Source: an uncultured Candidatus Peribacteria bacterium (GTDB lineage: Bacteria > Patescibacteriota > Gracilibacteria > UBA1369 > LOWO2-01-FULL-3). From it: a DNA stretch of 48,509 bases. The notes below the pieces were generated by a model. The model made no database searches. It saw only the letters and a list, made by a program, of their open reading frames with translations, and was not told the DNA's origin. Each line of letters begins with the position of its first letter. The stretch's first letter is position 1. The stretch is from NCBI GenBank assembly GCA_964449945.1, contig CAYVBX010000008.1, positions 1 to 48,509 on the forward strand, in the 5' to 3' direction. This document shows positions 1 through 48,509 of this stretch, piece after piece. A program made the translations under genes and the position numbers.

Positions 1-2
1 GA

Positions 3-43
3 GTAGACAAAAAGTGGTGAAAAATGTCTACAGTTTTGTCTAC
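3..43 (-). terminator. Inverted repeat GTAGACAAAA / TTTTGTCTAC just downstream of the lysS stop; candidate terminator
   Basis: 10-bp perfect inverted repeat (3-12 and 34-43), 20 nt downstream of the lysS stop at 65-67. Any U-tract on the minus strand would lie beyond the window edge and cannot be seen. Confidence 0.3.
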
Positions 44-64
44 TATTCAATCAAGATTATTTGA

Positions 65-1588
65 TTAGTTTAAGGGTTTCATAATTGGAAATAAAACTAC
101 ATCTTTCAAGTTTTCTTGTCTTGTCATGAGTGCAACCATTCTATCAATTCCAATTCCAAAACCCGACATACAAGGCATACCATGCTCCATACAAGTAAGA
201 TATTCCTCATTCATAGACATGGCATCTTGATCACCAGAAGCCTTGGCTAGGGCCTGATTTTCAAATCTTTCTCTTTGATCAATAGGATCTACAAGCTCTC
301 CGTATGCATTCACGACCTCCCATGTATTAACAAGTAATTGAAAAGTGTCACAAACCCTAGGATCCTCATCATTTCTTCTTGCAAGAGGCTTTGTATGATA
401 TGGGTGTTTTATTACAAAACATGGTTGGATAAGCTTTGGTCTGGATACCTTTTTATACAATGCATCTACAAGGTTTCCATAACCCATTTTTTCAGCATCT
501 TCAATAAAAATATTCTTTTCTTTAATCTCTTTTAGCAATTCACTCGCATCATCATATTTTAATATATCAATTCCAGAATCTTCTAAGATCAACTTTGTAA
601 ACTCTTTTCTAGGCCATGGACCTGTAAAATCTATTTCAACATCATTTCCTTCTCTATCTACAATACTGATTTGCATTTTTCCAAATAGTTTCATTAAAAA
701 AGATTCGAATAATCTTTCTGTAAAGGCCATATTATCTTCAAAGCTCCAGTAAGCGCTATAATGTTCAAGCATAGAAAATTCTTGCAGATGACTCGGATCC
801 ATTCCTTCATTACGAAAACATTTTCCAATTTCAAACACTTTTTCAAATCCACTTACAATAGCCATCTTATGCCATGTTTCACCTCCTGCAATTCGTAAAT
901 ACATATCCATATCTAAAGCATTATGGTGAGTTATAAAAGGTTTTGCAGTTGCTCCAGATGAAGTGCTTTCAAGGTAAGGTGTTTCAATTTCATAAAACCC
1001 TTCTTTCCAATAAAATTCACGAAGAGCCTTGAGAAAATCACTTCTCAAAATAAATCGATCAAGGCTTTCTCTGTTCATGATTGTGTCTAAATATCTTTGT
1101 CTATAAATTTGTTCTTTATCAGAAAGTCCATGCCACTTTTCTGGAAGTGGTCTTAGAGCTTTTGAAAGAATTTCATAGTCATAAACCAAAATTGTCAGTT
1201 CTCCATGTTTTGTTTTAAATAATTCACCACTTATTCCAATAAAATCAGCCACATCAAGTAGATCCAAGTCTTCATATTTTTTTAAACCAATTTTATCATG
1301 CATAAAACATATTTGTATTTGGCCGGAGAAATCAGATAAATGAGCAAAACTTAGTTTTCCATGTCTTCTAAAAGACTTAATTCTTCCAGATAATTTCATT
1401 AAAGCTTCTTGTGGATTATTCAAAATATCTTCAACAGTCCGAACTTCATTATTCTCACCAAAGCTTAGAGCTTCATTTGAGCTATGGGTTCTTGAAAAAT
1501 TATATGCATACGGAATTACACCATTTTCTTTTAATTTATCTAATTTTTTTAGCCTATCTTGATATTCATTTGAAAGACGATCACTCAT
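65..1588 (-). CDS. lysS: Lysine--tRNA ligase, class II
   Basis: 507-aa ORF with an N-terminal OB-fold-type region followed by a class II core. It contains FRNEGMD and GFGIGIDRMVAL motif regions typical of LysRS, and the overall length is typical. Confidence 0.95.
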   Translation of the reverse strand: MSDRLSNEYQDRLKKLDKLKENGVIPYAYNFSRTHSSNEALSFGENNEVRTVEDILNNPQEALMKLSGRIKSFRRHGKLSFAHLSDFSGQIQICFMHDKIGLKKYEDLDLLDVADFIGISGELFKTKHGELTILVYDYEILSKALRPLPEKWHGLSDKEQIYRQRYLDTIMNRESLDRFILRSDFLKALREFYWKEGFYEIETPYLESTSSGATAKPFITHHNALDMDMYLRIAGGETWHKMAIVSGFEKVFEIGKCFRNEGMDPSHLQEFSMLEHYSAYWSFEDNMAFTERLFESFLMKLFGKMQISIVDREGNDVEIDFTGPWPRKEFTKLILEDSGIDILKYDDASELLKEIKEKNIFIEDAEKMGYGNLVDALYKKVSRPKLIQPCFVIKHPYHTKPLARRNDEDPRVCDTFQLLVNTWEVVNAYGELVDPIDQRERFENQALAKASGDQDAMSMNEEYLTCMEHGMPCMSGFGIGIDRMVALMTRQENLKDVVLFPIMKPLN

Positions 1589-1657
1589 ATAAAAAAGTTA
1601 TTATTAAAAAACAAAGACAATATAACGATAAAAACCCCCTAAAATCAAATAAAACTA

Positions 1658-3013
1658 TTATTCACCATAACTTTTATCAATATCCAAAAATCTTTGTCGT
1701 TCTTTTTGGAAGGCAAGCTCAATGTGTCCAATCGGTCCATGCCTATGTTTGCGAATATAAATATCTGTTAATCCTTTTCTGTCTGTATCTTCTTCGTAAT
1801 AATCCTCTCTATACATCATAAGAACGACATCAGCATCCTGCTCAATAGCTCCAGATTCTCTTAAGTCGGCAAGCTGAGGCGTTTTATTTGGTCTAAGTTC
1901 TACAGCACGAGAAAGCTGTGAAAGTGCAACTATTGGAATATGAAGATCTCTAGCTAAGGACTTTAAAGCACGAGAAATTTCAGAAATCTCTTGCACTCTG
2001 TTTCCCTGATATTGAGATTTAGAACTACCACTCATGAGCTGTAAATAGTCAATAAACAAAACATCAAGTCCATTTTCCATTTTAAGCCTCCTAGCTTTTG
2101 ATTTAAGCTCCGCAATTGAATTTCCGAGTGCATCATCAATAAAAATCTTCATTCTATTCATATTGTCCATAACATTTCCCATCCTTGCAAAATCTTCATC
2201 AGTTAGTTGGCCAGTTCTCATTTTCCAAGAATCCACATTTAAAAGGGAGCAAAACATTCTTTCAACAAGTTGTTCTTTGGACATCTCAAGCGACATAATG
2301 CCAACAGCTTTTCCATTTTGAGCAATATTTTGAGCAATATTAAGTGCAAATGCTGTTTTTCCCATAGCAGGACGAGCCGCGAGAATAATCAAATCTGAAG
2401 GGTGTAGTCCCGACAAAATTCTATCCAGTGAAGAAAAACCCGATAAAATACCACTATATTTTTCCTTGCCCTCACTATCATGCAAATCTGAAACTTTTTC
2501 GTAAGTATTAGTAAGAATGTCTTTAATATGAACAAAGCCATTTGAAATAAAATTTTGACTAACTCCAAAAAGCGCTCTTTCAGCTTTGTCAACAAGTTCA
2601 TCAATGGCTTCATCTTCAGTAAAACCTAGGCTTTTTATGTTATCGCCAGCAACTATTAATTTTCTCAAAATTGCTTTTTCCTTCACAATACTAGCATATT
2701 GAAAAATATGAGTAGAAGTAGGAACTTCATTCGCAAGTGATGAAATATAGCTAGCTCCTCCAATTTCTTTTAATTTTTTTCTATCATCTAAAATACTAGT
2801 TAGCGTAACTAGATCAGCTGGAGTCCTTCGTTCAAACAAATCAAGTATCGCTTGGTAAATTATTTTATGTGCATCGTGGTAAAAATCTTCTGGCCTTATT
2901 AAATCAGATATTTTAATTAAGGCATTCTTATCAATCAAAATAGAGCCCAGAGTAGACCTTTCCGCTTCTAAATTATGAGGAGGAACATAAGACGCCTTTT
3001 CAGCCATATACAA
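1658..3013 (-). CDS. dnaB: Replicative DNA helicase DnaB
   Basis: 451 aa. N-terminal LEAERSTLGSILID signature, Walker A AARPAMGKT, IDYLQLM and SQLSR motifs. No intein-sized insertion. Confidence 0.95.
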   Translation of the reverse strand: MYMAEKASYVPPHNLEAERSTLGSILIDKNALIKISDLIRPEDFYHDAHKIIYQAILDLFERRTPADLVTLTSILDDRKKLKEIGGASYISSLANEVPTSTHIFQYASIVKEKAILRKLIVAGDNIKSLGFTEDEAIDELVDKAERALFGVSQNFISNGFVHIKDILTNTYEKVSDLHDSEGKEKYSGILSGFSSLDRILSGLHPSDLIILAARPAMGKTAFALNIAQNIAQNGKAVGIMSLEMSKEQLVERMFCSLLNVDSWKMRTGQLTDEDFARMGNVMDNMNRMKIFIDDALGNSIAELKSKARRLKMENGLDVLFIDYLQLMSGSSKSQYQGNRVQEISEISRALKSLARDLHIPIVALSQLSRAVELRPNKTPQLADLRESGAIEQDADVVLMMYREDYYEEDTDRKGLTDIYIRKHRHGPIGHIELAFQKERQRFLDIDKSYGE

Positions 3014-3113
3014 CAGTTATTAATGAATAAATACCATCAACTAATTTTTAGCCCAAAAACAAAATACACTTTTTTAAGAATTTTTAAAGAATATTTAATC
3101 TTTTTTTTCTATA

Positions 3114-3503
3114 ATGAAAAACACTATAAAAAATAATATGAATAAATTACTTGGGAAACTGGGGGAAATAATTGCCTCAAAAGAGATAATAAAAAAAGGA
3201 TTTATACTAAAACACCGAAATTATCATTCAAGATACGGAGAAATAGATTTAGTCTTTTTATCGAAAAAAGATCCAAAATTTTTGCTTTTCTGTGAAGTCA
3301 AAACAAGAAGGGTTAAAAAAAAAGAAAGCCTTGAAGTCCTTTCAAAAAATCAAATTCAAAAAATAATAAAAACAATATTCGTTTTTATCGAAAAAAGTAG
3401 TTATAATGATTTTAAGTGGCAACTAGATTTGATTATGATACAGTTTGATCTAAGAAATTTGAAAAAACATTTTTTTCATTATAAAAATATACTTAATGAA
3501 TGA
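3114..3503 (+). CDS. yraN: YraN-family (UPF0102) endonuclease-like protein
   Basis: 129 aa with GEIDLV ... CEVKTRR, the characteristic YraN/UPF0102 pattern. Ends at a TGA and overlaps the next ORF by 8 nt. Confidence 0.75.
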   Translation: MKNTIKNNMNKLLGKLGEIIASKEIIKKGFILKHRNYHSRYGEIDLVFLSKKDPKFLLFCEVKTRRVKKKESLEVLSKNQIQKIIKTIFVFIEKSSYNDFKWQLDLIMIQFDLRNLKKHFFHYKNILNE

Positions 3504-4446
3504 CATAGAAAAAAGAAATATAGCCTTTGCTCTTTTATTGGGGTTTTTAGTAATATTCTCAGTTCTTTTTTTCATTTTTCAAAATTTTTTAAACAAAGGC
3601 ACACTTATTATTACTGAAAATTCAAAGACTTTCGCTCCATTCTCTTTATATGAAATAAAGGGGGGGTATCAAGTTTGTGAGTCTTTGCCTTGTGAATTAA
3701 AAGTTTTTGCAGGAAATAAGTATTTGATTTTTCAAAAACAAGGATATAAAGACAAAACTCTAAATTATAAAGTTTCTTTTTTTAAAAAACATCTAATTGA
3801 ATTGGATATGGAAATTGAGCCATATCTTGAGTTTACTGACTTGAAAATCAATCAAAATTTCAATCCATATGGTCTGATAATAGATCAAAAGACAGGCATA
3901 CAAAAACTAGTTAATTTGTTATCAAGTACAGACAACGATATAGCTTTTTTCCCTAAATTTATTGAGGATCCTAGATATTTTCTATCTGCAGACAACCTTT
4001 TAATCCTCGATAAAAACTCTTCACCAATTCTAGTAAACATATTAACTGGTGAAAAATCTTATATAGAAAACATTTTTGAAAATGCAGAAAATATTGTTTT
4101 TTCAAGAGATGCAAAGTTTTTTGCTTTTGAAAATACAATAAGCTCAACAATCCAAATTTATAATAAAGATAATTCGGAAATCATTGACACAAATATTAAA
4201 GCCAATGGAGATACTTTATTTGCTTTTGCAGACGACAAATCCCTTTTTCTTATAACAACAGATGAAGAGGCAGAGTATTTTCTTGTAGTCAAAAAATTTT
4301 TTCCACCTTTCCAGTTTGAAGAAATAATTTATAAATCTAATGAAATAACAGAAAAAGCCGAACAAGTTTTTATAACAGCAAATGCATCAGAGATCTTTAT
4401 CGAAACAAAAAATAAAGTCGTTAAGATCGTTTTAAAAATTTTTTAA
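3496..4446 (+). CDS. Hypothetical membrane-anchored protein (one N-terminal TM helix)
   Basis: 316-aa ORF with the N-terminal hydrophobic helix IAFALLLGFLVIFSVLFFIF. The rest is beta-rich with no motif I can assign. Confidence 0.5.
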   Translation: MNDIEKRNIAFALLLGFLVIFSVLFFIFQNFLNKGTLIITENSKTFAPFSLYEIKGGYQVCESLPCELKVFAGNKYLIFQKQGYKDKTLNYKVSFFKKHLIELDMEIEPYLEFTDLKINQNFNPYGLIIDQKTGIQKLVNLLSSTDNDIAFFPKFIEDPRYFLSADNLLILDKNSSPILVNILTGEKSYIENIFENAENIVFSRDAKFFAFENTISSTIQIYNKDNSEIIDTNIKANGDTLFAFADDKSLFLITTDEEAEYFLVVKKFFPPFQFEEIIYKSNEITEKAEQVFITANASEIFIETKNKVVKIVLKIF

Positions 4447-4490
4447 AATTATTTAACAATTTTTTAATCTTTATGTGTCATATTTAATAC

Positions 4491-6020
4491 ATGACATATA
4501 AAATTTTTTCTTGCGGACTGATTGGATTAGATACTTTTTTGGTTGAAGTAGAGGCTTTTCTTTCCTCAGGTCTCCCACAATTCAATATAGTAGGTCTTGG
4601 AGATGCTTCAGTTCAAGAGGCAAAAGAACGCGTCAGAGCATCAATTAAAAATTCCAATTTAGAGTTTCCACAAAACAGAAAAACTATAAATTTAGCACCA
4701 GCAGAAAAAAGAAAACAAGGCGCTTTGTATGATTTCCCAATTGCAGTAGCGCTTTTAATTGCTTCAGGGCAGGTCTCAGATTTTCACATTAAAGAGTCAG
4801 CTTTTATAGGAGAGCTTTCTTTGGGTGGAGAATTAAAACCAATAAATGGAACACTCGCTATTACAGAGTTTTTAGCTAAAAAGAATTTTAAAAAAATATT
4901 CATTCCAAACAAAAATTTTGCTGAAGCTTCACTAATTAAGGACATTGAAATAATAGCACTAGATAGTCTAAAAGCCTTTGTTGACTATACAAAAAATCCG
5001 GAAAATTATCAAAACAAAACTCACTATGAATTTTCATCATCATTAAATAAGCAAAACAAGATTTTAGCCTTTCAAGGAATAGCAGGCCATGAATATGCAA
5101 AACGAGCACTTACAATATCGGCCGCAGGAAGTCATTCAGTTCTTTTAAATGGGCCACCAGGTTGCGGAAAAACTATGCTTGCCAGATCAATTTCACAAAT
5201 ACTGCCACCACTTACAAGTGAAGAAAAGCTTTTATCCACAAAAATATTTTCTATTGCGGGCAAGTTAAATCCTAAAACGCCAATTGTTTTAAACAGACCA
5301 TTTCGCGAAGTTAATCCCACCGCCTCATTGCCATCAATAATAGGTGGGGGAGCCACACATCCCAAACCAGGGGAAATCACTCTTGCGCACAATGGAGTAC
5401 TATATTTAGATGAGATACCTGAGTTTCCAAGAAGAAGTATTGAATCATTAAGACAGCCTTTTGAAGATAGATTTATTATAATAAATCGAAGTAATTTTTC
5501 TCTTTGTTTCCCCTCCAATTTTATACTTATTGCATCAAAAAATCCTTGTCCTTGTGGTTATAGAGGTTCAAAAAAGAAAACATGTACTTGTACTGAAACC
5601 CAAGTAAAAACTTATCAAAAAAGGCTTTCAGGGCCTATATTGGATCGTTTTGACATATTCCTTGAGCTTGAAGATCAACAAGTATTAAACAGTTTAAAAA
5701 AAGATTACAAAGAAGATGAAAATAAAGAAGATTATTTAAAATTGATAAAAAATGCTCTTGATAGACAAAAATTGAGATTTAAGAATGAAAAACTAATAAA
5801 AAGAAATAGCGAACTATCATTAGAACAAATTAAAAAATATTGTTCAATTTCAGAAAAAGCATTAAAAATTCTTGAATTAGCTGTTCAAAAATTAAATTTG
5901 TCTTCAAGGGCATATTTAAAAACAATAAGGATAGCAACCACCATACAAGACTTAGAATTGGCAGAAGAAATAACCGAAAAACACATTAGTGAAGCAATAC
6001 AATTTCGCCTTAGGGAATAA
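4491..6020 (+). CDS. comM: YifB/ComM family Mg-chelatase-like AAA+ ATPase
   Basis: 509 aa. Has an N-terminal Lon-protease-like domain, Walker A GPPGCGKT and Walker B LYLDEIPEF. Also has the CPCGY Cys cluster and the C-terminal helical domain typical of ComM/YifB. Confidence 0.9.
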   Translation: MTYKIFSCGLIGLDTFLVEVEAFLSSGLPQFNIVGLGDASVQEAKERVRASIKNSNLEFPQNRKTINLAPAEKRKQGALYDFPIAVALLIASGQVSDFHIKESAFIGELSLGGELKPINGTLAITEFLAKKNFKKIFIPNKNFAEASLIKDIEIIALDSLKAFVDYTKNPENYQNKTHYEFSSSLNKQNKILAFQGIAGHEYAKRALTISAAGSHSVLLNGPPGCGKTMLARSISQILPPLTSEEKLLSTKIFSIAGKLNPKTPIVLNRPFREVNPTASLPSIIGGGATHPKPGEITLAHNGVLYLDEIPEFPRRSIESLRQPFEDRFIIINRSNFSLCFPSNFILIASKNPCPCGYRGSKKKTCTCTETQVKTYQKRLSGPILDRFDIFLELEDQQVLNSLKKDYKEDENKEDYLKLIKNALDRQKLRFKNEKLIKRNSELSLEQIKKYCSISEKALKILELAVQKLNLSSRAYLKTIRIATTIQDLELAEEITEKHISEAIQFRLRE

Positions 6021-6023
6021 TTT

Positions 6024-6695
6024 TTATTTTACTACTTTCTCCCCAACAATTGAAAGATAATTACTATAAATAGGGTAATTTATTTTTGGCGAAGTTGTTT
6101 TATTGTTTTCTTCAATTTCAATATCAGACTCTTCTTTGATTAACAATCTAATTCGTTGATTAACTTCAAGATTATCAGGCAGATTTGCCCTTACTTTAAA
6201 ACTCACTCCATTTTTTAAATCCACTTTGTTTATAAAAGAAAATTCATACTTCTCCGCAACAGGTTTTGAATAAATAAATTCATTATCTTTCTCCAAAAAC
6301 AAATCTATCGATTGGCCTTCTTTTAAACCTTCAACAGAAAACCTTATATCCTTCAAATATGCCTCAGACATACTTTTAATCGAAAACTCCATTAGATATA
6401 CATTTTCTTCAGCATTTTTTGCATAAGAAAAGATATTTTTATTATTAAAAATAATATTATCACTTAAAACAGCTTTATTGCTTAAAGCTAGACTATCTCT
6501 ATTATTGAAGCCTGATACATCAGCCATGTTTACCCTCATATTAGAAATACTTTTTAAATCTTTTGAGAAAGCAAGCATAGTATCAACTCCTTCCAAATAA
6601 AAACTTTTAAAAGACGAATTATAGCTTAGTCCTGCCATCGACAAAACTAAAACTAAAAAATAAAAATAAATTTTAATTATATTTTTTACATTCAT
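6024..6695 (-). CDS. Hypothetical secreted or membrane-anchored protein
   Basis: 223 aa with an N-terminal signal-like helix YFYFLVLVLSMAGLS. No recognisable motifs. Overlaps the upstream ORF by 23 nt. Confidence 0.5.
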   Translation of the reverse strand: MNVKNIIKIYFYFLVLVLSMAGLSYNSSFKSFYLEGVDTMLAFSKDLKSISNMRVNMADVSGFNNRDSLALSNKAVLSDNIIFNNKNIFSYAKNAEENVYLMEFSIKSMSEAYLKDIRFSVEGLKEGQSIDLFLEKDNEFIYSKPVAEKYEFSFINKVDLKNGVSFKVRANLPDNLEVNQRIRLLIKEESDIEIEENNKTTSPKINYPIYSNYLSIVGEKVVK

Positions 6696-7908
6696 TGATT
6701 ATTTTTATAAGTAATTCTCGATTTATGAAATCTTTAGAAGCAAAAATATCGGAAACGTTATTTGCAAATTCAAACTTTTTTAAAGCCTGAGCATAAGGAA
6801 AAACTGGATCATCTATACTTAAATCTTTAAAAAATATTTTTTTTGATTGAAGTTTTTCTATCTCTATTTCAAAAAAATCAAATATGTATTTTACGGCATC
6901 AGCTCTACTTAAATACCCCTCCTTTAATTCGCTTATATCTGCATCAAATCCAGATAATTCTTTAAGAATTTCTTGAAGATCACTTTTAGAAACATTTACT
7001 ACTGGGGAAATGTCAATAATATTTGAATATTTGTATTTAACAGAAGAGTTGCTTTTATAATAAATCTTCAAAACTAAATAATAGCTTTCATTTTCATTTA
7101 TAAACAAATCATTAAGTACTTGAACATTGACAGGCATTTTTGTTATTGAGTTTATCGACTTGAAATTGCCACTAGCAAAAACATCTTCAGAGAGAGGTAT
7201 TTCGTTATATGGAAAAATTTTGCCCTCAAAAATTATTTCTCTATATTTTTTTTCATTTTCTAAATAATCAAGTTTATTACTAATTAAAATTTCATAACTT
7301 TTATCATAAATTAAAAAGTCATTAAGCTTATAATCAAAAGAAATTGAATGATCTTTATTGATTTTTTCAATAAAAAAATCGTCAATAGTCGAAACTTTTT
7401 CACCTATATCAATCTTAAAAAAGTTATTATCAGAATTTGTTTCAAAAACATCGTCGTTCAAAATCTTTATGTAAAAGACAATCTCCGCACCGCTAAATTG
7501 TTTGTCCATTTCAAAAATAAAGTCATTTGAAACATATTCTTCTCCCTTATTCAAACTAAGACCACTACCAGAATTTTTAACAAAAACAAATTCTTTGCTA
7601 ATATTGTTTCCAATTATCACACTTAAGTCTTTCACAAAAACTCCTTCATTTTTTATTTTATAACTAGCGATATATTTATTTCCATTTTTCCGTACTGATA
7701 CTTTTTCAAGACTCAAATCACTTTTATCTGTTTTGACTTCATCAATAATTTTATTGGCATTTATTAAGGCAGAATTCATTATTTCAAACATAGAAGTCTT
7801 TAAAAAGCTTTCATCCACATCAGATTTAAAAACAGAAGGAGAATATACACCTAAAATAAGGGACAAAATCGCAAGTACTAAATATATTAAAGCCTTTTTT
7901 ATTTTCAT
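6673..7908 (-). CDS. Hypothetical secreted or membrane-anchored protein, possibly with a degenerate SLH-like C-terminus
   Basis: 411 aa with N-terminal hydrophobic helix ALIYLVLAILSLILGV. The C-terminal FKDLSIDDPVFPYAQALKKFEF ... segment weakly resembles S-layer-homology repeats. Confidence 0.5.
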   Translation of the reverse strand: MKIKKALIYLVLAILSLILGVYSPSVFKSDVDESFLKTSMFEIMNSALINANKIIDEVKTDKSDLSLEKVSVRKNGNKYIASYKIKNEGVFVKDLSVIIGNNISKEFVFVKNSGSGLSLNKGEEYVSNDFIFEMDKQFSGAEIVFYIKILNDDVFETNSDNNFFKIDIGEKVSTIDDFFIEKINKDHSISFDYKLNDFLIYDKSYEILISNKLDYLENEKKYREIIFEGKIFPYNEIPLSEDVFASGNFKSINSITKMPVNVQVLNDLFINENESYYLVLKIYYKSNSSVKYKYSNIIDISPVVNVSKSDLQEILKELSGFDADISELKEGYLSRADAVKYIFDFFEIEIEKLQSKKIFFKDLSIDDPVFPYAQALKKFEFANNVSDIFASKDFINRELLIKIINECKKYN

Positions 7909-8078
7909 TTTTGTTTTTTTAATCCCTATATTTTACCACAAAATCACATTGAAAAGTAGACTAGTAAGGCAAAAAGATTGTCTCTGGCAATAAAACAGGT
8001 TGACAAACAATGGCAATAAGTTGTAAAACAAAACAAGTAAGAGTAGATATTTTTTTCTATTTTGATAAAGTTCTTGAA

Positions 8079-9440
8079 ATGAAGAATCTAACAAAACCAA
8101 TAATGTCAAAATTCCTTGTTGAGGGCGGGCATAAATTGTCAGGAGAAATTACAGTTTCCGGCTCAAAAAACGCATCACTTCCCATTCTTTGTGCCTCACT
8201 AATTTCAAACGAAGTCTCGGTTTTTACAAACATTCCAGACATTGATGATATACGAAGCCTTTTAAGCATTTTTGAACATCTTGGAGTTAAGACAAATTTT
8301 GAAAACAACACAGTAACAATCGATCCTAGAAACATAAAAAACAACGGCTTTCCAGATGAAATTGTTAAAAAAATGAGATCATCAATCTTGCTTATTGGGG
8401 CTTTAGTAAATAGATTTAATGAGATTTTGATGCCATTTCCCGGAGGTTGTGTGCTTGGAAAAAGATCAGTCTCAACTCATGTCAGCGGATTTTTAGAACT
8501 AGGCGTAAAAGTAATAGACGATAACGAAAATATTCATTTAGTTATCGACAAATTAGTAGGAAAAAAAGTAATACTTGAAGAGCAAAGCGTTACAGCAACA
8601 GAAAATATGATTATGGCATCAGTTTTAGCTAAAGGCGAAACAGAAATCAGAATGTGTGCAACAGAACCACATGTTCAAGATCTTTGTCTTTGTCTTAATT
8701 CAATGGGAGCAAAAATTGAAGGAATTGGCTCAAGTAATTTAAAAATAACAGGAGTAGAAAGTCTTTCAGGGGCAAATTATGAAATTCAAGGAGATTATTT
8801 AGAAGCAGGAACAATCGCCTCTGCAACAGTCGCAACCAAAGGAGATGTAGTAATAAAAGGCATAAACACAGATTATTTAGATAGTTTTTGGCAAAAATTA
8901 CGAGAAATTGGCGTCGATTTTGAATTAAAACCATTCGAAGTTCATATCAAACCTTGGGAAAAATTATACGCTACTCCAAAGCTTCGAACAGCAGTTTATC
9001 CAAGCTTTGCAACAGATCTACAAGCTCCATTTACAGTACTTTTGACACAGGCTGAAGGAATTTCAAAAGTTTTTGAAACACTTTTTGAAGGCCGTTTAAA
9101 TTATCTTTTTGAATTAGAGCAAATGGGCGCAAAAATCGAATATTTAAACCCACATCAAGCCTTAATTATTGGTCCAAGCAAATTAAAAGGCAGACCAATT
9201 TCAAGTTATGACATTCGAGCAGGAGCCGCAATGGTGATAGCATCTTTAATGGCAGAAGGAACAACAGAAATTTCAAATATCAAATATATTGATAGGGGAT
9301 ACGAAGATCTTGAAAAAAAGTTAAATAGTTTGGGGGCAAAAATTAAAAGAATTGATATTTTTAATAACGAAGAATTAGTTAGAGATAACAGCTCTATTAG
9401 TAAGAAAGAAATTCCATTAGAAACAACAAAATTGGTTTAG
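8079..9440 (+). CDS. murA: UDP-N-acetylglucosamine 1-carboxyvinyltransferase
   Basis: MSKFLVEGGHKLSGEITVSGSKNASLPIL aligns with canonical MurA N-termini. The active-site Cys loop PGGCVLGKRSV is present. The track ORF starts at 8010, but by homology the start is ATG 8079 or 8103. About 35 extra C-terminal residues follow the usual MurA end. Confidence 0.9.
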   Translation: MKNLTKPIMSKFLVEGGHKLSGEITVSGSKNASLPILCASLISNEVSVFTNIPDIDDIRSLLSIFEHLGVKTNFENNTVTIDPRNIKNNGFPDEIVKKMRSSILLIGALVNRFNEILMPFPGGCVLGKRSVSTHVSGFLELGVKVIDDNENIHLVIDKLVGKKVILEEQSVTATENMIMASVLAKGETEIRMCATEPHVQDLCLCLNSMGAKIEGIGSSNLKITGVESLSGANYEIQGDYLEAGTIASATVATKGDVVIKGINTDYLDSFWQKLREIGVDFELKPFEVHIKPWEKLYATPKLRTAVYPSFATDLQAPFTVLLTQAEGISKVFETLFEGRLNYLFELEQMGAKIEYLNPHQALIIGPSKLKGRPISSYDIRAGAAMVIASLMAEGTTEISNIKYIDRGYEDLEKKLNSLGAKIKRIDIFNNEELVRDNSSISKKEIPLETTKLV

Positions 9441-9451
9441 ATATAGCAAAG

Positions 9452-10330
9452 CTACCAAGTAAATTTTACAGTTTTATCAATATCATTTCTGAAAATTTCC
9501 CTTACATTTACTTTATAAAAATTTATCAACACTTCTAGGTGTGGATGATTAAATCGATTTTCTTTTCCTGCTTGTATCACAACAATTTCTGGCAAAACAA
9601 CCTGCAGAAAACCAAGGTTATTACTGCTTTTACTTCCATGATGATTTGCCTTAAAAATATAACTCTGTAAACGAGAGCCATATTTTTTTATCAAAATTTT
9701 TTCAATTTCTTCTGAAATATCACCAGCTAGAAGAATTTTTTTTCCTTCATATTCAATTTGCACGACTATGGAGCTGTCGTTTGCATTATGCCCAGTTTCT
9801 CCAAGCAAAGAGCTAAATGGATAAAGTACTTCCATTTTAACATCTCCAAAATAATATTTTTCGCCAGCAAAAGGGATAATTATTTTGGAAATAGCACTTT
9901 TATTAAGTTTTTCTAGTTCACTTATTAGTTTTAAATAAATTGGAGAACCTGCAGAAACTCCATTTAAAAAAATATAGTCCACTTCATATCGTTTTAATAT
10001 ATCTAATGCACCGCCAATATGATCTAGATCATTATGTGTTAGAATAAGTAAGTCTATACTCCTGTCAAAAAATGGCATAGCATTAAGTAATTGTTCTAAA
10101 ACTTTATTATCGGGGCCAGTATCAATAAGTATTTGATGATTTTCTGGTGTTTTAATAAAAATTGAATCACCTTGTCCAACATCAAAAAATCTTATTTCAA
10201 AATTATTATTTGGGAAATATATAATTAAGTAAACAATCAAAACAATTTGAAAAGCAAGAAAATACAAAAGTCGGTTTTTTATCTTTTGGTAAACAAATAC
10301 ATCGTTTTGACTAGTCGTATTTTCTTGCAT
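9452..10330 (-). CDS. ComEC/Rec2-related metallo-beta-lactamase domain protein (MBL domain only)
   Basis: 292 aa with one N-terminal TM helix, then FFDVGQGDSIFI and LILTHNDLDHIGG, as in the C-terminal MBL domain of ComEC. The competence channel domain is absent. Confidence 0.8.
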   Translation of the reverse strand: MQENTTSQNDVFVYQKIKNRLLYFLAFQIVLIVYLIIYFPNNNFEIRFFDVGQGDSIFIKTPENHQILIDTGPDNKVLEQLLNAMPFFDRSIDLLILTHNDLDHIGGALDILKRYEVDYIFLNGVSAGSPIYLKLISELEKLNKSAISKIIIPFAGEKYYFGDVKMEVLYPFSSLLGETGHNANDSSIVVQIEYEGKKILLAGDISEEIEKILIKKYGSRLQSYIFKANHHGSKSSNNLGFLQVVLPEIVVIQAGKENRFNHPHLEVLINFYKVNVREIFRNDIDKTVKFTW

Positions 10331-10385
10331 GATATAAAATTATCACACAAGTATTAAATACTAATTAAATAATTCTAAATTTTTA

Positions 10386-11879
10386 TTAAACTCTTTTTTT
10401 TCTCTTTATTACACCACCTAGCCCAATAGAAAGCATTAAAAGACCAATTACACTTGGGCCAGTTTCAGCAATTCGAATTTTTCCAGTGACTAGTCCTTCA
10501 CTTTCATTTCCATCTATATCAAGAGTTGTGATTTTAAACCAATAATCCCCAGCATCAAGTCCTACAACATCATAGCTTGTTTCAGTTGGACCAATGCTAT
10601 CTTTTAATGAAAAGTTTTTATCACTATTTTTACTCATATAAATTTTTTGAGCTTCAATTAAGTCTTTTGTTTCAGAAAGAATATCCCAACTTAATTTTAC
10701 AACCATAGCATCATTTTCAAATACCGTTTTAGCCATAAATTTTGCCACAAGTACAGCAGGCGTACTTGGTTGATCAATTGGATCTTCAGGAGAAGGATCA
10801 ACTGGATCTGTAGGAGCATCTCCTTTTCCAATAATTGTAATTGTTGATTCAGAAACTCTACTTGAATTTCCAGATTCATCTAAAACATTTATAGCACTAA
10901 CAATATATTCAACACCTCTTTGTTTGCCAGTTCTAATAAGCGCACTTGCATTTTCAACTCCTGCATCACTAGTTCCAAGATCAACACCTAATACAGAAAG
11001 TTTTACATTTGCATCATTTTTTTCAACTATTACAAAATTTTCACTCGGATCAAGACTTAAAACTATAGCTTCATCAAACTGAACAACAATGTGTTCATCA
11101 TCTAAAGCTTCAGCAGAAAGAAGACGAGGCCCTGTTGTGTCAACAACAGCTCTTTCGGTGTCAGACCCAGAAAAAAGCGCAGTATCTGAAGTTCCACTAA
11201 TAATGTTGTTTCCAGCAAGATCTTTAACTCCAATATTTACAGTTAATTTATATTCATTTCCAAGAATTTGAGTTTCTGTTTCTAGTATTACTGAAGAATT
11301 TGTTTCATCTTCTTCAAACATCATTGCAGACAATACTTCAAGCAATTCAAAAGTATCTTGATTTTCAATTGAAAACTCTCTTTCAGGATTTTCTTCTGGC
11401 AAAGAAACACTTTCAGAAAAAACGATTTTAACTTGATCTTTACTAATTGCCTCAGCACTTATTACTTGAGGAGGAACATTGTCAGCATCTCCAGCCAATG
11501 GTCTAAGCATTAATTCTGTTGCCCATGCTTCACTTTCATTTCTTGCTTCATCATAAGCAATTACAGAAAAATAATAGTTTACATTATTTGTAAGACCTTC
11601 AAGCCTATATTCTAAAACATTTCCAACATCAAGATTGTTATCATAAGATTGTCCAGGTTCTGTAACAGAGCTTTCTCCCCAGTAAATTTCATATCCTACA
11701 ACACCAACATCATCAGTTGCAGGATCCCAACTTAGATTTACTAGTCCATCTCCAGCAACTCCTTTCAAGTTTTCAACATCGCTTGGGCTTGTACTATCTG
11801 CAAAAGCAACAAGACTTGTCATTGAAAACATCACGAAAACGCTAGTAAAAGCAATAAATTTCTTAATCATAGATTTCAT
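10386..11879 (-). CDS. Cell-surface protein: signal peptide, FN3 and Ig-like repeats, LPXTG-like sorting signal
   Basis: 497 aa with signal peptide FIAFTSVFVMFSMTSLVAFA. FN3-like modules are visible (LSWDP...YEIYW...YYFSVIAYDEARNES and LSWD...YWFKITTLDIDGNES). Two SbsA/Big-like repeats are present (PPQVISAEAISKDQVKIVFSE and GPRLLSAEALDDEHIVVQFDE). The C-terminus IAETG + hydrophobic stretch + KRKKRV is a sorting-signal pattern. Confidence 0.8.
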   Translation of the reverse strand: MKSMIKKFIAFTSVFVMFSMTSLVAFADSTSPSDVENLKGVAGDGLVNLSWDPATDDVGVVGYEIYWGESSVTEPGQSYDNNLDVGNVLEYRLEGLTNNVNYYFSVIAYDEARNESEAWATELMLRPLAGDADNVPPQVISAEAISKDQVKIVFSESVSLPEENPEREFSIENQDTFELLEVLSAMMFEEDETNSSVILETETQILGNEYKLTVNIGVKDLAGNNIISGTSDTALFSGSDTERAVVDTTGPRLLSAEALDDEHIVVQFDEAIVLSLDPSENFVIVEKNDANVKLSVLGVDLGTSDAGVENASALIRTGKQRGVEYIVSAINVLDESGNSSRVSESTITIIGKGDAPTDPVDPSPEDPIDQPSTPAVLVAKFMAKTVFENDAMVVKLSWDILSETKDLIEAQKIYMSKNSDKNFSLKDSIGPTETSYDVVGLDAGDYWFKITTLDIDGNESEGLVTGKIRIAETGPSVIGLLMLSIGLGGVIKRKKRV

Positions 11880-12118
11880 ATTTTTGTTTTTATTTTATAA
11901 ATCTATAAATTATAGCAAATTATAGCCAAAAAATCAAACATAATCTTTTTAAACTAAGAATAAAAAACGCAAAAAAGATTATTTTTAATTATTATAAAGA
12001 GTATAAATAATCTAAAAATTACTAATAATAAGTGTTCAAAATCGAAGAATTATCAAATTTTTTGATTGCCAAAACTAATCTTAGAAAAGAAAAACAACAA
12101 TAAATTTTTTAAGATTTT

Positions 12119-12424
12119 CTAGATTTTACCTCTAATATAAGCGATATTTTCAATTAGCTGTTCCCGTGAATTTTTTGCCTCCTCTTGAGCAATTGCCTCA
12201 ATATCAATATTTTTTTCTTTATAAAACTTGTCTAATTCCTCATCTGAATTAAGTTTCTCCCATTCAGAAACTTCTTCATCACTCATAATAGAACGAAGTC
12301 TCAAAAGAATTCGATTTTCAAGATTTGAAAAGATTTTTTCAAATAATTTTTCTTTTTCTTCAGGACTAATTTCATCAAGTCCAATATCTGAAAAAAATTT
12401 TTTTAATATGATTTCTTTATGCAT
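12119..12424 (-). CDS. Small acidic helical protein, tandem paralog 2
   Basis: 101 aa that clearly aligns with the adjacent 102-aa ORF (IGLDEISPEEKEKLFEKI vs IGLSDLPLEEKEKRFQEM; IENIAYI vs IADMAYI). Starts 3 nt after the upstream stop. Confidence 0.65.
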   Translation of the reverse strand: MHKEIILKKFFSDIGLDEISPEEKEKLFEKIFSNLENRILLRLRSIMSDEEVSEWEKLNSDEELDKFYKEKNIDIEAIAQEEAKNSREQLIENIAYIRGKI

Positions 12425-12427
12425 TTT

Positions 12428-12736
12428 TTATTTGTTAAGTTTTGACTCTATATAAGCCATATCAGCTATTATGCTTTCACGATATTCTTGAGCAACTTCA
12501 TTTACAATTGAAGGAAGATCAATACTTCTTTTCTGAAAAAAATCAAGAAATTCTTCTTCAGGAATCTTATCAAATATTTCCCGATCTTCTTCTGAAAGTA
12601 TTTCCCATATTCTCAAAAAAACACCTTGCTCAATAATATCTTGCATTTCTTGAAATCGTTTTTCCTTTTCTTCTAAAGGCAAATCTGAAAGACCAATTTT
12701 GTCAAATAAGTCTTCATAATTAAAATCTAATTTCAT
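12428..12736 (-). CDS. Small acidic helical protein, tandem paralog 1
   Basis: 102 aa, paralogous to 12119-12424. Lies 16 nt downstream of the 1352-aa ORF. Confidence 0.65.
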   Translation of the reverse strand: MKLDFNYEDLFDKIGLSDLPLEEKEKRFQEMQDIIEQGVFLRIWEILSEEDREIFDKIPEEEFLDFFQKRSIDLPSIVNEVAQEYRESIIADMAYIESKLNK

Positions 12737-12752
12737 ATTTTTTTGTTGTTAT

Positions 12753-15700
12753 TTATTTCATATTAGCGTCTGGCCATGGACTGTGCAATCTCGTTAAAAC
12801 ATGGTCAGCTGTATAAGTATCAGAATAAAGTCTACTTGTATTTAGAGAATCGGCAATCATTTGAGCAGTGTTTCTCGAAATATTTATTTCTTGCCCAGTT
12901 CTTACTAAGTCTAAATTTCCATTTAATATAGGGTTTTCATTAAGTAATGCTTGTTTTATTGCAGGATTTGAATCAATTACTCTTGTTCCGTGTGTCATAT
13001 CAAGTTTATTTGCAATTGACTGCCAAATCCCAGGAGTTTCATCAATCTGAAGAGTAGGATCTACTAAAAGGTCTGCATTTCCTACATAAGGGCTGGAAAC
13101 TTTATCAGGAATTATTAGCTTTGCTTCATCAGAAGGAAAAGGCACAGGCAAAGGTTCAGGAGATGGAGCTGGTACAGGATCTGGACTTATCCCCCCACCC
13201 TCAACAGGAACAGGTGGCGCTTCTGAAAATAGCCAATCTTTTAAAGCAAAAATGCCAGGTAATCCAACACCCATAAATGTGCCAAGAGCAACTCCCGTTA
13301 GATGTTTTTTAGTATTACTTTTTCTAATTGCGACTTCTCTTTTTTCTATTGCGTCCATAAGTTTAGCTTCTTCACTGTAAACTTCATTTAATACTTCCAT
13401 CATACTTGTGCCAGTAGCAAAACGATTATCAATTAAATTTCTCATTCTTTGATTTTGGTTTGCAAACAACTCCCTTGAGCTAGCTTGCCTATAATAATTT
13501 GTATCACTAGGTTTAGCTGTTGTTTCTTTATAAGCTTCCCCAAACATTGCGTTTAGATTTGGATTTTCTGCTTGATCAAAGCTTTTATCACTAACTGGAC
13601 GAACAAGAACATCCATTGGCATATTTGCTGGTGAAACTCCTGTTCTAATGTCGAAAGGTTGACCTTTCTCGGATAAAGCAAGTGTCGTTTGAGCCGCCAT
13701 AGCTTCTCTAATTTGATCAGGAGTCATTGCGGAAATTTTTGTTCTATCAAGTCTTTTTGTTTTTCCAAAACGATTTCTAATACCTTCCCATCCAGCAGTC
13801 CATCCCATATATGTTGAAACACCTCTAAGAACAGCACCCGCAGTGGCAAATGTGCCAATTGCTAAGGCAGGAGCACCCAGCATCGCACCAGTTAGTGCAA
13901 CTCCCATACAAGTCGAAGCGCCAATAAGTCTGAGTCCCTTTTTATTCCTCCAGCCATTTCTAAATTTATTAAAACCTCTGCGAATAAAGCCTTCTTGTGT
14001 TGTTTGAGCCCTTAATTCTTCATCAAAAAGATCTCTTCTTTCACTGTTTAATAATTCTAAAATCCTATTTCTCCTATCAACTTGTCTTTGTCTTATTTTT
14101 TCTGGACTTCCATTAAAATCGCTTTCTGGAAATTCATTTTGAATTTGATTATAGCTGTAATCTCTCATGGCAACTAGATAATCATCTTTACTATCATTTA
14201 ATTCATCTTGCTTTGGCCTACTAAACCACATCCATTTTTGAAGATTTCTTCTGTTTTTAGCATACTTTTTTCGAGCATTTTCCATAGGCCGTCTTTCGGC
14301 TTCGGCAGGATTTATCATAATTGGCTGGCCATTAGGACCCATCTTTGGTCTACCAGTCGAAGGATCTATTTCGGGTACTAAAGTATTTTCTTCAACTCTT
14401 GGCACAAATACAGTATTCAAAGCAGTTAAAGCTTTATAAGACTTTGCCAAATTTTCCTCCATATCGCTTGCACCGGGGAAAGATCCCACGAAGAGGGGAG
14501 TAGCAGTTCCATTTGCGGTATTATATTTTTTTTCTAAAATATTATATAGCCTTCTCGCTCGATCTTCAGCAGGTCTAGCAGAAATATTCCTATAGTTTTC
14601 AGAAATATCCTTAATTAAGTCATTAAAAGATTGAATATTTGTGTTTATTTCAGTCAAAAGTTCAATATCAGAGTTTTGTTCAGGCGATCGATTACCCTCT
14701 GGGATATTTCTAAGTACATCATATCTTTCTCGAATATAATCATAAATATTATTATAGCCTGAAAGACAGTCATTAAAACTTACAATATTATTTTGAATGA
14801 ACGACCTAAGCAAAGGATTTGGCCTAAAACCAGCATTCATTACTTGAGTCAAATTTAATGTATATCCATGATTCTGGAGAGCTCTATGCATAGAAATATC
14901 CTGAAGCATAGAAATATCTGTAATGTTTCCATATTTTCCTGCTATTTCTTTGAATTTCAAATAAAGTACATGATTTGTATTTGGGTTATTTAATACAGTT
15001 TCGAGTTGAAGCCTATATTCATATTTATTTAAAGCTCCATAAGTAGGATCTACCCTCATCAGTTCTTCAACAATTTTTTCACAATTTGGCATAAACGGAA
15101 TAAGCATCGTATTGATTTCAGTATCAGAAAGTCTTTTTCTTGGATTTTCAGCAAAACGAATTTCAGTACGAAGAGCTCTTATTTTACTTGCAATATCCCT
15201 TACGATATCAGTTCGATCTCTTCTATTAAGTGGAAGATATAAAACTTGAGCAATTTCATCTAAAGTAAAGGCATCAGTCGTTAAAAGCCTTTGCAAAGCT
15301 CTTTCAGATGCATTGTCAACATCATCATTTGTAAAAGGAACATGAAGACCAAGTGCTTGATTCCTAATAGCTTCATAAGTCCGATCTCTAACAACTGTAT
15401 TAATTCGATTAATATGCGCATTATGAGAATCAATAATTGAAGGAGCTTGGTTTAAGAATTGTTCAATAACATTTCTTAAATCTGCTTCTTCAATTGGAAG
15501 TGTAGCTGGAGTAGCTATTGTACCTGCCGTCAGTTCTGAATAGAAAAATCTATAGGCATTTGTCATTCTTTCATTTTCATTATCTCCATAAAGGCCATTC
15601 TCCGTTATTTCAGAGATATAAGAACTAATTATTCTATTAAGTGCATCAGGATTTGCAGTAAAATCTTCTGTATTATTGTCAATTAATTCATTAATTCTGT

Positions 15701-16811
15701 TTCTAAGCCCATTTTGAATATCGACAGAAAGAGCTTCCTGCCAAGTTCTTAAATGATCAATTACATTTTGTCGAGTATTATCTTGTTGATATACATGATT
15801 TGCATCATAGGCAACTCTCAAATTAAACAATCTTGCAAGCCTTCGAGTCCTTTCTTGGCCAGCAGTTGTACCGGTTCCAATTGGCCCAAGTTTCGTTCTA
15901 ATTTGGTTTATCAAAGCACTTCTTTCGGGACTAACAAAAGAGGCCGTAATTGGACCATCAGTAATCAGCAAATCAACTAGCTCGCTATGATCAAATGATA
16001 TTAGCTCGCTTGTAAGATTATCCCTAAGTTGATCAACAAATAGCCTAGCTTGATTGATTTCTCTTTGCTCTATTGAATCTCTCCCCCCCCAAGCGTTATA
16101 TTGTTTTTCAGACTCTCTAATTATATTAGATATAAGTACTCCTCTAGCAGGGGTTAAATCAATAGCTAAGATACTATCAATGGTTCTTTCTATTTCGGCT
16201 GGTGAAAGATCAGTATAATTTGGGACAGAAGCAAATCCAACCACTTCAGCAAATGCAATAGCACGGTCTTGGTTTATCAAAATATCCGGAAAAACATAAT
16301 TATTATTATAAAAACCAACAAGAATATCTCGAATTTGAGTGGTATTAAGAGGTCTTCCACCATTTCGTTCATAAGCCTCTTGCAAATAAGTCGTAAAAAT
16401 TTTCCGCCTAAGATTACGCATTATTATATCTGGGTCAGTACCTGGTCGAGAATTAATTTCATTTTCAAGATCAGAAATTCTCTCTATCAATGCCCTTCTT
16501 GTAATAGTATTCACTTTTTGTCTCAGTTTCTTTCTATCATTATTAAGACGATCTATTTCAGCTTGATCAGTTGTGTCAACCGTTAAGTTGTTTATAGCAT
16601 TAATGATGCTGGGTAGTTGTTCAGAAAAATCAATAGAGGAAATAGCACTTGCAGTACTTGTCGTACGCAATATATTCAGTATGTTATTCCTAACGGCTGG
16701 ATTATTCAATTCATCAACTAATTTATCCTTTATCCGATTTTCCGCATCTTGACTTTCCGAATTATCATTAGAGAGTAATTGTTCTAAATCTTTATTTTCA
16801 ATATTTGCCAT
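12753..16811 (-). CDS. Giant (1352 aa) membrane protein with a Pro-rich linker and LysM-like C-terminal domain
   Basis: Uninterrupted 4 kb ORF with no signal peptide. A hydrophobic hairpin GASTCMGVALTGAMLGAPALAIGTFATAGAVL lies at about nt 13795-13945. A third TM helix LTGVALGTFMGVGLPGIFAL lies at about nt 13240-13310. The linker PPVPVEGGGISPDPVPAPSPEPLPVPFP follows. The C-terminal GIWQSIANKL...NPILNGNLDLVRTGQEINI resembles a LysM fold pattern. Confidence 0.8.
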   Translation of the reverse strand: MANIENKDLEQLLSNDNSESQDAENRIKDKLVDELNNPAVRNNILNILRTTSTASAISSIDFSEQLPSIINAINNLTVDTTDQAEIDRLNNDRKKLRQKVNTITRRALIERISDLENEINSRPGTDPDIIMRNLRRKIFTTYLQEAYERNGGRPLNTTQIRDILVGFYNNNYVFPDILINQDRAIAFAEVVGFASVPNYTDLSPAEIERTIDSILAIDLTPARGVLISNIIRESEKQYNAWGGRDSIEQREINQARLFVDQLRDNLTSELISFDHSELVDLLITDGPITASFVSPERSALINQIRTKLGPIGTGTTAGQERTRRLARLFNLRVAYDANHVYQQDNTRQNVIDHLRTWQEALSVDIQNGLRNRINELIDNNTEDFTANPDALNRIISSYISEITENGLYGDNENERMTNAYRFFYSELTAGTIATPATLPIEEADLRNVIEQFLNQAPSIIDSHNAHINRINTVVRDRTYEAIRNQALGLHVPFTNDDVDNASERALQRLLTTDAFTLDEIAQVLYLPLNRRDRTDIVRDIASKIRALRTEIRFAENPRKRLSDTEINTMLIPFMPNCEKIVEELMRVDPTYGALNKYEYRLQLETVLNNPNTNHVLYLKFKEIAGKYGNITDISMLQDISMHRALQNHGYTLNLTQVMNAGFRPNPLLRSFIQNNIVSFNDCLSGYNNIYDYIRERYDVLRNIPEGNRSPEQNSDIELLTEINTNIQSFNDLIKDISENYRNISARPAEDRARRLYNILEKKYNTANGTATPLFVGSFPGASDMEENLAKSYKALTALNTVFVPRVEENTLVPEIDPSTGRPKMGPNGQPIMINPAEAERRPMENARKKYAKNRRNLQKWMWFSRPKQDELNDSKDDYLVAMRDYSYNQIQNEFPESDFNGSPEKIRQRQVDRRNRILELLNSERRDLFDEELRAQTTQEGFIRRGFNKFRNGWRNKKGLRLIGASTCMGVALTGAMLGAPALAIGTFATAGAVLRGVSTYMGWTAGWEGIRNRFGKTKRLDRTKISAMTPDQIREAMAAQTTLALSEKGQPFDIRTGVSPANMPMDVLVRPVSDKSFDQAENPNLNAMFGEAYKETTAKPSDTNYYRQASSRELFANQNQRMRNLIDNRFATGTSMMEVLNEVYSEEAKLMDAIEKREVAIRKSNTKKHLTGVALGTFMGVGLPGIFALKDWLFSEAPPVPVEGGGISPDPVPAPSPEPLPVPFPSDEAKLIIPDKVSSPYVGNADLLVDPTLQIDETPGIWQSIANKLDMTHGTRVIDSNPAIKQALLNENPILNGNLDLVRTGQEINISRNTAQMIADSLNTSRLYSDTYTADHVLTRLHSPWPDANMK

Positions 16812-16816
16812 TTTAT

Positions 16817-17044
16817 TTATTTAATATGTTGTTTTTTTAAAAAATCTTTCAAAACAGGAAAAGATTTTGAAAATATTTCAATCAAGGAAGGAAATTCCCT
16901 ATTATTTTCTATGCCAGAAAAAATTTCCAATATAGCCAAAAGTTCTGGAAGTTTTAGCTTGCCATTTTCGTATTTATCGGCCAAGAAAAGCCTAAATTCT
17001 TTTTGAAACAAGTTAGCTTCTTTTGCTCTATGTACTTTCTTCAT
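16817..17044 (-). CDS. Hypothetical small protein (75 aa), first gene of the giant-protein operon
   Basis: The ORF ends 5 nt before the start of the 1352-aa ORF. No recognisable motif. Confidence 0.45.
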   Translation of the reverse strand: MKKVHRAKEANLFQKEFRLFLADKYENGKLKLPELLAILEIFSGIENNREFPSLIEIFSKSFPVLKDFLKKQHIK

Positions 17045-17226
17045 AAAAATTATAATTATTTTAATTACAAAATCTTTATATTATAACACAAATTATGAAA
17101 AAATCAAAAACTTAGCGTCCAAAATCTCTGAAAGTTATTCACTTCTTCCCTATTTTCTCTTTCCCTAATTAAGAAATTGTTTTATCATAGCCACGCAATA
17201 ATTTTTAGCTAAATAATAATTCAAAG

Positions 17227-19842
17227 ATGAAATTTCAAATCGATTCACAAATTTTTGAAAAGTTTCCAGATTTAAAAATTGGTTTAATAATTGTTAAATC
17301 ATTTTCAAATAATAGAAGAATTTCTGCAACTGAAAGCCTTCTTCGCGGTATTCAGGCTCAGAAACAAAAAGAATATTTCAAAATTGATTTAGATTCAATT
17401 CCAAAAATTTCTGTTTGGAATAACGCTTATGAAAATCAAAATTTAGACACAAAAGCTTTCCTTCCAAAAATTAAGGAATTATATAAAAATATTCAGCTTG
17501 GAAATGAAATACAACATGAAAATCCACTTTCAGATATTGCCAATTATTATTCAATAAAGCATTTATTACCCATTTCTTTTAAAGATTTAAATTGGCTTTG
17601 TGGAGACCTTCGCCTTACTTTCACGCAAGGGAATGAGCCATTTAGGGCAATCAATTCAATAGAGGTTCAGTCTGCTGAAGAAAAAGAAATTGCATATATC
17701 GATGAAGGGGGAATTGTTCAAAGATATTGGAATTATTTAGAGTGCGAAAGAACAAAGCTTACAAATACAACAGTGAATTCAGCTATTTTTGTTGAGGATT
17801 TAAGCAAAATGAGCACACAAGACTTTGCTGATATTTTAAGCGAAATTGCAAATAACATTCAGAAATATTTAGGTGGAGAAATTGTAGTTAATGTTTTAAA
17901 TATGGATTTAAAAGAGGCAGATCTTGGAGTTGAGGGCAGGAAAAATGTCGACGATTCAAAAATATCGGCACAAGAAAGAGCTTTTTACATGAACCGTATT
18001 TCAAGACAAAATTTAGAGAAAGCAAAAAAAACAATTACTTTTTCCTCAAATAAAACAAGCGAAATTCCCCTTATGCGATCAGTACAAGAAAAAAAACCAA
18101 TTCAAAACAATAAAATTTCTTTAAGTGATGAAAATACTGTAAAAGCAAAAATTGGAAAAATATTAGAAAAAGCATTGATGAAAACCTTTTACAACGCACC
18201 CGAACTTAACATAAAAATTGACTACCCAAAACAAAAAGATAACGGAGATTATTCAAGCAATATCGCAATGCAAATAGCTAAGGAAAAAGGCATAAACCCT
18301 TCAATTATTGCAAATAACATTATCGAAAACATAAGCACAGAGGATTTGATAGAAAGAGTGGAAGTAGTAGATCCGGGATTTATAAATTTTTATCTTTCAA
18401 AAGAATTTTTATTAAAAGAAATTGATGAAGTTTTAGAAAAAAAAGATAATTTTGGAAAATCATCTCTCGGACAAGGAAAAACAATTGTAATGGATTATTC
18501 TTCTCCAAATATTGCAAAACCATTTGGAATTCATCATATAATTACAACTATTTTAGGACAATCTTTATATAATATTTACAGAGAAATTGGTTTTAAAACA
18601 GTTTCTGTAAATCATATTGGAGATTATGGTACACAATTTGGAAAATTAATCGTTGCCTTTAAAAAATGGGGAGATAAAACTAAAATTGAAGAAAACCCAA
18701 TAGATGAACTAACAAAGCTTTATGTTAAATTTCATGAAGAAGCAGAAAAGGATGAGGCGCTTGATGATGAAGCAAGAGCTGAGTTTAAAAAATTTGAAGA
18801 AGGAGACGCAGAAAATAGAAAACTTTGGAAATGGTTTGTTGATGAAAGCTTGAAAGTTTTTCAAAAAACATATGAAAGACTTGGTTTTATGCATTTTGAT
18901 TATATTCAAGGTGAAAGTTTTTACGAAGATAAGCTTGATGATATTTTAAAAGAAGGAAAGCAAAGAGGTATTTTTGTTGAAGGAGAGGAAGGATCTTTTG
19001 TAGTAAATTTTGATGACGAAACACTACCACCTCTACTTGTTCAGAAAAAAGATAATTCAACACTTTATTCAACCAGAGATTTTTCTGCATTAAAATATCG
19101 TATCGACACATGGCATCCATTTAAGATTTTTTACATTATTGGAGCTGAGCAAACACTTCAGTTCAAACAATTATTCAAGGCATCCGAAAGATTTCCTTGG
19201 TATCATGGAGAGGGAATTCATATTCCATACGGAAGGATGAGCTTTAAAGATAAAAAATTCTCAACAAGAAAAGGAGATTTTATAAAACTTGATGAGGTTT
19301 TGGACGAAGCCTGTGAAAGGGCAAAACAAATTAGTGAAGAAAAAAGTAAAGACAAGTCAAACATTGAAAAACAGGCTAAAATTATTGGAATTGGAGCCGT
19401 AAAATACAATGTTTTAAGTCAAAATCGAATGACAAATATTGTTTTCGATTGGGATAAAATGCTTTCTTTAGAAGGAAATAGTGCTCCTTATTTGCAATAC
19501 ACTTACGCAAGGGCGAAAAGTATTATTAGAAAAAAAGATGAAGCAATTTTAAAGACATCAGAAAATATGGACACGAGCAAAAAAATAGAAGAAACAATTC
19601 GATTACTTCCATTATATAAAGAAAAACTAATTGATTCTTGTGAAGACTTTAGACCAAACATACTATCAAATTATCTTTATGAACTAGCATCAGCATATAA
19701 TTCTTTATATAATGTTGTTCCAATTCTTAGTAATTCAGATGAAAATGAACGACAGCTACTTATTAAAGTTTCTGAAGCTGTATCTCAGATAATAAAAAAC
19801 GGATTACATTTACTAGGAATAGAAGTACTTGAGGAAATGTAA
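17227..19842 (+). CDS. argS: Arginine--tRNA ligase fused to an N-terminal B3/4 (PheRS-beta-like) domain
   Basis: 871 aa. Residues 1 to about 230 match the stand-alone B3/4 domain pattern (FPDLKIGLIIV..., YYSIKHLLPISFKDL, IAYIDEGGIVQRYWNYLECERTKLT). From about residue 300 it is a canonical ArgRS: an N-terminal additional domain, the HIGH-type PFGIHHI, MSFK..STRKG, and a DALR anticodon-binding domain ending in ...LEEM. Confidence 0.9.
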   Translation: MKFQIDSQIFEKFPDLKIGLIIVKSFSNNRRISATESLLRGIQAQKQKEYFKIDLDSIPKISVWNNAYENQNLDTKAFLPKIKELYKNIQLGNEIQHENPLSDIANYYSIKHLLPISFKDLNWLCGDLRLTFTQGNEPFRAINSIEVQSAEEKEIAYIDEGGIVQRYWNYLECERTKLTNTTVNSAIFVEDLSKMSTQDFADILSEIANNIQKYLGGEIVVNVLNMDLKEADLGVEGRKNVDDSKISAQERAFYMNRISRQNLEKAKKTITFSSNKTSEIPLMRSVQEKKPIQNNKISLSDENTVKAKIGKILEKALMKTFYNAPELNIKIDYPKQKDNGDYSSNIAMQIAKEKGINPSIIANNIIENISTEDLIERVEVVDPGFINFYLSKEFLLKEIDEVLEKKDNFGKSSLGQGKTIVMDYSSPNIAKPFGIHHIITTILGQSLYNIYREIGFKTVSVNHIGDYGTQFGKLIVAFKKWGDKTKIEENPIDELTKLYVKFHEEAEKDEALDDEARAEFKKFEEGDAENRKLWKWFVDESLKVFQKTYERLGFMHFDYIQGESFYEDKLDDILKEGKQRGIFVEGEEGSFVVNFDDETLPPLLVQKKDNSTLYSTRDFSALKYRIDTWHPFKIFYIIGAEQTLQFKQLFKASERFPWYHGEGIHIPYGRMSFKDKKFSTRKGDFIKLDEVLDEACERAKQISEEKSKDKSNIEKQAKIIGIGAVKYNVLSQNRMTNIVFDWDKMLSLEGNSAPYLQYTYARAKSIIRKKDEAILKTSENMDTSKKIEETIRLLPLYKEKLIDSCEDFRPNILSNYLYELASAYNSLYNVVPILSNSDENERQLLIKVSEAVSQIIKNGLHLLGIEVLEEM

Positions 19843-19848
19843 ATACTA

Positions 19849-19877
19849 TTGAAATATTAAAAAAACTTCAATATATT
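19849..19877 (+). promoter_or_regulatory. Candidate sigma70-type promoter for tRNA-Ser (TTGAAA-17-TATATT)
   Basis: TTGAAA at 19849-19854 and TATATT at 19872-19877 with a 17-nt spacer, about 15 nt upstream of the tRNA 5-prime end. Confidence 0.4.
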
Positions 19878-19892
19878 ATGCAAGCACAATAA

Positions 19893-19982
19893 GGAGAGAT
19901 GGCTGAGTGGTCGAAAGCGGCGGTCTTGAAAACCGTTAGGCCCGTAAGGGTCTCTAGGGTTCGAATCCCTATCTCTCCGCCA
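19893..19982 (+). tRNA. tRNA-Ser (anticodon UGA), CCA encoded
   Basis: Acceptor stem GGAGAGA/TCTCTCC, anticodon loop CTTGAAA (anticodon TGA), long variable arm, T-loop GGTTCGAATCC, discriminator G, then CCA. Confidence 0.9.
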
Positions 19983-20039
19983 TTTATCTGTACTGACAAA
20001 AATTAAACACAGGATTTTTCAAGATTTAAATAATATTCT

Positions 20040-20477
20040 ATGAGACATCAAAACATTCCAGCATCATACCTTACCTTATTAAAAGACAATAAAGTCTTAC
20101 TTTTACGAAGATTTAATACAGGATTTGAAGACGGAAATTATTCAATGATTGCAGGACATGTAGATCCAAATGAATCTTTTTCATCTTGCATTCTTCGTGA
20201 AGCAACAGAAGAAGCAGGCATAATTCTAAAGCCAGAAAATATTCAAGTTGCACATATAATGCATCGAAAGTCTACTTACAACAACGAAGAAAGAGTTGAT
20301 GTTTTTTTTATTGCAAAAGATTGGGGGGGAGAAATTGAAAATAAAGAGCCACACAAATGTGATGATTTATCTTGGTTTGATTTAGACTTTTTGCCAGAAA
20401 ACACTATCCCATATATTAAAGAAGCTTTACACAACATAAATAAAAACATTCCATACAGTGAGTTTGGTTGGGAATAG
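20040..20477 (+). CDS. Nudix hydrolase
   Basis: 145 aa with the Nudix box GHVDPNESFSSCILREATEEAGI (GX5EX7REUXEEXGU). Confidence 0.9.
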   Translation: MRHQNIPASYLTLLKDNKVLLLRRFNTGFEDGNYSMIAGHVDPNESFSSCILREATEEAGIILKPENIQVAHIMHRKSTYNNEERVDVFFIAKDWGGEIENKEPHKCDDLSWFDLDFLPENTIPYIKEALHNINKNIPYSEFGWE

Positions 20478-20537
20478 TTTTTCATCTTTAAATCTTTTTA
20501 AAACTTCATTAAAATAAAAACAAATAACCCAATTTCT

Positions 20538-20744
20538 ATGTATGAAGAAATTTTTTCAGTATTAACTCCAGTTCAAATTACTTTGATAGTTGTTTTAGTA
20601 CTTTTTGAGGCAGTACTAAAACTAATTGCATTATGGAAATCCGCAAACAACCATCAAAAATATTGGTTTGTTTTCATGTTTTTTCTAAATACTGCAGGAA
20701 TTTTGCCACTAATTTATATTAAATTTTTTCAAAAAAAGAGATAG
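20538..20744 (+). CDS. Small two-helix membrane protein
   Basis: 68 aa with two hydrophobic helices and a C-terminal basic tail (FFQKKR). I cannot assign a family with confidence. Confidence 0.5.
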   Translation: MYEEIFSVLTPVQITLIVVLVLFEAVLKLIALWKSANNHQKYWFVFMFFLNTAGILPLIYIKFFQKKR

Positions 20745-20768
20745 ATTTAATATGAAAATTTTAAAAAA

Positions 20769-21239
20769 ATGAAAGCATCTCTAAAAAAAGGCTTCGGTTT
20801 TGGACTAACATCAGGAGTAATTACAACTCTTGGTTTGATAATAGGGCTATATTCTGGAACAAATTCATTAAAAGTAGTTTTAGGTGGAATTTTTGTAATT
20901 GCAATTTCTGATTCGATGTCTGATGCACTCGGTATTCATATTTCAGAAGAATCGCAATTAAAAACTACAACAAAGGCGATTTGGGAGGCAACAATTTCAA
21001 CATTTTTTTCAAAATTTATAATAGCAATTCATTTTATTATTCCATTTTTTATATTTTCTTTAAAAAATGCGATTATTTTTAGTATCTTTTGGGGACTTTC
21101 CTTAATAGGAGTTTTAAGTTTTTATTTAGCAAAACAACAAAAAACAAAACCCTATAAAGTTATTTTAGAACATGTTTTTATTGCAGTTTTAGTAATAATT
21201 TTTACTCATTACATAGGTCAATTTGTAGCGAGTTTCTAA
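20769..21239 (+). CDS. Multi-pass membrane protein, possibly VIT1/CCC1-like
   Basis: 156 aa with 4-5 hydrophobic helices. ISDSMSDALGIHISEES loosely resembles the acidic metal-binding segment of VIT-family proteins. The assignment is weak. Confidence 0.4.
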   Translation: MKASLKKGFGFGLTSGVITTLGLIIGLYSGTNSLKVVLGGIFVIAISDSMSDALGIHISEESQLKTTTKAIWEATISTFFSKFIIAIHFIIPFFIFSLKNAIIFSIFWGLSLIGVLSFYLAKQQKTKPYKVILEHVFIAVLVIIFTHYIGQFVASF

Positions 21240-21283
21240 CTTTATCTTTCAGGCTTTTTTGTTTTAATGTATAAATGATTTAG

Positions 21284-22009
21284 ATGAAAAAAACTCTACA
21301 AAAAAGTCCGAATATTATTTTACGAGGGATTAGGTTCCTTTTATTTTCTTCATTAGTTTTAAATATAATTGTTTCAATTTTAATTCTTTTTGGAAACAAT
21401 TTTGATTTCAATGTGTTGTTCGACGACGAAGCAATTTTAAGATACGAACTTTTTTTATTGGCACTTGCAACACTTGTCTTAACCTATCTTCCAAGTTATG
21501 CAAAAAAGCACAAAATAATTGATTTACCAGATATTATTGAAGCAGTAATTGTTCTCTTTATTTTTGCAGGAATATATTTGAGTGCAAATTTAGATTTATA
21601 TTATAAATATTTTTGGTGGGACGATGTCTTACATACTTTGGCAGGCGTAATAATAGCAGTTGTTGGATTCCTATTAATTTACAAACTCAATTATAAATAT
21701 AGAGCTTCTTTAAGCCCTTTTATGGTAGCAATATTTACATTTTCTTTTGCTCTTTCCATGGGCGTTTTATGGGAGATATTAGAGTTTATGTCTGATGTTT
21801 TTTTTGGAACTGCTCATCAAAAATGGGATTTGCCAGACTCCACCATTTTAATGGGCAAACCATATCAGGGTTCTGGTCTTAGAGATACAATGTCCGATTT
21901 AATCCTCACAGCTATTGGAGCTTTTGTAATTTCAATATTTTCATATTTTGTTTTCAAGCATGGTGATAAAAAATTGATAAAAAAAATTGATAAATATTTA
22001 TCCAATTAA
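21284..22009 (+). CDS. Multi-pass membrane protein (unknown family)
   Basis: 241 aa with about six hydrophobic helices. Has conserved-looking WWDDVLHTLAG and WEILEFMSD segments. Confidence 0.55.
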   Translation: MKKTLQKSPNIILRGIRFLLFSSLVLNIIVSILILFGNNFDFNVLFDDEAILRYELFLLALATLVLTYLPSYAKKHKIIDLPDIIEAVIVLFIFAGIYLSANLDLYYKYFWWDDVLHTLAGVIIAVVGFLLIYKLNYKYRASLSPFMVAIFTFSFALSMGVLWEILEFMSDVFFGTAHQKWDLPDSTILMGKPYQGSGLRDTMSDLILTAIGAFVISIFSYFVFKHGDKKLIKKIDKYLSN

Positions 22010-22013
22010 AAAA

Positions 22014-22034
22014 GGCTTCAATTATATTGAAGCC
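22014..22034 (-). terminator. Hairpin GGCTTCAA-loop-TTGAAGCC between convergent genes
   Basis: 8-bp stem (22014-22021 / 22027-22034), followed on the minus strand by a T-run (complement of A-run 22008-13). Lies downstream of the minus-strand ORF 22066-22386. Confidence 0.35.
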
Positions 22035-22065
22035 AAAAGACATATTCAGGAAATCCAAATATGTA

Positions 22066-22386
22066 TTATTTCGCTGTCTTTATTGCTCTGTAAAAATAAC
22101 CAAAAAATGAACCAAGAGCATAAAACAGGATACTAATTAAAGGTCCAATAAAATACCAGTTTGGAAAGTTTTCTTTTCCTCCTTCAATATACCATCCCAA
22201 TGAGATTCCAGCCCATAAAGAGAACCCAATAAAACTTATGAGCTTCAAGTTTTTTACTTCGGCTTGTAAAGTAATCATCAAGCCTAAAGTAAAAGAAAAC
22301 AGAATAGATAGCTCTTGAAGCATGCCAATAAAAAGGCTTATGTATAAAATTCCAATAAAGATTAAAAACCAATACAGAATTTTCAT
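22066..22386 (-). CDS. Small membrane protein (3-4 TM helices)
   Basis: 106-aa hydrophobic ORF. Confidence 0.5.
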   Translation of the reverse strand: MKILYWFLIFIGILYISLFIGMLQELSILFSFTLGLMITLQAEVKNLKLISFIGFSLWAGISLGWYIEGGKENFPNWYFIGPLISILFYALGSFFGYFYRAIKTAK

Positions 22387-22458
22387 GTTTGCTCCTTTGT
22401 TTATGTTAAAGAACAGCTAAAATAAAATACTCGTAGTATAAAATTTGTCAAAATATAA

Positions 22459-24315
22459 TTAAAAATCATTAGCACTTAAAAAATAATTTTTTTCTAAAAC
22501 GCTTACAACAGTATTTCCAAATTTACTTTCAAAAATACAAAGTAAATTTTTTTCTAAATCTTCAAATCCAAGTTTTTCGCAGTAATCAATAATCAAATTT
22601 AATCGAGCATCTTCATTTATTTCATCTGTAAGGTTTTTATCAAAAGGAAGATTAAATCTAAATCGTAAAAAACTTTCATCATCTTCATTTATTTCAAGGT
22701 GTACCGGAATTAAAAATTCACGATTATCAATAATTAATTTTTCTTTTTTTAAATCAACAGCAATAAAGTTTTTTAGTTTTGGGAAATTCCAAAATTGTAA
22801 AAAAATATTAGAGTTATCGTCGATATATGTAATTAGTTCATTAATTTCATTCTCAGTTCTATTATTTTTTTCGATATTTCTCCCAAGTCCAATTTCAGTT
22901 TCAAATCCTAAAAATGATAGTACTGTTGTACCTGTGTCCAATGTTAGTCCAGCGTTTTCTATTATCTTTGCATTTTTATTTTCTGGATAATTTACGAAAA
23001 ATAGATTTTTTCTATCTCCTTTATTTAATAAATTTGACGCAGTATTTTGTAGCGCTAGATGATCTGATGAAACAACTATTAAAGTGTTTTCATCAAGTCC
23101 AGAACTACGAATCTTATTTATAAAATTGGATATTAAAAAATCAGAACAATGAACTGCATTTAAAATAGGGTTTTCGTTATCTTCATATTCTAAATTTTCA
23201 CAACTTTTAGAAAGCATTCCTTCTGGATGATGTGTATCAAGAGTAAGCATAAATAATGCAAAATTTTCTTTACTATTTGCAATTTCTAAATATTTATTAA
23301 ATGCAATATCAAAAATAGTATCATCAAAAAGACCCCAACCATTACTATAGTCAGGATTTAATGTTTGAGGAATTAACTCTTTCAAACCATTTACTTCATC
23401 AAAACGATGAGTTTTTAAAAACTTCCCTTTACCTGCAAAATCAAGATCGGCACCTCCAATAAAAGACAAATAATAATTTTCTTGTTTTAATAAATCAGAA
23501 AAACAAATAGCAGAAGGCAAAAATAAATCCATCCCATTCATTGAATTCGAGTGGGAATAAGAAAGAAGAGGAATCCCACACATACTAGCAACCAATCCAG
23601 CAATTGTATGACTTGAATAATTGTCCTGTGAAACATTTGTAAAAGAAACACTATTTTCCTCTATCACCTTCAAATTTGGAGTAAGACTAGGAAAAATTTT
23701 TTCATCAAAATATGTCCTTTCAAAGCCTTCCGCATAAATAAATATCAAGTTTTTATTTTCAGAAATTTTATTTAATTTTGGAAAATTATATTTTTGATAA
23801 AAATTATCATCAGCTTCAAAAATATATTCTGCTTCAGTATTTGGAATTAATTCATTTAATACAACTCTTCCGGGATTTAAATAAAATGATAATAAAAATA
23901 AAATAATAACAAACAACGAAGAATACTTAAATCGCGAATTTTTTTTATGAATAAAAATAAAAAAAGACAAAACAAAATTTAAAAATAAAAAAATAATGGA
24001 GGAGAAAATTACGGCTCTAAATTCAGAAAATCCAGCCCCAGAAATTCCATATTTTATAAAATAGATTACTGAATTATCTATTCCATTTCCTGTAAAATAA
24101 TCAGACACAAAATAAAACACATAAATACAAATTGAAAAAAATACTAAAACTGAAAAAACATATTTTAGGAAATTTTTATTAACACCAAAATAAAAAAATA
24201 AAAATATTGAAGTAAAAAACAGTAAAATCGAAAAAAACATTTTATTAAATAAAGCAATAATTATTAAAAACATAAATCTTTTGAACGATTTCTTCAAGAA
24301 ATAAATTTTATTCAA
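22459..24315 (-). CDS. LtaS/OpgB-type sulfatase-fold phosphoglycerol (or similar) transferase
   Basis: 618 aa. An N-terminal block of about five TM helices is followed by an extracytoplasmic alkaline-phosphatase-superfamily domain. Motifs visible: NLIFIYAEGFER, SSHTIAGLVASMCG, LTLDTHHPEG and VVSSDHLA. Confidence 0.75.
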   Translation of the reverse strand: MNKIYFLKKSFKRFMFLIIIALFNKMFFSILLFFTSIFLFFYFGVNKNFLKYVFSVLVFFSICIYVFYFVSDYFTGNGIDNSVIYFIKYGISGAGFSEFRAVIFSSIIFLFLNFVLSFFIFIHKKNSRFKYSSLFVIILFLLSFYLNPGRVVLNELIPNTEAEYIFEADDNFYQKYNFPKLNKISENKNLIFIYAEGFERTYFDEKIFPSLTPNLKVIEENSVSFTNVSQDNYSSHTIAGLVASMCGIPLLSYSHSNSMNGMDLFLPSAICFSDLLKQENYYLSFIGGADLDFAGKGKFLKTHRFDEVNGLKELIPQTLNPDYSNGWGLFDDTIFDIAFNKYLEIANSKENFALFMLTLDTHHPEGMLSKSCENLEYEDNENPILNAVHCSDFLISNFINKIRSSGLDENTLIVVSSDHLALQNTASNLLNKGDRKNLFFVNYPENKNAKIIENAGLTLDTGTTVLSFLGFETEIGLGRNIEKNNRTENEINELITYIDDNSNIFLQFWNFPKLKNFIAVDLKKEKLIIDNREFLIPVHLEINEDDESFLRFRFNLPFDKNLTDEINEDARLNLIIDYCEKLGFEDLEKNLLCIFESKFGNTVVSVLEKNYFLSANDF

Positions 24316-24361
24316 AAAAAGAAATATTTATGGTAAAATAACAAGATTTAATAACAAAAAA

Positions 24362-24571
24362 ATGATAATTACAATAAAGTATTTTGCAAAAAACTTAAGC
24401 ATCGTAATAGGTCTGGTACTTATTTGGAGAGGTGTTTGGTATGTTCTAGATTATTTAGATTCAATTTTTTTAAACGGAAATCACACAATTTCAGGGATAA
24501 TCGGAATTATTGTTGGATTGTTAGTATTATATTTACCAGATAAAGATTTAAAAGAAATTAGCAAACTATGA
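24362..24571 (+). CDS. Small two-helix membrane protein
   Basis: 69 aa. Its TGA stop overlaps the next start (ATGA at 24568). Confidence 0.45.
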   Translation: MIITIKYFAKNLSIVIGLVLIWRGVWYVLDYLDSIFLNGNHTISGIIGIIVGLLVLYLPDKDLKEISKL

Positions 24572-25194
24572 CACTTATTACATTAGTTGTAGGGATAATT
24601 GCCTCAGGCATCCTTTTATATGGAGCTTCATTAAACGAGAATGAAAATATTAAAAACCCTATAAAATCAAAGAAAAATTGGTTTTTTCTAGCAGGTGCAA
24701 GTTTGATGCTTGTTTATGCAATTTTAAGTTTTTATTCATCTTCATTAACTTTGTTTTTCGTCTTGCTACAAAGTTTGGCAGTCTTGTCTGGAATCTTAAT
24801 GATGTTAAATACTCCAGACAAAATTGATTTGCCAATTATTAGTTTGATTGGAACTGCTTTTATATATTGGGCATTAAATAATTATACAGGAATAAACACA
24901 ATTTTTTTCATTATAGGTCTTACAGGAACAGGGCTTGGATACGCATTTGAAATGGGCACTATAAGAAGGTATTTGTGTCTAAGTTTTGGAACTTTGTTAA
25001 TTGCAATTTTCAGCTTTATAGAGCAAGCATGGATTTTTTTCTTCCTAAAATCCTTTTTTTCAGCTTTTTCGTTTATTTATCTATATAAAATAATCAAACG
25101 CCAAAAAACAACTCACCCAATTATTCTTAAAATATTAAATAAACTAAAGAAAACTGAAGGTGAAAAGCCCGGACACATAAGTGATGTAGCTTAA
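24568..25194 (+). CDS. Multi-pass membrane protein (unknown family)
   Basis: 208 aa with about six hydrophobic helices. Translationally coupled to 24362-24571. Confidence 0.5.
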   Translation: MTLITLVVGIIASGILLYGASLNENENIKNPIKSKKNWFFLAGASLMLVYAILSFYSSSLTLFFVLLQSLAVLSGILMMLNTPDKIDLPIISLIGTAFIYWALNNYTGINTIFFIIGLTGTGLGYAFEMGTIRRYLCLSFGTLLIAIFSFIEQAWIFFFLKSFFSAFSFIYLYKIIKRQKTTHPIILKILNKLKKTEGEKPGHISDVA

Positions 25195-25212
25195 AAAATA
25201 AACAAAACACCA

Positions 25213-26136
25213 ATGCTAGAAATCTTAACAATCATCGCCCCATTATTTCTCATAATTATTGCGACTGCAGTCGTACAAAAACATCTTGGAATAGGCGACG
25301 ATTGGTCAAAAGTTTTAAATGAATATGCACTAAAAATTGGACTTCCAGTACTAATTTTTTCTAGCCTAGCCAAAACACCATTTTCATTTAAAGCCGAAGC
25401 ATCTTTGATTATTGCAAATTCAATTTTTGTAATTTCAAGTTTGATTATTGCTTATTTAATCGGAAAAATTTTCAAATTTGAAAAAACATTTTTTCGAACA
25501 TTCTTTATCTGTTTGGCTTTTTCCAATGTCGCTTATCTTGGAATTCCAGTTCTTTCGGAAGCAAAAGGCGCAGAAGTTTTACCTCAAGTAAGTCTTATTA
25601 TCGGAATTTATTTATTTTGGATATTTACTATTGCAGTTGCTTTTTTAGACCACTTAATAAAAGAAAAAAACGAAAAAATTGCAAAAAACACTATCAAAAA
25701 TTTAATAAAAAACCCATTACTTCTATCTTGTTTTTTTGGCATTATGATAGGCTCTTTAGGCATCCGACTACCCGAAATTTTTCATAAATCTCTAGACATG
25801 GTAAGTGCTTCTGTTACACCAACAGTACTTATAGTAATTGGTCTTTTCATCGGAAAATCAGAAATTGGAAAACTAAAAGAATGGATTCCTATAGCAATAT
25901 TTTCAGCCCTCATATTATTCGCTCTTCCTGCAGTTTTTTATTTCGGCTTAAAAATATTTCAGCTAAATCCCAAAGATTTCTCAATTTCAATCATAGAATC
26001 AGCAATGCCACTCGCCATTACTCCGTTTGCACTAGCCGATAAATATAAACTCGATAAAAATTTCATAGCAAGATCCATAGTTTTGTCGACTATTTTATCT
26101 GTATTAAGCCTGCCTTTTTGGATTTCAATTCTTTAG
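25213..26136 (+). CDS. AEC (auxin efflux carrier) family permease
   Basis: 307 aa with about 10 TM helices. The N-terminus MLEILTIIAPLFLIIIATAVVQKHLGI and the two-lobed organisation are typical of AEC/YfdV-type transporters. Confidence 0.75.
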   Translation: MLEILTIIAPLFLIIIATAVVQKHLGIGDDWSKVLNEYALKIGLPVLIFSSLAKTPFSFKAEASLIIANSIFVISSLIIAYLIGKIFKFEKTFFRTFFICLAFSNVAYLGIPVLSEAKGAEVLPQVSLIIGIYLFWIFTIAVAFLDHLIKEKNEKIAKNTIKNLIKNPLLLSCFFGIMIGSLGIRLPEIFHKSLDMVSASVTPTVLIVIGLFIGKSEIGKLKEWIPIAIFSALILFALPAVFYFGLKIFQLNPKDFSISIIESAMPLAITPFALADKYKLDKNFIARSIVLSTILSVLSLPFWISIL

Positions 26137-26280
26137 GGAAAATTTCAATGAATTATATATTGTTTTAATTTTTCACATTTAGTACCCAAGATCCCAAGCC
26201 CCTCTTTTCGCCAAAGCAAAAAATACTCATTAAAAGCTCATCCAAAAGACAAAAAACGACTATTCTTTTGCAAAGAAAAA

Positions 26281-26289
26281 TGCTATAAT
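26281..26289 (+). promoter_or_regulatory. Extended -10 element TGCTATAAT upstream of the P-type ATPase
   Basis: TGnTATAAT at 26281-26289, 22 nt upstream of ATG 26311. No good -35 at 17 nt spacing. Confidence 0.4.
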
Positions 26290-26290
26290 T

Positions 26291-26308
26291 ATTAGATTTA
26301 AATCTAAT
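26291..26308. promoter_or_regulatory. Perfect 18-bp palindrome ATTAGATTTAAATCTAAT between the -10 and the ATPase start codon
   Basis: ATTAGATTT / AAATCTAAT are exact reverse complements. The palindrome ends 2 nt before ATG 26311. Confidence 0.5.
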
Positions 26309-26310
26309 AA

Positions 26311-29010
26311 ATGAAAACAAATTTCCATAGCCTCAATATATCAGAAGCATTAAAAAACCTAGAATCAAGCAAAAGTGGCCTTACAACAAAAGAAGCTGAA
26401 AAAAGACTCAAAAAATATGGTCCAAATGAATTTTCAAAAGAAAAAAAATTCTCTACATTAAAATTATTAATAAGTCAGTTTAAAGACCCTCTAATCTATA
26501 TACTAATAATTGCCTTTGCTATTAGTTTGGCTACAGGTCATTTAACTGATGCCTCAGTTATCTTCGTTGTTATTATTATCAGTACAGTCGTTAGTTTTAT
26601 ACAAGAATACAAAGCAAACGAAGCCCTCTCAAAATTAAAATCATTAATAGAATTTAAAGCAAAGGTAATTAGAAATGGAAAAGAACACGTAATACTGCAA
26701 ACAGAAGTTGTGCCTGGAGATATAATTATTCTTAATCAAGGAGATAAAATACCGGCGGACAGTAGAATCATAGAATACAAAAACCTTGAAATTAATGAAG
26801 CACCATTAACAGGAGAATCCTTGCCAATAGAAAAAACATCAGATCCTTTTAATATTGGCACCTCTCTAGCAGAGAGAAAAAATATGGTATATCTTGGAAC
26901 TGTAGTTGTTCGGGGGACGGGGAAAGCCTTAGTAGTAGCGACAGGAAAGCATACAGAGATTGGAAATATTGCAAAATTAGTAGGAGAAACAGCGGAAGTA
27001 AAAACACCTCTACAAAAACAACTCCTTAAATTTAGCCAATTAATCGGTATTTTTTTAGTAATCCTTAATCTTCTTATTTTTACATTCGGAATTATTACAG
27101 GAAAGCCTCTATTTGAAATGTTTTTAGTTTCAGTATCTATGCTTGTAGCTGGAATACCAGAAGGACTGCTTCCAGCAATGACCGTAATCTTATCAGTTGG
27201 AGTGCAAAAATTAGCGAAAAAAAATGGATTAGTTCGAAAAATGATAGCAACCGAAACACTCGGATCAGTTTCAGTTATTTGTTCAGATAAAACCGGAACA
27301 CTCACAGAAGGCGAAATGCGAGTTGTTGAAATAATAACAGAAACAGAAAATTTAAAATTAAACGGAGAAAAACTAGAAAAAAAATTCGATATTACTAGCG
27401 ATGCAAGCCATATTAAAGCACTCAAAATCGGAGTTCTTTGCAACAATGCAATAATTGAAAATCTCGACGAAGCCTTAAAAAACACTGAAATAATAGGAAA
27501 TCCAACTGAAAAAGCATTAATTCTAGCAGGTCTTTCAACTGGAATTCATAAAGACGAGCTAGAAAAGAATGAAAGAAGAATAAATGAAATTCCATTTGAA
27601 TCAGAATATAAATATATGGTTACAAGCCATTCTTATGGCAAAGATAGCATTGCGAGTTATATGAAAGGAGCCCCTGAAATAATTCTAAAATTTTGTAATA
27701 AAATTGATATTGAAGGCAAATATTCAGTATTAACAGATAAAAAAACAAAAGAAATAATTGAAAATTACGAAAATTATACAAGAAAAGGTCTTAGGGTAAT
27801 CGCAGTTGCAGAAAAAATAGAAAATGAAAAAACATTTAATAAAGATTCAAAAGATGATCAATTAAAGGACTTCGTTTTTGTAGGACTCATAGTACTTAAA
27901 GATCCACTCAGAAAGGAGGCAAAGGAAACAATCGAGCTTTGTCAAAGTGCAGGAATCAGACCGATTATAATCACAGGCGATCACAAGCTTACAGCAATGG
28001 CAATTGTTTCAGATATGGGCATTCTTGTTAAAGAAGAAAATGTAATGGAAGGGAAAGACCTCGAAAATATTGATGATTTAGAATTGAAAAAAATCATTAA
28101 CAATATTTATATTTTTGCAAGAGTAGAGCCAAAACACAAACTTCGAATAGTCGAAGCACTTCAAGCTAATAATGAAGTTGTTGCAATGACTGGAGATGGA
28201 ATAAATGACGCACCAGCTCTAAAAAAGGCAGATATTGGTGTTGCACTTGGTTCTGGCACAGATGTAGCAAAAGAAACATCAGATTTAGTTTTGCTAGATG
28301 ATAATTTCAAAACAATAGTAGAAGCCATAAAAAGGGGTAGGGCAGTTTTTGATAACATTAGAAAAGTTGTTTTATATCTTTTATCAAATTCTCTCAATGA
28401 AGTATTTTTAATAACTTTCTCGCTCATTTTCGGATTACCTTTAGCTTTAATACCAGTTCAAATTTTATGGATAAACATGATTGAGGATTCGTTTCCGGCT
28501 ATTGCTCTTGCATTTGACCCAGTTAATAAAAACGCAATGCAACTTCCTCCGAGAGATCCAAAAGAACAAATACTCAATAGTGGTCTTAAAAAACTCTTAA
28601 TATTCTTCATTCTTTTTGCCGACACAATATTATTCTCAATTTTTTATTGGGCTTTCTCAAGCACAGGCAATCCAGCTTATGCACAAACAATAACATTTGT
28701 CGGACTCGGAATTGCCTCAAGATTTTATGTGTTTTCAATTAGAGGCTTAACTCAACCAATCTATAAATATAATCCATTCAATAATAATTGGGTAAATATT
28801 TCAACGCTATTTGGTTTCGCAATGATTTTAGTCGCAATTTATGTGCCATTTTTTAACAAAATTTTAAAAACAGTACCAATTGGAGTAAAAGAATGGCTAA
28901 TTCTTGGGACTTACGCATTTTTGACAATAGGAATTTATGAACTAGGAAAACTACTTTTCGTATATCTTCCCAAAAAAAGAAAATTAAATTTCACAATAAA
29001 AACAAAATGA
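26311..29010 (+). CDS. Cation-transporting P-type ATPase, type II (Ca2+/SERCA-PMCA-like)
   Basis: 899 aa with the phosphorylation site CSDKTGTLT. Also present are TGES (LTGES), PEGLLP in M4, the hinge TGDGINDAPALKKADIGVA and 10 predicted TM segments. Confidence 0.9.
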   Translation: MKTNFHSLNISEALKNLESSKSGLTTKEAEKRLKKYGPNEFSKEKKFSTLKLLISQFKDPLIYILIIAFAISLATGHLTDASVIFVVIIISTVVSFIQEYKANEALSKLKSLIEFKAKVIRNGKEHVILQTEVVPGDIIILNQGDKIPADSRIIEYKNLEINEAPLTGESLPIEKTSDPFNIGTSLAERKNMVYLGTVVVRGTGKALVVATGKHTEIGNIAKLVGETAEVKTPLQKQLLKFSQLIGIFLVILNLLIFTFGIITGKPLFEMFLVSVSMLVAGIPEGLLPAMTVILSVGVQKLAKKNGLVRKMIATETLGSVSVICSDKTGTLTEGEMRVVEIITETENLKLNGEKLEKKFDITSDASHIKALKIGVLCNNAIIENLDEALKNTEIIGNPTEKALILAGLSTGIHKDELEKNERRINEIPFESEYKYMVTSHSYGKDSIASYMKGAPEIILKFCNKIDIEGKYSVLTDKKTKEIIENYENYTRKGLRVIAVAEKIENEKTFNKDSKDDQLKDFVFVGLIVLKDPLRKEAKETIELCQSAGIRPIIITGDHKLTAMAIVSDMGILVKEENVMEGKDLENIDDLELKKIINNIYIFARVEPKHKLRIVEALQANNEVVAMTGDGINDAPALKKADIGVALGSGTDVAKETSDLVLLDDNFKTIVEAIKRGRAVFDNIRKVVLYLLSNSLNEVFLITFSLIFGLPLALIPVQILWINMIEDSFPAIALAFDPVNKNAMQLPPRDPKEQILNSGLKKLLIFFILFADTILFSIFYWAFSSTGNPAYAQTITFVGLGIASRFYVFSIRGLTQPIYKYNPFNNNWVNISTLFGFAMILVAIYVPFFNKILKTVPIGVKEWLILGTYAFLTIGIYELGKLLFVYLPKKRKLNFTIKTK

Positions 29011-29621
29011 TAAAACTATTTCAACGAAAAAAATTTAAAATAAAAAATCCATTTCGACGCAAAAAATACAAAATAAAATATCCAAAATTTTTATTACTTT
29101 TAATTACAATTTGTTTTGCAATTTTATTATTTTATGAAGGAAGAAATTATGAACCACTTGAAGAATTTCTCAATTCTCTAGGCTACTTTGGCACTTTCAT
29201 CGGAGGACTTTTTTACGCTTACGGATTTACATCTGCCCCCGCAACAGCAGTGCTTTTAGTTCTTTCAGAAGGACAAAATATTATATTAGCAGGACTAATC
29301 GGAGGACTTGGAGCTTTATTAAGTGATTTATTAATATTTTTATTCATAAGACAATCTTTTTCAGACGAAATAAAACAAATTTCAAAAGAAAAAATTGTTA
29401 AAAAAATTGCAAAAACCGAAAAGAAAATCTTCGGAAGACTTTCAAAATACATTCTTCCAACCTTTGCAGGATTTCTAATAGCATCACCACTTCCAACAGA
29501 AGTTGGAGTAAGCCTAATGGCAAGCATCAAAAAACTCTCCGTCAAAAAATTTATGATTGTTGCCTATATCCTACATACAATCGGAGTTTTCTTAATTCTT
29601 TTAGTTGGTAAATCGATTTAA
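29007..29621 (+). CDS. Membrane protein translationally coupled to the P-type ATPase
   Basis: 204 aa with 4-5 hydrophobic helices. Its start overlaps the ATPase stop (ATGA at 29007-29010). Confidence 0.5.
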   Translation: MIKLFQRKKFKIKNPFRRKKYKIKYPKFLLLLITICFAILLFYEGRNYEPLEEFLNSLGYFGTFIGGLFYAYGFTSAPATAVLLVLSEGQNIILAGLIGGLGALLSDLLIFLFIRQSFSDEIKQISKEKIVKKIAKTEKKIFGRLSKYILPTFAGFLIASPLPTEVGVSLMASIKKLSVKKFMIVAYILHTIGVFLILLVGKSI

Positions 29622-29636
29622 TTTTTTTTAAAAAAA

Positions 29637-29664
29637 TTGACGACTTTTAAAAAATTCATATAAT
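29637..29664 (+). promoter_or_regulatory. Near-consensus promoter TTGACG-16-TATAAT
   Basis: TTGACG at 29637-29642 and TATAAT at 29659-29664 with a 16-nt spacer. Lies upstream of the leader ORF and the 29805 gene cluster. Confidence 0.55.
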
Positions 29665-29683
29665 GAAATCGAAATTTATACTT

Positions 29684-29728
29684 ATGAAAACTCAAACTTT
29701 CTTTTTTAGCTTTTTCTTTACTCCTTGA
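29684..29728 (+). CDS. Candidate Phe-rich leader peptide MKTQTFFFSFFFTP
   Basis: 14 codons plus TGA, with six Phe codons in seven positions (29699-29719). Resembles E. coli pheL ([15 protein letters not shown]). Followed by alternative pairings and a terminator hairpin. Confidence 0.45.
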   Translation: MKTQTFFFSFFFTP

Positions 29729-29767
29729 GGAGAGCTATTTGAGTTTTAAATAAAAAATCCAAATATC

Positions 29768-29792
29768 ACTCCTTCCAAAAAGGAGTTTTTTT
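29768..29792 (+). terminator. Intrinsic terminator/attenuator hairpin ACTCCTT-CCAAA-AAGGAGT followed by a T-run
   Basis: 7-bp stem (29768-29774 / 29780-29786) followed by a T-run to 29792. Located 13 nt upstream of ATG 29805, inside the 5-prime leader. Confidence 0.55.
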
Positions 29793-29804
29793 AACTTTAA
29801 AAAC

Positions 29805-30701
29805 ATGAAACAACAATATGGAATAGGTCTTGAATCAGAAGGATTTATTATCGATGAGAACGAAAAACCAATTTCAAAAATCGAAAACATTCCAAGTTCC
29901 GAGTGGTTAATGGCTCAAATGAGAGAAAAAAATCCAAGAATTGCAAATGAAAATTTGTCATTTGAACAAGCTTCAATAATGATAGAAGTAAAAACGGATT
30001 TATTTACAGAAGGAATAAACGCTGTATCCCAAATTTTAGAGATTCGAGATTTGATTAATCAAGTTCTGCCAAATGGCTTGTCTTTGAGTTTTACAGCAGT
30101 TCCTAAAAGGCATTTTACTTTTGAACCAGCAACAAGTGATCCAAATTCAAGATGTGTCGCACTCTTAAAAAGATGGGGGACTTTGCCAAATGGAGAGAGA
30201 TTGCTCAAATCAACAGCTGTAGCATCTTTACAAATTAACGATTCAAGACCATTTGAAGGGCTTTCAGAAATGGAAAAGCTCGAAAAATCTCGCAGACTTC
30301 ACAACATCTTTTCAAGTTCTTTTGACGAACTATCTTCTCATAATCCAATTATCCATGATTATGAAGGCCTTACGAGAATTGATAGACTTAAATATTTACT
30401 TCAAGAAATAAATGGGCAAAAATTTTTAAATAAAGGTTTTCAAGATACCCACGCAGTCATTCCACCATATTTTGAAGACATTGAACAAATGAAAAGATGG
30501 CTTTGTGTTTTTTCAGATACAGATTCTTTCGAAGAAGCAGATCCTAAAAACGAACATTCAATTACTATAAAAATTAAACGCCAACCAAAGACAGATTATT
30601 GGGCAATGGAAACAAGAATTTTTGATGCAGTTGATACAGAACAAGAAATGATGAGCATAATTCATAAAGTTTCAGAAAAAGTTGCTCTTTCTACTTTCTA
30701 A
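29805..30701 (+). CDS. Carboxylate-amine ligase, glutamate-cysteine-ligase family 2 (GCS2/YbdK)-like
   Basis: 298 aa. IGLESEGFIID, EQASIMIEVKT and METRIFDAV follow the G.E.E / E..lE..T / E.R..D pattern of GCS2-type ligases. It is shorter than typical members (about 370 aa). Confidence 0.5.
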   Translation: MKQQYGIGLESEGFIIDENEKPISKIENIPSSEWLMAQMREKNPRIANENLSFEQASIMIEVKTDLFTEGINAVSQILEIRDLINQVLPNGLSLSFTAVPKRHFTFEPATSDPNSRCVALLKRWGTLPNGERLLKSTAVASLQINDSRPFEGLSEMEKLEKSRRLHNIFSSSFDELSSHNPIIHDYEGLTRIDRLKYLLQEINGQKFLNKGFQDTHAVIPPYFEDIEQMKRWLCVFSDTDSFEEADPKNEHSITIKIKRQPKTDYWAMETRIFDAVDTEQEMMSIIHKVSEKVALSTF

Positions 30702-30762
30702 AAAATTAGATTGAATTAAAAAAAACTGGGAGTAATATTGCTCTCACATATTAATTTTAAAA

Positions 30763-31716
30763 ATGAAAAAAATACTAATAACAGGAGCAACTGGACAAAT
30801 CGGAACAGAGCTAATTCTTGAACTAAGAAAGAAATATGGCGTAGAAAATGTTATTGCAGTAGGGCATTCAAGGCCTGCAAGTGGAGATCTTTCAATAGGT
30901 CCTTTCGAATCTTGTGATGTCACAAATTTAAAAGAACTAGAAACTTTATTTCAAAAACATAGTCCAGACACAATTTTCCATTTAGTTGGAATCCTATCTG
31001 CAACCGGTGAAAAAAATCCAGATTTAGCTTGGAATGTAAACATGAACGGACTAAAAAATGTATTAGATTTGAGTCTAAAATATTCAGTAAAAAAGATTTT
31101 TTGGCCAAGCTCAATCGCTTCATTCGGTCCAAACACACCAAAAGAAAACACCCCACAACACACAATTTTAGAGCCCACAACAATGTACGGAGTCACAAAA
31201 GTAGCTGGAGAATTACTTTGTCAGTATTATTTCAAAAAATACAACTTAGACATAAGAAGCATTAGATACCCCGGAATCATAAGCTACAAAACATTACCCG
31301 GAGGAGGCACAACAGATTACGCAGTCGCAGTTTATTTTGAAGCACTTGAAAAAAAATCATACGAATTTTTTGTAAACGAAGACACAGTTTTGCCAATGAT
31401 GTATATGCCAGATGCAGTATCCGCAACAATCGATTTAATGGAAGCCCCAATCGAAAATATTAGTATTAGAACAAGCTACAATCTCACAGCAATGAGCTTT
31501 TCGGCAAAAGAACTTGCAGAAGAAGTAAAAAAACATATTCCAGATTTCGCATATTCTTTTAATCCAGATTCAAGACAAGAAATTGCAAATTCATGGCCAA
31601 AATCAATAGACGATAGTTTTGCAAAAAAAGATTTTAATTGGATTCCAAAATATGATCTCACAAAAATGTCAGAAGATATGATAGAAAATATCAAAGCCTT
31701 GAACACGAAAATCTAA
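30763..31716 (+). CDS. Extended short-chain dehydrogenase/epimerase, L-threonine 3-dehydrogenase-like
   Basis: 317 aa with the Rossmann motif ITGATGQIG and catalytic YGVTK (YxxxK). The N-terminal KILITGATGQIGTELILELRKKYGVENVIA is typical of the SDR-type TDH/UDP-sugar epimerase subgroup. Confidence 0.7.
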   Translation: MKKILITGATGQIGTELILELRKKYGVENVIAVGHSRPASGDLSIGPFESCDVTNLKELETLFQKHSPDTIFHLVGILSATGEKNPDLAWNVNMNGLKNVLDLSLKYSVKKIFWPSSIASFGPNTPKENTPQHTILEPTTMYGVTKVAGELLCQYYFKKYNLDIRSIRYPGIISYKTLPGGGTTDYAVAVYFEALEKKSYEFFVNEDTVLPMMYMPDAVSATIDLMEAPIENISIRTSYNLTAMSFSAKELAEEVKKHIPDFAYSFNPDSRQEIANSWPKSIDDSFAKKDFNWIPKYDLTKMSEDMIENIKALNTKI

Positions 31717-32573
31717 ATTTTCTCACATAAATAATAAGCATCACGATTAGTTCCCTTCCGGATGCTTTTTATTGTACCAGGAAATAAAATCAGTAAATTT
31801 TTTTTATTAGGAGCCTTATATTTTTTCAAATTATCTTCAGCAATCGTTTCTGAAGGCCTTATATCCATAAAAGACTTGTAGTTTTTCAAATAATTTATTG
31901 TCTTAAAATCTTTAACAATTTGTCTTTCTAAAGTTTTTAGTTTTATAGGAGATTTTTTAGAAATTTTTCGCTTAAAATTTGCCATTTCAAGTTCTTGCAA
32001 CAAAATTTTCGCACAAGAAACTGAAATATCTTTAGTACTTTTATTCTTATGCCTCCCACACTCAACAACAATTCCAATTTTACCTTTTGGAAGACAATTA
32101 AGAGTTGTGCCTTTCAAAAATCTTGCAAAATTTTGAACATCATATTCAACTGGAAGTTTCGAAATAATTTCTCGACTTTTTTTATTCGGATAAAAACAAA
32201 TTGAAAACGGAACAGAAGCCTTACTCGTGGAATGTAAATCCAAAACAACATCCATTTTTTTTAGTAATTTCATTATTTCCATCGCTCTTTTGTACTCAAA
32301 AGAATTAAAATCAAAACCTTCCGGGTAGTCAGATTTTTTTTCAAAAAAAATTCTATTCATATCATATTTAATTCCCCGAATCTCTCTCTTGGATGCCAAA
32401 TAATTTGCATTAATCAAAAAAACTTTTCCTGAATAAAGAGGATTTTTCTTAAAAAACTTTATTAAAGCATCATGTGCATATTCACCAGCAGGCTCATCCC
32501 CATGCACTCTAGCTAAAATTGCAACAGAAAGTCCTTTTTTCTTTCCTTCAATAATTTTTACATTTTTAATCAT
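31713..32573 (-). CDS. Succinylglutamate desuccinylase/aspartoacylase (AstE/AspA) family zinc deacylase
   Basis: 286 aa. ILARVHGDEPAGEYA (HxxE zinc motif) and VVLDLHST are typical of this M14-related family. It overlaps the convergent SDR gene by 4 nt. Confidence 0.7.
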   Translation of the reverse strand: MIKNVKIIEGKKKGLSVAILARVHGDEPAGEYAHDALIKFFKKNPLYSGKVFLINANYLASKREIRGIKYDMNRIFFEKKSDYPEGFDFNSFEYKRAMEIMKLLKKMDVVLDLHSTSKASVPFSICFYPNKKSREIISKLPVEYDVQNFARFLKGTTLNCLPKGKIGIVVECGRHKNKSTKDISVSCAKILLQELEMANFKRKISKKSPIKLKTLERQIVKDFKTINYLKNYKSFMDIRPSETIAEDNLKKYKAPNKKNLLILFPGTIKSIRKGTNRDAYYLCEKI

Positions 32574-32632
32574 AATATCCTCTTGATTTTATGAATTTTA
32601 TGAGATAAATAAACAATCGTTTTAAAGAAAAT

Positions 32633-34192
32633 ATGCACCCTAGAACATCAAATATTATACCAGATTTTGCATGTGAATTAAAGCCTCAAGGCTATTTTCA
32701 AGATGATATCGTGAGATTTAAAGATTTAAGCAATAACGAAGAATATTCAATTATCTTTGATAGTAACGGAGAATTTGAAAGATTAAATACGGAAGTTTTT
32801 GATTTGGTTTTAGAAAATAGAACCTTTCTATCTCAACATACAGATTTTTTGGATAATACTATAAAGAGGCCAAAAAATGGAGGGATAGTACATTTTTGCA
32901 ATGTTCTTGAGGTAAATATTACAGGAAAAGGTGGGGGAATAAATCCGGGAATAAAGGGAATTTCTTCATATTTATTTAGACAAGGTCCAATGCTCTCTTC
33001 AAAAGATGGTCTTATTATCAGTAAAGAAGCTGTTTTAAAGGCAAGGGAAAACCTAAGATATTTAAATGAAAAAGGCATAGATGTGATAAAAGAAGAAAAT
33101 GTTTTTGGAATAGAAATAGATGAAAATTCAACAATAATTAGAGATAAAGGAATTGAAGAATTACAAGGAATTATGGAAGAAAGACACGAAACCTATAAGT
33201 TTTTACCATTTATTCATACAGAAAAAATGGCAAAAACTGCAGAAAAAATTGGATTTGACTATACGGCAGACATAACAGCCACCAGCTTATTAACCGATAA
33301 ATTTTATGTTTTAAAAACATTACCAAATTTTTCTGTTAAAACAATTTTTGGAAAAGAGTTAAATAGTGTAAATGATTTAGAGTTGGCACGAATGAATCCC
33401 GTTATTAGTGCTCAAGAATTCGTTGTTTTAAAGTTGCGAGATGGTGCTTCTGGACTCGGAGTTCGTTTTGTAAAAAACAATTATTCAGAAGTGTTAAAAA
33501 ACCTAGTAGAATTAGGAGAGCCAGATGAAAGGGGAGTTTTAAAATACACCGTAAGAATAGAAGAATGTTTGAAAACTTTATCATCTCCAAGCGCAGGCTT
33601 ATACATTTCAGAAAATGAAATAGTATTTTTAGGTTTTTCAGACCAGTTTTTTGAACAAGCAGAAGATAGCTCAAAACCTCCCAAAGAACACATGGGCAAT
33701 ATAGGTCCTTCTAGTTATGAAAATTTGATTAAAACAACATCTGTAAAAGTCGGAGAATTTGCCAGAAAATTAAACTATACTGGCTTTCTGGGAGTAGATT
33801 ATGTTTTAATTGAAAACCATGATAAATCTGTAGAACTTCGAGTTGCAGAAATTAATCCACGACTAGGGGGTCCATCAACAGCTTATCGAATCGCTTATGA
33901 TCATCCTCTTGCTATATCCAAAAATCAATCATTTACAGGTTTAGGTTTTTCTGGAGGAAACTTAGATATCTCAATAGATCACCAAAAAAAAAGTATCTAT
34001 CATTTGGACAAAGATTTAAATAAAATTTTAACGAGTGTTTCAAGTGACATCTTCGCTGTTATTACGAATATGCTTCCTATTGAATATGGCAGAATACAGA
34101 TTGCAGTTTTTGGAAAAAACCCAGAGAATATAAGAAAAGCTTATAGAAAAGCACAGAATTATTTCTGTCCAAACCATAAATCTAATATATAA
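32633..34192 (+). CDS. ATP-grasp ligase with an about 230-aa N-terminal domain of unknown function
   Basis: 519 aa. FVVLKLRDGASGLGVRFV and VAEINPRLGG are classic ATP-grasp elements. The N-terminal third has no motif I recognise. Confidence 0.7.
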   Translation: MHPRTSNIIPDFACELKPQGYFQDDIVRFKDLSNNEEYSIIFDSNGEFERLNTEVFDLVLENRTFLSQHTDFLDNTIKRPKNGGIVHFCNVLEVNITGKGGGINPGIKGISSYLFRQGPMLSSKDGLIISKEAVLKARENLRYLNEKGIDVIKEENVFGIEIDENSTIIRDKGIEELQGIMEERHETYKFLPFIHTEKMAKTAEKIGFDYTADITATSLLTDKFYVLKTLPNFSVKTIFGKELNSVNDLELARMNPVISAQEFVVLKLRDGASGLGVRFVKNNYSEVLKNLVELGEPDERGVLKYTVRIEECLKTLSSPSAGLYISENEIVFLGFSDQFFEQAEDSSKPPKEHMGNIGPSSYENLIKTTSVKVGEFARKLNYTGFLGVDYVLIENHDKSVELRVAEINPRLGGPSTAYRIAYDHPLAISKNQSFTGLGFSGGNLDISIDHQKKSIYHLDKDLNKILTSVSSDIFAVITNMLPIEYGRIQIAVFGKNPENIRKAYRKAQNYFCPNHKSNI

Positions 34193-34195
34193 AAA

Positions 34196-34528
34196 ATGAG
34201 AATTAACGAGATAATAATCAAAACAGAAGGTATCAAATTTAGTTTAGAAAACGAAAACCAAAAAGAAATCGCCAGAGCAACTCTTTATATTTTATCCAAC
34301 GATTTACATAAAGAACCATTCGGCCTTTTAGAAGACCTTTTTGTAAGTGAAGAAGAAAGAGGAAAGGGGATTGCAACAGATTTGATTAAGCAAGTTATCC
34401 TAAAAGCCAAAGAAAATTCTTGCTACAAGCTAATTGCAACTTCAAGATACGAAAGAGAGCATGTTCATAATATCTATAAAAAACTCGGTTTTACAGATTA
34501 CGGAAAAGAATTCCGAATAAATTTATAA
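34196..34528 (+). CDS. GNAT family N-acetyltransferase (minimal, 110 aa)
   Basis: Acetyl-CoA motif A region ERGKGIATDLIKQVILKAKE and a C-terminal YKKLGF. Starts 3 nt after the ATP-grasp stop. Confidence 0.75.
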   Translation: MRINEIIIKTEGIKFSLENENQKEIARATLYILSNDLHKEPFGLLEDLFVSEEERGKGIATDLIKQVILKAKENSCYKLIATSRYEREHVHNIYKKLGFTDYGKEFRINL

Positions 34529-34584
34529 AACTCAAACTTCTGCCTTTAAAAAAGAGATTAGTGACTATCTGATTAGTCAAAATT

Positions 34585-35301
34585 TTACCAAAGCTTCAAA
34601 CTACTAAAATGACTATAACATTCAGGAGCCTCGCCACCCATCGTTAAAATTTTCTTTTCAAGGGTAATTGTTATTGGTTTTAATTGGCTAGCAGAAAAAA
34701 ATTTTTCTGAGTCATCTTCTTCTAATAGAAAATAGCTCATTTCGTTTTCATCAGAAGAATTATAAAATGAAAGTGTTTGAAAAAAAGTATCTTTGCAACC
34801 TAGTCCAATCCAATTTTCACCAATAAAGCTATTTCCTATTTGTTCATCAGCATATTTTTTCAGAGCAGGATTCATCTGCCCAATAATCATAAATTTTACA
34901 TAAAAAATATCCCTACAACCATCAACGAGGTTAGGATCACAAGAAGCATTTGAATATTGTTCTATTACAGGATATCCAGTTAGCGTCAATCTTCCAAAAA
35001 AATTTCCATTGTTATCCTCTGTAAAAGTATCTTCAGGATAAATTATGTCTTTTTCAAACGTCAAATTGTTGTTTTCTTCCTCAAGTTCTGCCACTTCAAA
35101 TTTTATCTCAACTTCTTTAGAACTCATTAAATTTTCTTCAACATTTTCAGCTTCTTCGTTTTTAATTTCAATTATATTTTGAGTATTTTCTTTATTTAAA
35201 AAGTATTGCCACATAAAAAAAACTAATGCAATTATTAAAAAAGAAAACAAAACTCCAAAAAGAAATGGGAGAAAAGTTTTAGAACTACAACAATTAGACA
35301 T
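34585..35301 (-). CDS. Membrane-anchored protein with a Glu-rich linker and a Cys-containing extracytoplasmic domain
   Basis: 238 aa. N-terminal TM helix LPFLFGVLFSFLIIALVFFMW, then an acidic linker (EEAENVEENL...ELEEENN), then a C-terminal domain with 5 Cys. Confidence 0.55.
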   Translation of the reverse strand: MSNCCSSKTFLPFLFGVLFSFLIIALVFFMWQYFLNKENTQNIIEIKNEEAENVEENLMSSKEVEIKFEVAELEEENNNLTFEKDIIYPEDTFTEDNNGNFFGRLTLTGYPVIEQYSNASCDPNLVDGCRDIFYVKFMIIGQMNPALKKYADEQIGNSFIGENWIGLGCKDTFFQTLSFYNSSDENEMSYFLLEEDDSEKFFSASQLKPITITLEKKILTMGGEAPECYSHFSSLKLW

Positions 35302-35311
35302 AAAATGATTG

Positions 35312-36487
35312 TTAATTTTTTTTCATATTAAAGTATTGATACAAATAACACAAAATTTTTCCATTATAAAGTTTCCTATTTTTATCTGCTCTTTCTCCAA
35401 AAGCTCTTTCAAAATTTGTATCAGAAGTTAAAACAAAATAATCGAAGTTTGGAAAATCTTCAAAAAATTTATCTCCCATATCAGCATATAAATCAAAAAC
35501 TTCATCTTTATCCATTAGTCTTTCTCCATAAGGTGGATTTGTAATTATAATTCCTTTTCGTGAAAAATATTTTTCATACCCTTTTTTCGCCTTAATTTTA
35601 TTCAAATCAAAGTCCCAAAAATCAGAAACTTCAAAATCAATATAGTCATAAACACCAGCCTTTTTTGCATTTTCCTTAGCAATTTTTACTGCTTCTTCAT
35701 CAATGTCAGTTCCAAAATATTTAATATCCAAATTCTTAACGATTTTTTTACGAGCATTTTCTCTCTCAATATTCCAATATTTTTTATCAATAAAATTCCA
35801 AGTTTCAGAAATAAAAGAACGATTTAATCCGGGGGCAATTTTTAGTGCCTGCATCATTCCTTCAATAAGAATAGTTCCAGTCCCACAAAGAGGATCATAA
35901 ATAATATCTTTTTCAGGATACCTCGTTGCAAGTTTTACTAGTGCTGAAGCCAAAGTCTCTTTTATTGGGGCAAAATTTCCTTTTTCCCTATAAGCCCTTT
36001 TATTCAAGCTCTCCCCACTAGTATCAATTAAAACAGAAACGATGTCGTCTTTAATGGCTATATGAATTTTAAAAAGCTCTCCATCTTCAGGAAAACTATT
36101 GCATTTAAAACTTTCTCGAAGTTTTTCAACAATCGCTTTTTTACAAATCGCTTGAATTGAAGATTTTGCAAACAATTTTGATTTAAAACTCGAAACTTTT
36201 GAAACAGGAAACTCACTATCCCTAGACAAATATTTCGCCCAATCAATCTTTTTAACACCTTCAAAAAGTTCATCAAAAGTCTCGGCTCTAAATTCAGAAA
36301 GCTTCAAAAAAACACGATTTGCAGTTCGAAGGTTTATATTTAACTTACAAATATCAGGCAAAGATCCTGCAAATTCAATCCTTCCATCACTACCTTTCAA
36401 ATTATCAAAACCAAGATCAAGAACTTCAAATTTTAACAACTTTTCAAGTCCAAAAGCTGTGGAAACTGAAAAAACAATATTATTCAT
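35312..36487 (-). CDS. THUMP-domain class I SAM-dependent RNA methyltransferase (RlmL/YpsC-like)
   Basis: 391 aa. An N-terminal THUMP-like region is followed by SAM motif I DPLCGTGTILIE and motif IV ITNPPYGERL. Confidence 0.85.
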   Translation of the reverse strand: MNNIVFSVSTAFGLEKLLKFEVLDLGFDNLKGSDGRIEFAGSLPDICKLNINLRTANRVFLKLSEFRAETFDELFEGVKKIDWAKYLSRDSEFPVSKVSSFKSKLFAKSSIQAICKKAIVEKLRESFKCNSFPEDGELFKIHIAIKDDIVSVLIDTSGESLNKRAYREKGNFAPIKETLASALVKLATRYPEKDIIYDPLCGTGTILIEGMMQALKIAPGLNRSFISETWNFIDKKYWNIERENARKKIVKNLDIKYFGTDIDEEAVKIAKENAKKAGVYDYIDFEVSDFWDFDLNKIKAKKGYEKYFSRKGIIITNPPYGERLMDKDEVFDLYADMGDKFFEDFPNFDYFVLTSDTNFERAFGERADKNRKLYNGKILCYLYQYFNMKKN

Positions 36488-36505
36488 TTAGTTTTTTTAT
36501 GTAAA

Positions 36506-36535
36506 GTAGGGAGCTTCTTTTTAGGGAAGCCCCCT
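36506..36535 (-). terminator. GC-rich hairpin downstream of ORF 36547-36918
   Basis: 11-bp stem with one mismatch (TAGGGAGCTTC / GAAGCCCCCTA) and an 8-nt loop, 12 nt past the stop. Its GC content is conspicuous against AT-rich flanks, and the U-tract is weak. Confidence 0.4.
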
Positions 36536-36546
36536 AGTGTTGAGGA

Positions 36547-36918
36547 TTATATCATAAGCTTGAGCCTGATGAAACAATCCATCGCCTTTGGGCCAAGGGC
36601 TGTGCGTTTAATCCTGCTTATGGGATCAAATCGTTCTTCCAAAATTGCAAGAACCATTTGATCCTTGATCTCCTCAATTTCCTTAATTATTTGATCAGGA
36701 AACTTTTGCAAATCAGCAGATATTCGCACTACTCCATACACCAGCATAGCATCCATCACTGTCGGATGATCAGCTTTGAATATGCTTTCTGGCTTTTTTG
36801 CCATCTTTTTTATCTCCGCAACATCATCTATGAAGATGCAAGCATTTTTGACAGTTTCAGTTTTGAAAACTGTCAAAATTTGATCTTCAGAATAATGGGG
36901 GAAATTCTTTGTAGACAT
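36547..36918 (-). CDS. Hypothetical protein (123 aa) with a strong Shine-Dalgarno
   Basis: The track ORF begins at GTG 37029, but that extension runs through a terminator hairpin. ATG 36918 (MSTKNFPHY...) is preceded by AAAGGAGGACAGA. Local GC is higher than the surroundings. Confidence 0.6.
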   Translation of the reverse strand: MSTKNFPHYSEDQILTVFKTETVKNACIFIDDVAEIKKMAKKPESIFKADHPTVMDAMLVYGVVRISADLQKFPDQIIKEIEEIKDQMVLAILEERFDPISRIKRTALGPKAMDCFIRLKLMI

Positions 36919-36999
36919 TCTGTCCTCCTTTTTTATTTGCATCCTCCATGGAGCAAACACCATTATTTTTACAGTATTTCTCAGTTTAAAGTCAAATTT

Positions 37000-37024
37000 A
37001 AAAAGGGGCGTTTTATCGCCCCCC
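37000..37024 (-). terminator. Intrinsic terminator GGGGCG-ATAAAA-CGCCCC followed by TTTTT
   Basis: Perfect 6-bp all-G/C stem (37005-37010 / 37017-37022) with a T5 run on the minus strand (complement of 37000-37004). Sits immediately after stop 37030-37032. Confidence 0.7.
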
Positions 37025-37029
37025 GCCAC

Positions 37030-37359
37030 TTATTTCCCCTCATAAATCCGTTTGAATAATTCAAAGTGAATTATCGCTCGAGGCGTAAGGGGAACATTTT
37101 TAGTTATAAGCGGGTAATCAGAGTCATTTTTTTCAAGTCCATAGGCTTTTTTACAAGCCCTAAGGATTTGAATATAAGCCTCCGTAAACCGCTCATCTTC
37201 CTTCTCGACGGAGAGTCCGCGATCCGATCGCCACATCTTGCTTATTGCAAGAAGTCTTGGCCATCCTTCGGGGACTTCATCCTGTTCAAACGGCAGTTGA
37301 TCGAGAAATTCATCATTTTCTCGAACTTCTGCCAACTTTTCTTCATTCTTCTTCGTCAT
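37030..37359 (-). CDS. Hypothetical protein (109 aa from ATG 37359; track ORF extends to TTG 37443)
   Basis: ATG 37359 (MTKKNEEKL...) is preceded by AAAGGAGGGGAAG. The longer TTG/ATG start lacks an RBS and overlaps a better-supported small ORF in another frame. Confidence 0.55.
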   Translation of the reverse strand: MTKKNEEKLAEVRENDEFLDQLPFEQDEVPEGWPRLLAISKMWRSDRGLSVEKEDERFTEAYIQILRACKKAYGLEKNDSDYPLITKNVPLTPRAIIHFELFKRIYEGK

Positions 37360-37492
37360 CTTCCCCTCCTTTTGCTTGCGAAGATGTTTTGTCTCCTTCT
37401 TCGCTTTTGTCTTTTGAAAGTTGAATTCTGCCTGCCTCATCAAGGCTTAGCTCTTCTCCAAACGAATAAACAAACGCAAAATTCTTTTCCAT
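37343..37492 (-). CDS. Unannotated 49-aa acidic small ORF MEKNFAFVYSFGEELSLDEAGRIQLSKDKSEEGDKTSSQAKGGEDDEEE
   Basis: ATG 37492 is preceded by the strongest SD in the window (AAAAAGGAGGATTT). It sits behind a TTGACA promoter. Its stop overlaps the next start region by 17 nt. Confidence 0.4.
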   Translation of the reverse strand: MEKNFAFVYSFGEELSLDEAGRIQLSKDKSEEGDKTSSQAKGGEDDEEE

Positions 37493-37536
37493 AAATCCTC
37501 CTTTTTTGTCTTAATTAAAACAACTAAGACAAAGAC

Positions 37537-37564
37537 TTTTTACACCTATTTTAATTTTTGTCAA
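37537..37564 (-). promoter_or_regulatory. Promoter TTGACA-16-TAAAAA for the 37492-37030 unit
   Basis: On the minus strand, TTGACA lies at 37564-37559 and TAAAAA at 37542-37537 with a 16-nt spacer. A 9-bp leader hairpin follows (37505-13 / 37525-33), then the SD. Confidence 0.45.
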
Positions 37565-37644
37565 TGCAAAAAGGTCAAGTCCAAACAATTTCTTAAGAAT
37601 TTTTGCTATATTAAAAAAACACCTATTATTTAAATATAAATGTT

Positions 37645-38046
37645 ATGAAAGGATTTCACGCAAACATCGAAAAAGACACAATCGAAAATGAAAATTTTCG
37701 AAAAGTTCTTTACACAGGAAAGCACAGCCAGCTTGTGCTAATGAGTTTAAAACCGGGAGAAGAAATTGGTTTAGAAATTCACTCAGAAAACGATCAATTC
37801 TTCAGGTTTGAACAGGGGCTTGGAAAGGTAGTAATAAACGACACAGAGTATGCTGTAAAAGATGGTTCTGCAATTATTGTTCCTGCAGGTGCAGAGCACA
37901 ATGTTGTAAACATTTCAGATACTGAAGATTTAAGACTATACACGATTTATACACCGCCACATCACAAGGACGGAATTGTTAGAGTTACGAAAGAAGAAGC
38001 AGAAGCCAATGAAGAAGATTTTGATGGACTCACAACAGAAAGCTAA
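37645..38046 (+). CDS. Cupin domain protein
   Basis: 133 aa. GEEIGLEIHSENDQFFRFEQG ... IIVPAGAEHNVVN matches the two cupin motifs (G.H.H...E and G....P....H..N). Confidence 0.85.
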   Translation: MKGFHANIEKDTIENENFRKVLYTGKHSQLVLMSLKPGEEIGLEIHSENDQFFRFEQGLGKVVINDTEYAVKDGSAIIVPAGAEHNVVNISDTEDLRLYTIYTPPHHKDGIVRVTKEEAEANEEDFDGLTTES

Positions 38047-38056
38047 AAAAACAATA

Positions 38057-38084
38057 AAAGAAGCCTTAAAATAGGCTTCTTTTA
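38057..38084 (+). terminator. Intrinsic terminator AAAAGAAGCCT-TAAAAT-AGGCTTCTTTT
   Basis: 11-bp perfect stem, T-rich 3-prime side, 10 nt after the cupin stop. Confidence 0.6.
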
Positions 38085-38195
38085 TTTAAAAAATTTTTTT
38101 TTAAAACAACATAAAAGATTTTTTCAGTAAATAAAAACACCTTGCATACTTTCAAAAGACAAATATTATAAGCAAAATTCTTTAACCCAAAAGAA

Positions 38196-38819
38196 ATGAA
38201 AAAAGAAAGTATTTTTAAGATCTTAGCTTTGACTTTGATTACAACTTTTGTCCTTACAGCTTGTTCAGCAGAAGAAGAAAAACCAAATGTAGAAGGTCAA
38301 ACAGAGACAAAGACGGATGTTTCAGCCGAAATTCAGGAAATCGATTTTTCTGCTGGAGCAACTGAAGTTGTTTCAACATATGACTTGCTATTAACCGACA
38401 GCGCCTACGCTCCTTATATTTCTTTAAGTCTTGGAATGAATAAGGATGAAGTTGATTCAATTTTAGGAGTTGAAGGAATTGAGAGAGAAAAAGATTCTTT
38501 TGATCCTAGCGCTGAAAGATATACATACATCATAGATTCAACTGAAATTTGGTTGAGTTTTAAAGATTCTTTACTAAGCAAAAGAGCAATACAAGATAGT
38601 ACAGATTGGTCTGTAGCTATTTCAAAAGAAGATTTTGCAAAAATCACAGAAGGAATGGAATATGAAGAAGTAAAAAATATTATAGGAGAAGGTCAATTGA
38701 TTAGTGAAGAAAAAGGAAAATCCTCATATTTTTGGAATGTAAAAACAGCGTCACAAAATGTCAGAATAATGTTTAGAGACAACAAAGTTTCTTTTGTGTC
38801 GGGCTTAAATATGAAATAA
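38196..38819 (+). CDS. Lipoprotein with two small repeated domains
   Basis: 207 aa with a signal peptide and the lipobox LTAC (Cys22). An internal repeat is visible (LGMNKDEVDSILGVEG... and ITEGMEYEEVKNIIGEGQ...), resembling BamE/DUF3862-like lipoprotein repeats. Confidence 0.7.
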   Translation: MKKESIFKILALTLITTFVLTACSAEEEKPNVEGQTETKTDVSAEIQEIDFSAGATEVVSTYDLLLTDSAYAPYISLSLGMNKDEVDSILGVEGIEREKDSFDPSAERYTYIIDSTEIWLSFKDSLLSKRAIQDSTDWSVAISKEDFAKITEGMEYEEVKNIIGEGQLISEEKGKSSYFWNVKTASQNVRIMFRDNKVSFVSGLNMK

Positions 38820-38835
38820 TAGCTTTAAAACCTTT

Positions 38836-38869
38836 AAAAACGCCTTTAAATTTTAAAAAGGCGTTTTTT
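38836..38869 (+). terminator. Intrinsic terminator AAAAACGCCTTT-loop-AAAGGCGTTTTTT
   Basis: CGCCTTT (38841-47) pairs with AAAGGCG (38857-63). A/T extensions flank it, followed by a T6 run. Confidence 0.65.
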
Positions 38870-38925
38870 GTTTGTAAAAAAAACAAAGTAATTTATACTT
38901 TAAACTGAAAATAACCTCATTTTTA

Positions 38926-39171
38926 ATGACAAAAGTCGAAAATAGCCCTGAAAATAGGGAAAAATGTGTTTGTCCAGATTGCCCCAGTTTTCTTGGGTGT
39001 TCAAAAGAAAAAGGAGAAACTCTTTTTTGTGCAGACGAAGTTGGCAAAAGCAAATGCGATTATAAAATGAATGGATGTATTTGTGGCCCCTGTCCACTCA
39101 CAAAAGAATACAATTTAAAAAAAGGTTATTACTGTATTTCAGGATCAGCGCTTGAAATTGATGAAAAATAA
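38926..39171 (+). CDS. Small Cys-rich protein, DUF2769-like
   Basis: 81 aa with 9 Cys, including CVCPDCPSFLGC, LFC, CDYKMNGCICGPCP and YYC. As I recall, this pattern belongs to the DUF2769 family of anaerobes. Confidence 0.55.
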   Translation: MTKVENSPENREKCVCPDCPSFLGCSKEKGETLFCADEVGKSKCDYKMNGCICGPCPLTKEYNLKKGYYCISGSALEIDEK

Positions 39172-40066
39172 AAAAATGAAATTAAATAAAAACGAAATAA
39201 GTATTGATAAAAAAACATTAGAAAAGTTTTTATTAGTGCAAAAAGAAACAAAAAAGGAAGCAAAAGAATTATTCAAGAAAAAAAATAAAATTAAAGTACT
39301 AGGTATTTCTTCTTCTGCAAGAGATGAATTTGATATGGCAGGACAGAATTCTAATTCAGAATTTTTACTCAAAAAAGCTTTAGAGTTTTTTAGTGGTAAA
39401 AAAATTGAAAACGAAATAATTGAATTAAGAAAGTATGATATAAAACCATGTAAAGCATGTTATTCAACAACGAATTGTCAGTGTCATTTTCCTTGTTCTT
39501 GTTATCCTAAAGGATCAAAACAAGGAGATGATATGAGCAGTTTTTTATACGATAAAATTTTGGAAGCCGATATAATAATTTTTGCAACTCCAGTAAACAA
39601 TTTCAAAATGTCATCACTTTTATCTCTATTTATAGACAGGATGATTGCTCTCGACGGAAGCCTTTCACCTGCAGATGAAAGTGCAAGAAAAGATGTCTCT
39701 TTAAACAAAAAGCATAGTGAATTTGTAAAAAGTTTTGCAAATAGAGAGGATATTGGTTCAGGTTTCTTAAAAAGACTCACTGGAAAGGTTGCAGGCATAA
39801 TTGTAACAGGACATGAAGAAGGTGCATCAATGGTAATTTCATCATTGTTTATGACTCTAAACCACTTTGGAATGGTGTTTCCACCTTTTTCAAGCGTTTA
39901 TGCGCTTGCTAACGTCGAAAATTCTATTCACGAAGATTCAAAACTTATTCGTTCAGATTTTTATATTTCAGAAGTTCAAGATCTTTCTCAAAATTTATTA
40001 GAAATGGCAAAGATTTTGCAAACAAAAGAAAAATCAATATGGACGATAGATAATTCAATTAACTAA
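39152..40066 (+). CDS. Iron-sulfur flavoprotein-like NADPH-dependent FMN reductase family protein
   Basis: The flavodoxin-like core starts at IKVLGISSSARDE. A compact Cys cluster CKACYSTTNCQCHFPCSC is present, as in Isf proteins. The true start may be ATG 39176, just after the upstream stop, rather than 39152. Confidence 0.7.
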   Translation: MKLMKNKKMKLNKNEISIDKKTLEKFLLVQKETKKEAKELFKKKNKIKVLGISSSARDEFDMAGQNSNSEFLLKKALEFFSGKKIENEIIELRKYDIKPCKACYSTTNCQCHFPCSCYPKGSKQGDDMSSFLYDKILEADIIIFATPVNNFKMSSLLSLFIDRMIALDGSLSPADESARKDVSLNKKHSEFVKSFANREDIGSGFLKRLTGKVAGIIVTGHEEGASMVISSLFMTLNHFGMVFPPFSSVYALANVENSIHEDSKLIRSDFYISEVQDLSQNLLEMAKILQTKEKSIWTIDNSIN

Positions 40067-40071
40067 AAAAC

Positions 40072-40860
40072 ATGACAAATGTAAATTCAAAAGGAGAACA
40101 AAAGTTAATTAGCTTGTTAGTATTAGCACTTTGTGTGTTAGTTGTAGCGATTTCGTTTGTTTATCTTTATAAATACACTGATGTTTTTGAAAAAGATAAA
40201 ACCGAAACTTCACAAGAAAACAATGAACTTGCCGAAATAAATTTGTCAGTGCAATTAGAAGAAGCTGAGGGCGAAAATGTTTTAGGAGAAACCGAAATCG
40301 ACGAAAATATAGAATTGGGAGAAGCAGAAGAATTAGCTTATGAAAAAAGTGAAGCAGAGTTGAAGGAAGAAGAATTTATTGAAAATGATAAGAAAACAAT
40401 CTTGGAAAAAGAGAAAATAGCCGAAAAAATCGAGACTAAATCTAATGAAATAATCGCGAGTTTTACAAAAGAAAAAGAGATAATTGAGGATTTGTGCAAT
40501 GAAGGGCCAAAGCCACTTGAAACAGGGAAAATTGTATATCCAGTAGAAGAAAAATATAGCCACTTAATATATCTAGGACAAGTATTTACAGCTGTTAAAT
40601 GCGGGGAAGAACGATTATCTGATTTATGGGGTGTTAGTGACGAAAATTATACAATTGGGTCAAAAATTGAATTAAATAGTAATCCAAGCAAAGATTTAAT
40701 TGAAACTTTTTCGCTTTTAAAATACTCCTGCGAAGATTCAGAAAATTTAGATCAATGTATGATTTGGTCTAGAAGTGGTGATATTTCAACAAAATCACTT
40801 TTACTTTTAGAACCATTTGTGGATAAAATCAAAAAAGATGATTGTATAAACTGCAGATAA
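40072..40860 (+). CDS. Membrane-anchored protein with a Glu-rich linker and a Cys-rich C-terminal domain ending in DCINCR
   Basis: 262 aa with TM helix LISLLVLALCVLVVAISFVYL and a long acidic linker. The C-terminal ~125 aa are paralogous to the C-terminus of 42198-43313. Confidence 0.65.
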   Translation: MTNVNSKGEQKLISLLVLALCVLVVAISFVYLYKYTDVFEKDKTETSQENNELAEINLSVQLEEAEGENVLGETEIDENIELGEAEELAYEKSEAELKEEEFIENDKKTILEKEKIAEKIETKSNEIIASFTKEKEIIEDLCNEGPKPLETGKIVYPVEEKYSHLIYLGQVFTAVKCGEERLSDLWGVSDENYTIGSKIELNSNPSKDLIETFSLLKYSCEDSENLDQCMIWSRSGDISTKSLLLLEPFVDKIKKDDCINCR

Positions 40861-40867
40861 AATTTGT

Positions 40868-40957
40868 GGAGAGATGGCCGAGTGGTTGAAGGCGCCGCTC
40901 TCGAAAAGCGGTAGGGCTTAACGGCTCTCGCGGGTTCGAATCCCGCTCTCTCCGCCA
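40868..40957 (+). tRNA. tRNA-Ser (anticodon CGA), CCA encoded
   Basis: Acceptor GGAGAGA/TCTCTCC, anticodon loop CTCGAAA (CGA), long variable arm, GGTTCGAATCC, G, then CCA. Begins 7 nt after the stop of the preceding CDS. Confidence 0.9.
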
Positions 40958-40993
40958 GTATTTTTTTGCAAAATTGCTTTTTTACTAATTAAA

Positions 40994-42004
40994 ATGATTA
41001 AAACGAAAATCGTAAAACTTAAAGTAAAAAATCCAGATAATGAAAAACTTAAGGATTTAGCAAAAATAATTTCAAGTGGAGGAATTGTTGCTTTTCCAAC
41101 AGAAACTGTCTATGGAATTGGAGCAAATGCATTGGACGAAAAGGCAGTTGAAAAAATATTTCACGCAAAGGGTCGTCCTTCGGATAATCCTCTAATTGTA
41201 CACATTTCTGAAATAAAGGAAGCAAAAAAATTGGTAAAACATATTCCTACATCAGCAAAATTATTGGCAGAAAAATTTTGGCCCGGCCCATTAACAATTA
41301 TTTTGAAAAAAAACAAGATTGTTCCAGATATAATTACAGCAGGGCTTGATACGGTTGCATTAAGAGTTCCGGACAATAAAATTGCACTTGAATTGATCAA
41401 GCTATCAAATTGTCCAATTTCTGCACCTTCAGCAAACAAGTCAGGAAAGCCAAGTCCTACGAATGCAAAGCATGTTTATACTGATTTAAATGGAAAGATA
41501 GATGCAATTATTGATGGAGGAAAAACAAAAGTTGGCATTGAATCAACCGTAATTGATTTGACAGGCGAAACTCCAACTATTTTAAGACCAGGGATTATAT
41601 CAAAAAAGCAAATTTCAAAGTTTATAAAAGGCGTAAAGTTGGCAATAGATAAAGAAACTTCTAGTGGCAAGATTCTTTCACCCGGAACAAAATACAAGCA
41701 CTACAGCCCCAAAGCAAAAATAATTTTAATACGAAGCAAAGATTTTAAAAAAGAAATAGAAAAAATAATAAAAACAAATGACAAACTTGCAGTTTTGACT
41801 ACACATAGAGAAAGTAAATATAGTTGTAATTTTTTCTTTATTGGAAATACACCCAAAATGGTTGCAAAAAATTTATTTAATTTTTATCGAAAACTCGATG
41901 AACTTAGAATAAAAACTATTATTATTGAAGCGCCTGAAAATTCAGAAAAATGGCTTGCAGTAAACAATCGTTTAAATAAATCAGCATGGAAAATTATTGA
42001 ATAA
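40994..42004 (+). CDS. tsaC: L-threonylcarbamoyladenylate synthase (Sua5/TsaC, YrdC plus Sua5 domains)
   Basis: 336 aa. GGIVAFPTETVYGIGANA, KGRPSDNPLIVHI and ISAPSANKSGKPSPT are signature YrdC motifs. A C-terminal Sua5 domain is present. Confidence 0.9.
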   Translation: MIKTKIVKLKVKNPDNEKLKDLAKIISSGGIVAFPTETVYGIGANALDEKAVEKIFHAKGRPSDNPLIVHISEIKEAKKLVKHIPTSAKLLAEKFWPGPLTIILKKNKIVPDIITAGLDTVALRVPDNKIALELIKLSNCPISAPSANKSGKPSPTNAKHVYTDLNGKIDAIIDGGKTKVGIESTVIDLTGETPTILRPGIISKKQISKFIKGVKLAIDKETSSGKILSPGTKYKHYSPKAKIILIRSKDFKKEIEKIIKTNDKLAVLTTHRESKYSCNFFFIGNTPKMVAKNLFNFYRKLDELRIKTIIIEAPENSEKWLAVNNRLNKSAWKIIE

Positions 42005-42010
42005 CTTAAA

Positions 42011-42061
42011 TTTTTATGACTATTCAACAAGGAATTTACCGCCATTTTAAGGGCAAAAACT
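42011..42061 (+). repeat. Copy A of a 51-bp direct repeat (49/51 identical to 44534-44584)
   Basis: TTTTTATGACTATTCAACAAGGAATTTACCGCCATTTTAAGGGCAAAAACT versus the 44534 copy. The two mismatches are at 42030 and 42039. Confidence 0.9.
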
Positions 42062-42096
42062 TGCGAACTTATTTGCTTTTCATTCCAAATCAATAA
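42016..42096 (+). pseudogene. Truncated duplicate of the DUF1653 gene 5-prime end (MTIQQGIYRHFKGKN then divergent, stop after 26 codons)
   Basis: The first 15 codons match 44539-44583 (MTIQPGIYRHFKGKN). The sequence then diverges and stops at 42094-42096. Confidence 0.7.
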
Positions 42097-42197
42097 ACTC
42101 GAAGAAACCAATTTCATTTTTTGTAAATGGAATTAACCAAATAATCGTACTCAAGAAGTCTTAGTATGATTATAATTTAAAAATTTAATCATTTAAA

Positions 42198-43313
42198 ATG
42201 AAAAAAATTACTTGTGGATTTATTGTCGTGATGATTCTTAGTCAAAATATTGCATTAGCTAGCTTTAAAGATGTATCAGAAAGTTATTATCTACATAACT
42301 CAATTAATTGGCTAAAAGAACAGGGAATTGTAGAAGGATATTCAGATGGAACTTTTAAGCCTAATAACCTTGTAAATAGAGCAGAGTTTTTAAAAATGAT
42401 TTATGAAACAATTGGCATGAAAAATCAGAAATCTTCAGTTCCGTTTTCCGACTTTAAGTCAAATGAATGGTATTCTAAATACATCATCGAAGCTTATGCA
42501 GATGGAATAATTCAAGGATATTCAGATAATACTTTTCGACCAGAAGATAAGATAAATTTTGCAGAAGCATTGAAAATTATTGGAAATGCTTTTTTAGATG
42601 TTGATAAAGAATTTGGAAATGGCTCAACTTATACTCCTTGTAAAACAGACTGGAGGGCTTTTAATGGAGTTGATACAAACACTTGGTATTGGAAATATGT
42701 ATATGTTTTAGACCAGTATTGTATATTAGATTTTAATACAAGTGCTAATGTTTGGGAGTTAAGAGGGACAGACCCTGTGGGGTATTTAATAGATAAAAAT
42801 CCTGGAGCTTATGTTAATCGAGCTGAAATGGCAGAGATTATTTATCGAACAAAAGCAGTAAGGGATTTTAATATGGAAAAATTTTTAGAATACAAGACAT
42901 TTCCTTTTAGTATTTCCAAGATAGAAAAAGATTCTCCTCTTTGTTTAGATGGTCCATTTGCGACTGATATAGGATTTCCAAGATACCCTGTTTCAGAATC
43001 ATATTCTCATTTATCTTCCTCTCTTGGCGAAATATTTACTGCTTACGAATGTGGAGGAGACCGTTTAGAAAATATATGGGGAGTTGAAGATGGGGCTTAT
43101 ATCTTAGGTCTTTATATAAAAATAGCGGACAAAACAAGTATATTATTTACAAATACTTTAAAGTCGTCAGGATTCATATGCAATGAACGAATGCCAAGTT
43201 GGGAAAACTGTAAAGATTGGGTTTTAACAGAGGCTATTGAGCTAAAAGAATTATTAAAATTGAGAAATTTTTCAAAAGATATTATTTTTTCAGATTGTAT
43301 AAATTGTGGATAA
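42198..43313 (+). CDS. Secreted SLH-domain protein with a Cys-rich C-terminal domain ending in DCINCG
   Basis: 371 aa with a signal peptide. Two clear SLH repeats are present (FKDVSESYYLHNSINWLKEQGIVEGYSDGTFKPNNLVNRAEFLKMIYE and FSDFKSNEWYSKYIIEAYADGIIQGYSDNTFRPEDKINFAEALKII). The C-terminal ~125 aa are paralogous to the 40072 protein. Confidence 0.8.
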   Translation: MKKITCGFIVVMILSQNIALASFKDVSESYYLHNSINWLKEQGIVEGYSDGTFKPNNLVNRAEFLKMIYETIGMKNQKSSVPFSDFKSNEWYSKYIIEAYADGIIQGYSDNTFRPEDKINFAEALKIIGNAFLDVDKEFGNGSTYTPCKTDWRAFNGVDTNTWYWKYVYVLDQYCILDFNTSANVWELRGTDPVGYLIDKNPGAYVNRAEMAEIIYRTKAVRDFNMEKFLEYKTFPFSISKIEKDSPLCLDGPFATDIGFPRYPVSESYSHLSSSLGEIFTAYECGGDRLENIWGVEDGAYILGLYIKIADKTSILFTNTLKSSGFICNERMPSWENCKDWVLTEAIELKELLKLRNFSKDIIFSDCINCG

Positions 43314-43357
43314 AAAATAAAACTAAATCCATATATCTAAAGAAAAATTAATAATCT

Positions 43358-44497
43358 TTATTTCACCAAACTCTCGGCAATCTTCTCAGCAATTCCTGAT
43401 GTAAACGGATCGGGGATAATATTTTCTGGAGACAAATCTTCGACCATTTCCGCCAGAGCCTTCCCCGCATTCAGCTTCATTTCATCTGTAATTTGGGGGA
43501 TTCGATATTTTAACGCACCTTTAAAAATTCCCGGGAAAGCCAAAACATTGTTTACCTGATTTGGAAAATCGCTCCTACCACTAGCCACAATATATGCTCC
43601 AAAGTCTTTTGCTTCATTTGGTAAAATTTCAGGCTCTGGATTCGCAAGCGCAAAAATAATCGGTTTTTCCGCCATACTTTTTATCATCGCTTCATTTATA
43701 AGTTTCGGCTTTGAAACACCAATAAAAATATCAGCCCCAATTAGTGCATCAGTTAGACTTCCTGATTTTTTTTCAGGATTTGTTATTTTAGCGATTTCAA
43801 TTTTATTTTCATCAAGCTTTTCTCGCCCCTCAAAAATTAGGCCTTTACTGTCAATCATATTTACATTCCTAAAACCATACCGCACAAGAAGCCTTGCAAT
43901 AGCACTTCCAGCCGCACCCGTTCCCGAAATCACCACTTTATTTTCCTTTAGAGTTTTTCCAGTAAGTTTCAAAGAATTTATAAGACCTGCAAGAACAACA
44001 ATTGCAGTCCCGTGTTGGTCATCATGAAAGACAGGAATATTAAGCCGTTTTTTTAGCTCGTTTTCAATGTAAAAACAATTCGGAGATGCGATATCTTCAA
44101 GATTTATTCCACCAAATTGCCCCGAAATCGACTCAACTATTCGGATAAATTCATCCGGATCTTTGCTATCAACGCAAATCGGGAAAGCATCAATGTCTCC
44201 AAATTTTTTAAAAAGCACAGCTTTTCCCTCCATTACAGGAAGCCCCGCAAGAGCGCCAATATTTCCAAGACCAAGTACAGCAGAACCATCTGTGATTACA
44301 GCAACCATGTGGCTTTTCATCGTATAATCGTAAGCGAAAGAGGGATCTTTTTGAATTTCACGACAAGGCTCCGCGACACCCGGAGTATAGTAAATTTGTA
44401 AATCTTCACGAGTTTCAAGTGGCACACTCGGACAGATATTAATTTTTCCTTGAGATTGCCTATGCTTTTCAAGCGAGAGCTCGTATATGTTTTTCAT
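43358..44497 (-). CDS. NAD(P)-dependent malic enzyme (short form, no PTA domain)
   Basis: 379 aa. YTPGVAEPCREI, AVITDGSAVLGLGNIG, the NAD-binding ISGTGAAGSAIA and NNVLAFPG are typical of MaeB-type malic enzymes. Confidence 0.9.
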   Translation of the reverse strand: MKNIYELSLEKHRQSQGKINICPSVPLETREDLQIYYTPGVAEPCREIQKDPSFAYDYTMKSHMVAVITDGSAVLGLGNIGALAGLPVMEGKAVLFKKFGDIDAFPICVDSKDPDEFIRIVESISGQFGGINLEDIASPNCFYIENELKKRLNIPVFHDDQHGTAIVVLAGLINSLKLTGKTLKENKVVISGTGAAGSAIARLLVRYGFRNVNMIDSKGLIFEGREKLDENKIEIAKITNPEKKSGSLTDALIGADIFIGVSKPKLINEAMIKSMAEKPIIFALANPEPEILPNEAKDFGAYIVASGRSDFPNQVNNVLAFPGIFKGALKYRIPQITDEMKLNAGKALAEMVEDLSPENIIPDPFTSGIAEKIAESLVK

Positions 44498-44533
44498 TTT
44501 ATTTCTGTTATTGTGAGGCTAATTTTAATCTTA

Positions 44534-44584
44534 TTTTTATGACTATTCAACCAGGAATTTATCGCCATTTTAAGGGCAAAAACT
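44534..44584 (+). repeat. Copy B of the 51-bp direct repeat, covering the start of the intact DUF1653 gene
   Basis: See 42011-42061. This copy continues into a full-length ORF. Confidence 0.9.
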
Positions 44585-44760
44585 ACGAAGTGATTGGAAT
44601 AGCCCATCACAGCGAAACACTTGAAGAGCTTGTCGTTTACCGCGCCCTTTACAGCTCTCCCGACTTCGGCGAAAACGCCCTTTGGGTCCGACCAGTCAAA
44701 ATTTGGGAGCAGGAAGTGGAATTTGAAGGGAGGAAGTTTAAGAGGTTTGAAAAGGTTTAA
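44539..44760 (+). CDS. DUF1653 family protein
   Basis: 73 aa. YRHFKGKNYEVIGIAHHSETLEELVVYRALY is the hallmark pattern of DUF1653 as I recall it. Confidence 0.7.
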   Translation: MTIQPGIYRHFKGKNYEVIGIAHHSETLEELVVYRALYSSPDFGENALWVRPVKIWEQEVEFEGRKFKRFEKV

Positions 44761-44796
44761 AAAATCGAAATACATAATCTTCTAGAAATTTGAAAA

Positions 44797-46107
44797 TCAA
44801 AAAAACACTTTTATATTTTCTAAATTCTCAGCTAGAAAACTATCTAAATTTATTGATTGATTTAATATGTAATCAGATGGATTTTTTTCTGTTTTTCCAA
44901 GGATTTTTCCATATGCATCATAAATTAAATTATCATTTATTTTCATATAAAAGACAGGTATTTGACCATGTAATAAAGAATTGACTTCATATTTAAGAAG
45001 TCCTTCCATATCCAAGCTACAATTAAGATAAATCTTATTTTGTAAAAGTTCTTGCCTAAAAAATTTTTCAATTGAAAAACTTTCTTGTAAAAAAATATGT
45101 GGGAAAAAAATTTTTTGTTGCAAAATAAAATATATTGAAGTGGGTCTAAGAATAATTCTAGTGTAAGACTTTGATTTTTTTATTTCGGTCAACAAATTAT
45201 CTTTATTTAATTGTAATTGTTTTGAGCCAGTTTCAAATCCAGAAATCAACATTGCTAAGAAGTCTTTAATTTGAATTCGCTTATTTTGCAACTTCGGCCT
45301 ATTAAAATAATGATTCTTGCTAATTGACACCCAATTAATTTTCGGATTTGTATTATCAAATTTTAGTATTGGCACGAAATAACTTTTTATTTTTTCACTT
45401 TCTCCATTTAATGACCCGATATTTATATCTTTACTTTCTGTAATTAATCCTGTGTAAAAAATTGAATATTTTTCATCAATTATTTCAGGTACAGCACAGG
45501 TTTCTATATCAAAAAATAGTGGATATTGTTTATTACATATTACATTTTCAATATGCTGGTCTATTGTCCTAAAAAACAGTAAAAACGGAATTATTCTACC
45601 AAAATTAAAATAATACTTTTCTATATCATTTATGTTTTCAAAATCATTTGAAGCCGAAATGAAGTCTCTTACAAAAAGATTATTATAACATTCGAATTTA
45701 ACAAAATACTCGGAAAATTTTGGATCAAGAATTTTTAATAATTCGGGTATGAATGATTCACAGTCAAATTTTGCGGGAAAAACAATTTTATTGCCAATTT
45801 TCGTTTTAATCAAACCATTTGGGTGTATATCTCCCAAAAATTCAATATTGGAATGGAAATCTTTTATTAATTTTTTTTCAGATTTATATAAATACTTTAT
45901 GAAATTCCAGACAATCTTATCAACAATAAAATTTTGTTTTGTTGATATTTTAGGGAAATAACGAGAGCTTACAAACAAAGGTAAATACCAATCTTTTAGT
46001 TGTTTGAATATAAATTTTTTTGTGTTTTCAGTAAAATCAAAAAAGGAAGTCCGAAAAAATTTATTTTCCAGACTTCCTTCCATTTCTATTTCCAAGTCTG
46101 ATTTCAT
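44797..46107 (-). CDS. Stand-alone LanM-type (DUF4135-like) lanthipeptide dehydratase domain protein, with no LanC cyclase domain
   Basis: 436 aa. Motifs: FLGDIHPNG...IVFPAKF; IDQHIENVICNKQYPLFFDIET (D-x-H-x-x-N then D at +12; nt 45499-45564); TGLITES..NIGSLNG; ISGFETG; TRIILRPTSIY (R-x5-T; nt 45130-45159); GQIPVFY. The order and spacing match the kinase/lyase domain of class II lanthipeptide synthetases. Confidence 0.75.
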   Translation of the reverse strand: MKSDLEIEMEGSLENKFFRTSFFDFTENTKKFIFKQLKDWYLPLFVSSRYFPKISTKQNFIVDKIVWNFIKYLYKSEKKLIKDFHSNIEFLGDIHPNGLIKTKIGNKIVFPAKFDCESFIPELLKILDPKFSEYFVKFECYNNLFVRDFISASNDFENINDIEKYYFNFGRIIPFLLFFRTIDQHIENVICNKQYPLFFDIETCAVPEIIDEKYSIFYTGLITESKDINIGSLNGESEKIKSYFVPILKFDNTNPKINWVSISKNHYFNRPKLQNKRIQIKDFLAMLISGFETGSKQLQLNKDNLLTEIKKSKSYTRIILRPTSIYFILQQKIFFPHIFLQESFSIEKFFRQELLQNKIYLNCSLDMEGLLKYEVNSLLHGQIPVFYMKINDNLIYDAYGKILGKTEKNPSDYILNQSINLDSFLAENLENIKVFF

Positions 46108-46114
46108 ACAAACC

Positions 46115-46258
46115 CTATTCTATACAAGTACCAGAACCACAACCCTTGGTCGAAGCTGCGTAAGTAACCTCTTTAAAAAGTAACTCAGCTTCTTGAAAAT
46201 CCTTAACGGCAACTGCTTTATCATAAACATTGTTTTCAAAATCATTCAAGTTTTCCAT
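46115..46258 (-). CDS. Unannotated 47-aa candidate lanthipeptide precursor MENLNDFENNVYDKAVAVKDFQEAELLFKEVTYAASTKGCGSGTCIE
   Basis: The ATG lies 2 nt after the upstream stop, and the TAG lies 7 nt before the dehydratase ATG. An acidic, helical leader-like N-terminus is followed by a C-terminal 16 residues holding 5 Ser/Thr and 2 Cys in (S/T)xxC spacing. Confidence 0.6.
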   Translation of the reverse strand: MENLNDFENNVYDKAVAVKDFQEAELLFKEVTYAASTKGCGSGTCIE

Positions 46259-46260
46259 AT

Positions 46261-46725
46261 TTATTTTGTTAATAAATAATAGGATGACATTTTTTTCGGA
46301 CTCATTTCATTTACAATATCCATAAGCTCTTTTTCATCATCAGAAAGCTCGATTGTGATTTTTGATGCATTGTTGCTTTTTAAAAAATTCAACGCATGAG
46401 TAAATAATAGTTTTCTTACTTCAGAAGAATTTGGAGATTTTTCTGTCGAGTCATTTAGCAACAATACTAATATTTCCCCTCGATTATTTTGATTAAGAAC
46501 ATTTACAAATCCCAAAAAATCAATGTCTCCTGTATTTTCTCTACATACAAAATAAGAAAAATCAGAGTGTGTATTCATAATTCTTTCCATTACATGCTTT
46601 TTCATTATTTCCAAATCCGAAGTGTAATAATCTAAACCTAAGTTTTTGTTCAAATACTGATAATGAATACTTAGTAGTTCAGCAATTTTATGAGAGTCTG
46701 TAACAAGAGCTTTTTCTATTATCAT
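46261..46725 (-). CDS. Hypothetical protein, possibly a divergent GNAT-fold acyltransferase; first gene of the RiPP-like operon
   Basis: 154 aa. The layout (FLGFVNVL...GEILVLLLN...VRKLLFTHALNFLKSNNASKITIEL) is GNAT-like, but the acetyl-CoA Q/RxxGxG/A motif is not evident. Confidence 0.4.
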   Translation of the reverse strand: MIIEKALVTDSHKIAELLSIHYQYLNKNLGLDYYTSDLEIMKKHVMERIMNTHSDFSYFVCRENTGDIDFLGFVNVLNQNNRGEILVLLLNDSTEKSPNSSEVRKLLFTHALNFLKSNNASKITIELSDDEKELMDIVNEMSPKKMSSYYLLTK

Positions 46726-46784
46726 ATAATGAAGTTGGTTAAAATTACCTACAATATATATTTTGGCTCAAAAAACCACAAATC

Positions 46785-46799
46785 TTTTTTTTTTTTTTT
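46785..46799. repeat. Homopolymeric T15 (A15 on the minus strand) tract in the promoter region of the RiPP-like operon
   Basis: 15 consecutive T at 46785-46799, 60 nt upstream (minus-strand sense) of ATG 46725. Confidence 0.9.
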
Positions 46800-46956
46800 G
46801 AAATGACAAAAGTAGAAAAAGATTAATTACTAAGAAAATCCTAATTTATTTAGGGTTTTCTAAAATGTAATTATAGTTTACAAATAGTATTACTAAAGTT
46901 GTATTACGCTTGTATTTTGGTAATTTTATTAAAAATAAAAATCATAACCTTCGAGT

Positions 46957-46976
46957 AGTATACTTTAGAGTATACT
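46957..46976. promoter_or_regulatory. Two copies of the 8-bp palindrome AGTATACT spaced 12 bp centre to centre
   Basis: AGTATACT at 46957-46964 and 46969-46976, each self-complementary. They lie between the mazF stop (46989) and the next operon. Confidence 0.4.
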
Positions 46977-46988
46977 TATTTCTTATTT

Positions 46989-47321
46989 CTAAAACACAAA
47001 AGACAATTGTTCTTTAATCTTTCTAAACTGCATCATTGAAACACTACTCACTCTTTTTATTAACCTAGTTTTATCAATAGTTCTCATCTGAAAAAGCAAA
47101 ATCAATGAATCAATTTTAAGACCGCTAATGTTTTTTTCAAGAAAGAAAGTTGTGAAAAAACCTTTTCCTGAGGTGTTTGAAGTAATTGGCGCGATTATTA
47201 CGGTATTCAGATTTTTATTTAAATCATTGTTTTGAATAACTATTCCTGGTCTTATTCCGGACTGTTCATGTCCTTTAATCGGATTTAAATTAGCCAAATA
47301 TTATTCACCCTGTTTAATCAT
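46989..47321 (-). pseudogene. mazF: MazF/PemK-family toxin interrupted by an in-frame TAA at codon 7
   Basis: From ATG 47321 the frame reads MIKQGE-TAA-YLANLNPIKGHEQSGIRPGIVIQNN.... This matches the canonical MazF N-terminus (M.K.GEIYLA.LNP..G.EQ.G.RP) except for the stop at 47301-47303. The track ORF restarts at TTG 47297. Confidence 0.6.
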
Positions 47322-47322
47322 A

Positions 47323-47553
47323 TTAATCGATTTTACTTTGTATTAAATCCCAATTATCCTCATTGGGCAGATCGTCAAATTTCATTTTTGCAAGTTTTTT
47401 CAAATCACTATTCAGTTTTTTCTTAAACATTTCTTTGATGGCTTTTTCAACCAGTTGACTTTTTGAAATACCAGAATTTAAGCTAATTTTCTCAAGAGTC
47501 TCATTAAGTGACGGCATAATAGTAATGGATATTCTCTCTTTTATATTACTCAT
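47323..47553 (-). CDS. Ribbon-helix-helix (CopG-like) antitoxin
   Basis: 76 aa. ERISITIMPSLNETLEKISLNSGISKSQLVEKAI has an RHH pattern (beta strand followed by two helices). Its stop lies 1 nt before the toxin ATG. Confidence 0.7.
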   Translation of the reverse strand: MSNIKERISITIMPSLNETLEKISLNSGISKSQLVEKAIKEMFKKKLNSDLKKLAKMKFDDLPNEDNWDLIQSKID

Positions 47554-47607
47554 CTGTTCGTATTAATTGATATTACCTTAAAGTTTGCGTAAAAACTCAA
47601 GGCACTT

Positions 47608-48444
47608 TCAAACATTCATTCTACTAAGCGGACTCACCGTATTTGAGATCCCGCTTCGCGAAACTTTTGTATAAAGCTGGGTAGTCTGAATATCCCGATG
47701 CCCCAAAATTTCCTGAATGTATCTAAGGTTTGTGCCGTTCTCTAAGATATGCGATGCAAAGCTATGCCGAAGACAATGGAACGAGGCAAGCTTGTTTGCA
47801 CCTGTCTTAAATACTGCCCTACGAAAGACAATCTGAAGGGTCCGACTAGTCAAAATTCCACCACGATTACTCGGAAACAAAAACTCATTTTTATCCCGAT
47901 TTTGCGTAAAATTTTTAAGCTCATCTCTCATTGTTTCCGGCAAAATTGTAATTCTATTACGATTGCCCTTTGCCTGTCTGACATTGATTATTTTTTCTGC
48001 AAAATCCAGATCTGAAATTCTCAGTTTAACAACTTCACTAACCCGAAGACCGCTCCCATAAGCTAATGAGATAGCAAGCCGATGTTTTGTGTTTTTGAAC
48101 GATTGAATAATTCTAAAAATTTCCTCACGACTCAAAACAACGGGAAGTTTCAATGTCGTTTTAGCATGTCGCACATTCATTTTTTTCTCATAACCAATAA
48201 CATCGCGATAGAAAAACTTCACAGAATTTATGTAGAGATTGATAGTTTGCGGAGAAAGTTTTTTGTCGAGCAGATGGGAGACAAAGGACTTAAAACTAAA
48301 TTCATCATAGTTCTTAAGCGAAAATTCCTTAAACTCAAAATATTTTTTCGCATAGGCAAAATAATTAGCCTGAGTATAACGACTATAATTTCGAATCTTC
48401 ATCTCAAGTTTTAATAGTTGAAGGCACTCATCAATCTCAGCCAT
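47608..48444 (-). CDS. Tyrosine recombinase/integrase (XerC/D-like)
   Basis: 278 aa. An N-terminal SAM-like core-binding domain is followed by the catalytic residues: GLRVSEV (R), HCLRHSFASH (H-x-x-R) and LGHRDIQTTQLYTKV (H...Y). Confidence 0.85.
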   Translation of the reverse strand: MAEIDECLQLLKLEMKIRNYSRYTQANYFAYAKKYFEFKEFSLKNYDEFSFKSFVSHLLDKKLSPQTINLYINSVKFFYRDVIGYEKKMNVRHAKTTLKLPVVLSREEIFRIIQSFKNTKHRLAISLAYGSGLRVSEVVKLRISDLDFAEKIINVRQAKGNRNRITILPETMRDELKNFTQNRDKNEFLFPSNRGGILTSRTLQIVFRRAVFKTGANKLASFHCLRHSFASHILENGTNLRYIQEILGHRDIQTTQLYTKVSRSGISNTVSPLSRMNV

Positions 48445-48509
48445 AAAAAAATTTCAATTAATTGTAAAACCACCCAATTATATGCTATAAAGATTAAGAA
48501 ATTGTTAAA

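Follow-up and report, generated by a model that had tools for sequence, protein, structure and literature searches.

The 48.5-kb stretch of DNA analysed here (the window) carries a cassette of three closely spaced genes, encoding a GNAT-fold protein, a 47-aa peptide and a 436-aa protein of the LanM dehydratase family (Table 1). The peptide gene begins 2 nt after the stop codon of the GNAT-like gene and ends 7 nt before the start codon of the DUF4135 gene, and a convergent DUF1653 gene lies 36 nt beyond the DUF4135 stop codon.

Table 1. Features of the cassette, with the evidence on which each rests.
Feature	Coordinates	Strand	Basis
Stand-alone LanM-type (DUF4135) Ser/Thr kinase-lyase, 436 aa, without a cyclase domain	44797..46107	(-)	Homology, fold, catalytic columns
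18-bp RNA hairpin and U-run inside DUF4135 codons 9-23	46041..46081	(-)	Terminator scan, folding energy, covariation
Precursor gene, 47 aa, MENLNDFENNVYDKAVAVKDFQEAELLFKEVTYAASTKGCGSGTCIE	46115..46258	(-)	Position, conservation, codon differences
First cassette gene, 154-aa GNAT-fold accessory protein without a recognisable acetyl-CoA (Q/RxxGxG/A) loop	46261..46725	(-)	AF2 model, Foldseek, synteny
AT-rich intergenic region, 263 bp, presumed promoter	46726..46988	(-)	Inferred from its place between mazF (46989-47297) and the GNAT-like gene
Predicted residue roles in the 436-aa protein			D93/H95, P-loop and elimination; D183/N188/D200, phosphotransfer and metal; R317/T323, elimination

The 436-aa ORF starts with ATG and contains every motif that an earlier note, made from the sequence alone, had quoted from it: FLGDIHPNG at residue 90, IVFPAKF at 108, IDQHIENVICNKQYPLFFDIET at 182, TGLITES at 219, GSLNG at 231, ISGFETG at 288, TRIILRPTSIY at 316 and GQIPVFY at 381. 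The protein matched PF13575 (DUF4135) strongly, above the Pfam gathering threshold (E 1.2e-26; 94.3 bits against a cut-off of 29); its residues 91-388 align to positions 53-377 of the 378-position profile. Homology to structurally characterized LanMs was found by phmmer against the PDB (CylM, 5dzt, E 4.3e-12; LicM2, 6st5, E 7.8e-8), and profile-profile alignment with LanM dehydratase domains gave a probability of 100% (E 8e-45, 421 columns). The AF2 model (pLDDT 92.8) is compact and confident through the last residue, and in the PDB it matches CylM and LicM2 only (E 4.7e-16 and 2.1e-15, the next match having E 0.04). Against the LanM model TIGR03897 the score of 105.5 bits fell below the curated cut-off of 304, with model positions 210-490 of 932 matched. 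Together with the catalytic register described below, the profile match and the model support the earlier proposal of a stand-alone LanM kinase/lyase domain without a cyclase. The same proposal had put the N-terminal trimming at roughly 150-200 residues; the GDxH motif lies at residue 92 here, at 251 in CylM and, as the median of 33 full-length LanMs, at 216, so the N-terminus is indeed shortened, by ~120-160 residues.

In an alignment to CylM, D183, H185, N188 and D200 fall on D347, H349, N352 and D364, R317 and T323 fall on R506 and T512, and D93 and H95 fall on D252 and H254. Both spacings that had been likened to CylM by eye, D-x-H-x-x-N followed by D and the R-x5-T phosphate-elimination pair, are thus in register. 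The roles of the CylM catalytic residues have been confirmed (PMC4550811). We counted the corresponding columns in 56 members of a clade of short DUF4135 proteins to which the 436-aa protein belongs. The equivalents of D252, D347, N352 and D364 are each kept in 56 of 56 members, the H254 equivalent is His in 55, the R506 equivalent is Arg in 55 and Lys in one, and the T512 equivalent is Thr in 49 and Ser in seven. Two columns behave differently, and we counted both against the operon reading developed below. The H349 equivalent is variable (Asn in 28 members, His in 14), and CylM K274, the canonical gamma-phosphate lysine of the YKPK motif, aligns to Pro111, a mismatch that the earlier note had missed; this column holds Lys in only 16 of the 56 members. 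In CylM, the K274A substitution leaves trace activity only (PMC4550811). K101, on the strand before the K274-equivalent site, is conserved across the clade (Lys in 52, Arg in 4) and may substitute for the canonical kinase lysine in the 436-aa protein. No conserved Cys or His able to form a zinc site was found in the clade.

The protein ends ~50 residues beyond its IPVFY motif, and no cyclase was found to follow it or to lie nearby. We built an HMM of the LanC domain from 14 full-length LanMs; it scores five control LanMs at 1e-65 to 1e-91. Six-frame searches with it gave no match in the window (best E 2.9) or in ~218 kb of cassette loci (5-48 kb scanned around each cassette); a nukacin LanM control was positive. 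WCxG and CHG occur in no stop-to-stop ORF of at least 60 aa in the window, and neither the window nor any of 24 related loci has a LanC-like ORF. The original remark that a LanC-like region is missing from both the ORF and the window therefore held up. Likewise, the window has no ABC/C39 exporter gene, nor does one adjoin the cassette at other loci; no ABC/C39, LanP or LanC gene was near the cassette across at least 10 contexts. That no protease or exporter for leader removal or export is encoded with the cassette counts against the operon reading.

The same 436-aa protein was present on 13 contigs that we read, ENA and JGI metagenome assemblies included. Its relatives of 400-480 aa, in ~59 representative clusters, form a monophyletic clade with no long LanM within it, and a stand-alone group of 484-545 aa falls outside. 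A protein search with the 56-sequence clade profile returned only four proteins, and tblastn against plasmids found no stand-alone relatives, the matches being full-length LanMs at <28% identity. A search of the available literature found no publication on the short DUF4135 clade.

The 47-aa peptide consists of a leader with the helix motif FQEAELLF, in which no GG/GA site precedes the core, and a C-terminal core that reads S36-T37-K-G-C40-G-S42-G-T44-C45-I-E. At 13 loci, whose DUF4135 proteins span the clade down to ~25% identity, a small ORF homologous to it lies immediately upstream of the DUF4135 gene. These ORFs share the core pattern [S/T]-x3-C-x-[S/T]-G-T-C, in which C40, G43, T44 and C45 hardly vary. 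Precursor length across cassettes is 35-47 aa, and all clade-associated small ORFs, even in very divergent members, end in a core rich in Ser, Thr and Cys. The L141 and L142 precursor orthologues, from related loci, have 18 synonymous versus 5 non-synonymous codon differences, a ratio indicating that the peptide is under purifying selection. With 13 homologous ORFs and this excess of synonymous changes, the adjacent peptide that the earlier note had proposed to co-express with the enzyme appears to be a real, conserved precursor. The conserved donors in related cores are mostly Thr, which we counted against the operon reading; non-enzymatic cyclisation of Dhb is much slower than that of Dha. 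When genome contigs were scanned with a degenerate DNA pattern of the TTTxCAxGTC core, the matches were mostly due to chance, in high-GC genomes, but two were true cassettes in Ca. Saccharibacteria MAGs.

The 154-aa product of the first gene had no Pfam match, and weak matches to Acetyltransf_1 and Acetyltransf_4 came from its relatives only. It shares 32% identity (E 2e-17) with a 145-aa protein at the equivalent position of locus L001, and this family (n=20) adjoins DUF4135 in every context examined. Foldseek matched the AF2 model (pLDDT 92.7) to GNAT acetyltransferases (E ~1e-7, TM 0.55-0.68); 213 PDB matches had E<=1e-3, and the best 50 of the 213 were all GNAT-type acetyltransferases. By inspection, an alignment of 22 family members contains no Q/R-x-x-G-x-G/A loop for the acetyl-CoA pyrophosphate, and the beta4-alpha3 segment is acidic and free of a Gly motif (for example, SDQEE and ADNKE). 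Since the gene is missing beside the two most divergent clade members, the GNAT-fold protein is not obligatory for the enzyme. We also considered whether it could supply the N-terminus that the LanM lacks or act as a hidden cyclase, and rejected both, as hhalign against LanM N-terminal and LanC domains gave a probability of <1%.

The hairpin starts 33 nt 3' of the precursor stop codon and has a dG of -22.6 kcal/mol (z = -7.9 relative to shuffled sequences). Both L141 and L142 retain it, through four compensatory double changes and three one-sided changes, without a broken pair. It probably acts as an attenuator or a partial terminator within the operon. The earlier note had noticed neither the hairpin nor the three-gene cassette and the conserved precursor core. 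A sigma-70 consensus scan of the presumed promoter region gave no convincing site.

The surroundings of the three-gene cassette comprise at least 10 unrelated housekeeping contexts; spacing is tight throughout the window copy, and genes overlap in L001. It recurs in ultra-small bacteria of the Patescibacteria/Saccharibacteria type, those carriers that bear a taxon name being Patescibacteria-type, and it appears tied to candidate-phyla-radiation bacteria. The window copy has an integrase and a MazF/RHH pair as neighbours, and the L005 copy lies next to restriction-modification genes. An anti-phage defence module was considered and rejected: PADLOC had no match for any cassette protein, and other copies lie among ribosomal, tRNA-synthetase and gyrase genes, so that the integrase/MazF/RHH surroundings are lineage-specific.

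We interpret the cassette as a self-contained RiPP operon whose three genes encode a minimal stand-alone LanM-type dehydratase, its 47-aa precursor and an accessory protein of GNAT fold, a reading to which we give a probability of about 0.5. Its product is probably a tiny modified peptide made without the usual cyclase. ATP-dependent dehydration of the 47-aa peptide by the 436-aa enzyme is the likely part of the scheme; LanC-independent ring formation is a closer call, and falls slightly short of even odds. The enzyme would recognise the helical leader through the motif G/D-Phi-x-E/D-Phi and use ATP to phosphorylate Ser/Thr of the 12-residue C-terminal core, with phosphotransfer via D183, N188 and D200; phosphate elimination via D93, H95, R317 and T323 would then yield Dha/Dhb. 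C40 and C45 would add to the dehydro residues formed at the invariant hydroxyl positions S36 (C-4) and S42 (C'-3), so that two small thioether rings, one i to i+4 and the other i to i+3, would close without LanC. The Cys addition could be spontaneous, or templated by the enzyme or by the GNAT-fold partner. The hairpin after the precursor gene would limit read-through and leave more precursor mRNA than enzyme mRNA; like the part given to the GNAT-fold protein, this is a role that we infer. There is precedent for a dehydratase domain working alone: CylM(1-625) dehydrates efficiently, and the same ability has been reported for the excised dehydration domains of HalM2 and NukM.

The system shares with LanM enzymes (CylM, LicM2) the DUF4135 lipid-kinase-like dehydratase fold, the catalytic register at D252/H254, D347/N352/D364 and R506/T512, and a Ser/Thr/Cys-rich precursor encoded alongside. 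Unlike LanM, the enzyme has no LanC domain, is smaller (436 aa, compared with 625 aa for the CylM dehydratase domain) with fewer capping helices, and belongs to a clade that does not conserve K274 and varies at H349. Unlike the nukacin cluster on pIVK45, the cassette includes neither a LanT/C39 exporter nor immunity genes. In nisin, ring A joins Ser3 to Cys7 and ring B joins Thr8 to Cys11; the rings implied here, i to i+4 and then i to i+3 with Gly in the second, resemble these, a likeness that we take as a lead and that lies in spacing only. Here there is one extra residue between the rings, and the whole core is ~12 residues long. A more ambitious form of the operon reading, which we hold as possible and on balance doubtful, is that of a so far undescribed, LanC-independent lanthipeptide pathway native to candidate-phyla-radiation bacteria, in which a ~440-aa dehydratase with a relocated lysine both dehydrates a ~12-residue core and templates its cyclisation, with or without the non-acetylating GNAT-fold partner, giving a bicyclic, nisin-A/B-like peptide that an episymbiont would use against, or to signal to, host bacteria.

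Cyclase-less LanM proteins are not new in kind, as PoyF, EmbM and HomMD ('LanMD') have been published. HomMD, a further precedent for the domain acting alone, is a stand-alone DUF4135 dehydratase from the daptide cluster that makes hominicin, and its assignment as the hominicin dehydratase was proposed on the grounds that the mature peptide has Dha/Dhb and that lanMD deletion abolished product and activity (PMC12749797). The 436-aa protein resembles it as a single-domain LanM-type dehydratase, HomMD converting Ser/Thr of a leader-bearing precursor into Dha/Dhb. The HomMD cluster has 10 genes, including DapBCDM-type enzymes, a subtilisin-type peptidase and methyltransferases, with no thioether rings among the reported modifications; the present system is set apart from it, by description, through its three-gene cassette, conserved core Cys and Patescibacteria-type named carriers. 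PoyF of the polytheonamide (proteusin) pathway is also a LanM-dehydratase-domain-only protein that dehydrates, but it carries out a single dehydration: its target is the N-terminal Thr in a precursor with an NHLP leader, its cluster is large and rich in radical-SAM enzymes, and no Cys chemistry is involved. Judged by its sequence, the 436-aa protein has the features that define LanMD and PoyF: DUF4135 as the sole domain, a complete protein and retained elimination residues. EmbM (phospeptin) is similar in being a cyclase-less LanM-like enzyme with a single precursor in a minimal cluster, but lacks the phosphate-elimination residues, stops at phospho-Thr and acts on a Cys-free substrate, whereas the enzyme described here keeps those residues and is paired with a precursor with two conserved Cys. 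For (methyl)lanthionine made without a LanC homologue, the class V lanthipeptides, such as the triantimycins (PMC11186320), are a precedent. Class V pathways use kinase and lyase proteins of the LanK/LanY/LanX type, which are unrelated to DUF4135; none of these is in the cassette.

The characterised stand-alone relatives PoyF and HomMD all give dehydro residues and not lanthionines, and they argue for a linear dehydropeptide of the linaridin or hominicin kind, in which the enzyme would install Dha/Dhb only and the Cys would stay free, form a C-x4-C disulfide, bind metal or react later with a target. The lack of a cyclase in the window and the ~218 kb of cassette loci, and of conserved Cys/His for a zinc site in the clade, points the same way. 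We nevertheless judge this product unlikely, because the substrates of PoyF, EmbM and HomMD are independent of Cys (EmbA has none), whereas here C40 and C45 are near-invariant and hydroxyls are fixed at C-4 and C'-3, the signature of a ring pair. Free thiols beside Dha in one short peptide also tend to react at physiological pH. The suggestion that the enzyme makes dehydroamino acids only fits uneasily with the near-invariant Cys pair in the precursor cores.

A LanC-type cyclase or other thioether-forming enzyme might act in trans from elsewhere in the genome, which would make the class II system a split one. The DNA analysed covers part of each genome, and split lanthipeptide enzymes exist in other classes. 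This arrangement is improbable given that LanC is absent from the window and the cassette loci in at least 10 independent contexts, and that the three genes move as a unit between unrelated neighbourhoods, so that a required fourth gene is not expected. The example of EmbM, a cyclase-less LanM-like enzyme that stops at phosphorylation, would allow a phosphorylated peptide as the end product. We consider this still less probable, since EmbM lacks elimination residues and its substrate is Cys-free; here D93, H95, R317 and T323 are conserved across the clade, which argues for a dehydratase and makes the kinase-only option of the earlier note unlikely. The pairing of enzyme and peptide is a predicted one, and the arrangement of the active-site lysine is atypical, as would suit a kinase/lyase repurposed for another protein or a small molecule, beside an incidental or regulatory small ORF. 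Such a system outside RiPP biosynthesis is very improbable in view of the conserved position of the small ORF, the purifying selection acting on it, the Ser/Thr/Cys-rich core retained in very divergent members, and the 2-nt and 7-nt spacing with gene overlap in L001. The idea that the ORF is a truncated or decaying leftover of a full-length lanM, or an error of assembly, to which an in-frame stop after codon 77 in the related lineage L142 might lend support, is effectively refuted by the identical ORF on 13 contigs, the 59 same-length representatives in one clade, the conserved catalytic residues, the model confident to its last residue and the convergent DUF1653 gene just past the stop, so that the concern over a broken LanM raised at the outset can be set aside.

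What appears to be new in the operon reading is the combination of the smallest form of the enzyme, an apparent tie to candidate-phyla-radiation bacteria and Cys-bearing cores without a cyclase. Lanthipeptide genome mining is usually LanC-first, or discards DUF4135 proteins of <500 aa, so the clade of ~59 representatives has probably been invisible to such surveys. If the proposed chemistry is true, the 436-aa protein would be the smallest natural LanM-type dehydratase (compared with 625 aa) and a compact tool for installing dehydroamino acids, its active site would work without the canonical kinase lysine, and the cassette would be a natural system for testing if a cyclase is required to form small thioether rings. 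To our knowledge, very little secondary metabolism is known from Patescibacteria and Saccharibacteria; the pathway would be among the few RiPP pathways in these bacteria, and a peptide that is secreted or delivered by contact could be important in the relationship between symbiont and host.

The 436-residue DUF4135 protein matched PF13575 in Pfam with an E-value of 1.2e-26 (94.3 bits; cut-off 29) over positions 53-377 of the 378-position profile, and all of the motifs quoted in the earlier note were found in its ORF in the order given there. With the NCBIfam LanM model TIGR03897 it scored 105 bits against a cut-off of 304, aligning to model positions 210-490 of 932 only. CylM (5dzt, E 4.3e-12) and LicM2 (6st5, E 7.8e-8) were its sole phmmer matches among all PDB sequences. 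An AlphaFold2 model built from a 56-sequence alignment (mean pLDDT 92.8, pTM 0.92) retrieved the same two proteins from the PDB with Foldseek (CylM, E 4.7e-16, TM 0.60 on the query; LicM2, E 2.1e-15), the third-best match having an E-value of only 0.04. Profile-profile alignment of its clade, the short stand-alone DUF4135 proteins related to it, with 45 LanM N-terminal domains (probability 100%, E 7.7e-45) continued over 421 columns up to where the LanM dehydratase domain ends. The sequence match to the dehydratase domain is far beyond chance.

In CylM, phosphorylation involves D347, H349, N352, D364 and K274, and phosphate elimination involves D252, H254, R506 and T512 (PMC4550811). Alignment with CylM places D183/H185/N188/D200 of the enzyme at D347/H349/N352/D364, R317/T323 at R506/T512 and D93/H95 at D252/H254, bearing out the D/H/N/D and R/T register given in the earlier note. 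Among 56 clade members, the metal and base residues equivalent to D347, N352 and D364 are each invariant (56/56), as is the D252 equivalent (56/56); the H254 equivalent is present in 55 of 56, the R506 equivalent is R in 55 and K in one, and the T512 equivalent is T in 49 and S in seven. The H349 position is not fixed (N in 28, H in 14), and the canonical gamma-phosphate lysine of the YKPK motif, K274 in CylM, is K in just 16 of the 56 and Pro111 in the enzyme. Some slight activity remains in CylM K274A and H349A (PMC4550811). Eight residues past the P-loop Asp, K101 is conserved as K (52) or R (4), and we hypothesize from the alignment that the catalytic lysine may have relocated to this position. 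The clade also has an invariant arginine, R147, within R-E/D-F/Y-I; the corresponding LanM residue is a conserved Glu (GW-x-E-Y/F-I).

The 47-aa peptide that the earlier note had seen adjacent to the enzyme belongs to a conserved cassette missed by that note, consisting of a GNAT-fold protein (the partner), the precursor peptide and the DUF4135 enzyme. The order partner-precursor-enzyme is kept beside clade members just 25-32% identical, in unrelated neighbourhoods (see table). Between the precursor gene and its closest orthologue, at L141, there are 18 synonymous and just 5 non-synonymous codon differences; the gene is therefore protein-coding and subject to purifying selection. Small ORFs in the corresponding upstream position, thirteen in all, align as one precursor family, in which C40, G43, T44 and C45 (window numbering) are near-invariant. 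All 11 peptides of GNAT-containing cassettes have a Ser/Thr four residues before the first Cys, and all 11 have a Ser/Thr two residues after it, followed by Gly-Thr; a Cys follows the Gly-Thr in 10 of 11. The precursors also have a short leader element in common, G/D-Phi-x-(E/D)-Phi (GLEEL, GFLEF, GWQEF, DFQEA). S/T/C-rich upstream peptides occur at both GNAT-less loci as well (...PSTTCSCSDGSGCS and ...FATTCNCTTENTCTLAY).

Cassette features in the window and at related loci in other DNA (dots stand for omitted residues)
Feature	Coordinates	Strand	Context or basis	Precursor sequence
Partner ORF, 154 aa	46261-46725	-	2 nt before precursor ATG, same strand	
Precursor ORF, 47 aa	46115-46258	-	7 nt before enzyme ATG, same strand	MENLNDFENNVYDKAVAVKDFQEAELLFKEVTYAASTKGCGSGTCIE
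Enzyme ORF, 436 aa, ATG start	44797..46107	-	ORF reading	
Hairpin, 18-bp stem and 5-nt loop, then TTTTTTGATTTT	46081-46041	-	terminator scan	
L001 cassette			between ATP-grasp/7TM-transglutaminase cluster and rplL	MNELTGLEELKSIESELKENFFADTTKDCATGTCS
L011 cassette			between uvrA and prenyltransferase gene	...IGGSGESTSTCCASGTR
L013, L017 cassettes			near secE-nusG	
L015, L016 cassettes			between tsaD and enolase gene	L015: ...ELKANFFAETTTACATGTCS
L140, L141, L094, L106 cassettes			further contexts	L106: ...LNSETTTCCATGTCS; L140: ...MGAAPSATTCCCATGTCS

By analogy with CylM, the enzyme would bind the precursor leader, phosphorylate Ser/Thr residues of the ~12-residue core with ATP and eliminate the phosphate to give Dha/Dhb; we assign this sequence of phosphorylation and elimination a probability of about 0.75. 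Because the Cys pair and the hydroxyl spacings are fixed, thioether rings would then be expected from S36 to C40 (i to i+4) and from S42 to C45 (i to i+3). The earlier note had seen no LanC-like region in the window. A LanC-domain HMM, for which the last 420 residues of each of 14 full-length LanMs were used, recovered five held-out LanMs (E 1e-65 to 1e-91) as well as the nukacin LanM encoded on plasmid pIVK45 (1.9e-46). Run over all reading frames, it had no match in the window or in 24 loci that carry the cassette (218 kb); WCxG or CHG occurs in no ORF of the window. In the clade alignment (n=56) no Cys is conserved and H95 is the only conserved His, so there is no hidden zinc site. With the Pfam match, the CylM register, the structural model and this negative search, the stand-alone LanM-type domain without a cyclase is confirmed as an observation and supported in its interpretation. 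Since the cassette moves as a whole and has no cyclase in its vicinity, ring closure independent of LanC, spontaneous or templated, is the route we favour, at slightly under even odds. A linear dehydropeptide is a rather unlikely product, given that the fixed Cys pair and hydroxyl spacings point to thioethers. A LanC encoded elsewhere in the genome and acting in trans is less probable still, considering the cassette's transfer as a unit and the negative HMM search of the window and the 24 loci. The cyclase-less EmbM, whose substrate contains no Cys, acts only as a kinase and is without the elimination residues, whereas the present clade conserves the elimination tetrad; this disfavours an EmbM-like outcome and makes a phosphopeptide product very unlikely. 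A non-peptide substrate is a further, very unlikely rival to the dehydration of the precursor.

The enzyme is complete. Thirteen contigs that we read, ENA and JGI metagenome assemblies among them, encode an identical 436-aa protein with always the same neighbours; 36 nt separate the enzyme's stop codon from the end of a convergent DUF1653 gene (44539-44760, +; E 5.7e-26). G+C content is ~30% and even along the whole window. Among 1.84 billion representative proteins searched exhaustively with HMMER, 712 matched. With truncated entries set aside, the ~70 strongest matches (E 1e-146 to 1e-14) have lengths of 397-477 aa; full-length LanMs (900-1100 aa) start only at E ~1e-13. In a neighbour-joining tree of kinase cores from 130 matches, 59 short proteins group together in a single clade from which longer proteins are absent. 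The identical copies, the short-protein clade and the convergent downstream gene argue against a fragment of a longer LanM or an assembly error, as the earlier note had considered, and leave next to no probability that the gene is a remnant. The N-terminal shortening which that note described holds across the clade: the GDxH P-loop lies at median residue 104, compared with 216 in full-length LanMs and 251 in CylM, so the capping-helix region is shortened, to three helices only (residues 4-84) in the enzyme. The excised dehydratase domain CylM(1-625) alone suffices for dehydration. At L142, a close relative, the DUF4135 gene has an in-frame stop after codon 77 (~935-1210; P0067, P0002) and is called as two parts, an N-terminal one of 77 aa and a kinase core of 347 aa; the gene may be decaying, the enzyme may truly be split, or the assembly may be wrong.

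The partner shares 32% identity with the corresponding L001 protein (E 2e-17), and its family comprises 20 proteins, 142-158 aa in length. Its AlphaFold2 model (pLDDT 92.7) has a GNAT fold, with 213 Foldseek matches in the PDB at E<=1e-3 (best ~E 1e-7, TM 0.55-0.68); the window copy had no Pfam match whatever. In the family alignment, the Q/RxxGxG/A acetyl-CoA motif is absent from the beta4-alpha3 loop, which is acidic. The partner is related neither to the LanM N-terminus nor to LanC. The partner gene is missing beside L138 and L139, the two most divergent clade members examined, and is therefore accessory; the protein might bind the leader or the enzyme without acetylating, transfer acyl groups by means of an unusual cofactor site, or confer self-protection.

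A hairpin begins 33 nt past the precursor stop codon, within enzyme codons 9-23 (dG -22.6 kcal/mol; z = -7.9 versus shuffles). In the nearest relatives, L141 (4632-4697) and L142 (932-997), the stem is kept despite sequence change, with the protein still encoded: there are four compensatory double changes and three one-sided ones, and every pair is intact. A comparable hairpin occurs in L013 and the other loci are without one. By analogy with lantibiotic operons, we infer that it would act as a partial terminator, yielding more precursor than enzyme mRNA.

The cassette encodes neither protease nor exporter, and Pfam found no ABC/C39 exporter, LanP or LanB among the remaining large ORFs of the window, whose annotations are housekeeping only (LysRS-type synthetase, DnaB, MurA, ArgRS, P-type ATPase, Sua5, malic enzyme). 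In this lineage a mazF/RHH toxin-antitoxin pair and a tyrosine integrase adjoin the cassette (46989-48444, -), and restriction-modification and HNH genes lie just beyond the window, as seen in L005 (712-7353); the surroundings resemble the margin of a mobile or defence island, and PADLOC gave no match to the cassette itself. At L001 (3505-9288) the cassette is divergent to four ATP-grasp genes and a 7TM-transglutaminase gene, which may be a second peptide-modification system. A 52-nt direct repeat (42010-42061 and 44533-44584, 96% identity) spans the first 15 codons of the DUF1653 gene, with a decayed copy directly after sua5; the copies bracket a 2.5-kb segment with genes for an SLH-domain protein and malic enzyme, suggesting a past insertion or rearrangement beside the cassette. 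Two predicted secreted or envelope proteins (40072-40860 and 42198-43313, both +), one with SLH domains, have in common a ~130-aa C-terminal domain (31% identity, E 7e-17) with no Pfam match, with conserved Cys and with DCINC at its end. The 871-aa ArgRS (17227-19842, +) carries an additional N-terminal B3_4 domain, which normally belongs to the beta subunit of PheRS or to stand-alone proteins of the editing type; the fusion is unusual. A 1352-aa ORF (12119-16811, -) has no Pfam match at E<=1e-5, and the two ORFs after it (101 and 102 aa) are likewise without matches. A small amide-ligase module unrelated to the cassette may lie at 31713-34528, where a 519-aa ATP-grasp protein precedes a 110-aa GNAT of truncated appearance and a divergent AstE/AspA-like deacylase gene adjoins the two.

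Cyclase-less LanM-type enzymes are a known kind: besides EmbM, PoyF carries out a single Thr dehydration in polytheonamide biosynthesis, and HomMD, named a 'LanMD' in 2025, has been assigned six Ser/Thr dehydrations in the daptide hominicin (PMC12749797). The present clade differs from these in being separate and sizeable with the smallest enzymes, in its cluster of only three genes with a GNAT-fold partner, and in its conserved core Cys and atypical Lys arrangement. Our literature search, which did not reach subscription journals, found no description of it. Two published mining strategies, one that begins with the LanC domain and one that drops DUF4135 proteins of <500 aa, would have missed the clade. 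The two taxon-named genome records with the cassette are both Candidatus Saccharibacteria MAGs (L094, L106), and one partner-family protein is annotated 'Patescibacteria group bacterium'; the base composition and genes of the window are compatible with a genome of this sort. The missing cyclase itself has precedent, and the interest of the system lies more in conserved Cys-bearing precursors without any cyclase and in the minimal enzyme, and also in the GNAT-fold partner and the candidate-phyla-radiation host range.

Follow-up and report, generated by a model that had tools for sequence, protein, structure and literature searches.

A 47-codon open reading frame on the minus strand of a Candidatus Peribacteria contig is a genuine, strongly conserved gene under purifying selection, the product of which is most likely a precursor that gives rise to a modified peptide. 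The gene lies in a window of 48,509 nucleotides (the whole stretch of DNA analysed here), between the gene of a 154-residue GNAT-fold protein and that of a 436-residue protein which corresponds to the dehydratase domain of LanM lanthipeptide synthetases. Our preferred reading, to which we give a probability of about 55%, is that the peptide is a LanA-like precursor and belongs to a self-contained three-gene RiPP cassette (GNAT-fold protein, precursor and mini-LanM) in which two rings would form under the control of the substrate. A preliminary description, made from the letters of the window alone, had proposed a lanthipeptide precursor. The part of this proposal that stands is a selected peptide gene coupled to the gene of a LanM-type dehydratase, whereas the rings are a prediction and no LanC-type cyclase domain was found in the window or in the related loci.

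The peptide gene occupies positions 46115 to 46258 of the minus strand (ATG to TAG, 47 codons plus the stop) and its product reads MENLNDFENNVYDKAVAVKDFQEAELLFKEVTYAASTKGCGSGTCIE. Its ATG stands 2 nt past the TAA of the 154-residue frame (46261-46725) and its TAG 7 nt ahead of the ATG of the 436-residue frame (44797-46107). Five Ser/Thr and both Cys of the product are found within its final 16 residues, and neither GG nor GA occurs in it. The preliminary description had given the coordinates, the length, both spacings and these features of the sequence, and all of them agreed with our re-reading of the minus strand. It had also called the gene unannotated, which is true of an ORF track with a 60-residue cut-off only, since public metagenome gene calls list the 47-residue product. 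No match to a known precursor family was obtained in Pfam or NCBIfam for any of the 13 peptides of the family described below.

Dozens of ORFs of 30 to 60 residues are present in the window, the DNA of which contains 30% GC. As short frames are common at such a composition, a 47-codon ORF is unremarkable by itself and might have arisen by chance without giving any product. The comparative data refute this explanation, the probability of which we consider practically negligible. Thirteen distinct loci have the frame at this position between the two neighbours, which places it beyond chance; its conservation extends down to about 25% identity, with an invariant core motif C-x-[ST]-G-T. When the short ORFs of the window and of 23 loci (L001-L023) were searched in six frames for C[AGS][ST]GTC, each cassette-bearing source gave exactly one match, always in this slot. 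Compared with its counterpart in L012, where the enzyme is 66% identical, the peptide gene exhibits 25 nucleotide differences, of which 17.6 (70%) are synonymous and 7.4 non-synonymous, corresponding to a dN/dS of 0.05. The ratio ranges from 0.04 to 0.06 within the clade of the window peptide (Peribacteria-type) and from 0.12 to 0.45 in a Saccharibacteria-type clade. Synteny with DUF4135-only genes and dN/dS had both been named as checks in the preliminary description, and both argue for a real gene.

The 13 loci were collected from the contigs of enzyme homologues, from genome and metagenome scans, by searches with the peptide profile and with the 154-residue family, and from two representatives of the wider enzyme family. 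All 13 display the same gene order, a GNAT-fold protein of ~145-157 residues followed by the small ORF and by a DUF4135-only protein of ~435-465 residues. The host groups named are Candidatus Peribacteria, Saccharibacteria, Dojkabacteria and MAGs labelled 'Patescibacteria group'. At least 7 different flanking contexts were encountered, which include an integrase and MazEF with malic enzyme, GluRS, tsaD with enolase, 7TM-transglutaminase/ATP-grasp genes with rplL, uvrA with uppS, and a ferredoxin-like gene. Because the flanks differ from locus to locus, the three genes form a conserved unit; the peptide gene is translationally coupled and always linked to both partner genes. One locus (L027/L028) is decayed, and there the core of the peptide has been lost by deletion along with almost all of the enzyme gene. 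In the window, a plus-strand DUF1653 gene lies downstream of the three-gene operon and converges on it. A 93-residue minus-strand ORF (44494-44775), counted as a gene of the operon by some gene callers, was rejected as spurious, as it overlaps this DUF1653 gene, which has a strong Pfam match.

Upstream of the cassette, the window carries an integrase and an RHH/MazF pair, with restriction-modification genes further on. Such a neighbourhood would fit a function other than RiPP biosynthesis, in which the peptide would be a regulatory or antitoxin-like partner, or the phosphorylation substrate, of a kinase-fold and GNAT-fold pair, for instance in a toxin-antitoxin or defence module of the adjacent island. 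Some toxins are GNATs, and the canonical kinase lysine is missing from the enzyme. However, PADLOC returned no match for any of the three cassette proteins, which leaves the defence-system idea without support, and the other 12 loci lie among housekeeping genes (tsaD/eno, rplL, uvrA/uppS). The peptides moreover display a RiPP-like division into leader and core, and relatives have a GG leader. In the GNAT-fold protein the acetyl-CoA motif is degenerate, and the enzymes conserve R506 and T512 (CylM numbering), elimination residues for which a plain kinase would have no use. We therefore regard a non-RiPP role as very improbable. A search for a relative on mobile elements, performed by tblastn against plasmids and phages, retrieved only canonical lanM genes of ~24% identity.

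The anatomy of the peptide became apparent from its relatives. Two lineages possess a canonical class II double-glycine leader of the ELxxGG type, ELELIGG in L029 (MQELLIATGFLEFIENLPELELIGG-SGESTSTCCASGTR, leader and core split at the GG) and EIELLGG in L030 (MELLLSELPPETYALAVELGLIEFASILPEIELLGG-TRSTTTCCATGTC, split in the same way). Both motifs align with AELLFKEV of the window peptide. As the GG of the relatives falls on E30-V31, the leader would comprise residues 1-31 (46166-46258, minus strand; MENLNDFENNVYDKAVAVKDFQEAELLFKEV), which are acidic and contain an E-x-E-L-L motif, and the core residues 32-47 (46118-46165, minus strand; TYAASTKGCGSGTCIE). The preliminary description, too, had placed the border here, giving ~31 residues to the leader and 16 to the core. 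It had also concluded from the missing GG that the leader would be processed in an unusual manner. The GG is indeed missing, but the alignment suggests a lineage-specific loss of the double-glycine site from a leader of this type and not a wholly new processing logic.

All peptides share the C-terminal pattern [S/T]-[S/T/G]-x-x-C-[A/G]-[S/T]-G-T-(C). C40, G43 and T44 do not vary over the 13 aligned peptides, and C45 is almost constant, with Arg in its place in L029. Four residues ahead of C40 every peptide has Ser or Thr, and the next position is also Ser or Thr, save for Gly in two close relatives; most relatives have Thr instead of Ser in the core. Peptides of the Peribacteria type end in EVTYAAS[T/G]KGCG[S/T]GTC followed by IE or N, while those of the Saccharibacteria type follow the pattern M.E.TGL.EL..IE.ELK.NF...TT[K/T].C[A/G][S/T]GTC[S/D]. 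The residues past C45 are variable and are altered by a frameshift in L005, which suggests that they are dispensable. In the window peptide the core thus contains S36-T37-K-G-C40, a Dhx-Dhx-X-X-Cys arrangement, and S42-G-T44-C45. Of the two-ring spacing proposed at first, [S/T]42-G-T-C45 is conserved, but a ring from T37 to C40 had to be abandoned, since T37 is replaced by Gly in close relatives; it is S36 that is conserved, and the pattern becomes S36-T37-x-x-C40.

The enzyme gene (44797-46107, minus strand) encodes a putative stand-alone LanM-type dehydratase of 436 residues, consisting of the DUF4135 kinase/lyase domain with no cyclase domain. In agreement with the LanM-like neighbour of the preliminary description, the protein matched PF13575 (DUF4135) at E = 1.2e-26, and only this family. 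Its match to the LanM model TIGR03897 covers positions 210-490 of 932 only and reaches 105 bits, compared to a cut-off of 304. The partial TIGR03897 match, together with PF13575, therefore identifies the protein as a LanM dehydratase domain devoid of the cyclase half. The profile of the enzyme family aligned to residues 245-583 of CylM (5dzt; E = 2e-22) and also to LicM2; the ~150-200 N-terminal residues of LanM and the entire cyclase domain are lacking. No relationship was detected by hhalign between the 90 N-terminal residues of the enzyme and the N-terminal region of full-length LanMs (probability 1.1%). In an exhaustive HMMER search, 67 clusters (50% identity) were recovered at E < 1e-30, with lengths that fall almost without exception between 425 and 477 residues, and full-length LanMs surfaced only at E > 1e-25. 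The short DUF4135 proteins are a distinct and sizeable clade and not a set of truncated genes; other DUF4135-only proteins, of ~500-550 residues, form a group apart. An AlphaFold2 model of the 436-residue enzyme, built from a three-sequence input, reached a pLDDT of 51 and was too poor for use.

In 58 proteins of the short family and in 12 full-length LanMs we then examined the residues to which the CylM structure paper assigns roles in phosphorylation and elimination (PMC4550811). The residues of phosphate elimination, CylM D252, H254, R506 and T512, correspond to D93, H95, R317 and T323 of the window protein and are invariant or nearly so (Asp in 58 of 58 members, His in 57, Arg in 57, and Thr in 51 with Ser in the remaining 7). 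Among the phosphorylation residues D347, N352 and D364 (window D183, N188 and D200) are likewise invariant or nearly so. H349 is variable, with Asn in 30 members and His in 14, and is His in the window protein (H185). K274 of the 'YKP' motif, which serves in ATP activation, appears from the alignment to be absent from the short family, with no equivalent in the window protein. The family has a lysine of its own one strand earlier (K101, 54 Lys and 4 Arg) and an invariant arginine (R147); that these two compensate for K274 is speculation. Given the lost YKP lysine and the variable H349, the chemistry could differ from that of LanM, although the K274A and H349A mutants of CylM kept some activity (PMC4550811). 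The retention of the elimination residues favours a dehydratase over a plain kinase, and the excised dehydratase domain of LanMs is reported to suffice for dehydration (PMC10676384).

The first gene of the cassette (46261-46725, minus strand) encodes the 154-residue accessory protein, a third obligatory partner that had been missed in the preliminary description. The window protein itself had no Pfam match, while its relatives gave weak matches to Acetyltransf_1 and Acetyltransf_4, and the family profile detected GNATs in the PDB at E = 2e-4. An AlphaFold2 model of the protein (pLDDT 89.7) was submitted to Foldseek, and the top matches were all GNAT acetyltransferases (probability 1.0, TM 0.58-0.69). 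From this model the protein is predicted to adopt the GNAT alpha/beta fold. Its acetyl-CoA pyrophosphate-binding motif Q/R-x-x-G-x-G/A, between beta4 and alpha3, is however degenerate: QRKGVA of 9mto aligns to d-E-K-E-V-A, no Gly is conserved at the motif among 24 family members, and the window protein carries an 8-residue insertion there. The conserved residues of the family appear to be located mostly in alpha1, alpha2 and beta2-beta3, elements which line the acceptor site in GNATs, as judged from predicted secondary structure and general GNAT topology and not from a superposition. The protein may bind the leader or the substrate, carry out N-acetylation by means of an atypical cofactor site, or confer immunity. 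A separate idea, that the partner is the split-off N-terminus of LanM, was rejected, as hhalign of the family against the N-terminal region of full-length LanMs gave a probability of 0.2%.

Pfam annotation of the 48.5-kb window and of the flanks of its relatives revealed no LANC_like protein, no Peptidase_C39 and no dedicated ABC exporter; the rest of the window carries housekeeping genes, and an immunity gene was absent from every flank. YcaO and class III-type cyclase fusions were also absent from the Pfam families of window and flanks. Separate LanK/LanY dehydration enzymes were not met with either, the only enzyme-like partners being the DUF4135 and GNAT-fold proteins. A profile HMM that we built from 12 LanM cyclase domains recovered 12 of 12 positive controls and had no match in the window and 30 loci (316 kb, partly redundant). 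These searches bear on the possibility that the cassette is one half of a split canonical pathway, in which genes elsewhere in the genome would supply a LanC-type cyclase and a LanT-type protease/exporter and so complete an ordinary class II-like lanthipeptide. Class I lanthipeptide systems use a separate LanC, a C39-type peptidase is to be expected somewhere from the double-glycine leaders of L029 and L030, and the sequence examined represents partial genomes. On the other hand, the cyclase HMM was negative over the 316 kb, the Pfam tables of about 10 flanks contained neither LANC_like and Peptidase_C39 proteins nor a dedicated ABC transporter, the genomes of CPR bacteria are of about 1 Mb, and the cassette moves as a unit of three genes. 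We thus hold a split pathway to be quite unlikely.

On the preferred reading of a self-contained cassette, the acidic leader (residues 1-31), of double-glycine descent, would dock the peptide on the 436-residue DUF4135 enzyme, possibly with the aid of the GNAT-fold partner. The enzyme would phosphorylate Ser and Thr residues of the core with ATP and then eliminate the phosphate to yield Dha and Dhb, as the dehydratase domain of LanM does. Cys40 would add to Dha36 and Cys45 to Dha42 under substrate control, without an encoded cyclase, S42-G-T-C45 giving a four-residue ring. The product would be a small (methyl)lanthionine peptide with two rings, from which the leader would be removed, and which would be exported, by functions encoded elsewhere in the genome. 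For the window peptide, dehydration and ring formation are what we infer from the enzyme and from the core. Cyclisation of Dhx-Dhx-X-X-Cys is substrate-controlled in cytolysin (PMC8163290), and the motif closes spontaneously in cytolysin S in vitro and in the LanC-free triantimycin pathway (PMC11186320). A system devoid of cyclase has therefore a concrete rationale, since its motif can close without one. Several points count against this reading, namely the lost YKP lysine, the lack of a cyclase, protease, exporter or immunity gene nearby, the Arg that replaces the second Cys in L029, and the case of the ProcA peptides, for which non-enzymatic cyclisation was excluded (PMC8163290).

In the same cassette the DUF4135 enzyme might instead serve for dehydration alone, as with the dehydrazoles, and leave the peptide linear, as a dehydro- or phosphopeptide whose Cys residues are free, joined in a C40-C45 disulfide, metal-binding or otherwise modified. 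This would be in line with the cyclase missing from window and loci and with L029, which has no second Cys. Thr is also commoner than Ser in the relatives, and Dhb is less reactive than Dha. The dehydrazole enzyme CcaM, moreover, introduces eight dehydro residues without forming any lanthionine (PMC10676384). A linear product nevertheless appears rather unlikely to us, because a ring tends to form when Dha or Dhb lies 3-4 residues away from a free thiol, spontaneous closure has been reported for exactly the conserved motif [ST][ST]xxC (PMC11186320, PMC8163290), and both Cys and their distance from Ser/Thr are conserved over phylum-level distances.

Among known systems, the cassette most invites comparison with class II (LanA/LanM), as in CylM of cytolysin and LctM of lacticin 481. 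Its dehydratase is homologous to the N-terminal DUF4135 domain of LanM and keeps the P-loop D/H, most of the phosphorylation residues (DxHxxN and D, of which the His is variable in the family) and the R...T pair of phosphate elimination. The precursor, encoded directly upstream of the enzyme, has an acidic leader, which in relatives carries ELxxGG, and a core rich in Ser, Thr and Cys that contains Dhx-Dhx-X-X-Cys, as in cytolysin. Unlike class II synthetases of 900-1100 residues, the cassette enzyme has 436 residues and no fused LanC-like zinc cyclase domain. It also lacks the YKP lysine, possesses a family-specific Lys and Arg, and is accompanied by an obligatory GNAT-fold partner; LanT, immunity and regulatory genes are missing from the cassette, and its hosts are CPR/Patescibacteria. 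The cassette would work in a class II-like manner, yet it does without the fused LanC-like domain that defines the class, and its enzyme scores far below the cut-off of the LanM model. The predicted rings, i to i+4 followed by i to i+3, resemble what we take to be rings A (Ser3-Cys7) and B (Thr8-Cys11) of nisin. Unlike nisin and epidermin, however, the core has one extra residue between the rings and no further C-terminal part, and the nisin enzymes are LanB and LanC of class I.

Two other pathways also dispense with a zinc LanC cyclase. Dehydrazoles, made by CcaM ('LanMbC') and a YcaO protein, provide a divergent DUF4135 enzyme in a RiPP pathway independent of this cyclase (PMC10676384). CcaM differs from the cassette enzyme by its size of about 1015 residues and by a fused Zn-less class III-type cyclase domain that is needed for activity; it is also leader-independent and acts only on azole-containing cores made by YcaO (PMC10676384). 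In class V(a) (LanK/LanY/LanX; cacaoidin, lexapeptide, triantimycins), no LanC homologue occurs in the cluster and the rings close spontaneously under substrate control (PMC11186320), as we suppose for those of the cassette. In contrast to the cassette, dehydration in class V(a) is divided between two proteins, an APH-like kinase and a HopA1-like lyase, both unrelated to DUF4135, and the clusters are actinobacterial and encode additional tailoring enzymes.

Neither a cassette of the DUF4135-only/GNAT/peptide type nor a lanthipeptide-like system of CPR bacteria turned up in our searches of open-access papers and bioRxiv, and the about 67 clusters of short DUF4135 proteins are undescribed in the searchable literature. 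LanC-like proteins are the starting point of lanthipeptide surveys (PMC7268733), and in a survey of DUF4135 everything below 500 residues was left out (PMC10676384). The cassette has probably been overlooked because mining is either anchored on LanC or drops DUF4135 proteins shorter than 500 residues, and it exposes a blind spot of current lanthipeptide mining. If the preferred reading is true, three genes in about 2 kb and without cyclase would constitute a minimal route to lanthipeptides or dehydropeptides, attractive for engineering; the dehydratase half of LanM would prove capable of evolving into an enzyme in its own right, teamed with a new partner; and CPR bacteria, which have genomes of about 1 Mb, live attached to hosts and are thought to be biosynthetically poor, would possess a dedicated natural-product pathway. 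A bolder extension, which we regard as possible but doubtful, is a CPR-wide, so far unrecognised lanthipeptide-synthetase architecture composed of a stand-alone LanM kinase/lyase of ~440 residues with a relocated catalytic lysine and a GNAT-fold subunit, devoid of the acetyl-CoA motif, that would bind the leader or the substrate or else direct the rings. The rings would then be set purely by the Dhx-Dhx-X-X-Cys core, and this smallest known lanthipeptide pathway would be used by ultra-small epibiotic bacteria against their hosts or to signal to them.

Finally, the operon contains an 18-bp hairpin followed by a U-run just 3' of the peptide gene, within codons 9-25 of the dehydratase gene (46031-46081, minus strand). 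The structure is terminator-like, with a fold energy of -28.3 kcal/mol and a z-score of -5.8. Hairpins acting as leaky terminators occur after lanA genes in lantibiotic operons, and the present one is possibly a leaky terminator or an attenuator. It was absent from the other clades, where the stop of the peptide gene overlaps the start of the enzyme gene. In the Peribacteria clade it would probably keep the precursor mRNA in excess over that of the enzyme, and L012 and L005 carry a hairpin at the same place, with a stem of different sequence in which the changes are compensated.

Directly after the peptide gene, the opening 25 codons of the DUF4135 gene contain a strong hairpin with an 18-bp stem and a U-run (window 46031-46081, minus strand). 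Equivalent hairpins were located at about 4774-4815 in L012 and at about 660-700 in L005, two loci from close relatives. The hairpin is kept only in the Peribacteria clade, where the stem changes between the window, L012 and L005 are compensatory. Its role may be that of an attenuator or a leaky terminator. Upstream of the 154-aa gene, the 263 nt of intergenic sequence include a run of 15 A (46783-46797, minus strand), and a consensus scan of this region detected no sigma-70-like promoter.

L005 (contig SRR28923679_163407) also differs within the cassette itself. Its DUF4135 gene is interrupted by an in-frame TAA at about position 860, near codon 77, so that the protein called from it lacks its N-terminal part and measures 347 aa; the gene has either become a pseudogene or been misassembled. 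The L005 peptide ends in ...GTCN instead of ...GTCIE, owing to a 1-nt indel. A cassette copy in decay was observed in two further related loci, L027 (8438-8849) and L028 (1210-1513): the GNAT-like gene has stayed whole, the peptide breaks off ahead of the core (MKEVTGLAELETIEQELKANFLF, then a stop codon) and the DUF4135 gene is reduced to about its last 40 codons.

Immediately upstream of the cassette (window 46989-48444, minus strand) are genes for an integrase (278 aa), an RHH antitoxin and a MazF/PemK toxin, and type I/II restriction-modification and HNH genes are found further out, past the window end, as read from the related stretch L006 (1-7353). Here the cassette therefore adjoins an island of mobile or defence character, which it does not do in the relatives. 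Downstream, some gene callers assigned to the operon a minus-strand 93-aa ORF (44494-44775), which is probably spurious given its overlap with a plus-strand DUF1653 gene (44539-44760; Pfam E-value 5.7e-26). Elsewhere on the minus strand, the 1352-aa ORF at window 12753-16811 (L014 1098-5156) had no Pfam match recorded in the precomputed table.

The representative search also returned a separate group of DUF4135-only proteins, about 490-550 aa long (P0102, P0106, P0108, P0110, P0113-P0122 and others), with scores intermediate between those of the short clade and of full-length LanMs. In the related locus L001 (1-5288), four ATP-grasp genes and a 7TM-transglutaminase gene adjoin the cassette, possibly constituting a second peptide-modification system. 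A 7TM_transglut gene was encountered again in L024 (15812-16477), 6 kb from the cassette. In the window, an AstE/AspA-like gene stands beside that of a 519-aa ATP-grasp_3 protein (31713-34192).
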